DNA from: Nitrospirota bacterium
GTDB taxonomy: Bacteria > NPL-UPA2 > JAADIA01
DNA length: 64,000 nucleotides
Reading direction: 5' to 3'
Assembly: GCA_013151555.1 (NCBI GenBank)
Contig: JAADIA010000079.1
Location: forward strand, 1,699 to 65,698
Of this stretch, positions 1 to 64,000 are shown piece by piece. The position numbers and the translations under genes are program-made. The stretch's first letter is position 1; every line of letters begins with the position of its first letter. Under the pieces are notes generated by a model, which did not search any database, was not told the DNA's origin, and saw only the letters and a program-made list of their open reading frames with translations.

Positions 1-354
1 ATGAGCGATGGTACGTCAATATTACGTTTCTTGGATCCTGAGACTTTTGAGGAGACCCGCCGGGTTGAAGTATATGATAACAAGGGTCCGGTTACCAGCC
101 TTAATGAATTGGAATATGTCCAGGGGGAAATTTATGCTAATGTTTGGAGAAAGGACCGCATCGCAATAATTGCGCTTCAGACGGGACAGGTGATTGGATG
201 GGTAAATATGAAAGGAATTTTAAATTCGGGAGGTCGTGATAATCCTGCTCGTGTTATCAACGGCATTGCCTATGATGCAAAGAATAAGCGGTTGTTTGTA
301 ACCGGGAAATTGTGGCCTAAACTCTTTGAGATTGAGGTGATTTCTCCAGAGTAA
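1..354 (+). CDS. Glutaminyl-peptide cyclotransferase-like protein, C-terminal fragment (5' end outside window)
   Basis: ORF enters from the window edge; C-terminal motifs NELEYVQGEIYANVW, NGIAYD and FVTGKLWP resemble plant/bacterial-type glutamine cyclotransferase beta-propeller proteins. Confidence 0.5.
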   Translation: MSDGTSILRFLDPETFEETRRVEVYDNKGPVTSLNELEYVQGEIYANVWRKDRIAIIALQTGQVIGWVNMKGILNSGGRDNPARVINGIAYDAKNKRLFVTGKLWPKLFEIEVISPE

Positions 355-480
355 TTTAGGTTTTTGCAAGGATAACTCCTTCGGTATCTTTCTCTAACAT
401 CCTTAATTATAACCGGAAGGAGGATAGGGGATGATTCCCTAAAACCATCTTGAGAGAAATATCATTGAGGGAAATATCCT

Positions 481-508
481 TTGACTTTCATCTTAATTCT
501 GATAAAAT
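481..508 (+). promoter_or_regulatory. Sigma70-type promoter (TTGACT - 16 nt - TAAAAT) upstream of the PEPCK-like gene
   Basis: Near-consensus -35 and -10 hexamers with 16-nt spacer, about 50 nt upstream of the ATG at 559. Confidence 0.45.
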
Positions 509-558
509 GTCATTCAACACGCGGGGGATGAACGAAATAAAATAAGCTGGGGTTTGTT

Positions 559-2334
559 ATGCCTATTACTTTAAAAGATATTAATATTGAAAATTTCCGG
601 AAGATTTTCAAGCGAATAGTGCGCGATAAAGATAAAGCCGGGATTGCGGCTGTTCAGAATAACCCTGATGATCTCCTTGAGAGGGCTAAGAGTTACGGTA
701 CTCAATACAAGAACAAGAGTTGGGGGTGGAGTTCAAATATCTGGAGCCGGAGTGCTCCTAACAGCGTTCAGATTAACGGTGAAGGTGAACTCAAGCTTGA
801 GCATCGGCAACTGATGTTAAACGTTTTGGAACATATTCTCTGTCGTCCTCTAATCCAGGTGGATGCCAATCTGGGGAGTCCCGGTTCCAAGGCGGAAATG
901 AGATGCCGTCTCTACTGCGATCCGCAGTTCCCCGATATTGCTTACAGGTGGAGTCAACTGAATTTTCCCGGCGATCCTCAAGCCGATCCGGAGGTGGAGA
1001 TATTTTGTATTCCCCATTACCTGGAGAACCCCAATGTTCCCGGTAGCCGGGAGATGCTCCGGGTGATGAGGTTTCCGAACCATAATTATTCTATTATTAC
1101 GGTGAGTTCCTACCAGGGTGAGTGTAAGAAAGGGTTCCTCTCGCACTGGATACTCCATGCTTATAGAAAAGGGGGAACAGGAGAACACGCTTCGCTTAAA
1201 GAATTTACTGTCCGGAAGCGGGACGGGACTGAGAAGAGGATGGTGATGTGTGTCTGGGGCCTTTCGGGAAGCGGGAAATCGACCCATGGGATGTATGTGG
1301 TTAATGAATATACGGCGCCTCTTTTCCGGGAGAAGTTTGGAATTGATGTCTCCGAATTTATCTACGCCCAGGCAATTAAAAACGATGATATTGTTGCTAT
1401 ATTTGAGGACCAGGTAGTTAGTCCGGAGAAAGGTGCCTGGACAAAGACGGAGGATGTTGATAAGAGCCAGATCGGCATCTACCGGGCAGCGATGGCCTCC
1501 CGGGCGCTCCATGAGAATACCGAATGGGATGCCGAGGGCAATCTTAGCTTTGCCGGAAAGTTGTTTCAATACCGGGGAAGGCTTAACCAAAATGCCCGGA
1601 CTGTCCTCATGCTGGAAGATACCGGTTATTTCGATGGCAGTGTGGATTCCAGCGAGCCGCTGAATATGGCTGTTTTCATCAGCCCCGGCTACCTTACCGA
1701 TTTTGCCTGGCTGAAGATTAACGATGTGAATTTTGCCGCCAAAGTCCTGGCTGATGGAAGGACGGTTGGACATCCGGCCCAGGGTGCCAAGGGCGTAGGA
1801 GAAGAGAAGTACGCCAGCCGTTATTGTTCGCCTTTTACCATGGGAGTAAGTAGTGCAGCTCATGTACATCGGTTCCATGAGTTCCTCAAAAAAAGAGAAG
1901 GAACGGACAACCCCATCGATGTTTATCTCATTAATACCACCGGGAAGGTTGGTACTGAGTATCGGTGGGTGGAAATTGAACGGGATGGTGAGCCGGTGAA
2001 TATACCCCAACCGGTATTTGAAAATAAGAATGGAAAAAGAAAGCCGGTAGGAGGCACCGGTCCTTCAATAGAGGAGACCGAACTTTTTCTTTTTCAGGCG
2101 GCAAGAGGTGCGGTTGAGTACCGACCGCATCCTCTCTGGGGCAGCAAGGTTCTTGTCCCGGCAGGGGTCCCCGGTATCTCCGGGGAAAGACTCAATGCTC
2201 TTAATCCTTTCACCTATCATCCGGCTGAGGATATGAAACGGTTACTGAAAGCCCAGATTGAAACGAGCAAATATTATCTTAACAGACAATGTGCCGGGTT
2301 GGATAAACATATCTATGAAGCCATGGATTTTTAA
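559..2334 (+). CDS. Divergent phosphoenolpyruvate carboxykinase (ATP)-like P-loop kinase
   Basis: 591-aa ORF with a Walker-A-like GLSGSGKST resembling the ATP-PEPCK kinase-1a motif GLSGTGKTT, plus downstream blocks loosely matching PckA (NARTV, YCSPF, VYLINTTGKVG). Remainder divergent from canonical PckA. Confidence 0.45.
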   Translation: MPITLKDINIENFRKIFKRIVRDKDKAGIAAVQNNPDDLLERAKSYGTQYKNKSWGWSSNIWSRSAPNSVQINGEGELKLEHRQLMLNVLEHILCRPLIQVDANLGSPGSKAEMRCRLYCDPQFPDIAYRWSQLNFPGDPQADPEVEIFCIPHYLENPNVPGSREMLRVMRFPNHNYSIITVSSYQGECKKGFLSHWILHAYRKGGTGEHASLKEFTVRKRDGTEKRMVMCVWGLSGSGKSTHGMYVVNEYTAPLFREKFGIDVSEFIYAQAIKNDDIVAIFEDQVVSPEKGAWTKTEDVDKSQIGIYRAAMASRALHENTEWDAEGNLSFAGKLFQYRGRLNQNARTVLMLEDTGYFDGSVDSSEPLNMAVFISPGYLTDFAWLKINDVNFAAKVLADGRTVGHPAQGAKGVGEEKYASRYCSPFTMGVSSAAHVHRFHEFLKKREGTDNPIDVYLINTTGKVGTEYRWVEIERDGEPVNIPQPVFENKNGKRKPVGGTGPSIEETELFLFQAARGAVEYRPHPLWGSKVLVPAGVPGISGERLNALNPFTYHPAEDMKRLLKAQIETSKYYLNRQCAGLDKHIYEAMDF

Positions 2335-2437
2335 AAATGTTTAGGAAAGTATAAACCCCGGGTGAACATGGGGGAAATAACAATAGCCACGAATGAATGT
2401 TGATAAAGGTATGAAATTAAAAAACGAAAAACTTTAA

Positions 2438-2478
2438 CCACAGATTATCGCAAGATTAAATTTAATTCTTATCTGTGT
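2438..2478. repeat. Nested palindrome (cacagat...atctgtg outer, aagattaaa/tttaattctt inner) 3' of the PEPCK-like gene
   Basis: Read directly: ccacagattatcgcaagattaaatttaattcttatctgtg. Confidence 0.5.
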
Positions 2479-2584
2479 AAATCTGGTGTTAATCTCGGGG
2501 TTCATATCTTTTGATTTTTGGAGTTTTATTTTTGTATCTTTAATCCATGTCTATCAGGGGCTAAATATTTTTTGGAGATGAATC

Positions 2585-3778
2585 ATGTCTTTATCAGGGA
2601 GAGCTTCTTTAATCAGTCCTTCACCTACTTTGGCCATAACGGCTAAAGCGAAAGCGATGAAAGCACAGGGTATTGATATAATTGGATTTGGGGCGGGAGA
2701 ACCGGATTTTGATACGCCGGAGCACATTAAAGAAGAAGCCCGGAAAGCTCTTCAAGAGGGTTTTACTAAATATACCCCTGTCTCGGGGATTGAGCCGTTA
2801 AAGAAAGCAATTTGTAAGAAGCTTAAAAAGGATAACGGGTTGAACTACGATCCGGCACAGATAATCGTTTCCTGTGGAGCGAAACATTCTTTATACAATG
2901 CTATCCAAATTATTTGTGAAGAGGGAGATGAAGTTATCCTGCCTTCACCTTATTGGGTGAGTTATCCGGAACAGATAAAATTGTCGGGGGCAAGACCCGT
3001 GATAGTAGAAACCCGTGAGGCAGAGGGATTTAAACTCGGGCCGGAAAAGTTTTTAAAAGAGATAACTTCTCAAACGAAACTTTTGATCCTGAACAGTCCT
3101 AACAATCCTACGGGTGCTGTCTACTCCCGGGATGAGTTGCTGGCTCTTGCCGAGATTGCTATGGAGAAGAAGATTTACGTTATTTCCGATGAAATATATG
3201 AAAAGATAACTTACGATAAGGTAAAACATATCAGCATTGCTTCTTTAAGTCCCCGGATGCAGGATTTAACCGTGGTAGTAAATGGCGTATCCAAAGCATA
3301 TTCCATGACTGGTTGGAGGATAGGCTATGCTGCCGGAAATAAAGAGATTATCGCGGCTATGTCCCGGCTGCAAAGTCATAGCACTTCCAATCCTGATTCT
3401 ATCGCTCAGAGGGCGGCTGGGGAAGCTATTGAGGGAACTCAGGAGCCTCTTAAGGAAATGGTGGCTGAGTTCGAAAAGCGAAGGGATTATCTCGGGGAGA
3501 GACTGAATAACCTGAAAGGTTTTTCCTGTCAGCAACCTCAAGGTGCTTTTTATGCTTTTCCCAATATCTCGGGAGTGCTGGGAAAATTTTTCCGGGGTCG
3601 GAAGATAGAAGATTCTTCTTCTCTGACAGGTTTGCTCCTGGATGAGGCAAGGGTAGCTGTTATTCCCGGGTCGGCCTTTGGACAGGATAATTACCTCAGG
3701 TTTTCTTATGCAACTTCCATGGAGAATATTAGCAAAGGGCTTGACCGGATAGAAGACGTGGTGAACAAGATAAATTAG
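2585..3778 (+). CDS. Aspartate aminotransferase (class I PLP aminotransferase)
   Basis: 397 aa; N-terminal SPSPTLAITAKAKAMKAQGIDIIGFGAGEPDFDTP and PLP-lysine region SKAYSMTGWRIGY typical of AspAT. Confidence 0.85.
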   Translation: MSLSGRASLISPSPTLAITAKAKAMKAQGIDIIGFGAGEPDFDTPEHIKEEARKALQEGFTKYTPVSGIEPLKKAICKKLKKDNGLNYDPAQIIVSCGAKHSLYNAIQIICEEGDEVILPSPYWVSYPEQIKLSGARPVIVETREAEGFKLGPEKFLKEITSQTKLLILNSPNNPTGAVYSRDELLALAEIAMEKKIYVISDEIYEKITYDKVKHISIASLSPRMQDLTVVVNGVSKAYSMTGWRIGYAAGNKEIIAAMSRLQSHSTSNPDSIAQRAAGEAIEGTQEPLKEMVAEFEKRRDYLGERLNNLKGFSCQQPQGAFYAFPNISGVLGKFFRGRKIEDSSSLTGLLLDEARVAVIPGSAFGQDNYLRFSYATSMENISKGLDRIEDVVNKIN

Positions 3779-3812
3779 ACCAGGGACTGAAGAATAAGAA
3801 AAAAGCTGTATA

Positions 3813-4047
3813 GGACGCAGATAAACGCAGATTTAAAGGATTAAAAACACAAGACAACTTTATAATAGTTTCAGATTTTACTCCCTCCTGAGGCGGACAG
3901 GAATTATCAGCAGGGTGAGTTTTAAGAATTAGGAAAAATAAAAAGATTAAACCTTAATTCTTAGTTTATATAAATATTGTCCCGGTAATTTATACTTTGG
4001 GTTCCGGATTTTTAATTATCTGTATCTATCTGCGAATATCTGCGTCC
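3813..4047. repeat. Inverted tandem-unit repeat element (unit ACGCAGAT) with an inner nested palindrome (ttaagaattagg / ccttaattcttag)
   Basis: Forward arm ggacgcagataaacgcagat at 3813-3832; inverted arm atctgtatctatctgcgaatatctgcgtcc at 4018-4047; inner palindrome at 3922-3964. Confidence 0.6.
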
Positions 4048-4116
4048 AAAAAAGAAAGTTTTTATTGTGTTTTTTTGTGTCCTCTGTGGTAACGAAGTTT
4101 TCTTGGAGAAAGAACG

Positions 4117-5013
4117 GTGGAAAGCGAAGTTATATTAAGTACGGATTTAGCGGATGTAAAACTTTTTAAAAAAGGGAAGGTGCGGGATATCTATGACCTC
4201 GGGGATGAGTTTCTCATAGTAGCTACCGATAGGATATCCGCCTTTGATGTTATCCTACCCAACGGTATCCCTTGTAAAGGAAGAGTCTTGACCAAACTGT
4301 CGGAATTCTGGTTTGATTTCACCGGCAATATCGTCAGGAATCATTTAGTTACTACCGACTTCGCTCTTTTTCCGGAAGAACTGCAAAAGTATGTATCTAT
4401 CCTTGAGGGGCGGTCAATGTTGGTTAAGAAGGTGGAAACGGTGCCGGTTGAATGTGTAGTCCGGGGATACTTAGCCGGGTCCGGATGGAAGGAATATAGA
4501 GAGAAAGGTTCCATCTGCGGGATCAGTTTACCCCCCGGCCTCAGGGAGGCGGAGAAGTTACCTCAGCCGATATTTACTCCTTCTACCAAAGCCGACTCTG
4601 GGCATGACCTGAATATAACCGAGGAAGAGATGAGAGGATTAGTGGGAGCAAAAGTGGCGGAGGAGGTAAAGAAGAAAAGCCTGGAGATTTATAAAGTAGC
4701 CGATGAATATGCGGAATCTCGAGGCTTAATTATCTCCGACACCAAATTCGAGTTCGGATTTGTTCGCAATGAAGAGCTCATTCTTATAGATGAAATTCTT
4801 ACTCCGGATTCCTCGCGTTTTTGGGATAAAAACGATTACTGTTTGGGACAATCACCCAAAAATTTTGATAAGCAATTCGTGCGCGATTATTTAGAAACTG
4901 TGAATTGGGATAAGACTCCTCCCGCTCCTTCCCTTCCTCAGGATATTGTCTGGAAGACCAGCGAAAAATATAAGGAAGCCTATAAGAGGCTTACCGGCAA
5001 GATGATTGTATAG
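4117..5013 (+). CDS. purC: Phosphoribosylaminoimidazole-succinocarboxamide synthase (SAICAR synthetase)
   Basis: GTG start; GKVRDIYD...ATDRISAFD motif and length (298 aa) typical of PurC. Confidence 0.85.
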   Translation: MESEVILSTDLADVKLFKKGKVRDIYDLGDEFLIVATDRISAFDVILPNGIPCKGRVLTKLSEFWFDFTGNIVRNHLVTTDFALFPEELQKYVSILEGRSMLVKKVETVPVECVVRGYLAGSGWKEYREKGSICGISLPPGLREAEKLPQPIFTPSTKADSGHDLNITEEEMRGLVGAKVAEEVKKKSLEIYKVADEYAESRGLIISDTKFEFGFVRNEELILIDEILTPDSSRFWDKNDYCLGQSPKNFDKQFVRDYLETVNWDKTPPAPSLPQDIVWKTSEKYKEAYKRLTGKMIV

Positions 5014-5060
5014 CCGGCATTAAGAAGGTGTTCCAAACTGCTGCCAGGTAGGGTTGAAAA

Positions 5061-6386
5061 ATGCTGATGCGGCGGCCCGTGAGGGTTATTCTCTATATTA
5101 TCTTTGCCACCGTCTTGATTGCAGTTCTCTTCGTTAACCTCTCCCATAAAAGAGCAAATATCGAGAGAATTATTCAACAAGAAGGTTTATCTTTGGGAAG
5201 CATGTACGCCGTTGCCCGGGAAACCCGCAATGAAGCTATCATAACTGCGGTTATTATCTTTATCCTGGGGATAACCGCTCTCAGCTTACTGCTCATTTAT
5301 GAGCAATATCGTTCTGCCCGGAGGAGTTTGAGCGCGGTGGAAAGCCTTTCCTCAAATGTTCTCCGAAGCATAACCCGGGGGGTGATCGTCGTTGACTTAG
5401 AGGGAAAAATATCCAGCCTCAATAAGGCCGCTGAGACCATCCTTAATTTGAAAGGCCGGAATTTATCCGGTACCCCTTTCCGGGAAATCTGGAATAAGGA
5501 TGACCGGATAAGGGTTATCCTGGAGAAGGTTCTGGAGGATAAAGAGCTTTCCGGAGACCAGGATATTGATTATTATGTGGAGGGAAAAGGGAGACTATCG
5601 CTTCGTATTGATACTACCTTTCTCGAAGACGATGAAGGCAAGACGGTTGGAATAGTAATCCTTATCAAAGACCTTACTGAAGCTAAGCAACTGGAAACAC
5701 AGATGAGGAGAGCGGACAAGTTAGCTTCGCTGGGACGTTTGGCAGCCGGCATCGCTCACGAGATAAAGAATCCTTTAAGCGCTATGTCCATAAACCACCA
5801 ATTATTGGAGGAGGAAGTTTTTTCCTCATCTTCTCTTTCCCGGAAAAGATTATTGAACTACTTGAACATCGTCGGGACGGAAACCAAACGTTTAGAGGGT
5901 ATCGTCCAGAATTTTCTCCGCTTTGCTAAACCTCCTCCCCTGGAATTGAGTCAGGTGAATATTAACCGAGTTCTTGATGGAGTTCTGGCTCTGATAGGGC
6001 AGGAAGCTGTGGAAGAAGGGATTAAGATATCTAAGAATTATCATGAAGATTTGCCCCGGGTTCAGGGAGATAAGGAACAACTAAGCCAGGCTTTCTTGAA
6101 TATAGTTATTAATTCCCTTCAGGCGATGGCGGGGGGAGGGCAATTGACTATTAGAACAGCAAAGGGACCGCGACATATCGAATTAGAAATTTCCGATACG
6201 GGTCGAGGCATTGCTCTTCAGGACCAGGAGAAGATTTTTGAGCTTTACTTCACTACTAAGGAGGGGGGAACGGGACTGGGATTGCCCATAACCCAGCGTA
6301 TTATTCAAGAACATCGGGGATGGATAGGGATAGAAAGCAAACCGGGAGAAGGAACTAAGTTCAGGGTTAACCTTCCGCTGATATAG
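5061..6386 (+). CDS. Sensor histidine kinase (2 TM, PAS, HisKA, HATPase), NtrB/AtoS-like
   Basis: Two N-terminal hydrophobic segments, H-box HEIKNPLSAM, G-box GTGLGL; adjacent to a sigma54-type response regulator. Confidence 0.8.
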   Translation: MLMRRPVRVILYIIFATVLIAVLFVNLSHKRANIERIIQQEGLSLGSMYAVARETRNEAIITAVIIFILGITALSLLLIYEQYRSARRSLSAVESLSSNVLRSITRGVIVVDLEGKISSLNKAAETILNLKGRNLSGTPFREIWNKDDRIRVILEKVLEDKELSGDQDIDYYVEGKGRLSLRIDTTFLEDDEGKTVGIVILIKDLTEAKQLETQMRRADKLASLGRLAAGIAHEIKNPLSAMSINHQLLEEEVFSSSSLSRKRLLNYLNIVGTETKRLEGIVQNFLRFAKPPPLELSQVNINRVLDGVLALIGQEAVEEGIKISKNYHEDLPRVQGDKEQLSQAFLNIVINSLQAMAGGGQLTIRTAKGPRHIELEISDTGRGIALQDQEKIFELYFTTKEGGTGLGLPITQRIIQEHRGWIGIESKPGEGTKFRVNLPLI

Positions 6387-6396
6387 GCAAAAGATC

Positions 6397-7752
6397 ATGA
6401 AGACAGAGAAAATTCTGGTCGTTGATGACGAAATAAATATTGCCCGGGGAATTTGTGAAGCGCTGGGCAAAGAAGGTTATCGAACCTTATCAACATCCAA
6501 TGGGTTGAAGGCTTTGGAGGAAGTAAGAGAAGACTTTTTCCATCTCATCATTGCCGATGTAAAAATGCCGGGGATGAGCGGTTTGGAATTTCTCCGTCAG
6601 GTTAAGCGGGAGTGTCCGGAGACAATGGTGGTTATCCTTACTGCTTATGGGACCATCGAGACGGCTGTGGAGGCGATGCGGGAAGGAGCCTATGATTATC
6701 TTTCCAAGCCTATTGACATCAAAAGGCTGAGGGCTCTGGTGGAGAAAGCCCTGGAAAAACAAAGGTTAATCCTGGAGAATCAAATTCTCCGCCAGAAACT
6801 GGAAGGTCGAACCCGGTTCGATAAGATAGTGGGAAAAGGTGAGAAAATAAGGGAAATTTACCGGTTGGTCGAACGGGTGGCAGATACCAAATCTACTGTC
6901 CTCATCCAGGGGGAGAGTGGAACCGGGAAGGAATTGATTGCCCGGGCTATTCATGAGCATAGTTCCCGTTGCCGTAAGCCTTTCATCACCTTGAACTGTG
7001 CTGCCTTACCCGAAAACCTTCTGGAGTCGGAGCTCTTCGGTCACGAGAAAGGAGCCTTCACGGGAGCTCTAGCCAGGAAAACAGGCCGGTTTGAGGAGGC
7101 AGAAGGGGGGACCCTTTTTTTAGATGAAGTGGGAGGGATGAGCCCTAAGATGCAGATGGACCTGTTAAGAGTAGTAGAAGAGCGAAGGTTGCGAAGGGTA
7201 GGAGGCTCAGAGATGATTGAAGTAGATGCCCGTCTCATTGCAGCCACTAACACTGACCTAAAGAAAGCTGTGGAGAACGGTTCTTTCCGAAAAGACCTTT
7301 ATTACCGTTTAAACGTTATTCCTATCTTACTTCCTCCTTTACGGGAACGGAAAGAGGATATTCCCACCCTGGCAAAAGTTTTCTTAGCGGAGTTCAATAA
7401 GGAAAATAATAAAGATGTGAAAATAATCTCTCCCCAGGCGATGGAGGCCATGGTGAATTATCATTGGCCGGGGAATATCAGGGAGTTGAAGAACGTCATG
7501 GAGAGAGCGATCATCCTGGCTCCCGGAGATAATATACTGTCTGAATATCTACCCTCGGAAATCCAGGAGAAAATAGGTCAGCCGGGGCGGGTTTCTCTTG
7601 CCCTGGGCACGACTCTTAAAGAAGCAGAGAAAAAACTTATCGAACAAACCTTGAAGGAAATAACCTCTCATCGGGAGGAAGCCGCGAGGCTCTTGGGAAT
7701 TAGCGTTCGTTCTTTACACTATAAAATGAAGGAATACGGGATTGAATATTAG
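6397..7752 (+). CDS. Sigma-54-dependent response regulator (NtrC family: REC, AAA+, HTH)
   Basis: REC domain with conserved Asp region, Walker A GESGTGKE, GAFTGA motif, C-terminal HTH. Confidence 0.85.
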   Translation: MKTEKILVVDDEINIARGICEALGKEGYRTLSTSNGLKALEEVREDFFHLIIADVKMPGMSGLEFLRQVKRECPETMVVILTAYGTIETAVEAMREGAYDYLSKPIDIKRLRALVEKALEKQRLILENQILRQKLEGRTRFDKIVGKGEKIREIYRLVERVADTKSTVLIQGESGTGKELIARAIHEHSSRCRKPFITLNCAALPENLLESELFGHEKGAFTGALARKTGRFEEAEGGTLFLDEVGGMSPKMQMDLLRVVEERRLRRVGGSEMIEVDARLIAATNTDLKKAVENGSFRKDLYYRLNVIPILLPPLRERKEDIPTLAKVFLAEFNKENNKDVKIISPQAMEAMVNYHWPGNIRELKNVMERAIILAPGDNILSEYLPSEIQEKIGQPGRVSLALGTTLKEAEKKLIEQTLKEITSHREEAARLLGISVRSLHYKMKEYGIEY

Positions 7753-7918
7753 TTATATCAATTACTTAAAAGGCGAATGAGATTATAGTATTCCAAAGGT
7801 TAGGAGAGGCAAACTTATCTCTGCTCGTAAGAGTCTTGGTCGCTCCTAAAGCAAAAATGCCGGCATAACCAATTACGCTTTACAGCATAATAGCCTCCGA
7901 CACCTCCGAAAATTTTCT

Positions 7919-7946
7919 TTGACTTCCTTGCCAGTTCTGGTAAAAT
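7919..7946 (+). promoter_or_regulatory. Sigma70-type promoter (TTGACT - 16 nt - TAAAAT) giving a probably leaderless transcript of the GT28 gene
   Basis: -10 ends 6 nt before the ATG at 7953; no Shine-Dalgarno between. Confidence 0.4.
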
Positions 7947-7952
7947 GCTCAC

Positions 7953-9074
7953 ATGAAAAGGGTTCTTCTTCTCTATATTTTTGAAAGAACTGGTCACCAC
8001 CTGGCAGCTCAGGCTTTAGAAAAAGCTATAAGAGAACGGGAGAAGAATTGGAATCTTCTGACCGTTAACTTTCTTGGTTATGCTAATCCTCACCTTAACC
8101 AGGTTATTCAGAGTGGTTATTTATCGTTGCTTCATAATACGCCTGAGATATGGGACTATCTCTATGATAACCCCAAGGTGGCGCGGAGGATATCAGGAGT
8201 TAAGGAATTCATCAATAAATTAAAGTCCGGAAAGTTGGAAGAATTGCTTGATTCTTTCTCTCCCAAGACAGTTATTTGTACCCAGGCTTTCCCTTGTGGA
8301 GTAGTGGCCGCTTATAAAGAGAAGAGAAAAAAAAATCTCCCCTTGATTGGGGTGATCACGGACTATGTAGCTCACTGCTATTGGCTGTATGACCAAGTCG
8401 ATTATTATGCGGTTCCTCATGAGACTACTAAGAATGACCTGATAAAAAAAGGGATTGCCGCGAGGAAGATACGAGTTACGGGAATTTCCATTGATCCCAA
8501 GTTTGGAAAGAAGCAGGATAGAGAGAGAATTGTAAAAGGAATAAATTTAAGCCCGAATCTTCCTACCGTACTTATTATGGGAGGAGGGCAGGGATTGGGA
8601 CCGATAGAAGAAATTGTTGATAGCCTGGACGCTCTTCCCTTACCCTTGCAGATGGTCATTGTTACCGGCCTTAATAAAAGTTTAAGAGAGAACCTGGAAG
8701 AAAAAAAAGGTGAAATGACTAAACCGGTTCATATCACAGGATATGTGGATAATATTGAAGAATTTATGGAAATATCCGATATAATCGTTACCAAATCGGG
8801 GGGGTTGACTACTGCTGAAGCTTTGGCTAAAGGTTTAGCTATAGTCATAGCCGGTTGTCTACCGGGGCAGGAAGAAAGGAACAGTCGGTTTTTAGTGGAC
8901 GAAGGAGCGGCGATAAAAGCCGATGGGGGTAAGAAAGTAGCTGTTGTTGTTAGTGAACTACTGAGCAATCCCCGGCGTCTTTCTTCCCTTCAGGCTAAGG
9001 CCAGAGAGTTGTCGAGTCCTGACGCTTCTTTGGAAATAGCTGAGATGGTTATGGAGACAGTAAACTCAAGTTAA
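7953..9074 (+). CDS. GT28-family glycosyltransferase, MGDG synthase / UgtP-like (diacylglycerol glycosyltransferase)
   Basis: 373 aa; pattern of UgtP/MGDG-synthase-like blocks (N-terminal ...TGHH, TDY..H..W, MGGGQGLG, TKSGGLTTAEA, PGQEE.N..F). Confidence 0.65.
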   Translation: MKRVLLLYIFERTGHHLAAQALEKAIREREKNWNLLTVNFLGYANPHLNQVIQSGYLSLLHNTPEIWDYLYDNPKVARRISGVKEFINKLKSGKLEELLDSFSPKTVICTQAFPCGVVAAYKEKRKKNLPLIGVITDYVAHCYWLYDQVDYYAVPHETTKNDLIKKGIAARKIRVTGISIDPKFGKKQDRERIVKGINLSPNLPTVLIMGGGQGLGPIEEIVDSLDALPLPLQMVIVTGLNKSLRENLEEKKGEMTKPVHITGYVDNIEEFMEISDIIVTKSGGLTTAEALAKGLAIVIAGCLPGQEERNSRFLVDEGAAIKADGGKKVAVVVSELLSNPRRLSSLQAKARELSSPDASLEIAEMVMETVNSS

Positions 9075-9177
9075 CGAAGGCTCAAATGCTCCGGATAACA
9101 GCTCTCTTTTCTAAATATGAACCCGGGAGCATTGGAACTATGGAGCACTTTTCAAGTTACGACCGAAGGGAGTTGAT

Positions 9178-10065
9178 TTGAAATATCTCATCTATCAGTT
9201 AATTCATTTCATCTCTTTTTGGCTGCCTCTAAAGGTTGCTTACTGGTTGGGAGAGAGAATAGCCGATCTCCGTTATTTGTTCTGCAAGGAAAGCCGGGAA
9301 ACAATCGAGAGTAATCTGAAGCAGGTTCTGGGGGAAAAGGAAGAAAAGGAAATCAAACGCAAAACCCGCAAGGTCTTTCAGAACTTTGCTAAATATGTCG
9401 TTGACTTTTCTCGTTTTTGCCGTATTAATCAAAAGAACCTGGAAAAGTTTATTACCATAGAAGGGATGGAAAACCTCAAACGGGCATTTGCGGCTCGGAA
9501 GGGAGTTATTGCTCTCACCGCTCATCTGGGAAACTGGGAATTGGGAGGAGCAACCCTTGCTATCTCTGGCTATCCGATTAACGCTGTTGCCCTCGATCAC
9601 GAAGAGACTTCCGTTAACCGTCTCTTTGTTCGGCAGAGGACAAAAAAGGGAGTGAAAGTTATTCCTTTTGGGATGGCGGCCAGTAGATGTTACCGGGCCC
9701 TTCACCGTAATGAGATGGTCGCTCTTCTCGGAGACTGGGATATCAAAAGCCAGGGAATAGAGACTCGTTTTCTGGGAAGGTTGACTACCCTTCCCCGGGG
9801 TCCGGCTGTTCTTTCCTTAAAGACAGGGGCAGCTATTTTGCCCGGATTTACTATCAGACAAGAGGATGACCGTTTTAAACTTTTTCTGGAAAAACCTATT
9901 TTCCCGGAGTCTACCGGACGCAAGGAAGAGGACATAAATAAGTTGAGTGCTCAAGTAAACAAGGTTATGGAAAACTATATCCGGAGCTATCCGGAACAGT
10001 GGTTCCTCTTTCATAAAGTGTGGCCGGAGGAGGACAGGGAACAGATAATACCTAATAAAAGTTGA
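9178..10065 (+). CDS. Lipid A biosynthesis late acyltransferase (LpxL/HtrB family, LPLAT superfamily)
   Basis: TTG start; 295 aa; single N-terminal membrane helix; conserved HLGNWELGG block of LpxL-type acyltransferases. Confidence 0.6.
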
Positions 10066-10088
10066 AAGGATTTAGAGGAGAAGAGATA

Positions 10089-10517
10089 ATGTCTAAAGTC
10101 AAGGATTGCTTAAAAGAGTTGAAATTTGATGATAAGGGCCTGATTCCTGTTGTCATTCAGGAGGTAGAAACCAACGAGGTTCTCATGCTGGCTTATATGA
10201 ATGAAACCTCTCTTTCGGCTACGCTGGAAACGGGAAGGACGCATTTCTGGAGCCGGTCGAGGGGGAAGTTATGGAAAAAAGGAGAGGTTTCCGGTTGCGA
10301 ACAGATCGTTCACGAAATTTTTGTTGATTGCGATGAAGATAGTCTTCTAATCAAGGTCCATCAGAAGGGCGGAGCCTGTCATACCGGTTATAAATCCTGT
10401 TTCTATCGAAAGATTAATGTCAAGCAGGATATGATTGAGATCGTTAGCCGCAAGGTTTTTCATCCTCATGAGAAGTATGGCAAGAAGGAAAAGCAAGAAG
10501 AAAATTTGACAGGATGA
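10089..10517 (+). CDS. hisI: Phosphoribosyl-AMP cyclohydrolase
   Basis: ATG at 10089 preceded by GGAGGAG; GLIPVVIQ...LMLAYMN...[18 protein letters not shown]...[10 protein letters not shown] is canonical HisI. Stop codon lies inside an ACAGGAT repeat arm. Confidence 0.85.
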
Positions 10518-10528
10518 ACAGGATAGAC
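10506..10528. repeat. ACAGGAT-family repeat arm (ttgacaggatgaacaggatagac), single arm overlapping the hisI stop
   Basis: Same 9-mer units as the 12777, 20177 and 46589 loci. Confidence 0.6.
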
Positions 10529-10582
10529 CGGGCTGAATACTGAGCGCTGAATTCTGAATTATCAAAGAGAGGAGGAGATTCC

Positions 10583-11929
10583 ATGAATCCGCAAATTTTT
10601 CGGGAATATGACATTCGGGGGGTGGTTGATAAGGATTTGACTCCGAAAATAGTAGAAACTTTGGGAAAAGCTTTTGGGAGCTATATCCAGGATTTTCAGG
10701 GCAAAGAGATTGTCGTTGCCCGGGATAACCGTTTATCTTCGAAGCTGTACCGGGACGCTCTCATTTCCGGAATAGTTTCTACTGGATGTAGTGTCCTTGA
10801 CATTGGCGAGGTTCCCTCTCCGGTATTCTATTTTTCCTTGATTCATTATGAGAAAGATGGAGGAATGATGATTACTGCCAGCCATAATCCTCCGGAGTTC
10901 AATGGGTTCAAGATTAGTCGTGGCCATAGCAGTATTTATGGGGAGGAGATTCAGAAGTTAAGAAAAATAATCGAATCCGGGAAGTTCCGGGAAGGTAAAG
11001 GACAAATAAGCAGTAAAGATCCCCGGGCGGCTTATCTCAGTTGCCTTAAAGAGAGAGTAAATTTAAAACGAGAACTGAAGGTAGTTGTGGATGCCGGCAA
11101 TGGGACAACTTCCGATTTAGCCCCTTCCTTATTGGAAGAACTGGGTTGCCGGGTAATAAAACTTTACTGTGAGTCGGACGGGAGGTTTCCCAACCATCAT
11201 CCGGATCCGACTATCCCGGATAATTTAAAGGATTTAATTGCTACCGTGCAAAAAGAAAAAGCCGATCTGGGAATAGCTTACGATGGAGACGGGGATAGAA
11301 TTGGAGTAGTTGATGAAAAGGGCAAGATTATCTGGGGCGATAGGTTAATGATAATATTTGCCCGAAAAATCCTTAAAAAGCATCCGGGAGCCAAGGTCGT
11401 TTTTGAGGTCAAATGTTCTCAAAGTTTGATTGAAGAAATTGAGAAAGCCGGAGGTGTTCCTCTGATGTGGAAGACGGGACATTCCCTTATCGAAAGTAAG
11501 ATTCGGGAGGAAGGAGCTCTCCTGGCGGGAGAAATGAGCGGCCATATCTATTTTGCCGATAACTATTTTGGTTACGATGACGCTATCTTTGCTTCCTGCC
11601 GGTTAGTGGAGATTCTCTCCGGGACGGAGAAGAGATTATCTCAGCTTTTAGAAGGGGTCACCGAGTACCATTCTACTCCTGAAATAAGGATAGAGTGCCC
11701 GGATGAAAAGAAGTTTGAAGTGGTGGAGAAGGTCAAAAAATATTTCCGGGAAAAATATGAGATTATCGATATCGATGGGGTAAGAGTCCTCTTTGGAGAT
11801 GGATGGGGATTGGTTCGGGCCTCCAACACGCAGGCGGTTCTCGTTCTCAGGTTTGAAGCGCGAACGGAAAAGAGGATGGAGGAGATAAAGAGTCTGGTGA
11901 TGACCAAGTTAAAGGAAGTCATCGGATAA
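10583..11929 (+). CDS. Phosphomannomutase/phosphoglucomutase (alpha-D-phosphohexomutase)
   Basis: 448 aa; active-site TASHNPPEFNGFKI, metal loop DGDGDR, sugar loop GEMSGH. Confidence 0.8.
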   Translation: MNPQIFREYDIRGVVDKDLTPKIVETLGKAFGSYIQDFQGKEIVVARDNRLSSKLYRDALISGIVSTGCSVLDIGEVPSPVFYFSLIHYEKDGGMMITASHNPPEFNGFKISRGHSSIYGEEIQKLRKIIESGKFREGKGQISSKDPRAAYLSCLKERVNLKRELKVVVDAGNGTTSDLAPSLLEELGCRVIKLYCESDGRFPNHHPDPTIPDNLKDLIATVQKEKADLGIAYDGDGDRIGVVDEKGKIIWGDRLMIIFARKILKKHPGAKVVFEVKCSQSLIEEIEKAGGVPLMWKTGHSLIESKIREEGALLAGEMSGHIYFADNYFGYDDAIFASCRLVEILSGTEKRLSQLLEGVTEYHSTPEIRIECPDEKKFEVVEKVKKYFREKYEIIDIDGVRVLFGDGWGLVRASNTQAVLVLRFEARTEKRMEEIKSLVMTKLKEVIG

Positions 11930-12054
11930 GAAACGCTAAGTTAACAAGGTCTCCGGTTAATAACTCTCTTTTCTAACTAGCCTGGAGCACTTGGTCTTGC
12001 CTTTTTTTAAGGAAGCTGATATAGTTAACAATCCTGGGAGAAACAAAAAGAGAG

Positions 12055-12762
12055 ATGGAAGAGATAAGAGATAGACTAAAGCTGGTTAAAGAGAAAATTA
12101 ACCGGGCCGTGGAAAGTTCCAGGCGAAGCGCCGGGGAGATTGAACTGGTAGTAGTGACCAAGACGGTTGCGGTAGCTCGTATTCGAGAAGCAATCGAGGC
12201 CGGGGTGCGGAATATCGGAGAGAACCGGGTGCAGGAGGCCCTGGCCAAGCATGAGGAGCTTAGTTCTCGTCCTCCCGGAGCGGGTCTTCCCCGATGGCAT
12301 ATGATCGGGCACTTACAGCGGAATAAGGTGGAGAGAGCTTTGAGCATCTTTGACCTTATCCATTCAGTTGACTCCTTATCCTTAGCCGAGGAGATAGATA
12401 AACGGGCTGAGGCTCTGGGAAAAAGAGTGGATATCCTGGTGGAAGTGAATGTATCCGGGGAGGAATCGAAATTCGGCTTAGAGAGGAGTAAAGTAAACGA
12501 GTTTTTAGTGACAATTTCTAAGTTGAAGAATCTCAGAATACAGGGATTAATGACGATGACTCCTTTCACAAACGATCCGGAACAGTCGAGACCTTATTTT
12601 CGTAAGCTCAGGTGTCTTAGCGAGGAGATACAGTCCGGCCGGCTGAATAATATAGAGATGCGGTATCTATCTATGGGGATGAGCCAGGATTTTGAAGTGG
12701 CTATTGAGGAGGGAGCTAATATGGTGCGTATCGGTAGCGCCATCTTTGGTTCACGGTCTTAG
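12055..12762 (+). CDS. yggS: YggS-family pyridoxal phosphate homeostasis protein
   Basis: 235 aa; alanine-racemase-N-like fold signature VTKTV...GENRVQE typical of YggS/PLPBP. Confidence 0.75.
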   Translation: MEEIRDRLKLVKEKINRAVESSRRSAGEIELVVVTKTVAVARIREAIEAGVRNIGENRVQEALAKHEELSSRPPGAGLPRWHMIGHLQRNKVERALSIFDLIHSVDSLSLAEEIDKRAEALGKRVDILVEVNVSGEESKFGLERSKVNEFLVTISKLKNLRIQGLMTMTPFTNDPEQSRPYFRKLRCLSEEIQSGRLNNIEMRYLSMGMSQDFEVAIEEGANMVRIGSAIFGSRS

Positions 12763-12776
12763 AAGATGAGGAAAAT

Positions 12777-12912
12777 TTGACAGGATTAACAGGATAGACA
12801 GGATAAAATTATTACCTGAATAAGCAAATGAAACAAATTAAAATTAAATTATTACAGGTTTGTCTTTTAGTGGCTCTTTAAAAAATCTTGTTAATCCTGT
12901 TTATCCTGTCAA
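12777..12912. repeat. ACAGGAT-family inverted tandem-unit element (3 units - spacer - 3 inverted units)
   Basis: ttgacaggattaacaggatagacaggat at 12777-12804; atcttgttaatcctgtttatcctgtcaa at 12885-12912; spacer itself holds aattattacctg/aattattacagg. Confidence 0.7.
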
Positions 12913-12942
12913 AAGAAGTAAAGTAACTAAGTGAGGTATTTT

Positions 12943-13770
12943 TTGAATAAAAAGATTGGATTTATCGGAGGGGGTAATATGGGGCAAGCCCTGATAAAGG
13001 GAATCCTGAAAAGAGGAATAGCGAACCCCCGGGATATAATTGTCAGTGACCTTGACAGGAATAAATTACGAGTTGTAAGTTGTGAAATGCAGGTTGTGAT
13101 AGCTGAGGATAACCGGGAGGTTATTGAAAAGTCCGACATCATTATTCTTGCTGTTAAGCCAAAGGATATTGAAAGGGTATTGAAAGAGATTAGCGATTAT
13201 TTGCAAGGTCTATCTGCTTCCGGTTCTTCCCCTATGGTCCTATCCATTGCTGCCGGGATAACGACGAAGTATATTGAGGAACATCTGGGGGATGATGTCC
13301 CGGTAGTCAGGGTAATGCCTAATACTCCGGCCTTAATCGGAGCGGGGATAGCTGCCATCTCTCGAGGCCGGTTTGCTGGTGAAGAAGAGGAAAAAATAGC
13401 GGAAGAATTATTCCGGGGAGTTGGGGAAACAGTTAAAGTAAAAGAAGAACTGATGGATGCGGTTACCGGTCTCAGCGGTAGTGGTCCTGCTTATGTATTT
13501 GCCGTTATGGAAAGTTTGGTAGAAGCAGGGGTGAAAGAAGGGTTGCCTTACGGTTTGGCACAAAAACTCGTTATTCAGACTGTTCTGGGGGCAGTGAAGA
13601 TGGCCATGGAAACGGGAGAAAAACTTTCTACTTTAAGGGAAATGGTCACTTCTCCCGGGGGAACGACGGAAGCCGCCTTGGGTGTTTTTGAAGAAAGAAA
13701 CCTTAGAAATATTCTGGCTGAGGGGGTAAGTGCCGCTGTTAGAAGGTCAGAAGAAATGGGTAAAAGTTAG
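12943..13770 (+). CDS. proC: Pyrroline-5-carboxylate reductase
   Basis: Rossmann IGFIGGGNMGQAL; likely TTG start at 12943 after GAGG (the ORF track GTG at 12931 is also possible). Confidence 0.8.
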   Translation: MNKKIGFIGGGNMGQALIKGILKRGIANPRDIIVSDLDRNKLRVVSCEMQVVIAEDNREVIEKSDIIILAVKPKDIERVLKEISDYLQGLSASGSSPMVLSIAAGITTKYIEEHLGDDVPVVRVMPNTPALIGAGIAAISRGRFAGEEEEKIAEELFRGVGETVKVKEELMDAVTGLSGSGPAYVFAVMESLVEAGVKEGLPYGLAQKLVIQTVLGAVKMAMETGEKLSTLREMVTSPGGTTEAALGVFEERNLRNILAEGVSAAVRRSEEMGKS

Positions 13771-13831
13771 GTTCCCGGCTGATAGCGGTTCGGACGAGTT
13801 CTGCTTAAAGGGATAATAAAGGAGAAGAAAA

Positions 13832-15412
13832 ATGATGGGGATCAATATCGACGTCAAAAGGAGTCTCGGTGAGGTACACCCGCATATTTATGGACAGTTT
13901 ATCGAACATATGGGGCGGGCGATATATGGTGGGGTGTATGATCCCGGTTCGGAGTTTGCCGATGAGCAAGGTTTTCGTTTAGATGTGCTGGAAAAGATCG
14001 AGGAACTCGATGTTCCGATATTGCGCTGGCCGGGGGGGAACTTTGTCTCAGGTTATCATTGGGTGGATGGCATCGGTTCCAAGGAGAAACGTCCCCAGAA
14101 AAGAGAAATAGCCTGGGATACTATTGAGTCCAACCAATTTGGGACCCACGAGTTTATGGAGTTGATCCATCGCCTGGGTTCTGCCGATCCCTATATTTGT
14201 GTGAACCTTGGTTTAGGTACCCCGGAAGAGGCCGCTGCCTGGGTAGAGTACTGTAATTCCACCACGGATACTTACTGGGCTAAGTTGCGTCAGAAAAACG
14301 GAGCAGATAAACCCTTTAAAGTGAAGTACTGGGGGCTGGGTAATGAAATCTACGGGAAATGGCAGTTGGGGCACAAAAATGCAGAGGACTATGCTAAGAT
14401 AGCCTTTGAGGCAGCTAAGATGATGAGGTGTGTAGACCCGGATATCAAACTTGTTGCCTGTGGAGCCAATGATCCTGATTGGGACCGCACTGTATTGGAA
14501 ACCCTCTGGTTCCATGGCACCTATCAGGAGGATATTCTTGATTATATTTCCATCCATCGCTACGATGGAAATGATTCTTATTATGGTCTCTTAGCCGCTC
14601 CCCAACTTATGGATAGAGATTTGCATGCTTTGGAAGGGGTTATCATGTCCCTGCAGAAACAGTTTAATAGCCCGGAGAGGCCGGCTATTTCCTTTGATGA
14701 ATGGAATGTATGGTACAGGAAAGACGGTAACCGTCTCAAAGCAAGTCAGGATTTCCGGGAAGGAGAAGATTTGTTGGATGAGTTTTTTAACCTTCGAGAT
14801 TCTCTCTATGTCGGTTGTGTATTGAACCTTTTCCAACGTCATGCGGATTGGGTCAAAATGGCTAATATGGCTCAACTGGTTAATGTGATTGCGCCTATCT
14901 TTTCTACCTCGAAAGGAAGTTATTATCAGACCATTTACTGGCCCCTGAAATTATATCGCAAGTTGCATCATAATATTTCCCTGGATGTCCGCTGTGAGGT
15001 GGAAAGTTATAATGTTACTGATGTTCCTGAGATTGTTGATTCAGTAGCAGGAGTCCGTGGAGATAGACCGGAGTATGGAAAAGAACGCAATGTTCCTTAT
15101 CTGGACGTTTCCGCTACCTGTAATGAAGACGGAAGTTTAGTAACGGTCAGTGTAGTTAACCGCCATCATGCTGAGGTTATTGAAGCCTTAATTGATTTAG
15201 GCAACTATCAGCCGAAAGAAGGTAAAGCCTATACTATCAATGGGAGTGACCCTATGGCTTACTCTTTATCACCGGATGGCCGGAGCATCAATGATAATAA
15301 ATATAACCCCGATGCCTGCAAAGTGACGGAAAGCTTACTTAAGCAAGTTAAGGCGAAAATGACGTATTCTTTTCCCGCTCATTCCATTACTTTGCTTGCC
15401 CTGAAAGCATGA
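13832..15412 (+). CDS. Alpha-L-arabinofuranosidase (GH51 family)
   Basis: 526 aa; N-terminal HPHIYGQFIEHMGRAIYGG...LRWPGGNFVSGYHW and catalytic GLGNE block typical of GH51 AbfA. Confidence 0.7.
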   Translation: MMGINIDVKRSLGEVHPHIYGQFIEHMGRAIYGGVYDPGSEFADEQGFRLDVLEKIEELDVPILRWPGGNFVSGYHWVDGIGSKEKRPQKREIAWDTIESNQFGTHEFMELIHRLGSADPYICVNLGLGTPEEAAAWVEYCNSTTDTYWAKLRQKNGADKPFKVKYWGLGNEIYGKWQLGHKNAEDYAKIAFEAAKMMRCVDPDIKLVACGANDPDWDRTVLETLWFHGTYQEDILDYISIHRYDGNDSYYGLLAAPQLMDRDLHALEGVIMSLQKQFNSPERPAISFDEWNVWYRKDGNRLKASQDFREGEDLLDEFFNLRDSLYVGCVLNLFQRHADWVKMANMAQLVNVIAPIFSTSKGSYYQTIYWPLKLYRKLHHNISLDVRCEVESYNVTDVPEIVDSVAGVRGDRPEYGKERNVPYLDVSATCNEDGSLVTVSVVNRHHAEVIEALIDLGNYQPKEGKAYTINGSDPMAYSLSPDGRSINDNKYNPDACKVTESLLKQVKAKMTYSFPAHSITLLALKA

Positions 15413-15460
15413 TTGGATGAAGGGGCGAAGTGAATCAGATGCGAAGGGAGGTATGAAACG

Positions 15461-16282
15461 GTGACGGCTCTAAGGGAAAGGGTAGACAAGGCTGCGGATT
15501 TTATTAAATCGCGGACTAAGGTTAAGCCGGAGGTTGCAATAATTCTGGGTACGGGCCTGGGAGCTCTGGCCGATGAGATTAAGGATAAAGAGATTATTCC
15601 CTACCCTCAGATTCCGGCTTTTCCTACCTCTACCGTCATCGGCCATGCCGGACAGTTAGCGCTGGGAACTCTGGGGAGAAAATCAGTGGTAGCTATGCAG
15701 GGGAGGTTTCACCGTTATGAGGGCTATTCCCTTGAGGAAGTAGCTTTCCCGGTCCGGGTGATGAAAACTTTGGGAGCTAAGGCTCTTATTATCTCCAATG
15801 CCGCCGGGGGGATGAATCCACTTTTCAAGGCCGGAGATTTAATGATTATTAGTGATCATATAAACCTTATGGGCGATAATCCCCTTATTGGGGTTAATGA
15901 TGAGAAGCTGGGCCCTCGATTCCCGGATATGTCTCAACCCTATGACCGCAAATTAATTGCTCTTGCCGAGGAAGTGGCCGGAGAAGAAAAGATAAAAGTT
16001 CAGAAGGGGGTTTATGTAGCAGTCAGCGGACCTAATTTAGAGACGGCTGCGGAATATCGGTTCCTCCGTTTTATTGGAGCCGATGCTGTGGGCATGTCCA
16101 CGGTACCGGAGGTAATTGTAGCTGTCCAGTCGGGAATGAGAGTATTGGGGATATCATGTATAACCGATGAGTGTCTTCCCGATGCCCTGAAGCCTGCGGA
16201 TATAAAAACCATCTTTAAGATAGCGGCAAAAGCGGAACCGAAGCTGACCAAATTGATGAGTGAGGTTATTCAGAAATTGTAG
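15461..16282 (+). CDS. Purine nucleoside phosphorylase (PNP/MTAP family, trimeric type)
   Basis: GTG start; 273 aa; phosphate-binding GTGLG, ...SNAAGG..., C-terminal ISCITDE pattern of PunA/MTAP. Confidence 0.7.
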   Translation: MTALRERVDKAADFIKSRTKVKPEVAIILGTGLGALADEIKDKEIIPYPQIPAFPTSTVIGHAGQLALGTLGRKSVVAMQGRFHRYEGYSLEEVAFPVRVMKTLGAKALIISNAAGGMNPLFKAGDLMIISDHINLMGDNPLIGVNDEKLGPRFPDMSQPYDRKLIALAEEVAGEEKIKVQKGVYVAVSGPNLETAAEYRFLRFIGADAVGMSTVPEVIVAVQSGMRVLGISCITDECLPDALKPADIKTIFKIAAKAEPKLTKLMSEVIQKL

Positions 16283-16310
16283 AGGTAAGGTAAAAAAATA
16301 CTATGAAAAC

Positions 16311-16401
16311 CACAGAGACACGGAAGAGCGGAAACACGGAAAAAAGAATTCAGAATGGGAAGAAGTAAAGAGTTGTAAATTAAATTTCCGTGTTTCCGTG
16401 G
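16311..16401. repeat. Inverted tandem-unit element (unit ACGGAAA) between pnp and ileS
   Basis: cacagagacacggaagagcggaaacacggaaaa at 16311-16343; tttccgtgtttccgtgg at 16385-16401. Confidence 0.6.
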
Positions 16402-16443
16402 TTAATTTTTGTAGTATCGTTGTAGAAGGGGAGAGAAATAAGA

Positions 16444-19254
16444 ATGGATTATCGAGAAACCCTTAATTTACCGAAGACGAAATTTCCTATGCGGGCGGAT
16501 TTGGTTAAGAGAGAACCGGAAATCCTGAAGTCCTGGGAGGAAAACCGCGTCTATGAGGCTATCCGGGAAAAGTCCCGGGGGAAACCGAAATATATTTTGC
16601 ACGATGGTCCTCCCTATGCCAATGGGAATGTGCATATCGGCACGGCCCTGAATAAAATCCTCAAAGATATTATTATCAAATATAAATCCATGCGGGGCTA
16701 CGATAGTCCCTACCGGCCGGGCTGGGATTGTCATGGTTTACCTATTGAACATCAGGTGATGAAAGCGTTGAAAGAAGAGAAGAAAAATTTAAGCCAGCCG
16801 GAAATAAGGAAAAAGTGCCGTGCCTTTGCGGAGAAGTTCGTTGATATTCAGAGGAAACAGTTTAAGAGGTTAGGAGTGTTCGGTGCTTGGGACAAACCTT
16901 ATCTCACTATGAACCCGGAATATGAATCTGCTATCATTCAGGTTTTTGGCGAGTTAAGGAAGAAGGGTCTTATCTATAAGGCTCTTAAACCCGTTCACTG
17001 GTGTATCTGCTGTCAGACAGCTCTGGCGGAAGCCGAGGTGGAATATGCCGACCATAAGTCTCCCTCCGTCTATGTTAAATTTTTACTAACTCCGCAATCA
17101 ACTAACAAGGTGGGCAATCTATGTGCGGGATGGGATCGCGATGACAAGATTAGTATCCTTATCTGGACGACTACTCCCTGGACCTTGCCGGCCAACCGGG
17201 CCACAGCTCTGCATCCGGATTATGAATATGCTCTGGTAAAGGTTGGAAAAGATGAGATGCTTATTATAGTCAAGGATTTAGTGGATACTGTGATGCAGAA
17301 AGTGGGTATAGTAGACTATAAGATAGCTGGAACTGTGGAGGGAAGAAAGCTGGAGGGGATAAAGTATCTTCATCTGCTAAACAAGAATGAGTATCCGGTG
17401 ATTTTGGGGGAAATGGTAGCCAGAGATGAAGGCACCGGCTGTGTGCATACAGCTCCCGGCCATGGAGAGGCGGACTATGGATTGGGACTAAAATATGATT
17501 TGGACATTTTCGCTCCAGTTGATGAGAAAGGCTGTTTCACTTCTGAAGCGGATGACCTGGCCGGGCAAAATGTTTTTCAATCCAATAAGACTATAATGGA
17601 GAGGTTAAAGAAAAAAGGTTATCTCCTTCATGAAGATACTATTGTCCATTCTTATCCTCATTGCTGGCGTTGTAAAGACCCGGTGATTTTCCGGGCTACC
17701 GAGCAGTGGTTTATCTCTGTTGACCATGATGGTCTTCGGGATAAGTCCTTGAAGGAGGTGGAAAGAGTTAACTGGATCCCCGACTGGGGAGAGACAAGGA
17801 TGCGCAGCATGTTAACTACTCGTCCCGATTGGTGTATCTCCCGCCAGCGGGTCTGGGGAGTCCCTCTTCCTATCTTCTATTGCCGGGAATGCAATCGGGC
17901 CTTGAGGGATGAGAAAGCGATGAAGGCCGTGGAGAACCTCGTCCTTGAAGAGGGAAGCGATGCCTGGTTTCTGAAAAGTCCGGAGGAGATATTGCCCCCG
18001 AATATATGTTGCTCGTGTGGTAAGAGGAATTTCCGGAAGGAGACGGATATTCTCGATGTCTGGTTTGAATCGGGAGTGAGCCACCGGGCTGTCCTCAGGG
18101 GGAACGAGGGACTTTCCTATCCGGCCGACCTTTATCTGGAAGGGAGCGACCAGCACCGGGGTTGGTTTCAATCCTCCCTGCTCACTGCCGTGGGAGCGGA
18201 AGGAAAGGCTCCTTATAAAACGGTACTTACCCACGGTTTCATGGTTGATGGAGAAGGAAAGAAGATGTCCAAATCTCTGGGTAATCTTATCTCCTCGGAA
18301 GAGGCTGTAAAAAGGTTCGGAGCCGACATTATCCGGCTCTGGGTATCCTCGGAGGATTACCGGAACGATATCTCTTTCTCGGAAGAGATCCTCACTCGCA
18401 TGATGGAAGCTTACCGGCGCATTCGCAATAGCTGCCGTTTCATCCTGGGAAATATTCAGGACTTTGACTATGGTAAAGATGAAGTAGAATATGATAACTT
18501 ACCGGAGATTGACAGGTGGGTTCTTTCTCGCCTGGTCAACTTAGTCTCAAGAGCAACCAAAGCTTACGATAGTTTTGCTTTTCATCGCCTCTACCACGAC
18601 CTCCATAACTTCTGTGCATTAGATCTCAGTGCTTTCTATTTCGATATCCTCAAGGATAGGCTATATACCTTTGCTGCGGATTCCCGGGAACGCCGGTCAG
18701 CTCAGACGGTGCTTCATAAGATTCTGACAACTTTGGTCCGGCTGATGGCGCCCCTTCTTCCTTTTACCGCTGAAGAAGTTTGGGGGCATCTTACCCAGAA
18801 AGATGAGAGTGTGGACAGCATCCATTTATCCTCCTGGCCGAATCTTCCGGATTCTTATCTCGATGAAGAACTGGAAAGGAAATGGGAGCGGTTGTTCCGC
18901 GTTAGAGAAGAAGTATATCGGGCTTTGGAAAAAGCTCGGAACGAGAAAATAATTGGCAAGTCTTTAGAAGCAGAAGTAACCATTTTTTCCACTTCCTCAG
19001 AAATATTCCTTTTCTTAAAGGAATATCAGCCGGAGTTAGCTACCGTCTTTATCGTCTCCCGGGTAGAATTAAGAGAAGCAAAAGAACTGCCGGAAGGAAT
19101 CTCCCCGGGTGAAGAAATGAAGGAATTAAGTGTGGCGATAAAGAAAGCTCCGGGAAATAAATGCCGGCGATGTTGGGTTTACAGCGAGGCCGTGGGAAAT
19201 AGTGAAGAGCATCCTGATCTTTGCTCTCGTTGTATAAAGGTGGTGCATGATTGA
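16444..19254 (+). CDS. ileS: Isoleucyl-tRNA synthetase
   Basis: 936 aa; HIGH ([12 protein letters not shown]), KMSKS (KKMSKSLGN), C-terminal Zn-finger CRRCW...CSRC. Confidence 0.95.
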
Positions 19255-19305
19255 TAATCCATGTCGGGTCAACAGGATCTTTTAACTGTTGAGATAGGGG
19301 GGAAG

Positions 19306-19680
19306 CGGATGAAAAATAAGGAACAAGAAGAGTTCAAACGGCTTCTGGAGAAGGAGAAAGAGACCCTCCTTTCTCAGATTGAACATTTAGAAAACAACAG
19401 TTTGAATAAGTCGCAGCGGGAATTGTCCGGGGACCTTTCCGGTTATTCCTTCCATCTGGCCGATATGGGGACGGACAACTTCGACCGGGAGTTGGCTCTC
19501 AATCTGGTTAGCTCCGAGCAGAAATTGCTTTACGAGGTAAACGAAGCTTTACGCCGGCTGGAGAAAGGGAGTTTTGGTTGTTGTGAACAATGTGGAAAGT
19601 CAATTGGCCGGAAACGCCTTCAGGCTATTCCCTACGCTAGATTATGCATCAAGTGTGGGGAAAGGAAAGAGAAAGGCTAA
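19306..19680 (+). CDS. DksA/TraR-family C4 zinc-finger protein
   Basis: C-terminal CEQCGKSIGRKRLQAIPYARLCIKCGE; coiled-coil N-terminus; ATG 19306 preferred over 19261. Confidence 0.6.
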   Translation, partial: RMKNKEQEEFKRLLEKEKETLLSQIEHLENNSLNKSQRELSGDLSGYSFHLADMGTDNFDRELALNLVSSEQKLLYEVNEALRRLEKGSFGCCEQCGKSIGRKRLQAIPYARLCIKCGERKEKG

Positions 19681-19683
19681 CTG

Positions 19684-20139
19684 ATGGCCATAGTCCTGAC
19701 CGTAAGCAGCCTGCTCTTGCTTATGGACCAGCTTTCTAAATACTATATTGAAAAGTGGCTCTCCCCCGGAGAATCGGTTCCCATCATTAAAAACCTGTTT
19801 CAACTCACCCTCATTCACAATTCCGGAGGAGCCTTCGGTTTATTTCGCCGTTCAGGTTCTTTTCTCTTTATCATCGTTTCGGTTCTGGTTTTAACTTTAA
19901 TTCTCCTTTTTTGGAAAAAGTTTCTTCTGGGAGAGGGTCTGGGAGGAAAGTTAAGCCTTAGCCTTATTATAGGAGGGGCATCGGGAAATCTTGTTGACCG
20001 GTTGAGGTTCGGGCATGTAATTGATTTTTTAGATTTTAGCCTCCGTGGCCATCACTGGCCGGCCTTCAATTTCTCCGATATGGGTATCTCCATCGGGGTA
20101 ATAATTCTCTGTTATAAGATGCTGAAGAAGACCTCCTAA
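19684..20139 (+). CDS. lspA: Lipoprotein signal peptidase II
   Basis: 151 aa; LIHNSGGAFGL, VIDFLDF, NFSDMGISIG motifs; conserved ileS-lspA synteny. Confidence 0.85.
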   Translation: MAIVLTVSSLLLLMDQLSKYYIEKWLSPGESVPIIKNLFQLTLIHNSGGAFGLFRRSGSFLFIIVSVLVLTLILLFWKKFLLGEGLGGKLSLSLIIGGASGNLVDRLRFGHVIDFLDFSLRGHHWPAFNFSDMGISIGVIILCYKMLKKTS

Positions 20140-20176
20140 CCACAGAGGACGTAGAGAAACAAGACCTGAAACTATT

Positions 20177-20285
20177 CTGACAGGATTTACAGGATGAAAA
20201 CTCGATTGAGTCGACTCTGTTGACAGGATTAAAATTTAAGTATAGAAAAAACAAAAAATCTTGTTAATCCTGTTCATCCCGTCAA
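20177..20285. repeat. ACAGGAT-family inverted tandem-unit element with a central GAGTCGACTC palindrome
   Basis: ctgacaggatttacaggatg at 20177-20196; ttgacaggatt at 20220-20230; atcttgttaatcctgttcatcccgtcaa at 20258-20285. Confidence 0.7.
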
Positions 20286-20418
20286 AAATTTTGTAGGATT
20301 TTCTTCGCATCTTCATTCTTTTATATCTTCATGATTATCAGTTATCTTAAACTTCTGTGTTCATCATCAGTGTCTGATTAGTTTTTCCTTTCTCTGTAGT
20401 TGCCAAGGTGTTCTAATC

Positions 20419-21369
20419 ATGGAAAAACAGCAAAGATTTATGGTTGAGGATGAAGAAGATGGTCTGCGGCTGGATAAGTTTTTAGCCGGTAGGCACCTTC
20501 CTCTCTCTCGTTCCCGCATTCAAAATTTGATTAGAACCGGGAAAGTTTCCGTAAACAGTTCTTCTTCAAGATGCAGTCATCGGGTAGTTGCCGGGGCTGA
20601 AATAACCATTCTTATTCCTGACCTCAAACCAAGGGAAATCCTTCCCGAGGACATTCCTCTCCATATTCTCTATGAGGATAACGAGCTTTTAGTGATTAAC
20701 AAACCGGCAGGGATGGTAGTGCATCCGGCGGCGGGACATTACTCGGGAACTTTAGTCAATGCTCTTCTCTTTTATTCTCCTCGTCTTTCTACTATCAATA
20801 GTTCCCTGAGGCCGGGAATTGTTCACCGGTTGGACAAAGATACTTCGGGCATATTGGTGGTGGCTAAAACCGACGAGGCTCATCTCCATTTAGGCCGGGA
20901 AATAAAAGAACATAAATTTTCCCGAAAATACTTGGCTTTAGTTCGAGGAGATATGGAACTGGAAGAAGGGACCATTGAAGTTCCCCTGGGACGTCATGTT
21001 CTGGAGCGAAAGAAGATTGCTGTCCGTCATCAGGGAGGGAAGAAGGCGACAACTCATTATCGGGTTTTGGAAAGGTTTGGATTGGCCACTTTACTGGAAG
21101 TAACTTTAACTACCGGGAGAACTCATCAAATCAGGGTTCATCTTGCCCATCTTGGGCACCCGGTGATCGGAGATAAGACCTATGGACGAAAATCTTCTCT
21201 TTTCAACCTTCCCTTTGCCTATCTCATAAACCGTCAAGCTTTACATGCTTATACCCTGGGATTCGTTCATCCTTCCAAGAAGGAATATATGGAATTTACT
21301 GTTTCTCTTCCTGAGGACATGAAGAAACTGTTGCAGGAATTAAGAAAGCAGTTCAAAAAAGATGTTTGA
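20419..21369 (+). CDS. rluD: 23S rRNA pseudouridine synthase (RluA family, RluD-like) with S4 domain
   Basis: Catalytic HRLDKDTSGILVVAK motif; N-terminal S4-like domain. Confidence 0.8.
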   Translation: MEKQQRFMVEDEEDGLRLDKFLAGRHLPLSRSRIQNLIRTGKVSVNSSSSRCSHRVVAGAEITILIPDLKPREILPEDIPLHILYEDNELLVINKPAGMVVHPAAGHYSGTLVNALLFYSPRLSTINSSLRPGIVHRLDKDTSGILVVAKTDEAHLHLGREIKEHKFSRKYLALVRGDMELEEGTIEVPLGRHVLERKKIAVRHQGGKKATTHYRVLERFGLATLLEVTLTTGRTHQIRVHLAHLGHPVIGDKTYGRKSSLFNLPFAYLINRQALHAYTLGFVHPSKKEYMEFTVSLPEDMKKLLQELRKQFKKDV

Positions 21370-21417
21370 AGTTTTTTCTTATGCCAATACGGAAGTCCCG
21401 AAAAGTCCCAAAAAAGT

Positions 21418-21446
21418 TTGACATTATCTTAAGAATGTGTTAGAAT
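21418..21446 (+). promoter_or_regulatory. Sigma70 promoter of the pyr operon (TTGACA - 17 nt - TAGAAT)
   Basis: Consensus -35, 17-nt spacer, good -10; 240 nt upstream of pyrR. Confidence 0.55.
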
Positions 21447-21687
21447 AAACTAAAATTAGAATCCTTTTAAGCCAGCTCAGTGAAGCGGTAAAGGGAGGAC
21501 AGTGAAGCCATTAAAGAGAGAAGAAAAAGCCTTTTCTCCTACTATTGTGGTAAGGCTTGAGAACCGGACAGTAGGGTGGGAAGGCTATTTTTATACCCTG
21601 AATTTCATCTTAAAATTTTCCATCTTCGCTTACAGTTAAAGCAATTCCGAACGATGTAAGGGTTGGGAAGGAGAGGAGGAATGGGTA
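21447..21687 (+). promoter_or_regulatory. Putative pyr leader/attenuator region (possible PyrR-binding RNA)
   Basis: Long 5' leader with hairpins (aagcc...ggctt) and a T-run (gctattttta) before pyrR; no exact PyrR-box consensus recognised. Confidence 0.25.
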
Positions 21688-22239
21688 GTGTCAAAAGTTA
21701 AAGAAAAAGCTAAGATAATGCAGGGTAAAGAGATAGAGAAAGCTTTGTCCCGCCTTGCTCATGAGATATTAGAAAAAATTCCGGATGTGGGAAGATTGGC
21801 TATCATTGGGATCAGAAACCGGGGAGCTTATTTAGCCGAGAGAATAGCGGAGAAGATAGAGGAAATAGCCAGGATAAAGGTTCCTCTTGGGGTTATCGAT
21901 ATTACCCTCTATCGGGATGACCTATCGGCCATTGGTCCCCAGCCGGTTGTCCGCTCGACGGAAATTCCTTTTGATATAACAGGGAAGATGATTATCCTGG
22001 TGGATGATGTCCTTTATACCGGGAGGACGGTTCGGGCGGCTCTTGATGAGCTGACGGACTTTGGGCGTTCCGGGATCATCCAGCTGGCGGTCCTTGTTGA
22101 CCGGGGTCACCGGGAATTGCCCATCCGGGCCGATTATGTAGGAAAGAATATTCCTACATCTCAAGAGGAAATGGTCGAAGTGAGATTGAAGGAAGTTGAT
22201 GGACGGGAAGAGGTGATTGTTGTAAGTAAGGGGTTGTAA
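21688..22239 (+). CDS. pyrR: Bifunctional pyr operon regulator / uracil phosphoribosyltransferase
   Basis: GTG start after GGAGAGGAGGA; PRPP-binding ILVDDVLYTGRTVRAALDEL. Confidence 0.85.
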   Translation: MSKVKEKAKIMQGKEIEKALSRLAHEILEKIPDVGRLAIIGIRNRGAYLAERIAEKIEEIARIKVPLGVIDITLYRDDLSAIGPQPVVRSTEIPFDITGKMIILVDDVLYTGRTVRAALDELTDFGRSGIIQLAVLVDRGHRELPIRADYVGKNIPTSQEEMVEVRLKEVDGREEVIVVSKGL

Positions 22240-22294
22240 GGGGTTGCTCAAAATATAAGATTATTTTAAGGCAACCATTAGGGGAGAGTAAAAT

Positions 22295-23230
22295 ATGAAA
22301 TGGAAGAGAAAAGATCTTTTAGGGTTAGAAGAGCTTTCCGCTCAGGAGATTGAGTTTATCCTGGACACGGCTGAGTCGTTCAAGGAAGTATCTTTGCGGC
22401 CCATCAAGAAGGTTCCTGCCTTAAGAGGTAAGACCATCGTTAATCTTTTCTTCGAACCGAGTACACGCACGAGAACCTCGTTTGAATTAGCGGCCAAGAG
22501 ACTCTCTGCCGATATGGTTAATATCTCTGCCTCTACCAGCAGTGTGGTCAAAGGGGAGACTCTTAAAGATACAGCTAAGAATATCGAGGCTATGAAAGTA
22601 GATGTTATCATCATGCGTCATTCTCTGCCTGGTGCTCCTTACTTTTTAGCTAAAATAATCGGTCCTTCCCTTATTAACGCCGGAGATGGAGCGCACGAAC
22701 ATCCTACTCAGGGTTTGTTAGACCTCTTCACGATGAGAGAAAATAAAGGCCGGATAAAAGGGCTCAAGGTAGTCATTATCGGCGATATCGCTCATAGCCG
22801 GGTAGCCCGTTCCAATATCTGGGGATTGCTCAAGCTGGGAGCGGAAGTGGCGGTGGCCGGTCCTGCGACTCTCATTCCTCCCCAGATAGAAAGGATGGGG
22901 GTTAAGGTCTATTACCGGGTGGAGGAGGCGGTGAGGAAAGCGGATGTTATCAATGTTTTGAGAATTCAGCTTGAGCGTCAGAAGACGGGACTTTTCCCTT
23001 CTCTCCGGGAATACCGGCAGATCTTCGGCGTCAATCGGGAGAGGCTTAAAGACGCCCGTCCCGACCTTCTTATCATGCATCCGGGCCCGATAAACCGGGG
23101 GGTAGAGATAGACCCGGATGTGGCCGATGGGCCTCACTCGGTGATCCTGGATCAGGTAACTAACGGATTGGCCGTGCGGATGGCCGTCCTTTATTTATTA
23201 GCGGGAGGAAAAAGTGAAGCTATTGATTAA
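22295..23230 (+). CDS. pyrB: Aspartate carbamoyltransferase catalytic subunit
   Basis: STRTR ([13 protein letters not shown]) and HPTQ ([10 protein letters not shown]) motifs. Confidence 0.9.
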
Positions 23231-24500
23231 AGGTAGTCGGTTGATTGATCCGGATAGTGGATACGATGATATTTCTAATATTCTGATAGAGAGGGGCAAA
23301 ATAACCGCTATCGGGAGAAAAGTCTCCGCGAAAGGGGCAAAGGTAATTGAAGCGGAAGGGAAGATAGCTGTCCCGGGACTGATTGATATGCACGTCCATC
23401 TCCGGGAGCCGGGAAGGGAGGATGAAGAGACCATTCTCTCGGGGACGCGGGCTGCAGGGCGAGGCGGATTCACCGCTATTGCTTGTATGCCTAATACCGA
23501 TCCGGTTATTGATAATCAAGGAATAGTAAAGTTTATTTACTCCCAGACCGAAAAAGTGGGGATAGTTTCGGTCTTTCCCATTGGCAGTATAACCAAGGGG
23601 CTCCGCGGGGAGGAGTTAGCGGAGATCGGGGAACTTAAGGAAGCGGGAGTAGTGGGTATCTCCGATGACGGGAAACCAGTGGAAAATTCAGAAGTTATGC
23701 GGCGGGCTCTGGAATATGCAAAGATGTTTGATCTCGTGGTTATCTCTCACTGTGAAGATAAAGACCTGAAGGGGGAGGGAGTAATGCATGAGGGTTATTA
23801 CTCTACCCTTCTTGGCCTTCCCGGCATACCCGCGGCAGCTGAGGAAGTTATGGTAGCCAGGGACTTGGGGTTAGCGGAACTGAGTGGAGGATGGCTTCAT
23901 ATCGCCCATGTGAGCACGGCTGGGACCGTGGAGATGATCAGGCAGGCGAAATCGAGAGGTATCCGGGTAACTTGTGAGACAGCTCCTCATTATTTCAGTT
24001 TAACCGATGAAGCAGTTAAGGATTTTGATACCAATGCCAAGATGAATCCTCCCTTGCGGACGGAGGAAGATGTGGAGGCGATAAAAGAGGGGCTGAAGGA
24101 TGGGACTATCGATGTTATTGCTACCGATCATGCACCTCATACCAGCGTGGAGAAAGAAGTAGAATATACCATAGCCCCTTTCGGGGTGATCGGGTTGGAA
24201 ACGGCCTTATCTTTAATTATTACCAAGCTTGTTAAAGAAGATATCTTAACTTTAAGTCAGGCTATTGCCAAGGTCTCCCTGAATCCGGCTAAGATATTAA
24301 GGATTGATAAAGGTATCCTGAAAGTAGGAGCTGATGCCGACATTACCATTATTGACCCGGACAGAGAAATTATTGTAGAATCCGGCGCGTTTGAATCTAA
24401 GAGTAGTAATTCTCCTTTCCTGGACTGGAAACTCAAAGGTGCGGCTACTATGACGATAGTGGGGGGGAGAGTGGTTATGAAAGAAGGGAGAATACTGTAA
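23214..24500 (+). CDS. pyrC: Dihydroorotase
   Basis: [10 protein letters not shown] metal-binding motif; GTG start overlapping pyrB end. Confidence 0.85.
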
Positions 24501-24521
24501 GAGGCATAGGGATTAAGTGGT

Positions 24522-24648
24522 GAAATCCCAAACTAAAAATCCCAATACTACCAAATAAATCCCAATACCACCAATTTTTGGGGTTTGGTAATACTTGGAT
24601 TTTTGGTTTACGGCGCAAGACGTTTGGGTTTGGTAACTATTGGGATTT
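24522..24648. repeat. CCCAATAC/TTGGTA-family inverted tandem-unit element 3' of pyrC
   Basis: gaaatcccaaactaaaaatcccaatactaccaaataaatcccaataccaccaa at 24522-24574; inverted tttggtaatacttggatttttgg at 24584-24606 and gtttgggtttggtaactattgggattt at 24622-24648. Confidence 0.65.
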
Positions 24649-24659
24649 AGGATTTAACT

Positions 24660-25493
24660 ATGTGGCAGGGTAGAGTAAAAATTTCTGTTAATGAAGAGGT
24701 TGCTCCCGGGTACTTCAGGATGGTTTTAAATGCTCCTCAGGTAGCTGAAGATGCGGAAGCGGGACAATTTATTCATATTCGAGTCAATGATGAGTATGAT
24801 CCTTTACTGCGGCGGCCGCTTAGCATACATAGAATAATTAGTCGAAGGTTAAAGGTTAAAAGTTTAAAGTTGCCGGATATTGAAGTGCTTTATGAGGTCG
24901 TAGGGAAGGGGACGAAGATATTGGCGGGAAAGCGGCCGGGAGAAGATCTGGATATTCTGGGACCGCTGGGCAATGGTTTTAAACTCGGCTGTGTTTCCGG
25001 GACGGTTATCCTGATCGCCGGGGGAATGGGTGTCGCTCCTCTCCTGGCTCTGGCTGAGGAGATAAGGAGAGAGGAAAAGGTTAAGGATACCTACGTTATT
25101 ATTGGGGCGAGAACGAAGGCGCTGGTGTTATGCGAGGATGCTTTCCGGGATTTAGCGGCCAAGGAGGTGCAAGTGGCTACTGATGATGGAAGCAGAGGAT
25201 ACAAAGGATTAGCGACTGACCTTCTGCAAGAGTTGTTTTCAACTTTAAACCTTAAACTTTCAACCACAGTTTACGCCTGTGGTCCGGAAGGAATGCTTCG
25301 GGAGGTAGCTGCCCTTACGGTTGCCAAGGGGGTTCCCTGCCGGATGTCTTTGGAGAACCGAATGGGGTGTGGAGTAGGAGCATGTCTGGGGTGTGTTGTG
25401 AGAGTGAAAAGTTTGCAGTCGGGAGTTGAAAGTTACAAACGTGTATGTAAGGATGGACCTGTCTTTGAAGCCGGGGAGATAATCTGGGAGTGA
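24660..25493 (+). CDS. pyrK: Dihydroorotate dehydrogenase electron-transfer subunit (FAD/[2Fe-2S])
   Basis: LLRRPLSI, GPLGNGF, C-terminal Cys cluster CGVGACLGC. Contains an in-frame inverted pair of GGTTAAAG-family repeat arms (see repeats at 24844 and 25240). Confidence 0.85.
   Translation: MWQGRVKISVNEEVAPGYFRMVLNAPQVAEDAEAGQFIHIRVNDEYDPLLRRPLSIHRIISRRLKVKSLKLPDIEVLYEVVGKGTKILAGKRPGEDLDILGPLGNGFKLGCVSGTVILIAGGMGVAPLLALAEEIRREEKVKDTYVIIGARTKALVLCEDAFRDLAAKEVQVATDDGSRGYKGLATDLLQELFSTLNLKLSTTVYACGPEGMLREVAALTVAKGVPCRMSLENRMGCGVGACLGCVVRVKSLQSGVESYKRVCKDGPVFEAGEIIWE
24844..24872. repeat. GGTTGAAAGTTAAGG-family repeat arm inside pyrK coding sequence (encodes RRLKVKSLKL)
   Basis: gaaggttaaaggttaaaagtttaaagttg. 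Confidence 0.6.
25240..25265. repeat. Inverted GGTTGAAAGTTAAGG-family repeat arm inside pyrK coding sequence (encodes STLNLKLST)
   Basis: caactttaaaccttaaactttcaacc; its reverse complement ggttgaaagtttaaggtttaaagttg matches the arm at 24844. Confidence 0.6.
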
Positions 25494-26413
25494 AAAGCGA
25501 GCCAAATATTTCCGTAGATATAGCCGGGATAAAGATGCGTTGCCCCGTTATGGTAGCCTCCGGGACTTTCGGTTATGGGGAAGAGTATGCAGACCTGCTT
25601 GACCTTAGCCGGTTAGGAGCACTTGTTGCCAAAGGGATTACCCTTAATCCTCGTCAGGGAAATCCTCCGCCCAGAATAGTGGAAACCCCGGCGGGTATGC
25701 TCAATGCCATTGGATGGGAAAATGTCGGTTTGCAGGTTTTCCTTGAGGAGAAACTTCCTTTCCTGAAGAGATTTAACACCCCGCTTATCGTCAATGTTTG
25801 TGGCAAGAAAGAGGAAGAGTATGTACAGATAGCTGAACGTCTGGATGACCGGGAGGGAGTTGCCGGGTTAGAGCTGAATATTTCCTGTCCCAATGTTAGA
25901 AGCGGGGGGTTATCGTTTGGGAGGGAAGCGGGGGCTACCCAAAAGTTAGTGGCTGGGGTGAGAAGAGTGACGAAGCTCCCGCTTATTGTTAAATTAAGCC
26001 CCAATGTTACTGATATAGTATCTATCGGACGGGCAGCTCAGGATGCCGGCGCCGATGGGTTATCCTTGATAAATACTCTTGTGGGAATAGCCGTTGATAT
26101 AAAAACGAAAAGACCGAAGTTGACCAATATAACCGGGGGGCTCTCCGGTCCGGCTATTAAGCCGGTGGCTCTGCGCTCGGTCTGGGAGGTAGCCGGGAAG
26201 GTGGATTTGCCTATTATCGGGATGGGAGGAATTATGACCGGGGAAGACGCCGTTGAGTTTCTCCTGGCAGGCGCAACAGCAGTGGCGGTAGGGACGGCTA
26301 ACTTCGTTAATCCTCACGCGGCTTTAGATGTAGCTGAGGGGATAAGAGAATATCTGGAAGAGAACAAAATTCAGGACGTTAATAGTTTAAGAGAGTATGG
26401 GAAAAAATGGTGA
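25490..26413 (+). CDS. pyrD: Dihydroorotate dehydrogenase catalytic subunit (class 1B)
   Basis: GTG start overlapping pyrK stop; 307 aa TIM-barrel DHODH pattern (ASGTFGYG, NTPLIVNV, GGIMTGEDA). Confidence 0.85.
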   Translation: MKSEPNISVDIAGIKMRCPVMVASGTFGYGEEYADLLDLSRLGALVAKGITLNPRQGNPPPRIVETPAGMLNAIGWENVGLQVFLEEKLPFLKRFNTPLIVNVCGKKEEEYVQIAERLDDREGVAGLELNISCPNVRSGGLSFGREAGATQKLVAGVRRVTKLPLIVKLSPNVTDIVSIGRAAQDAGADGLSLINTLVGIAVDIKTKRPKLTNITGGLSGPAIKPVALRSVWEVAGKVDLPIIGMGGIMTGEDAVEFLLAGATAVAVGTANFVNPHAALDVAEGIREYLEENKIQDVNSLREYGKKW

Positions 26414-26424
26414 AACGATTGGAG

Positions 26425-26562
26425 AAGGCACAAAGTGACAAAGGCACATAGGCACAAAGGCACAGAGTAACAAAGGCACAAAGGAAAAACAAGAACCAAC
26501 ACTTTTGTACTTTTTTTGGTTTTTAAACTTAGTGCCTCTGTGCCTTAGTGCCTCTGTGCCTG
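26425..26562. repeat. AAGGCACA-family inverted tandem-unit element 3' of pyrD
   Basis: Five forward units (aaggcacaaag, gacaaaggcacat, aggcacaaagg, cacagag, acaaaggcacaaagg) at 26425-26484; inverted agtgcctctgtgccttagtgcctctgtgcctg at 26531-26562. Confidence 0.65.
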
Positions 26563-26576
26563 TTTAAGGTAAAAAA

Positions 26577-27314
26577 ATGACCTTGAAGGTTAAAGATAGG
26601 TTGGTTCTGGCGCTGGATGTTGACGATAAGGAAACGGCTCTCGGGTTAGTAGAACAATTAGAAGAATATGTAGGTGTCTTTAAAGTGGGGGTGCAGCTAT
26701 TTTCCGGGGAGGGGCCGGAGATTATCCGTTGCCTTCGGGGAAAGGGAAAAAAGGTATTCTATGATGCCAAATACCATGATATTCCTACCACTGTGGCCAA
26801 GGCTGGAAAGATGGCCGTTCGCTTAGGGGCTTATATTTATAATGTCCATACCCTGGGTGGTTACGAGATGATGAGAATGACGGTGGAGGAGACAGAGAAG
26901 GAAGCTGCGGCGTTGGAAGTGGAGAAACCGCTCGTTTTGGGAGTAACCGTTTTAACTCATCTGGATCAGGGGATGTTGAAGGAAGTGGGGATTGAGAAGA
27001 GTCTGAAAAAAGAAGTGGTCAGTCTGGCAAAACTGGCGCAGAGGGCAGGATTGGAAGGAGTCGTTAGTTCTCCCCGGGAAATAAGGTTGATTCGAGAGGC
27101 TTGTGGAGATGATTTTCTTATCCTGACGCCGGGGATAAGGCCTTGTTGGGCGGAGGGGAATGAGCAGAGACGTTCGATGACTCCCGGGGAAGCCCTGGAA
27201 GCCGGAGCGGATTTTATCGTTATCGGTCGTCCTATCCTTCAGGCGGATGACCCTGCAGGAGCTGCTCAAAGGGTGCTCAGGGAGATGGAGGAAGCAGTTG
27301 CGAAAGGAAAGTGA
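26577..27314 (+). CDS. pyrF: Orotidine 5'-phosphate decarboxylase
   Basis: LVLALDVDD, FKVG, K-containing active-site pattern. Confidence 0.85.
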   Translation: MTLKVKDRLVLALDVDDKETALGLVEQLEEYVGVFKVGVQLFSGEGPEIIRCLRGKGKKVFYDAKYHDIPTTVAKAGKMAVRLGAYIYNVHTLGGYEMMRMTVEETEKEAAALEVEKPLVLGVTVLTHLDQGMLKEVGIEKSLKKEVVSLAKLAQRAGLEGVVSSPREIRLIREACGDDFLILTPGIRPCWAEGNEQRRSMTPGEALEAGADFIVIGRPILQADDPAGAAQRVLREMEEAVAKGK

Positions 27315-27954
27315 GAGGAAAGAAAGCCGGGGGAATGAAAAGGAAGTTTTATCCCTTCTTCGGGAGACGGGGGCACTTCTTAAAGGACATTTTAAGTTAT
27401 CTTCAGGACTTCATAGTTCCGAATATGTGCAATGCGCTCTGGTTTTATCCTTCCCCGATTATGCTGAGAAGTTAGCTGAGTTCCTGGCTAAGCCGTTTAA
27501 AGAGGAGAAGATTGATATAGTTATCGGTCCGGCAATGGGGGGGATCGTCCTTTCCCAGGAGGTGGGCCGGGCATTGGGAGCGAGGGCTATTTTTGCCGAG
27601 AGGGAGGAAGGAATTCTCTCTTTGAGAAGAGGGTTTAAAATTCAGGAGGGAGAAAGGGTATTGGTAGTTGAGGATGTAGTTACTACCGGAGGGTCGGTCC
27701 GGGAAGTAATAAGAATGGCCAAAGAAGAAGGTGGTGCGGTGAAAGGAGTAGCTTCCCTCATTGACCGCAGCTCGGGGAAAGTTGATTTCGGGGTGAGATG
27801 GGAAAGTTTAGTGAGCCTCGATCTCAAGGTTTATCCTCCCGGCCGTTGTCTTCTCTGTAAAGAAAAAATTCCTCTGAAAAAGTTAGGGTCGAGGGAAATG
27901 ATTGAGGATGCAAAGGAACAAGTGGGCAAGAATGGTGCAAGTAAAAATTTTTAA
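27247..27954 (+). CDS. pyrE: Orotate phosphoribosyltransferase
   Basis: PRPP-binding VLVVEDVVTTGGS. The only in-frame ATG (27247) overlaps pyrF by 68 nt and adds about 30 aa; the true start is probably a non-ATG codon near 27320-27345. Confidence 0.75.
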   Translation: MTLQELLKGCSGRWRKQLRKESERKESRGNEKEVLSLLRETGALLKGHFKLSSGLHSSEYVQCALVLSFPDYAEKLAEFLAKPFKEEKIDIVIGPAMGGIVLSQEVGRALGARAIFAEREEGILSLRRGFKIQEGERVLVVEDVVTTGGSVREVIRMAKEEGGAVKGVASLIDRSSGKVDFGVRWESLVSLDLKVYPPGRCLLCKEKIPLKKLGSREMIEDAKEQVGKNGASKNF

Positions 27955-28005
27955 AAAAACAAACTCTTGCATCCTCGAACCCTTTTTAACAAAGGAGCAC
28001 TTGCT

Positions 28006-28869
28006 ATGCGAAGTATGACCGGGTATGGACAAGCAGAGATTAAGAGCCCTCAAGGGATTCTTTCCGTAGAGATAAGAGCAGTTAACCGCCGTTTCTTTGA
28101 GTTGAAAGCGAAACTCCCACCACAGTTTTTACCTTTGGAGCCCAGAATTAAGAGTTATATTAAAAAGAGGATAGAACGGGGCACCTTGAATCTTTTTGTT
28201 AATTGGAAGGCAGAGAGGAGGGGAGTAGTTAATATTGACCGGCGGCTGGCTAAGGAGTATTATAATAAGTTGGAATCCCTGCGCAAGGAACTTGGTTTGA
28301 AGGATAACTTTGATATTGGTTTCCTTACCCGGTTGCCGGAGGTGATTAAAGTTGAAGAATCAAAGAGTAAGATAGAGAAAATCTGGCCTGTCATGCAGCT
28401 GGCTCTAAAGAAGTCTATGGAAGGCCTGTTATCTATGAAGGAGAGGGAAGGAGGGGATCTTCAGGAGGATATTGAGAAAAGGTTGAGGATGATCGAAAAG
28501 GACCTCCGAGCCATTAAGGTCCGTTGCCCTCGAGTAGTAACCGATTGCCGGAAACGGCTGTCTATGAGAGTAAAAGAATTGTCCGGGAGAATTAATGAAG
28601 ACCGGCTTAGTTTGGAAGTGGCTCTCTTTGCCGACCGGGCTGATATCTCAGAAGAGTTAACTCGTTTTTGGAGTCTCCTCAATCAGTTTAAGGAAGGAGT
28701 AGGAGAGAATAAGCCTGTGGGGAGGAAACTGGAGTTTACTCTTCAAGAGATGAGCCGGGAGATTAATACCATCGGGGCTAAAGCATCCGATTCTCTTATT
28801 TCCCGGAGAGTGATTAAGATCAAAGGCGAATTGGAGAAGATAAGGGAGGAGATTCAGAATGTGGAATGA
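28006..28869 (+). CDS. yicC: YicC-family stress-induced protein (DUF1732)
   Basis: Canonical N-terminus MRSMTGYG starting at ATG 28006 (the ORF track ATG 27967 is likely upstream of the true start). Confidence 0.75.
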   Translation: MRSMTGYGQAEIKSPQGILSVEIRAVNRRFFELKAKLPPQFLPLEPRIKSYIKKRIERGTLNLFVNWKAERRGVVNIDRRLAKEYYNKLESLRKELGLKDNFDIGFLTRLPEVIKVEESKSKIEKIWPVMQLALKKSMEGLLSMKEREGGDLQEDIEKRLRMIEKDLRAIKVRCPRVVTDCRKRLSMRVKELSGRINEDRLSLEVALFADRADISEELTRFWSLLNQFKEGVGENKPVGRKLEFTLQEMSREINTIGAKASDSLISRRVIKIKGELEKIREEIQNVE

Positions 28870-28875
28870 GATACA

Positions 28876-29070
28876 ATGAATAGTGTGAGTATGGAAAAGT
28901 CAAAGGCTAATATTGATAATGTCTATAAGTTAGTAATCGTAGCTTCAAAGCGGGTCAGGCAACTTAATGAGGGGTCGCCTAAGCTGGTAGAGACGAATTC
29001 GGGGAAAGCGACAACGATAGCCCTGGAGGAAATCGCTGTAGGAAAGATTGGGTGTAAGGAAAAAAAATAA
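28876..29070 (+). CDS. rpoZ: DNA-directed RNA polymerase subunit omega
   Basis: YKLVIVASKRVRQL core motif; 64 aa; yicC-rpoZ-coaBC neighbourhood conserved in many bacteria. Confidence 0.7.
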   Translation: MNSVSMEKSKANIDNVYKLVIVASKRVRQLNEGSPKLVETNSGKATTIALEEIAVGKIGCKEKK

Positions 29071-29130
29071 CGAGTGCTTCCGGGGTTCCGGTTTTCAAGT
29101 TAAGTAAAAGAGAGTTGTTAATCGGAGCCC

Positions 29131-29748
29131 TTGAGCTCTCAAGTAGAGGAGCCCTTGTTTATGCTCAAAGGCAAGGAAATAATTATCGGAGTAACGGGGA
29201 GTATTGCGGCTTATAAATCGGCGGAAATCGTTAGGAGGTTGAAGAATGAAGGAGCCGAAGTGACCGTAATTATGACCGAAAAAGCTACCAAATTTATCAC
29301 TCCTCTCACTTTGGAAACTCTTTCTCGAAACCCGGTTTATTGTTCTCTGTTTTCTGAGGAGCGAGAATGGGACCCTGCTCACATTTCTCTGGCCGGGAGA
29401 GCGGATCTGATTTTGATAGCGCCGGCTACTGCCAATCTCATTGGCAAATTAGCTGCCGGGATAGCTGATGACCTTCTGACAACAACGGTGATGACGGTTA
29501 AGACAATGGTTATTCTTGCTCCGGCTATGAATACCCGGATGTATGAAAATCCTATTCTTCAGGAGAATCTGAACAGACTAAAAAGTTTCGGGTATGAAAT
29601 TATCGAACCCGAATACGGTTTTCTTGCCTGCGGCGAAAAAGGGAAAGGGCGGCTGGCTGATGTTGATACCATTCTTAAAATGGTGGAAGACAATTTTAAC
29701 AGAAGACAGAAGACAGAGAATGGAGAACAGAAAACAGAGAGAATTTGA
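29131..29748 (+). CDS. coaC: Phosphopantothenoylcysteine decarboxylase (flavoprotein)
   Basis: GVTGSIAAYKSAEIVRRL FMN-binding N-terminus; C-terminal tail RRQKTENGEQKTERI is encoded by a GACAGA repeat arm. Confidence 0.8.
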   Translation: MSSQVEEPLFMLKGKEIIIGVTGSIAAYKSAEIVRRLKNEGAEVTVIMTEKATKFITPLTLETLSRNPVYCSLFSEEREWDPAHISLAGRADLILIAPATANLIGKLAAGIADDLLTTTVMTVKTMVILAPAMNTRMYENPILQENLNRLKSFGYEIIEPEYGFLACGEKGKGRLADVDTILKMVEDNFNRRQKTENGEQKTERI

Positions 29749-29785
29749 CGCCTGTCTTCTGGTTTCTGGCAACTGTCCTCTCTGG
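29701..29785. repeat. GACAGA-family inverted tandem-unit element at the coaC/coaB junction
   Basis: agaagacagaagacagagaatggagaacagaaaacagagagaat at 29701-29743; inverted cctgtcttctggtttctggcaactgtcctctctgg at 29751-29785. Confidence 0.7.
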
Positions 29786-29798
29786 TTAGGAGATTGTC

Positions 29799-30503
29799 TT
29801 GAAGAGTAAGAAAGACGGGGTTGTGAGGACAAAGGACCTGGAAGGTAAAAAGGTTCTGGTTACCGCCGGCCCTACCCGGGAACCAATAGATGCAGTCCGC
29901 TTTCTCAGCAATCCTTCTACGGGAAGAATGGGTTTCGCTCTGGCTTCGGCCGCCGAGCGGAGGGGAGCGGAAGTTATTCTCATAAGCGGACCGACGGTTC
30001 TTGTTCCTCCGGAGGGAATAAACTTTATTCGGGTGGGAACGGCTCTGGAGATGTACCAGGCCGTCCTTAGAGAATTGCAAGGGGTAGATATTTTTATAGC
30101 TGCTGCAGCTGTTGCTGATTACCATCCGAAGAAATTTTTTCCGGGTAAGATTAAGAAGCAAGGAAGAAAAAATCTTTTACTCCAACTTCAGCCTAACCCT
30201 GATATTCTCAAGGAAGTGGGCCGGAAGAAAGGAGAGAAAATTCTGATAGGGTTTTCGGCGGAGACTGAGGGCCTGGTAAAGAATGCTTGCCTGAAACTTC
30301 GGGAGAAGAACTTAGACTTTATCGTAGCCAACGATCTGACTCAAGAAGGGTCCGGCTTCGCTTTGGAAACGAACCGGGTTAAAATAATAGATCGAGAAGG
30401 AAGGATAGAAAACCTTCCCTTGATGTCTAAAGCGAAAGTGGCGGAACATATTCTTGACCGGGTGGGGGAGGTAATGAAAAGTCGGAAAGCTCTGGGAGCT
30501 TGA
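29799..30503 (+). CDS. coaB: Phosphopantothenate-cysteine ligase
   Basis: GKKVLVTAGPTREPIDAVRFLSNPSTGRMGFALA matches the CoaB domain of Dfp; encoded separately from coaC. Confidence 0.8.
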   Translation: MKSKKDGVVRTKDLEGKKVLVTAGPTREPIDAVRFLSNPSTGRMGFALASAAERRGAEVILISGPTVLVPPEGINFIRVGTALEMYQAVLRELQGVDIFIAAAAVADYHPKKFFPGKIKKQGRKNLLLQLQPNPDILKEVGRKKGEKILIGFSAETEGLVKNACLKLREKNLDFIVANDLTQEGSGFALETNRVKIIDREGRIENLPLMSKAKVAEHILDRVGEVMKSRKALGA

Positions 30504-30617
30504 CAGGGTTTCAGGAATATGGTAAACTTTTATGAAAGATAAAAAGAGGGATATGAAATTAAATGGGAGTTTTAATTGGTGCCCCAGGAATTCTGAAGAG
30601 TTGTCGAGATTGAATAC

Positions 30618-30646
30618 TTGCAATCCTTCGAATTACAGGGTATAAT
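30618..30646 (+). promoter_or_regulatory. Sigma70 promoter (TTGCAA - 17 nt - TATAAT) upstream of the DUF1559 prepilin-like gene
   Basis: Consensus -10 TATAAT; GTG start 55 nt downstream with GGAGG RBS. Confidence 0.5.
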
Positions 30647-30702
30647 GAAGGGCAGCACTTTTGTGACGTCCTAAGGATTTTTTCAAGAAGGGAGGTGAAA
30701 GT

Positions 30703-31284
30703 GTGAAAGAAATAATGAAAAAGAAGATCGGAAAAGGGTTTACCCTAATTGAGTTGCTGGTAGTCATTGCTATTATTGCCATCTTGGCAGCTATGCTCTT
30801 ACCGGCACTGAATAAAGCCCGGGAGATGGCCAGGAGAGCAAACGGTGCCAGTAACCTCAAGCAGATTGGTTTGGCGGTCCACATGTATTCCACGGATTAC
30901 AGTGAGTGGTTGCCTCTCAAAGCCATTGGTGATGGTTCGGCTAGTTTAGAGCCTCTCTACCCGGAATATCTTGGCAATCTCAAGATATTTGCTTGTCCCA
31001 GTTCTAGTGAGGGTCCCCCGACCACCCAGGCAGAGATAGGTACTAAGAGTTCTTATGCCTATAAGTCTGTAGGACTGACTGAGATGGATGCTTCTGATAC
31101 ACCTATCGCAGCTGATGACACGGTAAACACATATGCAGATGCCGGTACTACTCTCACGAATAATGATAACCACGGTGTAGATGGGGTAAATATTCTCTAT
31201 ATGGATGGTAGCGTCAAGTTCCTGAAATCTAACAATAACGTCGTAGCGGCGCCAGGCTTGGCGGGATTAAAAGATGGTTTATAG
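30703..31284 (+). CDS. Prepilin-type N-terminal cleavage/methylation domain protein with DUF1559 (H-X9-DG) domain
   Basis: [25 protein letters not shown] class III signal; [11 protein letters not shown]... and terminal NILYMDGSV resemble the Planctomycetes/PVC DUF1559 family. Confidence 0.7.
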
Positions 31285-31302
31285 CCTGCTTGGTTCACAT
31301 AT

Positions 31303-31389
31303 GCTTTGTAATTGGAAGAAAGCGGGTTGCCCCGCAACCTTTAATTAAAACTTTAAGCGTTTTAATTATGCGGCCCTTTGGGGGGATTA
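31303..31389 (+). other. Conserved ~90-nt element, copy 1 (candidate structured RNA / dispersed repeat)
   Basis: Aligns along its length with 47316-47408 including a compensatory hairpin (gcggg-ttgc-cccgc versus caggg-tgggaaagctccc-ccctg); strand assumed. Confidence 0.4.
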
Positions 31390-31443
31390 TTTATCAGGAT
31401 GCAAATAATCCGGCGTGAAAAAGCGAAAATCTGAAAAAAGGAT

Positions 31444-31478
31444 GAGCACTTAAGTTTTCTTAAGTGCTCTTCTTTTTA
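31444..31478 (+). terminator. Rho-independent terminator (gagcacttaag-tttt-cttaagtgctc + TTCTTTTT)
   Basis: Perfect 11-bp stem, 4-nt loop, U-tract; the only canonical intrinsic terminator seen in the window. Confidence 0.65.
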
Positions 31479-31526
31479 GGCTGTCGCGAAATATATTTCA
31501 GCCTGTTCCAGAGAAGGGAGTTGTTT

Positions 31527-33365
31527 TTGGTAAAATTTGCCGGGCAAAAGAGAACGGCAGTGACCTTGCTCCTGGCTATCGCCTTTACTGTCCCTTTAGC
31601 TGTCTACAGAGGAACCTCTAACCAGGTTTTGCTGAAGATTTCCCTGACCCAGCTTTTTCTTCTTCTGGGCTTTATTGTCTGGTCCGGCCGGGTGATCATA
31701 AAAAGAAAAGATTTAATTCTGCGAAGAAGTCCTTTAGACGGGCCCCTGCTCCTCTTTTTTTCTTTATCTCTTCTCTCCCTGTTCAATTCCCGCTACCGCT
31801 GGGCGGGAGGACCGGAAATCTATCGTCTCATTACTTACCTTCTGCTTTACGGAGTTAGCGTAAATATTCTGTGGGATAGACGGAATTTGAGCCGGCTCGT
31901 CTTCATCTGGTTGTTATCAACGGGTCTTGTCTCCCTCATTGGTCTCTATGAACATTTTTTTAAGGGCATGTCTCCTCCCCGTTCCACTTTTGGAAATGCT
32001 AATTTCTTTGCTGCTTACTTAGTTCTTCTCTTCCCTTTAACTCTGACTCTCTTCATCAGCAGTATCTTTAGTGGTTCCCGGCTCTCATTTAATAAAGAGG
32101 GGAGGCCGGAGGGTTTGAGGAGGAATTGGTTAAGAATCTCCTTTCTGGCGACCCTGTTACTGGTGATGACTCTTTCTCTTTTCTTGGCTTCTTCCCGCGG
32201 GGCCTGGTTAGGATTAAGCATTGGCCTGGTCTTCCTGGGTTGGCTCTTTTCCTGCCTCGGGACCGGCCGGCGCCGGTTAGCTACCCGGGTTATTCCTATT
32301 TTCCTGCTCCTTCTTCTTATCTTAACAGCTTTCTTTCTTCCCCGTCTCTTAGAAAAGAAATTCGTCCGGGAAGAATTAGAGAAAGGAACCCTGGGCATTC
32401 GGGTGCTTATCTGGGAGGGGACGGCAAAGATGATTGCTGCCCATCCTTTGCAAGGTTCCGGGATAGGAAGTTTTCAGGCGGCCTATCCTCGCTACCGGCT
32501 TCCCGAATATTTTGCTAATCCTCATGCCGTGGACTCTACCGCCCATGCTCATAACGAGTTCCTGGAAATAGCTGCGGAAACGGGAATTTTGGGTCTGCTT
32601 GCTTTTCTCTGGGTTCTAAGCGTTTTCTTTATAAAAGGAATAGATATAGTTAAAAGGGAAGAGGATAGATACAAACAGATTGTGGTTATGGGACTTATCT
32701 CCGGGGCGGCCGGCCTTTTGGTGACAAATTTAGTGGGAGTTAATCTTCGTTTTCCTTCCTCGGCTATCTTTCTCTGGTTGACTATGGGGATAACCATGAG
32801 CCAAATTCCCCTTACGGACCCTTATGGCCCCAGGCGGGTTGCCGGTTGGATTATTAAAACATCTCTTGTCTTCAGGGGAGCTATCTTCGGGTTGGTTCTT
32901 TTGCTGGTGGGGTTGGTTGGCTGGCAGGTGGTGGCTAAACCTTTCCTGGCAGATATGTATTTCCAGAAGGGAATTAATTACCGGAAAGCGGGAGATTGGG
33001 AAAAAGCTATCTCCGAGTACCAGAAGGCGGTTGAACTTGTCCCTTCCTTTATTCGGGTCTATTATCGCCAGGGATTTGCTTATGCTGTTATCGGTGATAT
33101 AGATAAAGCCATCTCTGCTTATAAGAAGGTGATAGACCTGGCTCCCGACTTCGCTCGTGTTCAGGCTAATATTGCTTTTCTCTATAAAGAGAAAGGGGAA
33201 CGGGATAAAGCCATCCGGGCTTATCAACGGGCTCTGGAGCTCAACCCGCGGGATCAGAAGAGTATTTATTATCTGAAGGAGATCTATGGTAATACCGGCC
33301 CGGACTCATTTTCTGGTGTAGAAATCAACCAGGATACGACCGTTAAGCCCGGGAAACCCTTTTGA
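31527..33365 (+). CDS. O-antigen ligase-like (Wzy_C) polytopic membrane protein with C-terminal TPR repeats
   Basis: About 10 predicted TM helices then TPR repeats (YRKAGDWEKAISEYQKAVEL...). The track start (GTG 31464) sits inside the terminator hairpin, so TTG 31527 after AAGGGAG is preferred. Confidence 0.55.
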   Translation: MVKFAGQKRTAVTLLLAIAFTVPLAVYRGTSNQVLLKISLTQLFLLLGFIVWSGRVIIKRKDLILRRSPLDGPLLLFFSLSLLSLFNSRYRWAGGPEIYRLITYLLLYGVSVNILWDRRNLSRLVFIWLLSTGLVSLIGLYEHFFKGMSPPRSTFGNANFFAAYLVLLFPLTLTLFISSIFSGSRLSFNKEGRPEGLRRNWLRISFLATLLLVMTLSLFLASSRGAWLGLSIGLVFLGWLFSCLGTGRRRLATRVIPIFLLLLLILTAFFLPRLLEKKFVREELEKGTLGIRVLIWEGTAKMIAAHPLQGSGIGSFQAAYPRYRLPEYFANPHAVDSTAHAHNEFLEIAAETGILGLLAFLWVLSVFFIKGIDIVKREEDRYKQIVVMGLISGAAGLLVTNLVGVNLRFPSSAIFLWLTMGITMSQIPLTDPYGPRRVAGWIIKTSLVFRGAIFGLVLLLVGLVGWQVVAKPFLADMYFQKGINYRKAGDWEKAISEYQKAVELVPSFIRVYYRQGFAYAVIGDIDKAISAYKKVIDLAPDFARVQANIAFLYKEKGERDKAIRAYQRALELNPRDQKSIYYLKEIYGNTGPDSFSGVEINQDTTVKPGKPF

Positions 33366-34763
33366 GTTTTCCGGAAGATATTTCTCTTTCAGCCAGGCTT
33401 GAGCGGTTCCCGAGGGACGGGAGACGGGGCTGTAGTCCCGGATGAGCCAGATCCTGGCGTAGTTAGTGGTCTCCAGGGTGGAGATAGCCCGGGGAGAGGT
33501 ATTCCCGGGGACTCCGGTCCGGTCCAGGTTTCCCGAATAGTAATAGTCGAAGGCAAACCCTAAGTAGGGTGGGTCAAACAAAATCAAGTCTTTACTCCCG
33601 GCATTATCTTCCACATATTTGGCTGTTCCTCTCCAGTCTTCCTTGAGGAAATCTTTTGTGTAATAGAGATGGAGCGAGAATAAATTCAGGAGAATAAACA
33701 TTGTCAGGAGGGCTCCGCTCACTTTCCGGCTTTTTAATTTAATTAATCCTCCGGAGAGCAGTAAGTAGTAGGCCGGGGAGGAGAAGATAAGATATTTGGA
33801 CTGAAAGGTATGAATCCTCAAGGGGAAGAAAAAAACTATTAACAGGGGGAAGAGGAGCCAGAAAAGCAAGAGGAAAGATGCCTCTTTGTGACGATATGTT
33901 ATCCACCCGTAGATAGCCAGAGCAAGAAAGATGAGCAAGGTTAAGGAAGTCAGCTGGTTGGAGAAAGCAAACCGGGGGTAGCCGAAAGTGAAGTCCAGGA
34001 AGAAAAGGCGGGTGCTGAGAAGAGCTGTCCAGGGGGAAAAGTTTGGGGCGGCCGGGATGGATTGGGTGAGGGCAATCCTTTGCATGAGAACCGGAATCCA
34101 GGGAGAGAAAGCAAGGAGAATAACTAACTGGGAGATGATGAACACTCTCAGAGAGGAACGGTATCTTTTCAGATAGAGAAAGAAGAAAATATTTTCTGCC
34201 AGGAGGATGAAGAAACTATAAAAGAAGGTATACAGGCTGAGAGCGGTGAAGAGAATGAAGCCCAGCCAGAGGGACTTTTTTTCTTCCCGGAGGCTGCGAT
34301 AGAAAAAATACAGGGAGAGGATGATGAGCAGGGTAATTAAAGTTTGCAACCTGGCTTCTTGAGCATAGAAGACTTGATAGGAAGAAATAGCCATGAGGAA
34401 GGAAGCCAGTAAACCTGTCTTCTCTCCGAAGAAGAGGCGGCCGGTCTGATAAATAAGGAGAATAGTCAAAATTCCCAGAAGGGCGGAAAGGCTCCTGGTT
34501 CGGGTTTCCGTGATGACCTGCGGAGTGAAACTCCGGGGATAACTAACCTTCTTTCCTCCTCGAATCCAGAGGTAGAGAAGGGTATTGTAAAGAGGCGGAT
34601 GGGCATCATTCTCAATAATTTCTTTTATCATGGGGAGGAACTGTTTTTGAGCGCGATAGAGGCTGGCTGCTTCGTCCAGCCAGAGGCTTTTCTGACCGAT
34701 CTGGTAGAACCTGAGGAATGTTCCCAGGATAAGGATAAGAATAATCGGGATGAATTTTTTCAT
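33306..34763 (-). CDS. GT39/GT83-family glycosyltransferase (ArnT / PMT-like, undecaprenyl-phosphate-sugar dependent)
   Basis: 485 aa polytopic membrane protein; N-terminal LRFYQIGQKSLWLDEA motif typical of ArnT/PMT family. Confidence 0.6.
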   Translation of the reverse strand: MKKFIPIILILILGTFLRFYQIGQKSLWLDEAASLYRAQKQFLPMIKEIIENDAHPPLYNTLLYLWIRGGKKVSYPRSFTPQVITETRTRSLSALLGILTILLIYQTGRLFFGEKTGLLASFLMAISSYQVFYAQEARLQTLITLLIILSLYFFYRSLREEKKSLWLGFILFTALSLYTFFYSFFILLAENIFFFLYLKRYRSSLRVFIISQLVILLAFSPWIPVLMQRIALTQSIPAAPNFSPWTALLSTRLFFLDFTFGYPRFAFSNQLTSLTLLIFLALAIYGWITYRHKEASFLLLFWLLFPLLIVFFFPLRIHTFQSKYLIFSSPAYYLLLSGGLIKLKSRKVSGALLTMFILLNLFSLHLYYTKDFLKEDWRGTAKYVEDNAGSKDLILFDPPYLGFAFDYYYSGNLDRTGVPGNTSPRAISTLETTNYARIWLIRDYSPVSRPSGTAQAWLKEKYLPENSKGFPGLNGRILVDFYTRK

Positions 34764-34820
34764 AGCATAGGAAAATATAAACCGCTAAACTTTTTTTGAC
34801 CGGATGTGCGGGGTATCCTG

Positions 34821-36152
34821 TCACACATTTTTTTGAATCAACTTATGAATATCTCCAGGCTCAATTATCTTTAGGCATATATTGTCTTTACAGGCCGAGT
34901 CTCTGTTGTTCAGGGCAGATAAACAGGGGGAGCAAGGTAATTCCGAGCAGATTATCCATTTATCTTTTCCCAGAGGACCAAAAACTTTTGGAGTTTCCGG
35001 TCCGAAAATAACAAATTTTTTTATTGAAGCAAGGGAAGCCAGGTGGGCCAGACCGCAATCGTTACAGATTAAAGCATCCGCGAGGTTGAAAAGGGACAAG
35101 AGTTCAGGTAAACTCGTTTGTCCCACTAAGTTCAAGCATCTTCTCTTACGAATACCGGCACAAAGCAATTCAGCTTTTTTATGTCCGCTTTTGGTTCCTA
35201 CCAGGATTATCCGGTTGTTGGGATCTTCCAGGAGTCGTTTAGATAAAGTGATAAAATTCTCTAAAGGCCATTCCCGTAAAGGCAAGGTTCCTTCTCCGGG
35301 GTTGAGCAGAAAAAGTTTGTTTTCTTTGACAATCCCGAATTCTTTCAATTTGCCTTCTATCTGTTTTGCAACTTCAGATGCTACCTGAGCTTTAGGGAGG
35401 GTGATGTCTTTATCCTTGATTTTTTTACTCATCTCCGGACTGTTTTTTTTCTCCTGCTTAACAGTTTGCCATAAAGACAAATAACTTTTGCTTATGTGGA
35501 GCAAAGGGTTATATTGAATGCGATGAGTCAAAAAGTTTCCGCGATACAAACCTTCAAAAGTGTAGTTGTAAAACCCTGTTTTTTTATCGGCCCGGATGAG
35601 AAAGGTGAGGATAGCGGTAAAACGTGAAAAAAGTTCCAAATCAAAAATAATATCTACCCGTTCTTTCGCCATTTTTCTCACTACCCGGAACGTATCGGAT
35701 ACGAATACCCCTACAGAGTCTTCCCGTATGGTGAGGATGTTATCGGCTTCGATAATATTACCGAAAAGTGCGAAAATGTCTCTGTTCTTTTCAAAGGTAA
35801 CAAAAAATAGTTTGACCCCGGGGCATTCTTCCTGCGCGCGTTTTAAGAGCGGATAGGCTAAAACAAGCGCCCCTAATTCGGATAGCTTTATAAAGAGTAT
35901 TTTCTTTGGGGTACCTTTTCTCCCGGTCTTTTTAAGGCCGAAAATCTTCAAGGAGGCATTCACGCAACTGAGCAGAAAACAAAGGGGTTTCCCCAACCAG
36001 TAGTCTATATATCTCATCAGGTTAACAGTCATGGAGTTCCAGTACCTTGCATTTCTCAGAGATGCGCTCTTTCCGGTTCTATCAGGGTAACCATTATCAG
36101 CAATTAGTAACCCCAGGGGGAACTCGAGGGAAAAAATCTTCTTCCCCGGCAT
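34821..36152 (-). CDS. GT9-family glycosyltransferase (ADP-heptose:LPS heptosyltransferase-like) with N-terminal extension
   Basis: KILFIKLSELGALVLAYPLL...VKLFFVT and C-terminal ...GLAHLASL...FGPE blocks typical of RfaF/RfaC-type GT9. Confidence 0.65.
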   Translation of the reverse strand: MPGKKIFSLEFPLGLLIADNGYPDRTGKSASLRNARYWNSMTVNLMRYIDYWLGKPLCFLLSCVNASLKIFGLKKTGRKGTPKKILFIKLSELGALVLAYPLLKRAQEECPGVKLFFVTFEKNRDIFALFGNIIEADNILTIREDSVGVFVSDTFRVVRKMAKERVDIIFDLELFSRFTAILTFLIRADKKTGFYNYTFEGLYRGNFLTHRIQYNPLLHISKSYLSLWQTVKQEKKNSPEMSKKIKDKDITLPKAQVASEVAKQIEGKLKEFGIVKENKLFLLNPGEGTLPLREWPLENFITLSKRLLEDPNNRIILVGTKSGHKKAELLCAGIRKRRCLNLVGQTSLPELLSLFNLADALICNDCGLAHLASLASIKKFVIFGPETPKVFGPLGKDKWIICSELPCSPCLSALNNRDSACKDNICLKIIEPGDIHKLIQKNV

Positions 36153-36366
36153 TTTTTTAGATTATCCTCTTCAATAGGCGGGCAGGATAACCACTACTTT
36201 TGCTAAAATATTTACTTTAACCTACCATATAGAGGGGGGAAAATCAAGAAAAATGTTGAACAGAAAAATGTTGACAGTATCTTTGGGCTATGATAGGTTT
36301 ATTGTGGCGGCTGTCCGCTTGGGGCAGACGAAATAAGGTAGTAACAGTTAAATATTTATGATTAAG

Positions 36367-36438
36367 GCGACGTAGCCAAGTGGCTAAGGCAGCGGTCTGC
36401 AAAACCGCAATTCGTGAGTTCGAATCTCACCGTCGCCT
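36367..36438 (+). tRNA. tRNA-Cys (GCA)
   Basis: Cloverleaf readable: acceptor ggcgacg/cgtcgcc, anticodon loop ctGCAaa, T-arm gttcgaatc. Confidence 0.85.
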
Positions 36439-36442
36439 CTAT

Positions 36443-36532
36443 GCCGGGGTGGCGGAACAGGCAGACGCGACGGACTTAAAATCCGTTGGAGGTTTCCCCT
36501 TCGTGCCGGTTCGACTCCGGCCCTCGGCACCA
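36443..36532 (+). tRNA. tRNA-Leu (TAA) with long variable arm, encoded CCA
   Basis: Acceptor gccgggg/cctcggc, anticodon loop ctTAAaa, long extra arm, T-arm ggttcgactcc, 3' ACCA. Confidence 0.8.
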
Positions 36533-36544
36533 CAAACTCTATAT

Positions 36545-36576
36545 TTTGGGTTTGGTATTTATTGGGATTTGGGTTT
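36545..36576. repeat. TTGGTA-TTGGGATTT family arm between tRNA-Leu and tRNA-Val
   Basis: tttgggtttggtatttattgggatttgggttt; same family as 24584-24648. Confidence 0.55.
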
Positions 36577-36584
36577 TCCTTGTG

Positions 36585-36658
36585 GGGCGGTTAGCTCAGC
36601 TGGTTAGAGTGCCACGTTGACATCGTGGAAGTCACTGGTTCAAGTCCAGTACCGCCCA
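36585..36658 (+). tRNA. tRNA-Val (GAC)
   Basis: Acceptor gggcggt/accgccc, D-loop agctggttag, anticodon loop ttGACat, T-loop ggttcaagtcc. Confidence 0.8.
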
Positions 36659-36664
36659 TTATTT

Positions 36665-36753
36665 GACAGAAAACAGAGGACAGATATCAGAAGACAGATG
36701 GATAAAAACAGATGTTTAATATAAGGTTGTTTCTGTTATCTGTCTTCTGTTTA
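36665..36753. repeat. GACAGA-family inverted tandem-unit element between tRNA-Val and thrS
   Basis: gacagaaaacagaggacagatatcagaagacagatggataaaaacagatg at 36665-36714; inverted gtttctgttatctgtcttctgtttag at 36728-36753. Confidence 0.65.
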
Positions 36754-36763
36754 GGGAAAAAGC

Positions 36764-38530
36764 ATGATGAATTCTAAAGATAAGCATAAGGCTGATTCAA
36801 AAGATAACCTGGAAACTCTGAGGCATAGTGCCGCTCATATCCTGGCCCAGGCAGTGAAGGAGCTTTATCCGGAAACCAAGTTGGGTATTGGCCCTGCCAT
36901 TGCCGATGGTTTCTATTATGATTTTGAGAGAAAAACTCCTTTTACTCTTGAAGATTTGGCAAAGATTGAAGAGAGGATGCAGAGAATTGTGAAGGCTGCC
37001 CTTCCTTTTCTGAAAAGTGTTCTTTCTAAGCAAGATGCTCTGGAAATATTTTCTGAATTGGAGGAGCCATATAAGTTAGAACTTCTGGAAGATCTGGAGA
37101 ATGATGAAGTAACTATCTACCGGCAGGGAAATTTTACTGACCTCTGTAGGGGGCCGCATCTGGCGAATACCGGAGAGCTGAAATCTTTCAAGCTCCTTAG
37201 CATAGCCGGAGCCTACTGGCGGGGTAGCGAAAAGAATCCTATGCTCCAGCGAATATACGGGACGGCCTTTCCCGGGGAAGTGGAGTTAGCAGAATATCTG
37301 CAGAATCTTGAAGAAGCTAAGAAGAGGGACCATCGCAGGTTAGGGAAAGAATTGGATCTCTTTAGCCTGGAGGAGGATGTTGGTCCCGGCTTGGTCCTCT
37401 GGCACCCTCGCGGGGCGATGTTGCGGAAGGTCATCGAGGACTTCTGGCGGGATGAGCATTTGAAACGGGGGTACCAACTTGTCTATACTCCTCATATCGC
37501 CGGAGAGAATTTGTGGAAGGTAAGTGGACATCTTGACTATTTCAGGGAAATGATGTATCCTTCTATGAGAATGGACGAGCGGAACTATCTTCTCAAACCG
37601 ATGAATTGTCCCTTTCATATAAGAATTTATAAGCAGAAAGTTCGTAGTTATCGAGACCTCCCCATTCGTTATGCTGAGTTAGGAACAGTCTACCGCTATG
37701 AACGTTCCGGGGTCCTGCATGGGTTGTTGAGGGTGCGAGGTTTTACTCAAGATGATGCCCATATTTTTTGTACTCCGGAGCAATTGTCCAAAGAAATTCT
37801 GAGCATTATCGATTTGATCCAGTTCATGTTGGAGGCTTTTGGTTATAAGGAGTTTCAGGTCGAGTTGAGTGTTCGCCATCCGGATAGAAGCGGTGATTAT
37901 CTGGGAGATGATGAAGGCTGGGCTCGGGCGGAGGCAGCTTTAGTTGAATCTCTGGACAAGAGGAATCTCTCCTATACGGTAGGGGAAGGAGAAGCAACCT
38001 TCTATGGTCCTAAGATCGATATCAAGCTGGTTGATGCTCTGGGAAGAGGTTGGCAAGGTCCAACAATCCAGGTAGATTTCAACCTTCCGGGACGTCTTAA
38101 TATTACTTATGTGGGAGATGATGGAAAGAAACATCCGGTGATGATGCTCCATCGAACCGTACTGGGAACGATGGAACGGTTTGTCGGAGGTTTGATAGAG
38201 CATTATGTCGGAGCATTTCCTTCCTGGCTGGCTCCTCTTCAGATCAGGGTGGTGACGATCAACCAGGGGCAGGAAGCTTATGCAAAGAAGGTTCTGCAGG
38301 AACTGCAGGAAAAAGGATTGCGGGCTGATCTGGATGCGGGAAAGGAAACGATTAGTTATAAGATTGGGAAGGCTGAACGGGAAAAAATTCCTTATATTTT
38401 AGTAGCGGGAGATAGGGAAGTAGAAGCGGGCACTGTTTCGGTAAGAAAGAGAAAGGATCGTCATCAAAAAGTAATGAAGGTTGAGGAGTTTATTGACAGG
38501 ATTCAGGAAGAAATAAAAAACCGTGAATAG
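36764..38530 (+). CDS. thrS: Threonyl-tRNA synthetase (lacking the N-terminal TGS domain)
   Basis: 588 aa; begins at the editing-domain motif RHSAAHILAQA; class II core and anticodon-binding domain present. Confidence 0.9.
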   Translation: MMNSKDKHKADSKDNLETLRHSAAHILAQAVKELYPETKLGIGPAIADGFYYDFERKTPFTLEDLAKIEERMQRIVKAALPFLKSVLSKQDALEIFSELEEPYKLELLEDLENDEVTIYRQGNFTDLCRGPHLANTGELKSFKLLSIAGAYWRGSEKNPMLQRIYGTAFPGEVELAEYLQNLEEAKKRDHRRLGKELDLFSLEEDVGPGLVLWHPRGAMLRKVIEDFWRDEHLKRGYQLVYTPHIAGENLWKVSGHLDYFREMMYPSMRMDERNYLLKPMNCPFHIRIYKQKVRSYRDLPIRYAELGTVYRYERSGVLHGLLRVRGFTQDDAHIFCTPEQLSKEILSIIDLIQFMLEAFGYKEFQVELSVRHPDRSGDYLGDDEGWARAEAALVESLDKRNLSYTVGEGEATFYGPKIDIKLVDALGRGWQGPTIQVDFNLPGRLNITYVGDDGKKHPVMMLHRTVLGTMERFVGGLIEHYVGAFPSWLAPLQIRVVTINQGQEAYAKKVLQELQEKGLRADLDAGKETISYKIGKAEREKIPYILVAGDREVEAGTVSVRKRKDRHQKVMKVEEFIDRIQEEIKNRE

Positions 38531-38588
38531 GATTAAGAATTAAGAATTAAGAAGAAAAACTTAATACTTACAACTTACAACTTAATTC
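38531..38588. repeat. Inverted tandem-unit element (unit GAATTAAG) immediately 3' of thrS
   Basis: gattaagaattaagaattaagaag then cttaatacttacaacttacaacttaattc. Confidence 0.55.
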
Positions 38589-38631
38589 TGTTTTTTAGAG
38601 GAGGTGACGACTAATAGCTAAAGAAATTAGG

Positions 38632-39126
38632 ATGAATGCCCGGATTAAAGCAGTGGAAGTAAGAGTTATTGAACATGATGGTAGTCAGTCAGGCATAATG
38701 CCGGTGAAGGAAGCTCTAAAGTTGGCTGAAGAGAAAGGCCTGGATTTAGTTGAGGTTGCTCCTCAGGCAAGTCCACCGGTATGCCGTGTTATGGATTACG
38801 GCAAGTATAGGTATGAACAGCGCAAGCGGACTAAGGAAGCCAAGAAAAAGCAGAAGATTACGGAAATCAAAGAGATCAAGTTGCGTCCGAAGATTGAAGA
38901 GCATGACTATCAGGTAAAGCTGCGGCAGGCGCAAAGGTTCTTGAAAAGCGGAGATAAGACAAAAGTTACTATCGTGTTTAGGGGCAGGGAAATGGCTCAT
39001 CTGGATATCGGGAAGAAGCTTTTAGACCGATTCGCCGGCGACATGACCGATTTGGGGGTAGTGGAAGTGGCTGCCAGAATGGAAGGTAGGAGTATGGGGA
39101 TGATCCTTGCTCCTCATAAGCAATAG
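38632..39126 (+). CDS. infC: Translation initiation factor IF-3
   Basis: IKAVEVRVIEHDGSQSGIM...PPVCRVMDYGKY canonical IF3; an in-frame AUA at 38614 with ideal SD spacing may be the true (non-canonical) start. Confidence 0.85.
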   Translation: MNARIKAVEVRVIEHDGSQSGIMPVKEALKLAEEKGLDLVEVAPQASPPVCRVMDYGKYRYEQRKRTKEAKKKQKITEIKEIKLRPKIEEHDYQVKLRQAQRFLKSGDKTKVTIVFRGREMAHLDIGKKLLDRFAGDMTDLGVVEVAARMEGRSMGMILAPHKQ

Positions 39127-39187
39127 AAGATAGAAAATAGAAGACAGGGAGTAGAGGACCGAAGAGTTTGACTTCTATCATCTGTGG
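39125..39187. repeat. GACAGA/AGATAGA-like inverted element 3' of infC (arm overlaps infC stop)
   Basis: agaagatagaaaatagaagacaggg at 39125-39149; inverted cttctatcatctgtgg at 39172-39187. Confidence 0.5.
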
Positions 39188-39201
39188 TAAGGAGAACGAA
39201 A

Positions 39202-39399
39202 GTGCCTAAGTTGAAAACTAAGCGAGGAGCAGCCAAAAGGTTCAAGGTGACCAAATCGGGAAGGATTGGAAGAAAAAAAGCTTGTGCCAGTCATATTCTG
39301 ACGAAGAAGTCCTCTAAACGTAAACGGGGACTAAGGCAGGCAGACACTGTTAGCAAAGCGGATAGAAAAGCAATTAAACTTCTGCTACCTTATGCTTGA
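39202..39399 (+). CDS. rpmI: 50S ribosomal protein L35
   Basis: GTG 39202 with AAGGAG 7 nt upstream gives [22 protein letters not shown]. Confidence 0.85.
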
Positions 39400-39406
39400 A
39401 ACAGAT

Positions 39407-39577
39407 GGTTGAAAGTTAAGGTTGTAAAGTCTAAAGTAAAAAAACTTTTGGAAGAAGATATTTGTAAGTTTGAGATATAAGGTTTTTAAGTATAAGCCCC
39501 GGGTTGTCTAAGATTTAGGCAAGGTTTTTATTGTTTTCTTGCTTTTAACTTTCGACCTTCAATTTTAAACTATCAAC
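39407..39577. repeat. GGTTGAAAGTTAAGG-family inverted element between rpmI and rplT
   Basis: ggttgaaagttaaggttgtaaagtctaaagt at 39407-39437; inverted cttttaactttcgaccttcaattttaaactatcaac at 39542-39577. Confidence 0.6.
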
Positions 39578-39602
39578 TGTCTTTTGAGAAGGAGAATAAA
39601 AA

Positions 39603-39974
39603 ATGCCTCGAGTTAAGAGTAGTGTTACCTCCAGAAGACGGCACAAAAAATTTTTAAAGCAAGCCAAAGGTTACTGGGGAGGGAGAAGTAGGCTTTATCG
39701 GACAGCGCGGGAAGCAGTAGAGAGAAGTTGGAGCTATGCTTTTCGAGACAGAAAGGTAAAGAAGAGAGATTTTAGAGGTTTATGGATTTCCCGTATCAAT
39801 GCCGCGGCCCGTATCCATAACCTTAGTTATAGCAAGTTCATATATGGTCTTAATAAAGCTAATGTCGGCTTGAACAGGAAAGTACTGGCCGACCTGGCGG
39901 TGAGGGAACCCACTACTTTCAAAGAACTGGCCAAGGTAGCTAAAGATGGTTTAAAGTTAAAAACTGAAGGTTGA
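39603..39974 (+). CDS. rplT: 50S ribosomal protein L20
   Basis: [35 protein letters not shown] canonical L20; last residues (GLKLKTEG) and the stop are encoded by a repeat arm. Confidence 0.9.
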
Positions 39975-40000
39975 AATCAAATACTTTAAACCTTAAACTG
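39948..40000. repeat. GGTTGAAAGTTAAGG-family inverted element overlapping the rplT 3' end
   Basis: ggtttaaagttaaaaactgaaggttgaaatc at 39948-39978; inverted ctttaaaccttaaactg at 39984-40000. Confidence 0.55.
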
Positions 40001-40008
40001 AGGTAATC

Positions 40009-40656
40009 ATGTATGTGATCATCGTTGGTTGTGGAAGAGTGGGCTCAGTCCTGGCAGACCTTCTTTCTCAAGAAGGACACGATGTCGTAGTTATCGATTC
40101 CCAGGAGGTAAAGTTTAAGAATCTTAATCCCCGGTTTAGCGGCGTAACCATTCTGGGAGATGGGGCCGATATAAATACTCTTCGGGAAGCTAAGGTTGAA
40201 GGGGCTGATGTTTTAGTAGCAGCCACTGGCGATGACAACTCAAATCTTATGTCTGCTCAGATAGCTAAAAAGATTTTTAATGTCTCCCGGGCCCTGGTGA
40301 GAGTGAAAGACCCCAAAAAGATGGATGTTTATCAGGAGTATGACTTAGAGCCGGTATCCGCTACTACCCTGGCGGCCTATTATCTGGCAGAAATGGTGCG
40401 GGTTCCCCGGGAGATCAAGATCTTGACCAGTTTGGGTAATATCAAAATAGTGCAGTTCAAACTGCCTAACTGGAAAGCCGGCCAGAAACTTGCCAAGATG
40501 GTCGATGCGGGAGTATTCTCTCCCTGTTTAATCAAGACGGAAAATAAGGTAGCTTTGACTGAATTGGAGACGAAGTTCCTGCCGGGGGCGGAAGTGGTAG
40601 GAGCAATCGCTCTTAGTAAGATGAAGCATCTCCAACGAGTCGCCCGGGAGGAGTAG
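40009..40656 (+). CDS. TrkA/KtrA-family K+ transporter NAD-binding regulatory subunit
   Basis: Rossmann IIVGCGRVGSVLADLL; RCK_N then RCK_C. Confidence 0.7.
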   Translation: MYVIIVGCGRVGSVLADLLSQEGHDVVVIDSQEVKFKNLNPRFSGVTILGDGADINTLREAKVEGADVLVAATGDDNSNLMSAQIAKKIFNVSRALVRVKDPKKMDVYQEYDLEPVSATTLAAYYLAEMVRVPREIKILTSLGNIKIVQFKLPNWKAGQKLAKMVDAGVFSPCLIKTENKVALTELETKFLPGAEVVGAIALSKMKHLQRVAREE

Positions 40657-40839
40657 AAATATTCAAGAATGCTTTGTCTGCTGAGTAGGTGTTTCGGTTA
40701 TTCGAAAATTGTCCTTCGACTTTGCTCAGGGTGGTGAGCTTTTCGAAACCATTTCGAATTTCGTGCTTCGAGCTTCGGGATTCGGATTTTTTTAATAGTA
40801 TCTAAAGTTCAAGGATAATGAATATTAGCAGGAGATAAG

Positions 40840-41493
40840 ATGAAGGTTATTATTATTGGAGGGGGCAAGATCGGCGATTTCCTGTCGAAAGCTCTTCTTT
40901 ACAATAAACATCAAGTAACTATAATCGAGGAAGAGTCGGAAAGATGCAATTGCCTCGTCAAAAGTCTTAACACGGTAGTCATTAATGGAGATGGCACAAG
41001 TTTACAGACTCTAACTGATGCTGAGGCGCAGAATGCCGATGTCCTGGTGGCTCTTACCGGACGGGACCAGGATAATTTAGTTGCCTGTCAGTTAGCTCAT
41101 CATCACTTTAAGGTTCCCCGGACGATTGCCCGGGTGGGTAACCCCCAGAACAGAGAACTATTCCAGAAATTGGGGGGGGTAAATACTACTGTCTGCACTA
41201 CCGAAATAATTTCTTCTTTAGTAGAGGAAAAGGTCTCCTTGAAAGATATGATTACTCTTCTTACCTTTGAGGAAGGGGAGGTCGTTATTGTAGAGACGGA
41301 AGTGGGAGAAGATTCTCCGGCCCGGGGTCAGAAAATTATGGAACTGAATCTTCCCCAGGAATGTGTTATCATTTCTGTTTTCCGGGAGAGCCATATGATT
41401 TTCCCTCACGGTGAGACCATCCTGAAAATGAAAGATAAGGTATTAGCCTTAACTACAGCTCAGAAAAAATCCGTTCTCCAAGAAATGATTTAA
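40840..41493 (+). CDS. TrkA/KtrA-family K+ transporter regulatory subunit (second copy)
   Basis: IIIGGGKIGDFLSKAL Rossmann motif; RCK_N plus RCK_C. Confidence 0.7.
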   Translation: MKVIIIGGGKIGDFLSKALLYNKHQVTIIEEESERCNCLVKSLNTVVINGDGTSLQTLTDAEAQNADVLVALTGRDQDNLVACQLAHHHFKVPRTIARVGNPQNRELFQKLGGVNTTVCTTEIISSLVEEKVSLKDMITLLTFEEGEVVIVETEVGEDSPARGQKIMELNLPQECVIISVFRESHMIFPHGETILKMKDKVLALTTAQKKSVLQEMI

Positions 41494-41621
41494 AAAATTT
41501 CCTTCTCTCTCCTCTAAAGCAGGCAGATACCGATATTCGGATAAATTTAGGATTAATGGAATGATTCGGAGAATTAATTTGCGGTTTAAAATTTCCAATC
41601 TTCAATTTACTGTTCAGGTTT

Positions 41622-43127
41622 ATGACCGTAGGGAGCGGACTTGAAATGTCTCCCCTCCGCCAGCGATATTTCATCATAATTAGTTATGTGGGACTCCTGA
41701 TCTTAGGATTAGGAGGGATTCTCCTTATTCCTTTAGTCAGCCTTTTCTTTTCTCCGTCGGACATAAAGTACCTTAATAGCTTTCTCATCCCTTCCTTAGC
41801 TGCTATCGTCGGGGGATTTTTTCTCTGGAGGGGGTTCCGTTCGCGAGTAGAGGTTCCTCCTTTAACTGCTCCCGATGCAGCTCTCATCGTTACCTTTGTC
41901 TGGATAGCAGCCGTTATCCTGGGTGCGCTTCCCTTTATCCTCTCGCAGATATTAAGCCCTCTGGATGCTATCTTCGAGTCTATGAGCGGTTGGACAACTA
42001 CGGGTTTGACCATGGTTAATCCTGATAAGATTCCTTCCCTCTTCCTTTTCTGGAGGAGCCTCATGCAGTTTGTGGGAGGAGCGGGTCTAGCCGTAATTAT
42101 GCTCTCGGCCATCGTTGGCTCTTTAGGTCCCGGGGTCTATGAAGCAGAAGCCCGAAGTGACCATTTAGTTCCCCATGTGATGCATACGGCAAGAATGATC
42201 ATTAAAATCTATTTAGCTTATTATATCGTTGGAGTTGGCCTCTATTTTCTGGCGGGGATGAACTTTTTTGACTCTCTCAATCAGGCTATGTCCGGGTTAG
42301 CTACCGGCGGTTTTTCCACTCACTCGGAAAACATTGCTTACTGGAACAATCTCTCTATAGAGGCAGTAAGTCTGCTTCTCATGCTCTTGGGAACGACAAA
42401 TTTTGCTACTCACCATGTTCTCCTTTCCAGCCGGGGAAGGAAGGGTTTCAGAGATACGGAACTCAAACTAATGAGTTGGTTAATCATCGTAGTTACTCCC
42501 CTGATTGCCTTCAGTCTGTTCAAAACCATATTAGGAAACTTAGGAGATAGCTTCCGGAAAGGGTTGTTCCAGGTAGTCTCCGCCCTTTCGGGGACCGGTT
42601 ATTCAACGACTACTCTCAACAACTGGAGCGAATTTTCTCTTTTTCTCCTGATTATCTTGATGATTGTTGAGGGAGGAACCGGTTCTACTGCGGGGGGAAT
42701 AAAACTTTACCGGGCCGCTATTATTATTAAATCCATCTGGTGGTGGATCAAGAAACAGTTCTATCCTCCCTCTGTGGTTATACAAAGAGCTATCTGGAGA
42801 CGGGGGGAAAGACTGGAAGTTCAAGATAAGCATATTCAAGCGGTGACGGGTTTCATCGGACTTTATCTTCTTACCTATCTTGTAGGAGTGCTCATTTTTT
42901 TAGGGAGCGGTTTCTCCCTCCGTCAGTCCCTATTCGAGTTTGCTTCAGCTATAGGGACGGTAGGATTATCGTTGGGGATTACCCGCCCGGATATGCCTGT
43001 TACCGCCAAGGTGGCGGAGATCTTCGGGATGTGGTTGGGAAGACTGGAATTTATAGCTATCTTCCATGCTTTTATCCGAATTGGACGAGACCTGAAAGTA
43101 GGAAGAAATAGAAGAGGAAAAGAATGA
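41622..43127 (+). CDS. TrkH/KtrB-family K+ transporter membrane subunit
   Basis: 501 aa polytopic protein with repeated selectivity-filter-like GTTGLT / GLATGG / GGTGST / GLS motifs. Confidence 0.7.
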   Translation: MTVGSGLEMSPLRQRYFIIISYVGLLILGLGGILLIPLVSLFFSPSDIKYLNSFLIPSLAAIVGGFFLWRGFRSRVEVPPLTAPDAALIVTFVWIAAVILGALPFILSQILSPLDAIFESMSGWTTTGLTMVNPDKIPSLFLFWRSLMQFVGGAGLAVIMLSAIVGSLGPGVYEAEARSDHLVPHVMHTARMIIKIYLAYYIVGVGLYFLAGMNFFDSLNQAMSGLATGGFSTHSENIAYWNNLSIEAVSLLLMLLGTTNFATHHVLLSSRGRKGFRDTELKLMSWLIIVVTPLIAFSLFKTILGNLGDSFRKGLFQVVSALSGTGYSTTTLNNWSEFSLFLLIILMIVEGGTGSTAGGIKLYRAAIIIKSIWWWIKKQFYPPSVVIQRAIWRRGERLEVQDKHIQAVTGFIGLYLLTYLVGVLIFLGSGFSLRQSLFEFASAIGTVGLSLGITRPDMPVTAKVAEIFGMWLGRLEFIAIFHAFIRIGRDLKVGRNRRGKE

Positions 43128-44713
43128 ACGGTCCTAAGGAAGAACTCCGGACGGTAGTGGAACGGCTTAATCCTCAAACGAGATGCTTGCTGACGAGGAT
43201 GAAAGCCGGCGATGCTTATCTCCCTTCGCAGTTGCAAGAGCTGCTGGGGCAGGGAACTAAAGCCAGGGCTGTGGGGTCTGTGGGATGGTTGATTGCTAAT
43301 GGTTTAGCTGAGGAGACGGGTGAGGAGGACTCTAAAAGATATGTGTCGTTAGCCGATAAAGGACAGGCTTTTCAGGAAAAAGGAATTCCTGAAGGACGGA
43401 TAGTTAAGCTTTTGAAAGAAAAAGATAAGTTGACTATTCAAGAACTTGGAGAGAAGTTAGCTTTACCTAAAGAGGAATTGAATCCTATTCTTGGAACCAT
43501 GAAGAAGGAAAAAGTTATCTCATTTGAAAGCGGGGGGCGGGTGGCTTTGGGAGAAGAGGTAGCTATTAGGAAAGCAACCGAAAGGTACGGTAAGGTTAAT
43601 AATCTTTTAGACCGGGTGAAATCTGAAACAAGAGTGGATTTGCATGATATGCCTGAAGATGAAGAAGAAATTATTAAAGAGATGAGTCGGAAACGAGGTA
43701 AGGGTAAAGCTATCTTCCGCATAGTTCGAGCAGTAGAGATGAGATATAAACTAACCCCGAGAGGGAAAGAAGCTCAAGCCATATGTGGAGATATTAGGGA
43801 AGGCGAGGAGATAGGTTCTCTTACTCCCGAGATTCTGGAGAAAGGATTATGGCGGAACCGAACGTTCCGGAAATATGATATAGGCACCCGACCTCCCAAA
43901 TGGACTTACGGAAAGAAACATCCCTATGGACTCTTTCTGGATTTCGTGAGGAGAAAATTGGTAGCTATGGGTTTCGAAGAGATGAGAGGGCGGATGGTGG
44001 AGACTGAGTTTTGGAACAACGATGCCCTTTTTATGCCCCAGGACCATCCGGCCCGGGAAATACACGACGTCTATTTTGTTAAAGAACCTAAATACTCGCA
44101 AGAATTGCCTGAAGACTTAGTTGAGAAAGTAGCCAAGACCCATGAAACCGGCTGGAAGACCGGTTCTACCGGTTGGGGATATAAATTTGATAAAGAGAGA
44201 ACATCCCGTTTCGTTCTCAGGAGCCAGGGTACAGCTAACTCTGTTCGGATGTTGGCATCTCAACCCAAAATTCCGGGCAAATATTTTGCTATTGCCCGCT
44301 GCTTCCGTTACGATCAGGTAGATGCCACTCATGCTTCGGACTTTAATCAGATAGAGGGGATAGTTCTTTCCCGGGAGATGAATTTCCGGCACCTCTTGGG
44401 ACTTCTGAAACTTTTCGCTCTGGAGATAGCCGGCTCCAGTGAGGTTAGGTTTGTCCCTTCCTATTTCCCTTTTACGGAACCTTCCGTGGAGATCCAGTTC
44501 AAGCACAAAGAGCTTGGCTGGATGGAATTAGGAGGAGCAGGAATCTTCCGGAAAGAGGTTACTATTCCTTTAGGGATAGAAGTTCCGGTTATTGCCTGGG
44601 GGCTGGGTCTGGATAGGATGGCTATGGTAGCTCTCTCCCTTGACGACATCAGGGACCTCTTTACCTCTGACCTGGGGAAAGTGCAGGAGATGAAATTTAA
44701 GCAAAATATATAA
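43124..44713 (+). CDS. pheS: Phenylalanyl-tRNA synthetase alpha subunit, archaeal/eukaryotic type (long N-terminal winged-helix extension)
   Basis: 529 aa, against about 340 for bacterial-type PheS; class II motifs 2 and 3 in the C-terminal half (FRYDQVDATHASDFNQIEG, GWGLGLDRMAMV). Confidence 0.8.
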   Translation: MNGPKEELRTVVERLNPQTRCLLTRMKAGDAYLPSQLQELLGQGTKARAVGSVGWLIANGLAEETGEEDSKRYVSLADKGQAFQEKGIPEGRIVKLLKEKDKLTIQELGEKLALPKEELNPILGTMKKEKVISFESGGRVALGEEVAIRKATERYGKVNNLLDRVKSETRVDLHDMPEDEEEIIKEMSRKRGKGKAIFRIVRAVEMRYKLTPRGKEAQAICGDIREGEEIGSLTPEILEKGLWRNRTFRKYDIGTRPPKWTYGKKHPYGLFLDFVRRKLVAMGFEEMRGRMVETEFWNNDALFMPQDHPAREIHDVYFVKEPKYSQELPEDLVEKVAKTHETGWKTGSTGWGYKFDKERTSRFVLRSQGTANSVRMLASQPKIPGKYFAIARCFRYDQVDATHASDFNQIEGIVLSREMNFRHLLGLLKLFALEIAGSSEVRFVPSYFPFTEPSVEIQFKHKELGWMELGGAGIFRKEVTIPLGIEVPVIAWGLGLDRMAMVALSLDDIRDLFTSDLGKVQEMKFKQNI

Positions 44714-44738
44714 GTTTGCTACCTCCTTCGGAAGTTAA

Positions 44739-44824
44739 GACTATAGACTATAGACCATAGACTAAACGAGGGGAAAAGGGATGGTGAAAAGTCTAAAGTC
44801 TGATGTCTATGGTCTATTGTCTGA
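44739..44824. repeat. Inverted tandem-unit element (unit CTATAGA) between pheS and pheT
   Basis: gactatagactatagaccatagactaaa at 44739-44766; inverted agtctaaagtctgatgtctatggtctattgtctga at 44790-44824. Confidence 0.6.
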
Positions 44825-44849
44825 ATTGAGTTCTTGAAAAGAGGTAAGA

Positions 44850-46508
44850 ATGCCAACTATTGAAATAAGAAAAACGGATTTTGATAAGTTCCTGAAGCCC
44901 ATAATAGAAGAACAGGGAAGAGGACGGGAAGAGACTCTTTCTCGCATTAAGGGAGAGATAAAAGGCGAGGATAACGATTGCTATAAGATAGAAATAGCCG
45001 ATACCAACAGGCCGGATCTCTTCACTGTTGAAGGTATTGCCAGAGAACTTCTGGGGATTTTCAAAGAGGAAAAGTTTAAGGATGATTTTCTGAATGAAAG
45101 TCCGAAATATAAGATAGAGGTCCTGGAATCCGTGCGGGAGGTAAGACCTTTTGTAGGAGCTCTGGTTGTCAGGAACTTAACTGTTGATGAAGATACTCTG
45201 CATTCTTTAATAAGCATCCAGGAAAAACTGGGTGAGACCCTGGGGAAAAGGAGAAAGAGGGTTGCCATTGGTGTTTATGAAGCCGGTTCCATCGAATTCC
45301 CGGTACGATACGGAGCTTTTGATCCTCAATCTTATAAGTTTGTTCCCCTGGAGTTCTCCGAAGAGATGACTTTGGATGAGGTTTTGAGGAAACATCCTAA
45401 AGGTATTGAATATGGGCATTTGTTGAAAGGTTGCCAAGGTTATCCTCTTCTCCTCGATGCTAACCGGAGAGTTCTTTCCCTCCCTCCCATCGTCAATAGC
45501 CGGGAAATGGGAGAGGTAAGGCCGGGAGCGAACCATCTCTTCGTGGAAGCAACAGGGACAGACCAGAAGGCGGTTATTCTGGCCTTAAATATTATCTCTT
45601 CCGCTCTCTCTCTCCGGGGAGGGACCATAGAAAGATGTGAGACGGTTTATCCCTACGCGACTCCCCTGGGAGAAAATCAGGTGACTCCCAGGCAAATGAA
45701 CAAGGCGTTGAGGGTAGATATGGAGGAGCTGAAACAGCTACTGGGTATCGATATTAGTCGGCAAGAGGCAGCTGATTGTCTAAGGCGATTAGGATATGAA
45801 ATCCAGGGGCAAGGAGAGAAATTCCAGGCCCTCGCCCCCTATTACCGTAGCGATGGTATGCATGAACACGATATAATAGAAGATATAGCTATAGTGAAAG
45901 GTTATGAGAACTTCTCTCCTCTACCTTTAAGCGATTTCACTATAGGAGGGTTATCCAGGGAACAGGAGATAGTGGATAAAGTAAGGGAGATTCTCGTCGG
46001 GATGGGATTTCAGGAGATAATATCTAACGCCTTGGTGAATCGGAGGGAACTCTCTCAGCGGATGAGATGTGAGACCGAGGCCATCGAAGTAGATAACGTG
46101 ATGACTGAGACCTACTCTGTATTGAGAAGTTGGCTTATTCCCTGCCTGCTCAAAGTGGAGAGGGAAAGTTCTCAGGTGGAATATCCTCATAAGGTCTTTG
46201 AAGTGGGTGAGGTGGTTGTCAAGGAAAATGGGCCCAGGGAAGAGATAAGACTGGCCGTTCTCATCTCGAGCGGAGAATTCGGTTTCACCGATATCCACCG
46301 GATATTGGAAAGCCTGATGGAGGAATTATCCTATCCTTATCATCTGAAAGAAGCTTGTCATAGTTCATTTATAGAAGGCCGTTTCGGTGAAATAGAGAGT
46401 GGACATAAGTCTGTGGGAATCATTGGCGAAGTACATCCGGAGGTCTTATCTAACTGGGCTGTCAAAATGCCTGTTTCCGCATTTGAGCTTAGGATTTACC
46501 CCTATTAA
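44850..46508 (+). CDS. pheT: Phenylalanyl-tRNA synthetase beta subunit, archaeal/eukaryotic type (short form)
   Basis: 552 aa, against about 800 for bacterial PheT; B3/B4 and B5 regions recognisable; no tRNA-binding N-terminal OB domain. Confidence 0.75.
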   Translation: MPTIEIRKTDFDKFLKPIIEEQGRGREETLSRIKGEIKGEDNDCYKIEIADTNRPDLFTVEGIARELLGIFKEEKFKDDFLNESPKYKIEVLESVREVRPFVGALVVRNLTVDEDTLHSLISIQEKLGETLGKRRKRVAIGVYEAGSIEFPVRYGAFDPQSYKFVPLEFSEEMTLDEVLRKHPKGIEYGHLLKGCQGYPLLLDANRRVLSLPPIVNSREMGEVRPGANHLFVEATGTDQKAVILALNIISSALSLRGGTIERCETVYPYATPLGENQVTPRQMNKALRVDMEELKQLLGIDISRQEAADCLRRLGYEIQGQGEKFQALAPYYRSDGMHEHDIIEDIAIVKGYENFSPLPLSDFTIGGLSREQEIVDKVREILVGMGFQEIISNALVNRRELSQRMRCETEAIEVDNVMTETYSVLRSWLIPCLLKVERESSQVEYPHKVFEVGEVVVKENGPREEIRLAVLISSGEFGFTDIHRILESLMEELSYPYHLKEACHSSFIEGRFGEIESGHKSVGIIGEVHPEVLSNWAVKMPVSAFELRIYPY

Positions 46509-46588
46509 AAGGCGGGATTGCCCAGATTAGGACAAAGATTTCGCTCTGGTGATTGGCTATTAGTTTAATGCTAAGGAAAATCAAAAAC

Positions 46589-46739
46589 GGACAGGATTAA
46601 CAGGATGTACAGGATAATTTTCTTAAAGAATTTTAGTTGGGGAAACTTTACAAAACTTTTTGAATTTTGTAAAATCAGCTTTTATCCTTTGATTTAATTA
46701 AAAGAATAAAAATCCGGTAAATCCAGTAAATCCTGTCAA
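46589..46739. repeat. ACAGGAT-family inverted tandem-unit element 3' of pheT
   Basis: ggacaggattaacaggatgtacaggat at 46589-46615; inverted atccggtaaatccagtaaatcctgtcaa at 46712-46739; spacer contains tttacaaaa/ttttgtaaa palindrome. Confidence 0.7.
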
Positions 46740-46783
46740 TTTTAGAGTTGCCGCTGTAGACGGCCTAAGTTTGGAGAGAAGTC

Positions 46784-46960
46784 ATGCCGGAAGATAGCTT
46801 GAGTATTCTGGAAGAACGGGTGGGGAAGCTTGTTGAACTTACCATCAAATTGAAGGAAGAAAAGGAGAGATGGGAGAAGGAAAAAGCTGTCCTCAAATTG
46901 AAAGTAGAAGAGATATCAAACCAGGTGGAAAAGGTTATCGGGGAAGAAAATGAAAGATAA
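46784..46960 (+). CDS. Small coiled-coil protein (ZapB-like), not in the supplied ORF track
   Basis: 58-aa ORF MPEDSLSILEERVGKLVELTIKLKEEKERWEKEKAVLKLKVEEISNQVEKVIGEENER overlapping the zapA start by 11 nt. Confidence 0.4.
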   Translation: MPEDSLSILEERVGKLVELTIKLKEEKERWEKEKAVLKLKVEEISNQVEKVIGEENER

Positions 46961-47243
46961 ACTTACCCAGGTAACGATATTCGGAACGGAATATTCTCTC
47001 AAGGGGGACGAAGACCGGGAATATATGGAAGAATTGTCTAATTATGTAAACAAGAGGATGAAAGAAGTTTCTGAACATTCCGCTTTAGTATCCACAGCTA
47101 AAGTAGCAGTGCTGGCCGCTCTTCGTATTGCCGATGAATTATATCAATTGAGGAAAGAGAAAGATGGAATCAGAACAGATGGTTCTGCGGAAAAGAGGAT
47201 CAGGAAACTGATAGAGATGATTGACCACGAAGTTGAAGGTTGA
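46950..47243 (+). CDS. zapA: Cell division protein ZapA
   Basis: 97 aa; VTIFGTEYSLKGDEDREYMEELSNYVNKRM matches the ZapA fold signature. Confidence 0.7.
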   Translation: MKDKLTQVTIFGTEYSLKGDEDREYMEELSNYVNKRMKEVSEHSALVSTAKVAVLAALRIADELYQLRKEKDGIRTDGSAEKRIRKLIEMIDHEVEG

Positions 47244-47249
47244 TTTTTC

Positions 47250-47279
47250 TTGACTCTGCTCTCTGGACTGGGGTAATAT
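47250..47279 (+). promoter_or_regulatory. Possible sigma70 promoter (TTGACT - 18 nt - TAATAT) upstream of conserved element copy 2 / ffh
   Basis: Hexamers read directly; spacer slightly long. Confidence 0.3.
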
Positions 47280-47315
47280 ATAAGTGGCCTGTCTAAGTCA
47301 GCTTTACTCAGGCCT

Positions 47316-47408
47316 TGCTTGAAATTGGAACAGGGTGGGAAAGCTCCCCCCTGCAATTTTTAATTAAGATGCTAAGTGTTTTAGTTATATGGATTTTTGG
47401 GTGGATTA
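47316..47408 (+). other. Conserved ~90-nt element, copy 2 (candidate structured RNA / dispersed repeat)
   Basis: Aligns with 31303-31389 (gcttg.aattggaa...tttaattaa...taag.gtttta.ttat..gg...tttggg.ggatta) with a compensatory hairpin. Confidence 0.4.
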
Positions 47409-47459
47409 GGCGAGTTAAATTTATGAATTGCAAATTTTACGGTTACGAACGGAGCGAGT

Positions 47460-48782
47460 ATGTTTGAAGGTATATCTGTAAAGTTTGGAACTATCTTTAA
47501 GAAGCTCAGGGGGAGAGGGAAGCTCTCCGAGAAAAATATAGAGGAATCCCTGAAGGAAATTCGTTTGGCCTTACTGGAAGCCGACGTCAATTATAAGGTG
47601 GTTAAGAAATTTATTCATGAGGTCAAAGAGAGAGCAATTGGAGAAGCCGTCTTACGGAACATTACTCCCGGGCAGCAGGTAGTCAAGGTAATTCATGAAG
47701 AACTGACCAGAGTGATGGGTCCCGAGAATAATAAAATAAATATTTCTTCCCGTCCTCCGACCATAATTGTTTTAGTTGGTCTTCAAGGAAGCGGAAAGAC
47801 AACTACCTGTGCCAAGTTGGGCGGCTATCTTAAGGAGAAAGGATATCATCCTCTTCTGGTGGCTACAGATATTCAGCGTCCGGCGGCCAGGAAACAGTTG
47901 GAGATCCTGGGAAAAGAATTGGGTCTTCCTGTTTTCGGCGATGGTCGCGACCCTTTGGATATCTGCCGGGGAGCAAAAGACCTGGCAATTTCGGAAGGAA
48001 GAGAAGTGCTCTTAGTGGATACTGCCGGTCGGCTTCACATTGATGAGAAACTTATGAAAGAGCTCAAGCAACTGAAGAAGGTATTCCAACCGGAAGAGGT
48101 CTTGTTGGTAGCCGATGCGATGACGGGACAAGATGCTGTTAACATAGCTCAGGCTTTTGAAGGAACCCTGGGTATCTCCGGAGTGGTTTTAACTAAACTT
48201 GATGGTGATGCCCGGGGAGGGGCAGCTCTTTCTATAAAGGCGGTAACTAATAAGCCGATAAAATTTATCGGTGTGGGAGAAAAACTGGATGCTTTTCAGC
48301 CTTTCTGTCCGGATAGGATAGCTTCTCGTATTCTGGGTATGGGTGATGTTTTAACTCTGGTGGAGAAAGCGGAGAAATTAGCGAGCGAAGAAGATGCCAG
48401 GCAATTGGAGAAGAAGCTTTTAAAAGATGCTTTCACCTTTGAAGATTTTCTCTCTCAGCTTGAAAGAATTAAGAAAATGGGCTCTCTTCAGGACATATTA
48501 GGGTTGGTTCCCGGCCTTTCTTTACCTAACCAGGCGCTTTCCTTTGATGACCGTCAAGTAGTTAGAACTGAGGCCATGATACAGTCAATGACCAGGGAGG
48601 AAAGAAAGGTTCCTCATACTATCGATGGAAGTAGACGCCGGAGAATTGCTCAGGGAAGTGGAACGAGCGTTGAGGAAGTGAACCGCCTCCTGAAACAATT
48701 TACTCAGATGAAGAAGATGATGAAGAAGATGGGAAAAATGGGGAAGTTCGGCAAGGAACGATTTTTGAATTTTGGAACGTGA
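47460..48782 (+). CDS. ffh: Signal recognition particle protein Ffh
   Basis: N, G (GLQGSGKTTT, DTAGR) and Met-rich M domains; 440 aa. Confidence 0.95.
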   Translation: MFEGISVKFGTIFKKLRGRGKLSEKNIEESLKEIRLALLEADVNYKVVKKFIHEVKERAIGEAVLRNITPGQQVVKVIHEELTRVMGPENNKINISSRPPTIIVLVGLQGSGKTTTCAKLGGYLKEKGYHPLLVATDIQRPAARKQLEILGKELGLPVFGDGRDPLDICRGAKDLAISEGREVLLVDTAGRLHIDEKLMKELKQLKKVFQPEEVLLVADAMTGQDAVNIAQAFEGTLGISGVVLTKLDGDARGGAALSIKAVTNKPIKFIGVGEKLDAFQPFCPDRIASRILGMGDVLTLVEKAEKLASEEDARQLEKKLLKDAFTFEDFLSQLERIKKMGSLQDILGLVPGLSLPNQALSFDDRQVVRTEAMIQSMTREERKVPHTIDGSRRRRIAQGSGTSVEEVNRLLKQFTQMKKMMKKMGKMGKFGKERFLNFGT

Positions 48783-48862
48783 GATAAACAAAACATTTGA
48801 AACATCTTGGTATTTTCGGGGAAATGGTAACTGTAAATTTTAATAGCATAGGGAGGAAGGAG

Positions 48863-49198
48863 ATGAAATTGAGAAAGAGTTTTCTTTGTTTGGTCGTGGG
48901 AGGCTTGGCCGCAGTTATATTTGCAACCTTGGCACCGGAAGTTCAGGCAGCTAATCCTTTTAATAAAGTGGGACGAGGGTTGGGAAATATAGTCATTGCT
49001 CCTGTGGAGATACCTGTGTCCATGGTCAGCGAGGCTAAGAAGAATCCCTTATTGGGTTTGGTAATAGGACCGATAATCGGAGCAGTCAATTGTGTGACCA
49101 GGGCCACTGCCGGAATCGTTGAGCTGGTTACTTTTCCAGTCCCTCCTTACGATCAACCCCTTTATGAGAAAGATCTTGGGGAGACCGTCTGGGAGTGA
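48863..49198 (+). CDS. Small secreted hypothetical protein (signal peptide; resembles small exosortase-associated TIGR04073-like proteins)
   Basis: ATG 48863 after GGGAGGAAGGAG; signal peptide MKLRKSFLCLVVGGLAAVIFATLAPEVQA; motifs NKVGRGLGNIVIAPVEIP, TRATAGIVELVTFPVP. Confidence 0.4.
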   Translation: MKLRKSFLCLVVGGLAAVIFATLAPEVQAANPFNKVGRGLGNIVIAPVEIPVSMVSEAKKNPLLGLVIGPIIGAVNCVTRATAGIVELVTFPVPPYDQPLYEKDLGETVWE

Positions 49199-49227
49199 AT
49201 CTGCCTCGCCCTAAAGGGCAAGGCATC

Positions 49228-49350
49228 ATTGTAAATTGAAGATTGGAAATTGGAAATTTTAAAATGGAAGAGAAGAAATGAGATTCAATCTTTTTTGATT
49301 TATTTCAATAAGTTTAAAATTTACAATTCTCAATTTACAATTCGAGCGAA
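49228..49350. repeat. Inverted tandem-unit element (unit ATTGGAA / TTGTAAAT) upstream of rpsP
   Basis: attgtaaattgaagattggaaattggaaatttt at 49228-49260; inverted aaaatttacaattctcaatttacaattc at 49323-49350. Confidence 0.6.
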
Positions 49351-49377
49351 GCGAGTTAACTCAGAGGAGGTGAATCA

Positions 49378-49665
49378 GTGGCTGTAGTTATTAGATTGAA
49401 AAGAATGGGAGCGAAGAAAAGACCTTTTTATCGATTGATCGTAGCTGATTCCCGTATGCCCCGGGATGGCCGGTTTATCGAGACTATTGGTCTATATAAT
49501 CCTTTAGAAAATCCTTCTAAGATTTCTGTTAGTCAGGAAAAAGCTCTTTATTGGCTGAAACAGGGAGCGAAACCATCTCCGACAGCAAAACAGATTCTGA
49601 GGAAGAGCGGAGTTTGGGAGAAGTTTAAACCACAGAAAGTACAGAAGACAGAGAATAAAGAATAG
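49378..49665 (+). CDS. rpsP: 30S ribosomal protein S16
   Basis: GTG start; [43 protein letters not shown] canonical; C-terminal tail QKTENKE encoded by repeat arm. Confidence 0.9.
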
Positions 49666-49764
49666 AAGACAGAGAACAGATGACAGAAATAATCTTATAT
49701 TGAACGGCTGTTTTTATACGTCTGTCTCTTGATTTCTGACATCTGATGTCTGTTTCCTCTGTGG
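49664..49764. repeat. GACAGA-family inverted tandem-unit element 3' of rpsP
   Basis: agaagacagagaacagatgacagaaat at 49664-49690; inverted cgtctgtctcttgatttctgacatctgatgtctgtttcctctgtgg at 49719-49764. Confidence 0.7.
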
Positions 49765-49782
49765 TTAAGGAAATTTCTTGCT

Positions 49783-50541
49783 ATGAGGATTGATATCTTA
49801 ACTCTATTTCCCGGAATGTTTGCTGGGCCCTTTAAAGAATCTATAATCGGAAGAGCCGGGAGCAAGGGAATAGTCCGGATTGAGATTCATGACCTCCGGA
49901 ACTTTACCCGGGATCGGCATCGTAAAGCGGACGATCGCCCTTATGGCGGTGGTCCGGGTATGGTCATGAAACCGGAGCCGGTCTTTGAAGCTGTGGAACA
50001 TGTAATTGGCCGAACAACCTCTCTCTTGAGGGACCCTCAGGTGAAGGTTATCCTTATGTCTCCCCAGGGAAAGACTTTTACTCAGAAGAAAGCTGAAGAA
50101 CTAATTGGAAAAGAACATCTTGTTTTTATCTGCGGGCATTATGAAGGGATTGATGAACGAGTAGGAGAAAGGTTGGCTACCGATGAGATATCCATTGGCG
50201 ACTATGTTCTCACAGGAGGAGAATTAGCCGCTATGGTGGTCGTGGATGCAGTTGTTCGTCTTCTTCCCGGAGTTTTAGGAGCGAAAGAGTCAGCGGCGGA
50301 AGACTCTTTTTCAGAAGAACTTCTTGATTGTCCTCATTATACCCGGCCGGAAGTCTATCGGGAAATGAAAGTTCCGGAAGTTCTCCTTTCCGGCAACCAT
50401 GAGGAGATTAAGAAATGGCGTCGGCAAGAAGCTCTCTGGAAGACTTTTTTAAAAAGGCCGGATTTGATTGAGAAAGCCGAGCTTACAGAAAAGGATAGGG
50501 GAAATCTCAGGAAATTTAAAGAAAAACAAAAAAATGGGTGA
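49783..50541 (+). CDS. trmD: tRNA (guanine37-N1)-methyltransferase
   Basis: [13 protein letters not shown]..., [17 protein letters not shown] knot motifs. Confidence 0.9.
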
Positions 50542-50593
50542 TGGGTTCCTGTTTGCCGGTTACCAATCATCAGACCAGAAGTAGGGGATAGCA

Positions 50594-50968
50594 ATGGATA
50601 TTAAACAATATGTGGAGAAAGAGTGCCTGAAGGAAAAGCTGCCCCACGTTCAGGTAGGGGATACAGTTAAAGTTGAAATAGTAGTAGTGGAAGGAGAAAG
50701 GAAAAGGAATCAGATATTTGAAGGAGTTGTCATTCGGAAAAGAGGCCAGGGGATAAGTAAAACTTTTACCCTAAGACGCGTCTCATATGGGGAAGGAATA
50801 GAAAGAACCTTTCCCTTTCATTCCCCTTCCTTAGGAAAGATAGTAGTAATCGGACAAGGAAAAATTCGCCGGAGTAAACTCTATTACTTAAGGGAAAGGT
50901 CGGGGAAGGCCGCTCGTCTTGCTAAGAAGAAGAATAATAACAAAGGACAAAGAGAAAGAGAAGCTTAG
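50594..50968 (+). CDS. rplS: 50S ribosomal protein L19
   Basis: [33 protein letters not shown] canonical L19. Confidence 0.9.
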
Positions 50969-50978
50969 ACTCTCCCGG

Positions 50979-51614
50979 ATGGTCCGTTACGAAAGGGGGC
51001 TCTGGAGAAAGGGTTTATCTCGAGTCGCTGGTGTAGATGAAGCCGGTCGAGGTCCTTTAGCCGGTCCTGTAGTAGCTGCTGCTGTCATTCTCCCCCTAGA
51101 CATATTCCTGCCCGGCCTTGATGATTCCAAAAAACTTAGTCCGCAAAAGAGAGAAGAGATTTTTTTTAAAATTTGGAGGGAAGCCGGAGCGATAGGAGTA
51201 GGAATAGTCAGTGAGATTGTTATTGACCGGATCAACATTCTTCAAGCCACCTATTTAGCTATGCGCCAGGCAGTAACGAAACTTCCGGTTTCTCCTGATT
51301 GCCTTTTAGTTGATGGAATGACTACCATCCCGGACCTGAATACTTTTCAGGTAGCTATCGTGAAAGGAGACTCTCTAAGCATCTCCGTCGCGGCTGCTTC
51401 TATTGTGGCGAAAGTAACCAGGGATCGAATCATGGTAGAGAAAGACAAACACTTTCCTCAATATGGATTTGCTAAGCATAAAGGATATGGAACGAAAGTT
51501 CATCTGAAAGCTTTAGATAAATATGGAGCTTGTTCTTTACATCGCCGGTCCTTCAAGCCCGTGAAAGAGCGCTTGAATCATAAAGTTGAAAAAATCGCCG
51601 GTGAATACAGATAG
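50979..51614 (+). CDS. rnhB: Ribonuclease HII
   Basis: AGVDEAGRGPLAGPVVAAAVIL catalytic motif; start uncertain (50919 in the ORF track, ATG 50979 preferred). Confidence 0.85.
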   Translation: MVRYERGLWRKGLSRVAGVDEAGRGPLAGPVVAAAVILPLDIFLPGLDDSKKLSPQKREEIFFKIWREAGAIGVGIVSEIVIDRINILQATYLAMRQAVTKLPVSPDCLLVDGMTTIPDLNTFQVAIVKGDSLSISVAAASIVAKVTRDRIMVEKDKHFPQYGFAKHKGYGTKVHLKALDKYGACSLHRRSFKPVKERLNHKVEKIAGEYR

Positions 51615-51744
51615 ATACAAAAAAGCACAACCTTTAGCTAATTACCGCTGAGAACGCCGAGGTCGCCGAGATTACTTAATTTTAAAGATGATTTTCATTT
51701 TTTTATCTGCGCTCTCGGCGTTCTCAGCGGTGAAAATTAAAGGG

Positions 51745-52122
51745 ATGGTGTTTATCTGTGGAAACTCTATGAACTCGAAAGAATTAGGTGCGGAAGGCGA
51801 AAAATTGGCATGCCGATTCCTGAAGAGGAAAGGCTATCGGATAATGAAAAGGAATTATGATTCTTGCTGGGGAGAAATAGATATTGTTGCTCGAGATAAA
51901 GAAGCGATAATTTTTGTTGAAGTTAAAACACGGAGAACCAATGAATACGGTTATCCCCAGGATTCAGTAACGAAAAGTAAACAACATCGGATGAGGAAAG
52001 TTGCTTTGACTTATCTTAAGAAGAATGGATGGGAGGGAGACTGTCGTTTTGATGTTGTCGCCATTCTTATGGATTCTAAGGGTAAAGCAGCTAATATCGA
52101 ACTTATCAGAGATGCTTTTTAA
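51745..52122 (+). CDS. yraN: YraN-family (UPF0102) endonuclease-like protein
   Basis: LGAEGEKLACRFLKRKGYRIMKRNYDSCWGEIDIVARD...FVEVKTRR; conserved rplS-rnhB-yraN order; start ambiguous (51745 or 51769). Confidence 0.7.
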   Translation: MVFICGNSMNSKELGAEGEKLACRFLKRKGYRIMKRNYDSCWGEIDIVARDKEAIIFVEVKTRRTNEYGYPQDSVTKSKQHRMRKVALTYLKKNGWEGDCRFDVVAILMDSKGKAANIELIRDAF

Positions 52123-52195
52123 GCATGGTAACCAATTTAGATTTTTGTATACTTGATAAATAGAATCTTTACTATGAAAAGGAGGCTTCTATCTA

Positions 52196-52957
52196 ATGGG
52201 CGAAAATAATAAAGTGACAGATTTGCAGAAACAGAGGGGATGGGTTCGTTTAGAATGTCGAGTTCCTGTCCATTATCGAATTGATTCTGAGAAGACTCTT
52301 AAGGCAGGACTGGCCCGGGACATAGGCGAAGGAGGAGTAAAATTCGAAGCTGACAGGCGGGTTCCTCCTCAAACTATTTTGTGGTTAGCAATACAGTTGC
52401 CTGTATATATTAAGCCCCTTAAGACAAAAGCTGAAGTAGTTTCTGTTTGTGAAACAGGGACTGTCGGCAGTTATGAGATTGGAGTCCGGTTTTTAGATAT
52501 GGGGAAAACTGCCAGAAGTCGGATTGCCCGCTATATAGATGAGATAACGAGCGAGGTTGAAGGAGAAGAAGATATAGATGAAACAACCATAGAAGGACTT
52601 AAAGAAAGAGAGGTTTTAACTGTACCCGATATCCGGCAGGTGGAGGTGAAGGAAGAAAAAGAGCCGGATGTCTCTGCTTTAATCAAAGAGATAGAAGCTT
52701 TGGAAATGATTGTCGATGAAGAAGGTGGAACCTGTCAACTGGGGAAATTAGCTACTCTCTCTTGTCGTACTCTTAAAGGTTGCCCTCCTTTGATGCTGGG
52801 AATTAAGTTTCGGGAAGCAGTAGGCAAACCTCTTCTTAAGAAATATGGTTTAGATGAAAAAGAAGGGAAGAAGGTTATGGAAAGATGTAAGAAAAAATTC
52901 AGGGCTTTGGGGACTAAGTATTATATCCGTGCCCTGAGAAAATCTAATGAAGTTTAG
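52196..52957 (+). CDS. PilZ-domain protein with a Cys-containing C-terminal domain of unknown function
   Basis: N-terminal c-di-GMP-binding motifs (QRGWVRLECR = RxxxR; ARDIGEGGVKF = DxSxGG-like); acidic linker; C-terminal about 110 aa with CQLG...CRTLKGC... Confidence 0.55.
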   Translation: MGENNKVTDLQKQRGWVRLECRVPVHYRIDSEKTLKAGLARDIGEGGVKFEADRRVPPQTILWLAIQLPVYIKPLKTKAEVVSVCETGTVGSYEIGVRFLDMGKTARSRIARYIDEITSEVEGEEDIDETTIEGLKEREVLTVPDIRQVEVKEEKEPDVSALIKEIEALEMIVDEEGGTCQLGKLATLSCRTLKGCPPLMLGIKFREAVGKPLLKKYGLDEKEGKKVMERCKKKFRALGTKYYIRALRKSNEV

Positions 52958-53100
52958 AATATTTGATTTACAGCTCTCTTTTTTATCTTGATTGGACAGG
53001 GAATCCCTTTTTGAATTATGAACGTAAAAGAGTTGAGGATTAACGTCTTAAGAAAGACCAGGGAAATATGGAATAACTGCAAATACTGGAGAACTTATCA

Positions 53101-54633
53101 ATGTTATCTCAAACCTATTCGGCCTCCCTGCTGGGTCTGGAAGCTTATCCGGTTGAGATAGAGGTGGATGTAGCCGCCGGTCTTCCTGCCGTAATCGTAG
53201 TGGGGTTGCCTGATGCGACAGTAAGAGAAAGTAAAGACCGGATAAAATCCGCTATAAAGAATAGCCGTTTTAAGTATCCAACCAAAAGAATTACTGTAAA
53301 TCTTGCTCCTGCCGATGTGAAAAAGGAAGGTCCTTCTTTTGATTTACCTATTGCCCTGGGACTGTTAGCTGCTACGGGTCAACTTTCTCCTGAGCGTCTG
53401 AAAGATTACCTTATCCTGGGAGAACTGGCTCTGGATGGTCGGGTTCGCCCTATCAAGGGAGCCCTTCCCATCGCCCTCAGCCTGAGGAAAGAAACCCGGA
53501 GAGGAATAATTCTTCCCCGGGAGAACGCTGCCGAGGCCGCGGTCATTGAAGATATTGAGATTTATGGGGTAGGGAGCCTTGCGGAGGCGGTTAAATTCAT
53601 AAACGGAGAGGCGCGAATTACTCCCCATAAAGTAAATTTAGATGATATTTTCAGTGACTTATTATCTGATTGTGAAGTCGACTTTGCCGAGGTTAAAGGT
53701 CAATTTTCCGTAAAAAGAGCTCTGGAGATCGCTGCTGCCGGTTCTCATAATGTTTTGATGATCGGTCCTCCCGGGGCGGGAAAGACCATGTTGGCCAGAA
53801 GGCTTCCCACGATTATTCCGAATATGAGTCTGGAGGAGGCCTTGGAGACTACTCAAATTCATAGCGTGGCAGGACTTCTTCCCTCGAAACGGGCTTTGGT
53901 CACCCGGCGCCCTTTTCGCTCGCCTCATCATACCTCTTCCGATATCGCTCTCGTGGGAGGGGGGACAATTCCTAAACCCGGAGAGGTAAGCTTGGCTCAT
54001 AATGGAGTACTTTTTTTAGATGAATTGCCGGAATTTCACCGGCAAGCTCTCGAGGTTCTCCGGCAGCCTCTTGAAGATGGATCCGTTACCATATCCCGGG
54101 TGAACAGAACATTAACCTTTCCTTCCCGGATATTGCTTATCTCTACTATGAATCCCTGCCCCTGTGGTCATCTTGGTGATGAAGTAGAATGTCATTGCAC
54201 CTCTTATCAAATTCAGCGTTATCGTTCCCGTATCTCCGGTCCTCTTCTGGACAGGATAGATATTCATATTGAAACTCCTGCTTTGAAATATAAGGAGCTT
54301 GCCGGTGAGCAACTTGGTGAGTCTTCGGAAAAGGTGAGGAAGAGAGTGACGGGTGCTCGGGATATCCAGGAAAAAAGGTTTAAGGGGGAGAAAATATACG
54401 GTAACGCTTACATGAATCAGAAACAGATGAGGAGATATTGCCGTCTGGACGATGAGGGAAAAGAGCTTCTCAAAATGGCCATGAGTGAATTGGGAATATC
54501 CGCCCGGGCTTACGATAAAATACTCAAAGTAGCCAGAACGATTGCCGATTTAGCAGCCTCGGAGGATATCCAAGCTGAGCACCTCTCCGAAGCTATCCAG
54601 TACAGGAGCTTGGATAGGAATTTGTTAGCTTAA
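53101..54633 (+). CDS. YifB/ComM-family Mg-chelatase-like AAA+ ATPase
   Basis: 510 aa; N-terminal Lon-like domain, Walker [10 protein letters not shown]-terminal Zn-ribbon-like [14 protein letters not shown] typical of YifB. Confidence 0.85.
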
Positions 54634-54676
54634 CTCCCTGGTGGTGTAGGATTAGTAATTAAGAAGCTGGAGAAAC

Positions 54677-55435
54677 TTAACCCGAAACTCCTTCTTCTAA
54701 GAGAAGCGAGAAGGGGATTTCCAAACCATGGGCTTCCAACAACTTTTTATCCCTCATAATTTCATCAACCTGACCTTCAGCCACTACCGCACCTCCATCG
54801 AAGAGGAAAATCTTTTGACAAACTTCCCTGACTAACTCCAGGTCATGACTGGCGACTATTCGGGTTTGTCTTAAGCTCTTAAGTAAATCTATCAAATGTT
54901 TTCTGGTCCGAGGGTCGAGGCTGCTTGAGGGCTCATCAAGGACGAGAATATCGGGTTCCATGGATAAAACCGTAGCTATGGATATCCTTTTCTTTTCTCC
55001 CAGACTTAAATGGTGAGAGCATCTTTCCTCATAACCTTCCATACTTACCTCTTTAAGAGCATCCCTTACCTTTTCTCTAATCTCTATCTTGGTATAGCCG
55101 GCATTCAGAGGCCCAAAGGCAGTATCGTCAAAGACCGTAGGCATAAAGAGCTGGTCATCAGGGTCCTGGAAGACTATTCCTATTTTCTTTCTGATTTCCT
55201 TCAAGCTTTTCTGTTCAATCTTCATCCCCAGTACTTCTACAGCTTCCTTCTTATCTTCCAAAACCCCATTCAAGTGGAGAAGGAGCGTGGTCTTCCCTGC
55301 TCCATTGGGCCCAATGATTCCTACAGATTCGCCCTCAGAGATGCTCAAATTCACATTTTGAAGAGCTACCCTGCCATCAGGGTAGGCGTAAGAAAGGTCT
55401 TTGATATTTATTATCTTCCTTTCCGAGCTTTTCAT
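54677..55435 (-). CDS. cbiO: ECF/cobalt transporter ATP-binding subunit (CbiO-like)
   Basis: Walker A GPNGAGKTT, ABC signature LSLGEKKR, Walker B ILVLDEP. Confidence 0.75.
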   Translation of the reverse strand: MKSSERKIINIKDLSYAYPDGRVALQNVNLSISEGESVGIIGPNGAGKTTLLLHLNGVLEDKKEAVEVLGMKIEQKSLKEIRKKIGIVFQDPDDQLFMPTVFDDTAFGPLNAGYTKIEIREKVRDALKEVSMEGYEERCSHHLSLGEKKRISIATVLSMEPDILVLDEPSSSLDPRTRKHLIDLLKSLRQTRIVASHDLELVREVCQKIFLFDGGAVVAEGQVDEIMRDKKLLEAHGLEIPFSLLLEEGVSG

Positions 55436-55436
55436 A

Positions 55437-56231
55437 TTATCCTCCTCCGAATCTTATCAGTCCGAGCAAAGCAATTACTATAAAGGAGTAACCTATATCT
55501 CTTTTCCTCAGATGAAATTGGCCAAGAGTTCTTGCTTCTCCGTCAAAACCACGGGAAACCATGGCGGTATAGACACGTTCTCCCCGTTCGTAACTCCTCA
55601 GGAAAAGCATTCCCACTATATTAGCCAATATCTTAATATGGAAAAGTCTGCTTCCTCCCACTGTCCGGGAATCTTTAGCCCGTTTCATTCTCATGAGTTC
55701 ATCTACCAGAACAAAGATGTATCGATACATAAAAGAAATAATCATGGTGATTATCTGAGGAAATTTTAAAGATTCCAGGGCCTTGAGGAGATGGGAAAAT
55801 TTAGTGGTCGTGGAAAGAAGGATGAGGCAGAGGATGGAAAGGTAAGACTTTATAAAAACGTTCCAGAAAACAGTGAGTCCGTCATAGGTCACGGTAAGTT
55901 GAAAAGTCCCGAAAGAGTAACCTCCGGCGATTTCCCCTTTCTTCAGGAAAGGAATAAAAATAGCAATCATGAGAACAAAAGGGATAATTACCAGTGACCT
56001 TTTGAAGATAGATCCTACCGGAACCTGGGAAAATAAAATCAAGATGAAGATGAGAAGGGCATAGAAACTAAAAGAAACGAAGTGGGTGGGTGGGGTAAAA
56101 ATTATGAATAGAATGAAGAGGGTAAGAGTAATGCTCTTTATCCGGGGATCAACCCGGTGGATGGGGCTTTGCAGATGGCTGTATTTGTCTATAAATGAAT
56201 GTTTCATAATTAATAAAAGGTTCAGAAGCAA
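55437..56231 (-). CDS. cbiQ: ECF/cobalt transporter transmembrane T component (CbiQ-like)
   Basis: 264-aa polytopic membrane protein immediately upstream of cbiO in the operon. Confidence 0.65.
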   Translation of the reverse strand: MLLNLLLIMKHSFIDKYSHLQSPIHRVDPRIKSITLTLFILFIIFTPPTHFVSFSFYALLIFILILFSQVPVGSIFKRSLVIIPFVLMIAIFIPFLKKGEIAGGYSFGTFQLTVTYDGLTVFWNVFIKSYLSILCLILLSTTTKFSHLLKALESLKFPQIITMIISFMYRYIFVLVDELMRMKRAKDSRTVGGSRLFHIKILANIVGMLFLRSYERGERVYTAMVSRGFDGEARTLGQFHLRKRDIGYSFIVIALLGLIRFGGG

Positions 56232-56264
56232 TTTGTCTCATCGCTTCCTCGCTTGTTTCCTTCC

Positions 56265-56549
56265 TCATTTCTTTTTAATTAACGCTGCTATCCCATAGCT
56301 GATTCCAAAGACGATTAATGTTCCTGCCATGCCGGCGAAAGAAGTAGCCAACTTTTCGTTCTTCAATCCCGGCCAGGAATAATCCGGTATGGGAGAGGGA
56401 ATAATTGGCTTGACCTCTCCCTTTTCCAGGAAGCCTTTATCCTCCGCCACTCTTTCCAGGCCATCGGGAAGCCGGGAGGCAAAGGGAGAAAGAATCAGAG
56501 CTAATAAAAGAGAAGCCAATAAACCAAAGAGCAAATGTTTCTTTTTCAT
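56265..56549 (-). CDS. PDGLE-domain small membrane protein (CbiN-like accessory component)
   Basis: Signal/TM segment then PDGLE motif (ASRLPDGLERVAEDKGF), C-terminal TM. Confidence 0.6.
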   Translation of the reverse strand: MKKKHLLFGLLASLLLALILSPFASRLPDGLERVAEDKGFLEKGEVKPIIPSPIPDYSWPGLKNEKLATSFAGMAGTLIVFGISYGIAALIKKK

Positions 56550-56552
56550 CCT

Positions 56553-57212
56553 CTATTCCTCCTCTTGCCCTGCCTCAGGCAGGGGTGGTTGGTAGATGAG
56601 GTCTGGCCGGACTTTAAGGACGAAACCTATGATTGAGCAAGTGATTATCGCTTCTCCCAAGCCCAGAAGCATGTGTACTCCCGCCATGGCGGGAAGAGCA
56701 ACTCTGAGTGGGGAAGTGCCGGAGATAGCCAGTTCTACAGCTACGCCGGAGGCTGCCAGGACTTCTGAGGCCCAGGCAGCTACAGCTACGCCGGCGATGA
56801 TTCCTCTGTTTCCGCCAATGACTTTTCTCAAACCGAGATAAATTAAATATCCGCCCATAGTTCCCACGATGGACATGTTGAGGATGTTGGCTCCCAGGGC
56901 AGTAAGACCACCGTCCTGAAAGACAACGCATTGGACGGTGAGGACAGTGGTGATGACAATGGCCCCGGCAAAGGGTCCCAGGAGAACGGCAGCTAAGACT
57001 CCTCCTATGAGATGGCCGGAAGTTCCTCCAGCTATGGGAAAGTTAAGCATCTGGGCGGCAAAAATAAAGGCGGACGTTACTCCCATCAGGGGAACCATCT
57101 TCTCCTTCAAGATTCGGGCTACTCTTCTCAGGCAATAACTCATTCCCCCAATGGAAAGCAGCCAGGCGGGAACCCAGGTACTCGGTGATAAAAACCCATC
57201 CGGTATATGCAT
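56553..57212 (-). CDS. cbiM: Cobalt/nickel ECF transporter substrate-capture subunit CbiM
   Basis: N-terminal MHIPDGFLS signature; 219 aa polytopic. Confidence 0.8.
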   Translation of the reverse strand: MHIPDGFLSPSTWVPAWLLSIGGMSYCLRRVARILKEKMVPLMGVTSAFIFAAQMLNFPIAGGTSGHLIGGVLAAVLLGPFAGAIVITTVLTVQCVVFQDGGLTALGANILNMSIVGTMGGYLIYLGLRKVIGGNRGIIAGVAVAAWASEVLAASGVAVELAISGTSPLRVALPAMAGVHMLLGLGEAIITCSIIGFVLKVRPDLIYQPPLPEAGQEEE

Positions 57213-57524
57213 CTTTTATTCTCCTTTCATTTACTCAGAAACTACTAACCTGATATCTTCATCCCCAAAGAATTTACCTCCTCACCTGTCAGATTAACAA
57301 AGCGTTCAGCTTTCATGCTATGTTTATCAGATTCGTGCTACTTCAAGAGAAAAAAATATCGCTTACATTATACTCTTTCCTATTATATACCAGCTCTCTC
57401 TGGCGATACTCCGAAGCGAACTATCCGCGACATGAACATTCTCCTGTGTTACGATTTTAAGAATAATAACACGACAGTTAAATCCTGTCAAGTTTTTTTG
57501 AAATACAAATAGGAATTTGTTAGC

Positions 57525-58826
57525 TTAATCCTCATTCTTCCTTCTTTCCATCATCTTCTCTCCTTCCTTTGTTACCGTCTCGATATTTCCTTCCGTCAGG
57601 ATGCGCGGAGTGATAAAGATGAGCAGTTCTATCTTCTCGTTGGTCTTCTTGGTGTGACGAAAAGCAAATCCCAAGATAGGAATATCTCCCAGGAAAGGAA
57701 CCTTCTTCGCTGTATTTTTATTATTATCTGTTAGCAGTCCTCCGAGAATAATTGTCTGACCGTTTTTAACCCGAACCTGAGTCTCCGCTTCCCGGGTATC
57801 AATTATCGGTTGAGGGTCAGTGGTCTCCGTCCATCCGGTAAGCTGGTCTATTTTAGGGTGTATCTTCATTTTGATGAAACCCGTAGGGGTAATCTGGGGA
57901 GTGACTTCCAGGGTAATCCCGGCTTTTCTAAACTCCACCTCCTCGGTGACAATGGGAATGCCGGATTCGTAAGAGGTTACTGTCTTTACATAAGGTATCT
58001 GTTTGAGTACTTTTATAGTGGCCTGTTCGCCATCCATCGTGGCTACCCGGGGGGCGGAAAGCAAGTTGGCCTTTCCCTCGTTTATCATAGCCTGTAGTCC
58101 GGCGGTGATATGGTTGTTGCCGGCCGTAAGGTTAAAAACATTCGTGGATGCCGACAGGGACTGGCTCACCGTGCCCGTAAGGCCTGACCAGCCGGAGAAG
58201 TCGGGATCTGCCCAGGTCCAGTTTATACCTAACTCTTGTTCTCTATCCAGGTTAATCTCCACTATCTTGGCTTCGATCATTACCTGCCGCTGACCAAGGT
58301 CGATCATCTGCACATATTGGCTGATTCTATCTACATTCTCGGGGAAGTCAACTACCATCAGGGAATTTTGTTCCTTGTTGACTACTATTTTCCCTTCCCC
58401 GGAAAGGAATTTGGTTAGCTGTGCTTCCAGTCCTTCCCCGGAAGCAGATTCCAGGATGAAAGTTCGACTAACCAGTTGAGGTTTGCTAACTATTCGAATA
58501 ATATTATCTTCCTTAATATAAGAATACCCCAGATTTTTTAGAATCGCATCGAGAGCATCCCAGACGGTAACATTGGTAAAACTAACACTAACCGTTCCTT
58601 TCACATCTTCACCGGGAATAATATTTAGTTTTTCCTCTTTGGCTAACAACCTGAGCAGGTCTTGGATGTCCGCATTTCGGAATTCCATGGAGAATCGCTT
58701 CGGCGAGGACCCCATTTCCTTTTCTTTGCCGGGGTCAGCAAGGGAAACCCTTATAGTAGCAGAAAGAAATAATCCTAAAATAAGCAAAAAGAAGAGAAGG
58801 TAACTCTTTCCTTTTAATGTGAACAT
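57525..58826 (-). CDS. pilQ: Type IV pilus / T2SS-family secretin (PilQ-like, short form)
   Basis: Signal peptide, N-domains, C-terminal secretin domain (GGLLTDNNKNTAKKVPFLGDIPILGFAFRH). Confidence 0.75.
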   Translation of the reverse strand: MFTLKGKSYLLFFLLILGLFLSATIRVSLADPGKEKEMGSSPKRFSMEFRNADIQDLLRLLAKEEKLNIIPGEDVKGTVSVSFTNVTVWDALDAILKNLGYSYIKEDNIIRIVSKPQLVSRTFILESASGEGLEAQLTKFLSGEGKIVVNKEQNSLMVVDFPENVDRISQYVQMIDLGQRQVMIEAKIVEINLDREQELGINWTWADPDFSGWSGLTGTVSQSLSASTNVFNLTAGNNHITAGLQAMINEGKANLLSAPRVATMDGEQATIKVLKQIPYVKTVTSYESGIPIVTEEVEFRKAGITLEVTPQITPTGFIKMKIHPKIDQLTGWTETTDPQPIIDTREAETQVRVKNGQTIILGGLLTDNNKNTAKKVPFLGDIPILGFAFRHTKKTNEKIELLIFITPRILTEGNIETVTKEGEKMMERRKNED

Positions 58827-58835
58827 TTTTTTACC

Positions 58836-59390
58836 TCACTTTTTCTCTTCCTCGTTAAGGTTTGTTTCCTGGGGGACTATTATTCCTAACTGAAGAATAA
58901 AAGTCTCTTTTTCTTTGCCCAGGATAACTTTCTCAGGCATAATCTTTATTACTTTTACTTTCCCCCCTGCCAGGGTATCTCCTTCCTTAACAATCTCATG
59001 ATTAATAATGGCAAGGGAACTCGTATCGCTGAAGAGAATAGCGGTTAGAGACCATTCATTTTCTTTCTGCTTATTCTCTGGAGTCTCAATTGTGGGAGTC
59101 TTCTCTTCGGAAGGAGATGTCAGGAAGAAACTTTTCCCCAACTTCTCTTCGCCGGAGAGGAGAAAAGGATTTCTTCCCCAGAAGGGACTCAAAGGTTCTT
59201 TCTTCGCCGGGAGAGAATCTTTTCCTATCCGGGGCCGGGGTTTAACGAGATTAAGTGTTTCTTCTGCTGCTTTTGTCGCCGGGGAGAGGTTTTTCATCCT
59301 CTTCCTTTGAGAGAAGAATCTTATGTTATAAATGACTATAAGGCTTAAAACTATAGCCATAATGATGATAAAAATCTTATTTTTTAACAA
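58836..59390 (-). CDS. pilP: PilP-like pilus assembly lipoprotein/periplasmic protein
   Basis: N-terminal TM, RNPF motif (resembling the K/RDPF motif that binds PilN/O), C-terminal beta domain. Confidence 0.55.
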   Translation of the reverse strand: MLKNKIFIIIMAIVLSLIVIYNIRFFSQRKRMKNLSPATKAAEETLNLVKPRPRIGKDSLPAKKEPLSPFWGRNPFLLSGEEKLGKSFFLTSPSEEKTPTIETPENKQKENEWSLTAILFSDTSSLAIINHEIVKEGDTLAGGKVKVIKIMPEKVILGKEKETFILQLGIIVPQETNLNEEEKK

Positions 59391-59394
59391 GATT

Positions 59395-60117
59395 CTATCT
59401 CCTCAAACTTTCTTTTGTCTTTTCCTGGCTCTGAGGCCGGAGATAATAAGCATTAACATGGATTATTGCTTTTATCAAAGGAATGGTTTCTTCTACCCTT
59501 TGAAGGTTAAGGCTATTTACCGTAAAGAGACGATTGCTGCGAGGAATCTCTTCCAGGAATTTAGCTAAAGATTGGTATTTTCCCTTTGCTTTTACTGTGA
59601 TAGGTATCCGATAACAATTGAAGGAAGTTTTCCTCTTGACTTCTGACTTATTTAAGGCACTTCCTTCTTTTGAAAGTTCTCCCGGTGAGGCGGGCGGACT
59701 TGCTCTGTCCGGGGCAGGTGGATTCATGTCGGGTGGAGCAGATTCTGTTTTTTCATCTTGGAAGGAGATTAACTGTTCTTTTTCCGTGGAGAGCGAAAGT
59801 TCATCTATTTTTGCTTCCTTAGCCAACCGGCGCAGTTCATCTAATAACTGGGGAATTTGTTGTTCCCGGGGAATTCTTGCTCTTATAGCAACCATCTTCA
59901 GTTCGATGACGGAGCTTTCTTTTTCATATTTATCCACTTTTGGTATTGCCAGAGAAGCTTTTTCTAAACGAGCCTGGATATTCTGTAGAGCTTGCTTCGT
60001 TTTAGAAATTTCTTTTATCCGGGGGCGAAATGCCAGGAAATAGAAAAAGGAGAGAGAGAGAAGAATGATACTAACGGTGATAAATAATTCTTTTCGCTCC
60101 CAATTGCCTGCTTTCAT
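59395..60117 (-). CDS. pilO: PilO-like bitopic pilus assembly protein
   Basis: Single TM, coiled coil, C-terminal ferredoxin-like region; positioned between pilN and pilP. Confidence 0.55.
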   Translation of the reverse strand: MKAGNWERKELFITVSIILLSLSFFYFLAFRPRIKEISKTKQALQNIQARLEKASLAIPKVDKYEKESSVIELKMVAIRARIPREQQIPQLLDELRRLAKEAKIDELSLSTEKEQLISFQDEKTESAPPDMNPPAPDRASPPASPGELSKEGSALNKSEVKRKTSFNCYRIPITVKAKGKYQSLAKFLEEIPRSNRLFTVNSLNLQRVEETIPLIKAIIHVNAYYLRPQSQEKTKESLRR

Positions 60118-60168
60118 TATAATTATCCCCTCTCGTCAAATCATAACTTGTAATTGATAACTCGTGAC

Positions 60169-61914
60169 TTATAAATTAAGTAAACATCTTATCGTAAAGG
60201 ACATTGTCTTCTTCGGCTCTTCTGTTTCTAAAACCGAGGGACCTTCCTCCTGAAGGGGTTCAAGGACGACTTCCTTCAAGAAAGCCGATTTCTTTAAATT
60301 GCTTAGTAAAACTGCCAGAGGTCCTCGCCATCCTGAGGTTCCTTCTTTAAGGATTTCTCCCCGAATTGTTAGTTGCCAATTCCGGCCGGTTCTTGAATCT
60401 TCTTCTATAATGGATACTTCTCTTAAGAAAATTTTCTTTGGAACAGTATTGCTCAGGTCTTGTAAAATAAGAGACCAGGGAGGACTTCCCTTTGTAATCC
60501 TTTCTATTAGCCCAACTTCTTTCTGGCGAATCCGTTCTTTCTTTTCAAAAACTTCATATTTTGTTATTAGCGGTTTCATCTGAAGTAATCGTTCCTCTTG
60601 ATTAGCTAAAAGCTGATGATAAGATCTGGAAGTGGTGTCCAATCCCCAGTAAGTAAGGAAAAGAAGAGTAACCAGGGCCAGACCGGATATTCCCAAAGAT
60701 ATTCTCTTAGCAATTCTTTGAGCTCTTTCCTGAATTTCCTCCGGCAGGAGATTTACCCGTTTTCTTTTTCTCGGATTTTTTTCGATAGCTAAACCAATCG
60801 CTGTTGTTAAGACTGACGGAGAGGAGGGAAGGTCGTCAAGAAGCTCTTTTCGCACAGAGACTAATTGGAGAGGGTCGAATTCTTCTACTTCCATCCTCAG
60901 ATTATCTGAAAGAACTTCAGCGATAGTCTTAATATCCTCACTATCTTCACTAAGGAGTATTTTCTCTACCGTTTCTCCCCGGAACTGCTGTTTGTAGTAA
61001 AGAAACGATCGGTCAAGTTCGACCCTTACCCGGCTCAGGAAAATTTCCAGGTTCTCTCTGCCGGGGATCTGGATTGTCCGGGACACATAAAGTTGGTCGT
61101 CTTTACAGATATTTACGGTAACGGTAGAGCCCTTTATCTCTACTAAGGCAATAGCTTTATCTTTCCTTGCCAAACTTGTCTTTTGCCACAAGTTATAGAA
61201 AGCAATCTGGCTAGTGCTGATGGCTGTGGGGAAAATTCCGCATTCTTTCATTAAAGCAAGATAATGCCTCATTCCCGTCTTGGAAGTCATTATTAAAAGA
61301 ATATTCTGTTTGGGGATTCCTTTCTGGGAAATTTCTCCCAGGGAAAGATAGCTCACTATCGTATCTTCGTAAGGGACGGTTGAATGTTGTTTAACTTCCC
61401 GTTGCAGGGCATTGTGGAGCTCTTTCTTAGGCATAAGGGGAAAAGTAAGCAAGGCATGGTTTATTAAGTTTCCCGGGATGGTCACGATAACATTCTTAGG
61501 ATTTATCCCGCTGGTTTGAAGGACCTTTTTAATAGTTTTGATTACCTCTTTTTCTCTTTCCCCTTCCTTCTGGCGGGAGAGGGAAGCCATCCCGAATTTA
61601 TCTAATCTTGCTCCGGTGGGGGTATATACCAGTTCAACCATAACTACTTTATCGGCAGTGATATCCAGAGCGGTGACTCTTCGGGATATTCCCAGTATTT
61701 TCCCAACGCTTATGCCGGAAAGAGTGATAAAGGAAGCAACGTCAGGCACTTTCTCTTTTACTGCTTTGGGAGATACGACTTTTTTTTGCTCTTTATCCGG
61801 TTCCGGGGAGGCTGTTTCCGGGGCAGGAGTCGGTTCTTCCGGTTTTACCGGTTTGGGCACGGTGGTACTTTTAAATATGGGACTATCTTTCAGAGAAAAT
61901 TTTTTCGCGGCCAT
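60169..61914 (-). CDS. pilMN: Fused PilM (actin-like ATPase fold) - PilN protein with about 100-aa Pro/Lys-rich N-terminal extension
   Basis: Central PilM-like domain; C-terminal third starts with the PilN signature VNLLPEE followed by a TM helix. Confidence 0.65.
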   Translation of the reverse strand: MAAKKFSLKDSPIFKSTTVPKPVKPEEPTPAPETASPEPDKEQKKVVSPKAVKEKVPDVASFITLSGISVGKILGISRRVTALDITADKVVMVELVYTPTGARLDKFGMASLSRQKEGEREKEVIKTIKKVLQTSGINPKNVIVTIPGNLINHALLTFPLMPKKELHNALQREVKQHSTVPYEDTIVSYLSLGEISQKGIPKQNILLIMTSKTGMRHYLALMKECGIFPTAISTSQIAFYNLWQKTSLARKDKAIALVEIKGSTVTVNICKDDQLYVSRTIQIPGRENLEIFLSRVRVELDRSFLYYKQQFRGETVEKILLSEDSEDIKTIAEVLSDNLRMEVEEFDPLQLVSVRKELLDDLPSSPSVLTTAIGLAIEKNPRKRKRVNLLPEEIQERAQRIAKRISLGISGLALVTLLFLTYWGLDTTSRSYHQLLANQEERLLQMKPLITKYEVFEKKERIRQKEVGLIERITKGSPPWSLILQDLSNTVPKKIFLREVSIIEEDSRTGRNWQLTIRGEILKEGTSGWRGPLAVLLSNLKKSAFLKEVVLEPLQEEGPSVLETEEPKKTMSFTIRCLLNL

Positions 61915-61936
61915 CTTTTTAAATTCCTTACCTTGC

Positions 61937-62707
61937 TTATCTTATTTTATTGAGAAACTCGTTAGCTAATGCTAAATAGTTCCTTGCTCCTACACAAACG
62001 GGATCGTACTGGAATATTGTCTGTCTCTTTGCCGGAGATTCCTTAAGGCGAACATTTGTCCGGATCATCGTTTCGTAAAGTAACCCTCCGAAGTTTATTT
62101 TCAAAAGGTTAATTGCTTCCTCCGAGATGTTTTCCCGGGAATCGTATTTGGTGATTACCAGCCCGAGCACTTCTACCTTACTGCCCAGGTTTTCCTGAGA
62201 AATTTTTATGGTATCGAACAAGAGATTAAGTCCAACCAGGGAAAGGAAATCGGAGAAAACAGGTATCAATACGTAATCAGCAGCAACAAAAGAATTTACA
62301 GTGAGTAAGCTCAGAGAGGGAGCCGTATCTATAAAAATATAATCATACTGTTCCATGATTTCAGGCGTAAAACTTCGTTTTAAAGCGAACTCTCTGCCAT
62401 ATTCCTGAATTAATTGAATTTCTGCTCCTGCCAGATGCAGGTTACTGGGAGCCAGGTCTAAATTCTCGGTAGAGGTATGTTCAATAATAGCAGATATCTT
62501 TTCATCCTTATTTACCAGGACCTTATACATCGAAGGATTTTCCTCGGAGATATTCTTCGATAGCATGTAGGAAGCATTTCCCTGAGGGTCCATATCGATA
62601 ACCAGTACCCGCTGACCGCGGATGGAAAGGGCCGCTCCCAGGTTTACCGTTAAAATGGTCTTTCCTACCCCGCCTTTCTCATTAGCTACAGTAATTATCT
62701 TTCCCAT
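61937..62707 (-). CDS. ParA/MinD-family P-loop ATPase
   Basis: Deviant Walker A KGGVGKT; DMDPQGNAS; 256 aa. Confidence 0.8.
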   Translation of the reverse strand: MGKIITVANEKGGVGKTILTVNLGAALSIRGQRVLVIDMDPQGNASYMLSKNISEENPSMYKVLVNKDEKISAIIEHTSTENLDLAPSNLHLAGAEIQLIQEYGREFALKRSFTPEIMEQYDYIFIDTAPSLSLLTVNSFVAADYVLIPVFSDFLSLVGLNLLFDTIKISQENLGSKVEVLGLVITKYDSRENISEEAINLLKINFGGLLYETMIRTNVRLKESPAKRQTIFQYDPVCVGARNYLALANEFLNKIR

Positions 62708-62828
62708 CTTATCACCTCCCCTTAAGGATGATTATTTGCCTCGAAAATCTAAACTACAGAGCTTGTAAAGGAAAAAATCTCGAATCTGGAAATCTTCAAA
62801 TTCTAAGAAAAGCCGCATCCTCTTGAGA

Positions 62829-63059
62829 TTAGTTTTTTTTCTTGTGAGCAGTTGCATAGTTCTTTTTATCTAAGAAATAGTTGGTTTTCCTGACGATAGC
62901 TATTATCTGGTTGATTTCCTTAGCGGTATAAATTCTCCAACCTCTTGAATCTCTCTTTACGGAGGGAATGTATCCTTTTTTCTCCCAGCGTTTAATAGTT
63001 AAGGGGCTCCTATCAATACGAAGGGCCAGATCGCTGATCCTATAGGTTGGTCCAGCCAT
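62829..63059 (-). CDS. Small MerR-superfamily HTH DNA-binding protein (excisionase/HTH_17-like)
   Basis: 76 aa; YRISDLALRIDRSPLTIKRWEKKGYIP...GWRIY pattern. Confidence 0.55.
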   Translation of the reverse strand: MAGPTYRISDLALRIDRSPLTIKRWEKKGYIPSVKRDSRGWRIYTAKEINQIIAIVRKTNYFLDKKNYATAHKKKN

Positions 63060-63311
63060 AACAAGCTCCTTTTCTAATATGGTTTGATATAGGTGATATA
63101 TATGACATATTGAATTTTACCCAAAACGGGATTATTTGTCAAGTAAAAAAATAAAAAATATTATGGGATTGGAAAAATTGATAGAATTGAAAAAGAAAAC
63201 AAAGTGCGATATGAATGAAAGAAAGCTATAGGGCTTGCAGTATGTTTTGAGAAGACTTTATAGGCAATGAAGAATTTGTCAATAAGATTGCCCCCGAATT
63301 TTTCCTTAGGA

Positions 63312-64000
63312 TCAATGGGGGCCGATGTCGTCGGCTGTATCTTGAGTGCCATCCGGACCAATACTGATAAACTGATTAGCGCCGGTTTTCTTTACATAAT
63401 TATTTCCCCACTCGTCACTCTGGTAAGTTACTCCGATGTAAGCGGGAACTAAATCGCTAATCTGGGTAGGATAACTGTTTCCCGGTACATTATCATATTC
63501 TTCAGCAGCGGCATTAACTTTATCCAGCTCATCCCGGACCCGTTCTTTTCGTTCCCTGATCATATTGTAGCTGATAACCCGGATAAGGTCGTTGTTGTAA
63601 TCCAGACTGGTCCCGGAGTTGCTATCATCCTGACCATTGTGTCCGTAACTATAAAGCAAGATACTATTTGGAGTTGAGCCCCCGGTAGTGTCATAGGAAG
63701 GATCGTAATAATAGCTTTTTTGCCAGGCATCTTTTGTATAATCGTCGTTAGGTTGAGTAGTCATGTAAGGACCGTCCCACCCGCTCACGCCCGGATCAGT
63801 GTTAAGATCAGCCAGGGTAGAAGGAAGTTCTGTAGTATCCTGGTAGTACATATTTATAGCCGTTTCTATATTTCCCATCTCTTCCCGGGTGGCTTCCTTT
63901 CCCTTTATTCGCAATGAGGTCCCAATAAGAGGAATAGCAATGCCTGCCATCAGGGCAAGGATAGCAACCATAACAACAACTTCGATTAAGCTGAAGCCTC
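63312..64000 (-). CDS. GspG-like major pseudopilin / type IV pilin with large internal insertion (N-terminus beyond window end)
   Basis: Upstream in-frame sequence reads GFSLIEVVVMVAILALMAGIAIP (class III signal). WDGPY and C-terminal DEWGNNY...GPDGTQDTADDI resemble GspG; the remaining positions are not GspG-like. Confidence 0.65.
   Translation of the reverse strand, partial: GFSLIEVVVMVAILALMAGIAIPLIGTSLRIKGKEATREEMGNIETAINMYYQDTTELPSTLADLNTDPGVSGWDGPYMTTQPNDDYTKDAWQKSYYYDPSYDTTGGSTPNSILLYSYGHNGQDDSNSGTSLDYNNDLIRVISYNMIRERKERVRDELDKVNAAAEEYDNVPGNSYPTQISDLVPAYIGVTYQSDEWGNNYVKKTGANQFISIGPDGTQDTADDIGPH

Follow-up and report, generated by a model that had tools for sequence, protein, structure and literature searches.

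A ParA-type ATPase and a portable N-terminal tag within a PilMNOPQ-type pilus/secretin cluster: a putative positioning module

Seven genes lie together on the minus strand at one end of the window (the whole 64-kb stretch of DNA analysed here), in the order pseudopilin, MerR-like helix-turn-helix (HTH) protein, ParA, PilM-PilN fusion, PilO, PilP/GspB-like protein and short PilQ secretin; the canonical order of PilM, PilN, PilO, homology-region protein and PilQ-type secretin is retained among them. Pfam and TIGRFAM searches confirmed this gene content, its place and its family assignments, all seven genes having been listed in the initial annotation, including the insertion of a ParA/MinD-family ATPase and a MerR-like HTH protein between the pseudopilin and PilM-PilN. 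The features discussed below are:

63312..64000, minus strand: GspG-like pseudopilin, gene start past the window end (Pfam T2SSG E 5e-11, residues 35-127)
63114..63142, minus strand: sigma-70-like promoter (TTGACA, 17 nt, TAAAAT) ahead of the MerR-like gene
63085..63102, minus strand: tandem 9-bp direct repeat TATATATCA-CCTATATCA, putative operator of the MerR-like protein
62829..63059, minus strand: MerR-like winged-HTH protein, 76 aa (Pfam MerR_1 33.5 bits, cut-off 21.6)
61937..62707, minus strand: ParA-type (Soj-like) deviant Walker A ATPase, 256 aa (AAA_31 180 bits, CbiA 88 bits)
61873..61914, minus strand: N-terminal tag of PilM-PilN, MAAKKFSLKDSPIF, putative ParA-binding, ATPase-activating peptide
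60169..61914, minus strand: PilM-PilN fusion, 581 aa (PilM_2 E 5e-14, PilN E 6.5e-6, TIGR01175 73.8 bits)
59395..60117, minus strand: PilO with GspM-like features (Pfam PilO 46.4 bits, T2SSM_b 27.1 bits)
58836..59390, minus strand: PilP/GspB/GspC-like bitopic protein, 184 aa, with a C-terminal homology-region domain
57525..58826, minus strand: short PilQ-type secretin, 433 aa, with N0/STN, one N1 and the secretin domain

The envelope components largely bear out their first assignments. PilO holds, as does the short secretin, which matches Pfam Secretin (177.9 bits), STN and Secretin_N, contains no AMIN domain in its 433 aa, and exceeds the cut-off of the PilQ model TIGR02515 (287.8 vs 284.35). 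The protein originally called PilP is PilP/GspB-like and sits at the expected position, but the call itself finds no PilP Pfam match across the 184 aa, and the sole Pfam match, to the T2SSB/GspC homology-region domain, falls below the cut-off (25.4 vs 28.4 bits). Homology-region domains of this PilP/GspB/GspC type bind the N0 domain of secretins. The protein is homologous to tagged partners (see below) in relatives, at loci L172 (40% identity, E 5e-37), where the tagged protein itself scores above the T2SSB cut-off, and L168 (32%, E 5e-19). The PilM-PilN protein, which matches NOX97693.1 of a Nitrospirota MAG at every residue, is a fusion with a Pro/Lys-rich N-terminal extension of 80 aa; its layout comprises the tag (residues 1-22), a Pro/Lys-rich linker (23-78), PilM (PilM_2 from residue 83), the PilN 'VNLLP' motif, a transmembrane helix (405-425), and periplasmic PilN (483-577). 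The pseudopilin shows a class III signal (prepilin motif G|FSLIE) at the window edge and scores 52.5 bits with TIGR01710, below the cut-off of 88.85. A large insertion postulated within its GspG domain was not borne out: the T2SSG match spans model positions 12-99 of 108, with WDGPY...KDAWQKSYYY inside it at canonical spacing, and because this match is already complete at residues 35-127, the 'DEWGNNY' segment belongs to a C-terminal extension of ~100 aa, which has neither a Pfam match nor BLASTP similarity to the first half of the protein. Searches of the entire 64-kb window yielded no pilB, pilC or pilT, and the machine may be a T4aP, a competence pseudopilus or T2SS-like.

The ParA-type ATPase, which carries KGGVGKT and D40, aligns over its full length with the structure of chromosomal ParA from Myxococcus xanthus (8RAY, E 2e-49). 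In this alignment hydrophobic residues occupy every position of the ParB-binding pocket (I97, L132, L134, V137, I169 and L174), and R220 stands where the DNA-binding R238 does; by alignment, then, the window protein keeps chromosomal ParA's hydrophobic pocket for ParB as well as its DNA-binding arginine. The protein is single-domain, having neither a receiver-like domain nor a MinD-type C-terminal amphipathic helix, and matches no CpaE or TadZ model. An analogy with TadZ/CpaE drawn in the initial annotation fails because the window ParA belongs to a different subfamily: with its end-to-end match to 8RAY it is of the ParA/Soj type, not of the TadZ/CpaE or MinD type. These same features, together with chromosomal ParA being the closest outgroup, argue against ParA being a membrane or polar hub for assembly or licensing, akin to TadZ/CpaE or FlhG, that recruits or gates the PilM-PilN platform with neither nucleoid matrix nor ratchet. 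Nevertheless, TadZ/CpaE, the sole pilus-associated members of the superfamily described so far, act as polar hubs (PMC11407121), the cargo here is embedded in membrane and cell wall, and the pairing of tag and ParA described below is equally compatible with recruitment; we regard such a hub as unlikely.

The family to which this ParA belongs is sharply bounded, its members being at least 58-60% identical to each other, and the next matches beyond it, at most 49% identical, are canonical gidAB-parA-parB loci (identity to chromosomal ParA/Soj types is about 44-49%). Wherever flanks are visible, a gene encoding a MerR-like protein of 69-76 aa lies upstream of parA, except in one subclade with pilin genes in its place. 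On these sequence comparisons the ParA forms its own clade apart from the canonical loci and, with a bounded family and conserved flanks, is not a stray insertion. The idea that a pilus/T2SS-like machine here possesses its own positioning ATPase and regulator, to which relatives devoid of ParA at this position, or a Soj grouping with parB nearby, would have been damaging, is thus supported: ParA is kept at this place in relatives (L174, L172, L173, L168 and L170), its clade is separate, and parB was found nowhere in the 64-kb window. Its closest characterised relatives are nonetheless chromosomal ParA/Soj proteins, at about 44% identity, and ParA-sequestering polar scaffolds are known (PMC12462528), such that the enzyme could conceivably be the organism's chromosome-segregation ATPase, or a second one, regulated by the tagged proteins, for example to couple segregation to envelope landmarks. 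Given the lack of parB and gidAB context, the invariable pairing of the family with its own tag and not with a ParB-type GLG[KR]GL motif, and a winged-HTH (wHTH) partner, not ParB, in other phyla, we consider this the least probable of the explanations entertained here.

The tag occupies the extreme N-terminus of whichever gene follows parA, 2-25 nt downstream, with the family consensus M-x-[KRQ][KR]-[FY]SLK[DN][NS]PIF. It is present in 31/31 family loci with downstream sequence, absent from every one of the roughly 140 ParA loci that are more distant (at most 43% identity), and unique in the window, where no match is expected by chance. Its presence on PilM-PilN, which the initial annotation had not noticed, gives a putative physical connection between the ATPase and the pilus machine. 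Its 17 DNA versions differ by synonymous changes, and the residues F, S, L, K, P, I and F are (near-)invariant despite the use of TCN as well as AGY codons for serine and of TTR/CTN for leucine, a pattern by which selection is seen to act on the tag at the amino-acid level. The bodies that bear it are of three types: HTH_36/Phage_rep_O-like wHTH proteins, 376-537 aa long, which come from soil metagenomes and from loci of the Entotheonellaceae type; membrane-anchored, GspB/PilP-like secretin-binding proteins of 203-262 aa in which the tag precedes a transmembrane helix and a T2SSB-like homology-region domain; and PilM-PilN (the window and L174), the latter two types occurring among the window's relatives. 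These bodies are unrelated, and the tag is portable. A cytoplasmic location for the tag fits all types, PilM being cytoplasmic and the bitopic partners carrying an N-side net charge of +8 to +10 ahead of their single transmembrane helix.

Partners of ParA/MinD ATPases generally bind and activate the ATPase via a charged, disordered N-terminus (PMC10241942; PMC11407121). In ParB, an N-terminal motif in which hydrophobic residues flank a central Arg/Lys occupies a hydrophobic ParA pocket (V116, L150, L152, L155, L187, L192) and, together with DNA, activates the ATPase (PMC12462528). One canonical ParB begins with MAKKTGLGKGLDALF, vs MAKKFSLKDNPIF in the tagged family, and the hydrophobic spacing around the central Lys differs (F-3, L-1, I+4 and F+5 in the tag; L-2, L+2, L+5 and I+6 in ParB), a mismatch which counts against ParB-like binding.

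The MerR-like protein has neither coiled-coil nor effector domain, is 54-64% identical to the family genes directly upstream of parA, and in a profile search of the PDB matched MerR-family HTH domains, and RacA and BldC weakly. The promoter ahead of it agrees with consensus at 11/12 positions, is the top match within 57300-64000, and has a -35 block, TTTTTnCTTGACA, that is kept in distant family loci. The tandem 9-bp repeat falls after the -10 box and ahead of the start codon of merR. Promoter and tandem CCTATATCA repeats are conserved upstream of merR across phyla; in Entotheonellaceae-type loci the repeat occurs in 2-4 copies at -56/-47/-38 from the start codon within otherwise unalignable surroundings. 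A degenerate form of the tandem pattern was found exactly once per locus in 13 loci, at a constant position upstream of merR, and L172 and L173, which lack merR, likewise lack the tandem repeat. This conservation marks the repeats as the putative operator of the MerR-like protein, itself a putative autoregulator of the module. Against the assignment stands the chance level of single 9-mers, of which some 3 per 14 kb would be expected when one mismatch is allowed. Binding of direct repeats by a truncated MerR-like protein has a precedent in BldC, likewise ~70 aa with a MerR-type wHTH alone, devoid of dimerisation helix or effector domain, and associated with tandem direct repeats and not a palindrome (PMC5859096). 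Unlike BldC, whose model it matches at only 14.3 bits against a cut-off of 77, the protein here is a putative DNA binder tied to parA.

In the closest comparison, L174 preserves the order parA-pilMN-pilO-pilP-like-secretin. ParA is the most constrained gene of this pair, at 97% identity with 85 synonymous vs 7 non-synonymous codon differences, followed by ComM (87%), the secretin (79%), PilMN (67%), PilO (60%) and the PilP-like protein (58%); within PilM-PilN the tag is 95% identical (21/22), the linker 46%, PilM 74% and PilN 61%. Elsewhere, parA follows pilin genes in L172 and L173 and is itself followed by the gene of a tagged PilN/PilP-like protein, with no secretin nearby in L172; in L168 and L170 the order is merR, parA, then genes for a tagged GspB-like protein and for a secretin; and L169 has identical ParA and tagged partner but PhoU, and no secretin, downstream. 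The pilus/secretin synteny of parA takes four arrangements in the window's lineage. All pilus-linked examples come from one narrow uncultured lineage, with ParA at least 78% identical, and so represent few independent events. In Entotheonellaceae-type loci the merR-parA-peptide module, on a wHTH protein, often lies among integrases and transposases, and also toxin-antitoxin genes. This setting, together with a merR gene that is served by a separate promoter and stands 121 nt apart from parA, could suggest that merR-parA is the partition remnant of a plasmid or integrative element that landed here by chance, leaving the PilM-PilN peptide as a functionless fusion scar. We think this very improbable in the face of the strong purifying selection on ParA relative to ComM, the contrast between tag and linker, the recurrence of the pilus/secretin association with three different tagged proteins, and a window that is a housekeeping chromosomal region lacking mobile-element genes. 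An inserted partition-like module, the fallback offered in the initial annotation, survives as ancestry, in the wHTH-linked module, and not as a stray insertion.

The neighbourhood also raises the prospect that ParA links the nucleoid to a DNA-uptake or -export pseudopilus, the tag serving not to position the machine but to hold DNA, whether chromosomal or incoming, close to the secretin channel. In L172 and L174 the cluster has comM, which encodes the competence helicase, as its convergent neighbour, and in the window comM is 3 kb distant; the secretin scores 189-195 bits with models of the HofQ DNA-uptake porin, the pseudopilin is GspG/ComG-like, and the module's ancestral partner is a DNA-binding protein. 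The HofQ scores, however, are far under cut-offs of 554-598, leaving PilQ the sole model above threshold, the adjacency of comM may reflect a shared chromosomal neighbourhood of close relatives, and no com-specific genes were seen; we judge DNA handling improbable.

On balance, merR, parA and the PilM-PilN tag probably constitute one positioning module with the pilus/secretin machine as its cargo. From comparative genomics and homology, we infer that ParA, acting from the nucleoid, uses the portable tag to position or license the machine; the binding of tag to ParA, stimulation of the ATPase, the nucleoid as matrix and the positioning outcome are all predicted on this footing. ATP-bound ParA would dimerise and seat itself on the nucleoid, while each PilM-PilN subunit of the cytoplasmic ring would display MAAKKFSLKDSPIF on a ~55-aa flexible linker. 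The tag may enter a hydrophobic cleft on the ParA dimer's edge in the fashion of the ParB motif, stimulating ATP hydrolysis, and repeated nucleoid binding and release could determine where, or whether, the inner-membrane platform settles, with secretin placement set too through PilN/PilO and the PilP-like protein. The MerR-like protein, by binding the tandem repeats just downstream of its own promoter, would autoregulate the module, which itself descends from a partition-type system with the tag on a winged-helix DNA-binding protein. In sister lineages the tag is borne directly by the membrane-anchored GspB/PilP-like protein encoded beside the secretin, pointing to the secretin-linked alignment complex as the common cargo. 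Set against this, L169, with PhoU downstream, and L172, with no secretin nearby, count against positioning of a secretin cargo, and a complex that spans the envelope and docks to a secretin of the outer membrane may not be mobile enough for a ratchet driven by the nucleoid.

Compared with the M. xanthus ParA-ParB system (PDB 8RAY; PMC12462528), the window system shares the ATPase fold, length, deviant Walker A, DNA-binding arginine and hydrophobic partner pocket, as well as a partner encoded immediately downstream that starts with a basic pair and hydrophobics around a central Lys/Arg. It differs in having no ParB, parS or CTPase, in a tag of FSLKDNPIF vs LG[RK]GLxALI of ParB, in a partner that is an envelope-machine subunit (a wHTH protein in other phyla), and in the extra MerR-like gene upstream. 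With T4aP PilMNOPQ and T2SS GspL/GspM/GspC(GspB)/GspD the cluster has its canonical order in common, and the PilM-PilN fusion mimics the architecture of GspL; unlike in those systems, PilM and PilN are fused behind an extension bearing a ParA tag, the secretin is short and without AMIN, the place of PilP is taken by a protein with a T2SSB/GspC-like domain, and genes for ParA and a MerR-like protein intervene between the pseudopilin and pilMN. TadZ/CpaE, also ParA/MinD superfamily members within a type IV filament cluster, are thought to localise the secretion apparatus; they are, however, MinD-like polar hubs with an N-terminal receiver-like domain, encoded in Tad loci with CpaF, TadBC and RcpA, whereas the window protein is of the single-domain ParA/Soj type in a PilMNOPQ-type cluster. 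ParA-like cargo positioners with dedicated adaptors include McdA/McdB for carboxysomes, ParC/PpfA for chemoreceptor arrays and PomZ/PomXY for the divisome, and to our knowledge the cargos described for such systems do not include a type IV pilus/secretin machine that crosses the envelope. The present locus suggests that a motor of DNA segregation serves the cell in placing an envelope machine; if true, this would extend ParA-type positioning, a known kind of system, to a new cargo. Unlike in those precedents, the tag here is part of the machine itself, and has moved between three different proteins.

We propose, with confidence evenly poised, that a portable tag, [KR][KR]FSLKDNPIF, at the N-terminus of the protein encoded just after parA (in the window, a PilM-PilN fusion) defines an undescribed clade of ParA ATPases that is re-targeted by moves of the tag, and in which a nucleoid-based motor organises a pilus/secretin machine. 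In Entotheonellaceae-type loci the tag would be borne by a winged-helix protein that binds DNA and resembles partition or replication proteins, and in Nitrospirota by type IV pilus/secretin subunits, either PilM-PilN or a GspB/PilP-like secretin binder. The seven closely spaced minus-strand ORFs at 57525-64000 were present as initially annotated, and profile searches assigned their families.

Genes of the pilus/secretin cluster (57525-64000), in order along the minus strand
GspG-like pseudopilin, minus strand, runs off the window end; T2SSG E 5e-11, prepilin motif G/FSLIE visible
MerR_1 HTH protein, minus strand, 76 aa; PF13411 33.5 bits (cut-off 21.6)
ParA, minus strand, 256 aa; AAA_31 180 bits (cut-off 27), CbiA 87.9 bits (cut-off 25.4)
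PilM_2 and PilN fusion, minus strand, 581 aa; first ~80 residues a Pro/Lys-rich extension
PilO, minus strand; 46.4 bits, above cut-off
PilP/GspB-like bitopic protein, minus strand, 184 aa; sole match the T2SSB/GspC homology-region domain, just below threshold
Secretin, minus strand, 433 aa; PilQ model TIGR02515 287.8 (cut-off 284.35)

Gaps between genes are only 4-51 nt from parA to the secretin gene, and the 121 nt between the MerR-like gene and parA hold no terminator-like site. PilM_2, PilN and PilO score above their cut-offs, at 52.4, 26.5 and 46.4 bits, so that these three domains of the T4aP alignment subcomplex are present; in the fusion, which is identical to NOX97693.1 from a Nitrospirae/Nitrospirota MAG (on a contig of 70,406 bp, longer than the window), an INLLP-type PilN motif ('RVNLLPEE') precedes the transmembrane helix, and the secretin passes TIGR02515, the PilQ model. 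The protein in the PilP position has no PilP (PF04351) match, scores 25.4 bits for T2SSB against a cut-off of 28.4, and matches GspC weakly; its homologue in L172, a related metagenomic locus, passes T2SSB at 29.2 bits. Equivalog-level assignment to a T2SS is reached neither for GspG (TIGR01710, 52.5 against 88.85) nor for GspD (TIGR02517, 233.7 against 351.35), and T2SSL has no match in the window fusion. The remaining window is chromosomal housekeeping (thrS, infC, trkAH, pheST, ffh, trmD, rnhB, comM, cbiMNQO-like genes, pyr genes and an ileS-type synthetase), and neither mobile-element genes nor pilB, pilC or pilT occur within the 64 kb.

The pseudopilin had been read as carrying a large insertion; its T2SSG domain is in fact complete (residues 35-127, with WDGPY and KDAWQKSYYY at canonical spacing), and the extra ~100 aa are therefore a C-terminal extension. 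This segment (63315-63614, minus strand, ~100 aa) ends with a GspG-like 'DEWGNNY...SIGPDGTQDTADDIG' block; a tandem GspG duplication is unsupported, as neither BLASTP self-similarity nor a Pfam match for the C-terminal half was found. Elsewhere in the window, a second type IV pilin-like gene (30703-31284, plus strand; N_methyl and DUF1559/SBP_bac_10) is followed by one for a Wzy_C (O-antigen ligase-like) protein of 633 aa that carries TPR repeats (31464-33365, plus strand), and the two may form a pair of pilin and pilin-glycosylation enzyme 25 kb from the cluster. A gene for a 253-aa PilZ-domain protein (52196-52957, plus strand; E 7.5e-11) immediately precedes comM, within a few kb of the end of the cluster where the secretin gene lies. 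The phenylalanyl-tRNA synthetase subunits (43124-46508, plus strand) fit archaeal-type rather than bacterial models, both being above the archaeal-type cut-offs (PheS PRK04172 564 bits, pheT_arch 497 bits); the archaeal type is unusual in bacteria, though known in a few lineages.

The ATPase had been described as ParA/MinD-type and compared with TadZ/CpaE. It proved to be of the ParA/Soj type, rather than the MinD or TadZ type, matching M. xanthus ParA (8RAY) end to end at E 2e-49, with a deviant Walker A motif, NEKGGVGKT, at residues 9-17 and, as in Soj, a C-terminus (...ANEFLNKIR) with no MinD-type membrane helix. Among 5.8 billion proteins searched, ~100 protein clusters are 58-96% identical to window ParA, and the next matches reach at most 49%; the resulting ParA family (homologues at least 58% identical) is bounded off from canonical Soj-type loci, one next-best locus (ParA 47% identical) being a textbook jag-mnmE-gidA-gidB-parA-parB arrangement. 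We gathered 179 loci around ParA relatives and analysed them by scripts. In family loci with visible flanks, a MerR-like gene (69-76 aa, 54-64% identical to that of the window) lies 9-125 nt upstream of parA, with the sole exceptions of L172 and L173, where pilin genes stand in its place. Downstream, a tagged gene starts 2-25 nt past the parA stop codon in every family locus with sequence there (31/31), the tag following the consensus M-x-[KRQ][KR]-[FY]-S-L-K-[DN]-[NS]-P-I-F; the gene callers had missed the tagged start in several loci (L002, L006 and L007), from which full ORFs were recovered. Neither the upstream MerR-like gene nor the downstream tag was found in ~140 loci whose ParA is at most 43% identical. 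Species-representative genomes hold a single ParA-family locus, that of an Entotheonellaceae MAG (L008), and a scan of genome contigs found no relatives by PilM-PilN alone. PLSDB plasmids encode no ParA at least 60% identical (best 43.7%, Soj-like), so that a plasmid origin is undocumented in cultured plasmids.

The bodies of the tagged proteins are unrelated between types, and the sole feature that these proteins have in common is that they are encoded directly after a ParA-family ParA.

Carriers of the tag
Type 1: ParA clade 60-67% identical; Candidatus Entotheonellaceae MAG, hits named Tectomicrobia, soil metagenomes; tag, long disordered region, HTH_36/Phage_rep_O-like winged helix, conserved C-terminal domain; 376-537 aa
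Type 2: ParA clade 79% identical; loci L001/L088 and L168-171; tag, basic segment, one transmembrane helix, acidic Pro-rich linker, T2SSB-like homology-region domain; 203-211 aa
Type 3: ParA clade 89% identical; loci L172/L173; tag, PilN-like transmembrane region, homology-region domain; 262 aa
Type 4: window and locus L174; tag, linker, PilM-PilN, then pilO, pilP-like gene and secretin gene

Type 1 loci often lie amid integrases, transposases and toxin-antitoxin genes. In two type 2 loci (L168 and L170), the tagged gene is followed by that for a 440-aa secretin and by a convergent T2SSG pseudopilin gene, and type 3 loci run as two pilin genes, parA and the tagged gene, then a convergent comM, as near the window cluster. 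L168 and L169 (ParA protein P0005) have identical merR, parA and tagged GspB-like genes and differ in the next one, which encodes the 440-aa secretin in L168, as in L170, and a PhoU-family protein in L169; the difference suggests that strains have been rearranged directly behind the tagged gene. In L172, the tagged protein (L172:1595-2383) looks like a composite of the window PilM-PilN and PilP-like proteins: its residues 2-66 match PilMN 4-65, residues 42-131 match PilMN 383-472 (the PilN motif and transmembrane helix, 51% identity) and residues 60-249 match the PilP-like protein at 40% identity. Its gene is directly followed by comM, which leaves the locus without PilM, PilO, secretin and cbiMNQO. 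Both type 3 loci, which are on contigs from independent metagenomes, have ACG where the ATG start of parA would be expected, at one and the same position and preceded by a good Shine-Dalgarno sequence (L172:822-860 and L173:695-730), so that gene callers began at an internal GTG, a start which would remove the KGG of the Walker A motif; the remaining ORF is intact and 89% identical to that of the window, and these are also the only family loci to lack both the MerR-like gene and its repeat.

Across 17 distinct DNA versions the F/S/L/K/P/I/F residues are invariant or nearly so and codons vary freely, serine being encoded by both TCN and AGY and leucine by both TTR and CTN, so that it is the peptide, and not an RNA or DNA element, that is under selection. 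When the window is compared with L174, 21 of the 22 tag residues are identical, against 46% in the adjacent linker, 74% in PilM and 61% in PilN. The bitopic partners have a single transmembrane helix, and their tag is on its positively charged side and thus predicted to be cytoplasmic. The 64-kb window has a single copy of the motif, where chance alone predicts 0; a degenerate DNA pattern found no match in IMG/VR viral contigs, and a 45-aa tag profile run against 5.8 billion proteins returned just five short frameshifted fragments, leaving even the window's own protein unrecovered. Some of the winged-helix partners (of L002:10778-12385, L004:10779-12191, L006:3241-4824, L092 and L094) carry 1-4 extra tag-like cores within their disordered regions (LTVKDR, LSVKNR, MSVKNR and LTLKIR, against FSLKDN at the N-terminus). 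Their number is far above chance, in that 0 of 500 shuffles reach the observed count for a pattern chosen post hoc, and a role as multivalent contacts for ParA is possible.

As a rule, the partner of a ParA/MinD ATPase touches it with an N-terminus that is charged and disordered, the remainder of the protein being, or binding, the cargo (PMC10241942; PMC11407121). In M. xanthus ParB, the motif comprises hydrophobic residues around a central Arg/Lys (L11, R13, L15, L18 and I19), with Lys at the centre in about half of ParBs (PMC12462528). Residues of the ATPase were mapped from the 8RAY alignment, the chain offset being 19, as verified against D60A.

Residues of M. xanthus ParA and their counterparts in window ParA
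V116, window I97: cleft
L150, window L132: cleft
L152, window L134: cleft
L155, window V137: cleft
L187, window I169: cleft
L192, window residue L174: cleft
R238, window R220: DNA binding
D60, window D40: D60A substitution site in the 8RAY construct

Judged by its signature lysine, its domain models and a putative DNA-binding R220, window ParA would belong to the ParA-like (nucleoid-binding) branch; its counterpart in the M. xanthus protein is R238, which is substituted in the variant ParA-R238E (ParA*; PMC12462528). All six cleft positions are hydrophobic in window ParA, and at four the residue varies little or not at all across the ParA family. A canonical ParB of the nearest outgroup begins MAKKTGLGKGLDALF, and the tag consensus of the ParA family is MAKKFSLKDNPIF; both have two adjacent basic residues, Lys at the centre and a hydrophobic pair at the end, at differing spacing, so that the tag looks like a diverged ParB-type motif matching a diverged ParA. 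By this analogy the tag (in synthetic-peptide form, MAAKKFSLKDSPIFKSTTVP) is most likely a ParA-binding, ATPase-activating peptide.

Within the window's lineage, where ParA is 78-97% identical, the gene is arranged in four ways, each of which includes components of a pilus or secretin. Secretins are bound at their N0 domain by the homology-region domain that GspC, GspB and PilP proteins carry, so a cytoplasmic tag on such a bitopic protein, as in types 2 and 3, would couple ParA through the inner membrane to the secretin; type 4 would make the link by way of PilM-PilN, PilO and the PilP-like protein. When the cluster of the window is set beside that of L174, parA proves its most constrained gene: ParA is 97% identical (85 synonymous against 7 non-synonymous codon differences), compared with 87% for ComM, 79% for the secretin, 67% for PilMN, 60% for PilO and 58% for the PilP-like protein. 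These figures speak for a dedicated function bound up with the machine, not for a passenger in decay. The outcome of ParA action could be even spacing along the nucleoid, or exclusion from or confinement to nucleoid-free poles; it could also be licensing of machine assembly, or the tethering of DNA to an uptake machine. Only cbiMNQO-like genes separate comM (53101-54633) from the parA-pilus cluster in the window, and comM is its convergent neighbour in L172 (2404-2685) and L174 (5461-6990); this adjacency may be mere shared synteny, or a hint of a DNA-handling machine. The pilus-linked cases all come from a narrow set of uncultured relatives, and independent events are few (three tagged protein types).

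The protein encoded upstream of ParA is a MerR-type winged helix and nothing more, its PDB profile matches being the HTH domains of MerR, CarH and CadR, and a low-confidence single-sequence AlphaFold2 model (mean pLDDT 61.7) gives a beta-alpha-alpha-beta-beta-alpha order that fits a winged helix. At 69-76 aa, such proteins lack the C-terminal coiled-coil dimerisation helix and effector-binding region of a full MerR. The promoter of the gene, TTGACA-17-TAAAAT, is the best sigma-70-like match of the region, with a 17-bp spacer rather than the 19-20 bp, over a palindromic operator, of MerR-type promoters. A palindromic operator was sought and rejected, as only weak inverted repeats occur and the conserved element is a direct repeat. 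The DNA upstream of merR cannot otherwise be aligned between loci of Nitrospirota and of the Entotheonellaceae type, yet it retains two conserved blocks: TTTTTnCTTGACA in the -35 region and CCTATATCA, a 9-bp unit repeated directly in tandem just past the -10 box. The window copy lies at 63085-63102 (TATATATCA-CCTATATCA), and distant loci have 2-4 copies at -56/-47/-38 from the merR start codon. In each of 13 loci, a degenerate pattern of two units has exactly one match, always at this place, and L172 and L173, which lack merR, also lack the repeat. BldC, a truncated MerR-like protein, binds direct repeats head to tail (PMC5859096), and on this analogy the simplest reading is that the MerR-like protein autorepresses by head-to-tail binding at the putative operator repeats. 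Partition-type loci might conceivably use the repeat in a second way, as a centromere-like site. TIGR03453, a RepA model, aligns its positions 48-88 with the HTH protein (E 0.022) and 105-356 with ParA (E 5e-29); the pair may thus correspond to a type Ia ParA split in two, with an N-terminal HTH that autoregulates its operon, a notion too weak to claim.

If the proposal holds, then ParA/MinD ATPases gain a new cargo class, and cargo swapping by peptide grafting occurs naturally. A recognition peptide fused to PilM-PilN or to a secretin binder would add envelope-spanning pilus/secretin machines to the cargos of ParA. The loci amount to a natural experiment, with one ATPase, one 11-residue tag, one small regulator and three unrelated cargo proteins; since the same tag is found on all three, the rule that the tag assigns the cargo is directly testable with peptides, and could serve the design of minimal positioning systems.

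To our knowledge, the placement of type IV pili and secretins is understood for few models, through polar hubs, FimV/HubP, peptidoglycan binding and TadZ/CpaE. Canonical ParABS loci have the order gidAB-parA-parB and ParAs at most 49% identical to that of the window, where no sizeable ORF has a ParB domain; the absence of ParB, together with the different motif and context, sets window ParA apart from them. TadZ/CpaE proteins combine an N-terminal receiver-like domain with an atypical ATPase domain, in Tad loci with CpaF/TadA, TadB/C and RcpA, whereas window ParA is a single 256-aa domain with PilMNOPQ-type neighbours and has no match to CpaE/TadZ models in Pfam or NCBIfam; on both domain structure and locus type it is not TadZ/CpaE. 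Nor does the MerR-like protein belong to the BldC family (NF033787 14.3 bits against a cut-off of 77; BldC in the PDB at E 0.21), the likeness being architectural only. A 2024 review lists TadZ/CpaE, BcsQ and VirC1 as the only pilus- or secretion-related ParA/MinD members, and the cargos described for ParA-type ATPases as DNA, carboxysomes, chemoreceptor arrays, flagella, the divisome and conjugation machinery (PMC11407121). In the open-access literature we found no report of a ParA-type ATPase working with components of the PilMNOPQ or GspB/secretin type, nor any description of the tag or of the merR-parA-tag triad, an absence that is no proof of novelty. The kind of mechanism, ParA-type positioning with an N-terminal partner peptide, is known; what would be new is the cargo class, the defined portable tag and the dedicated small regulator.
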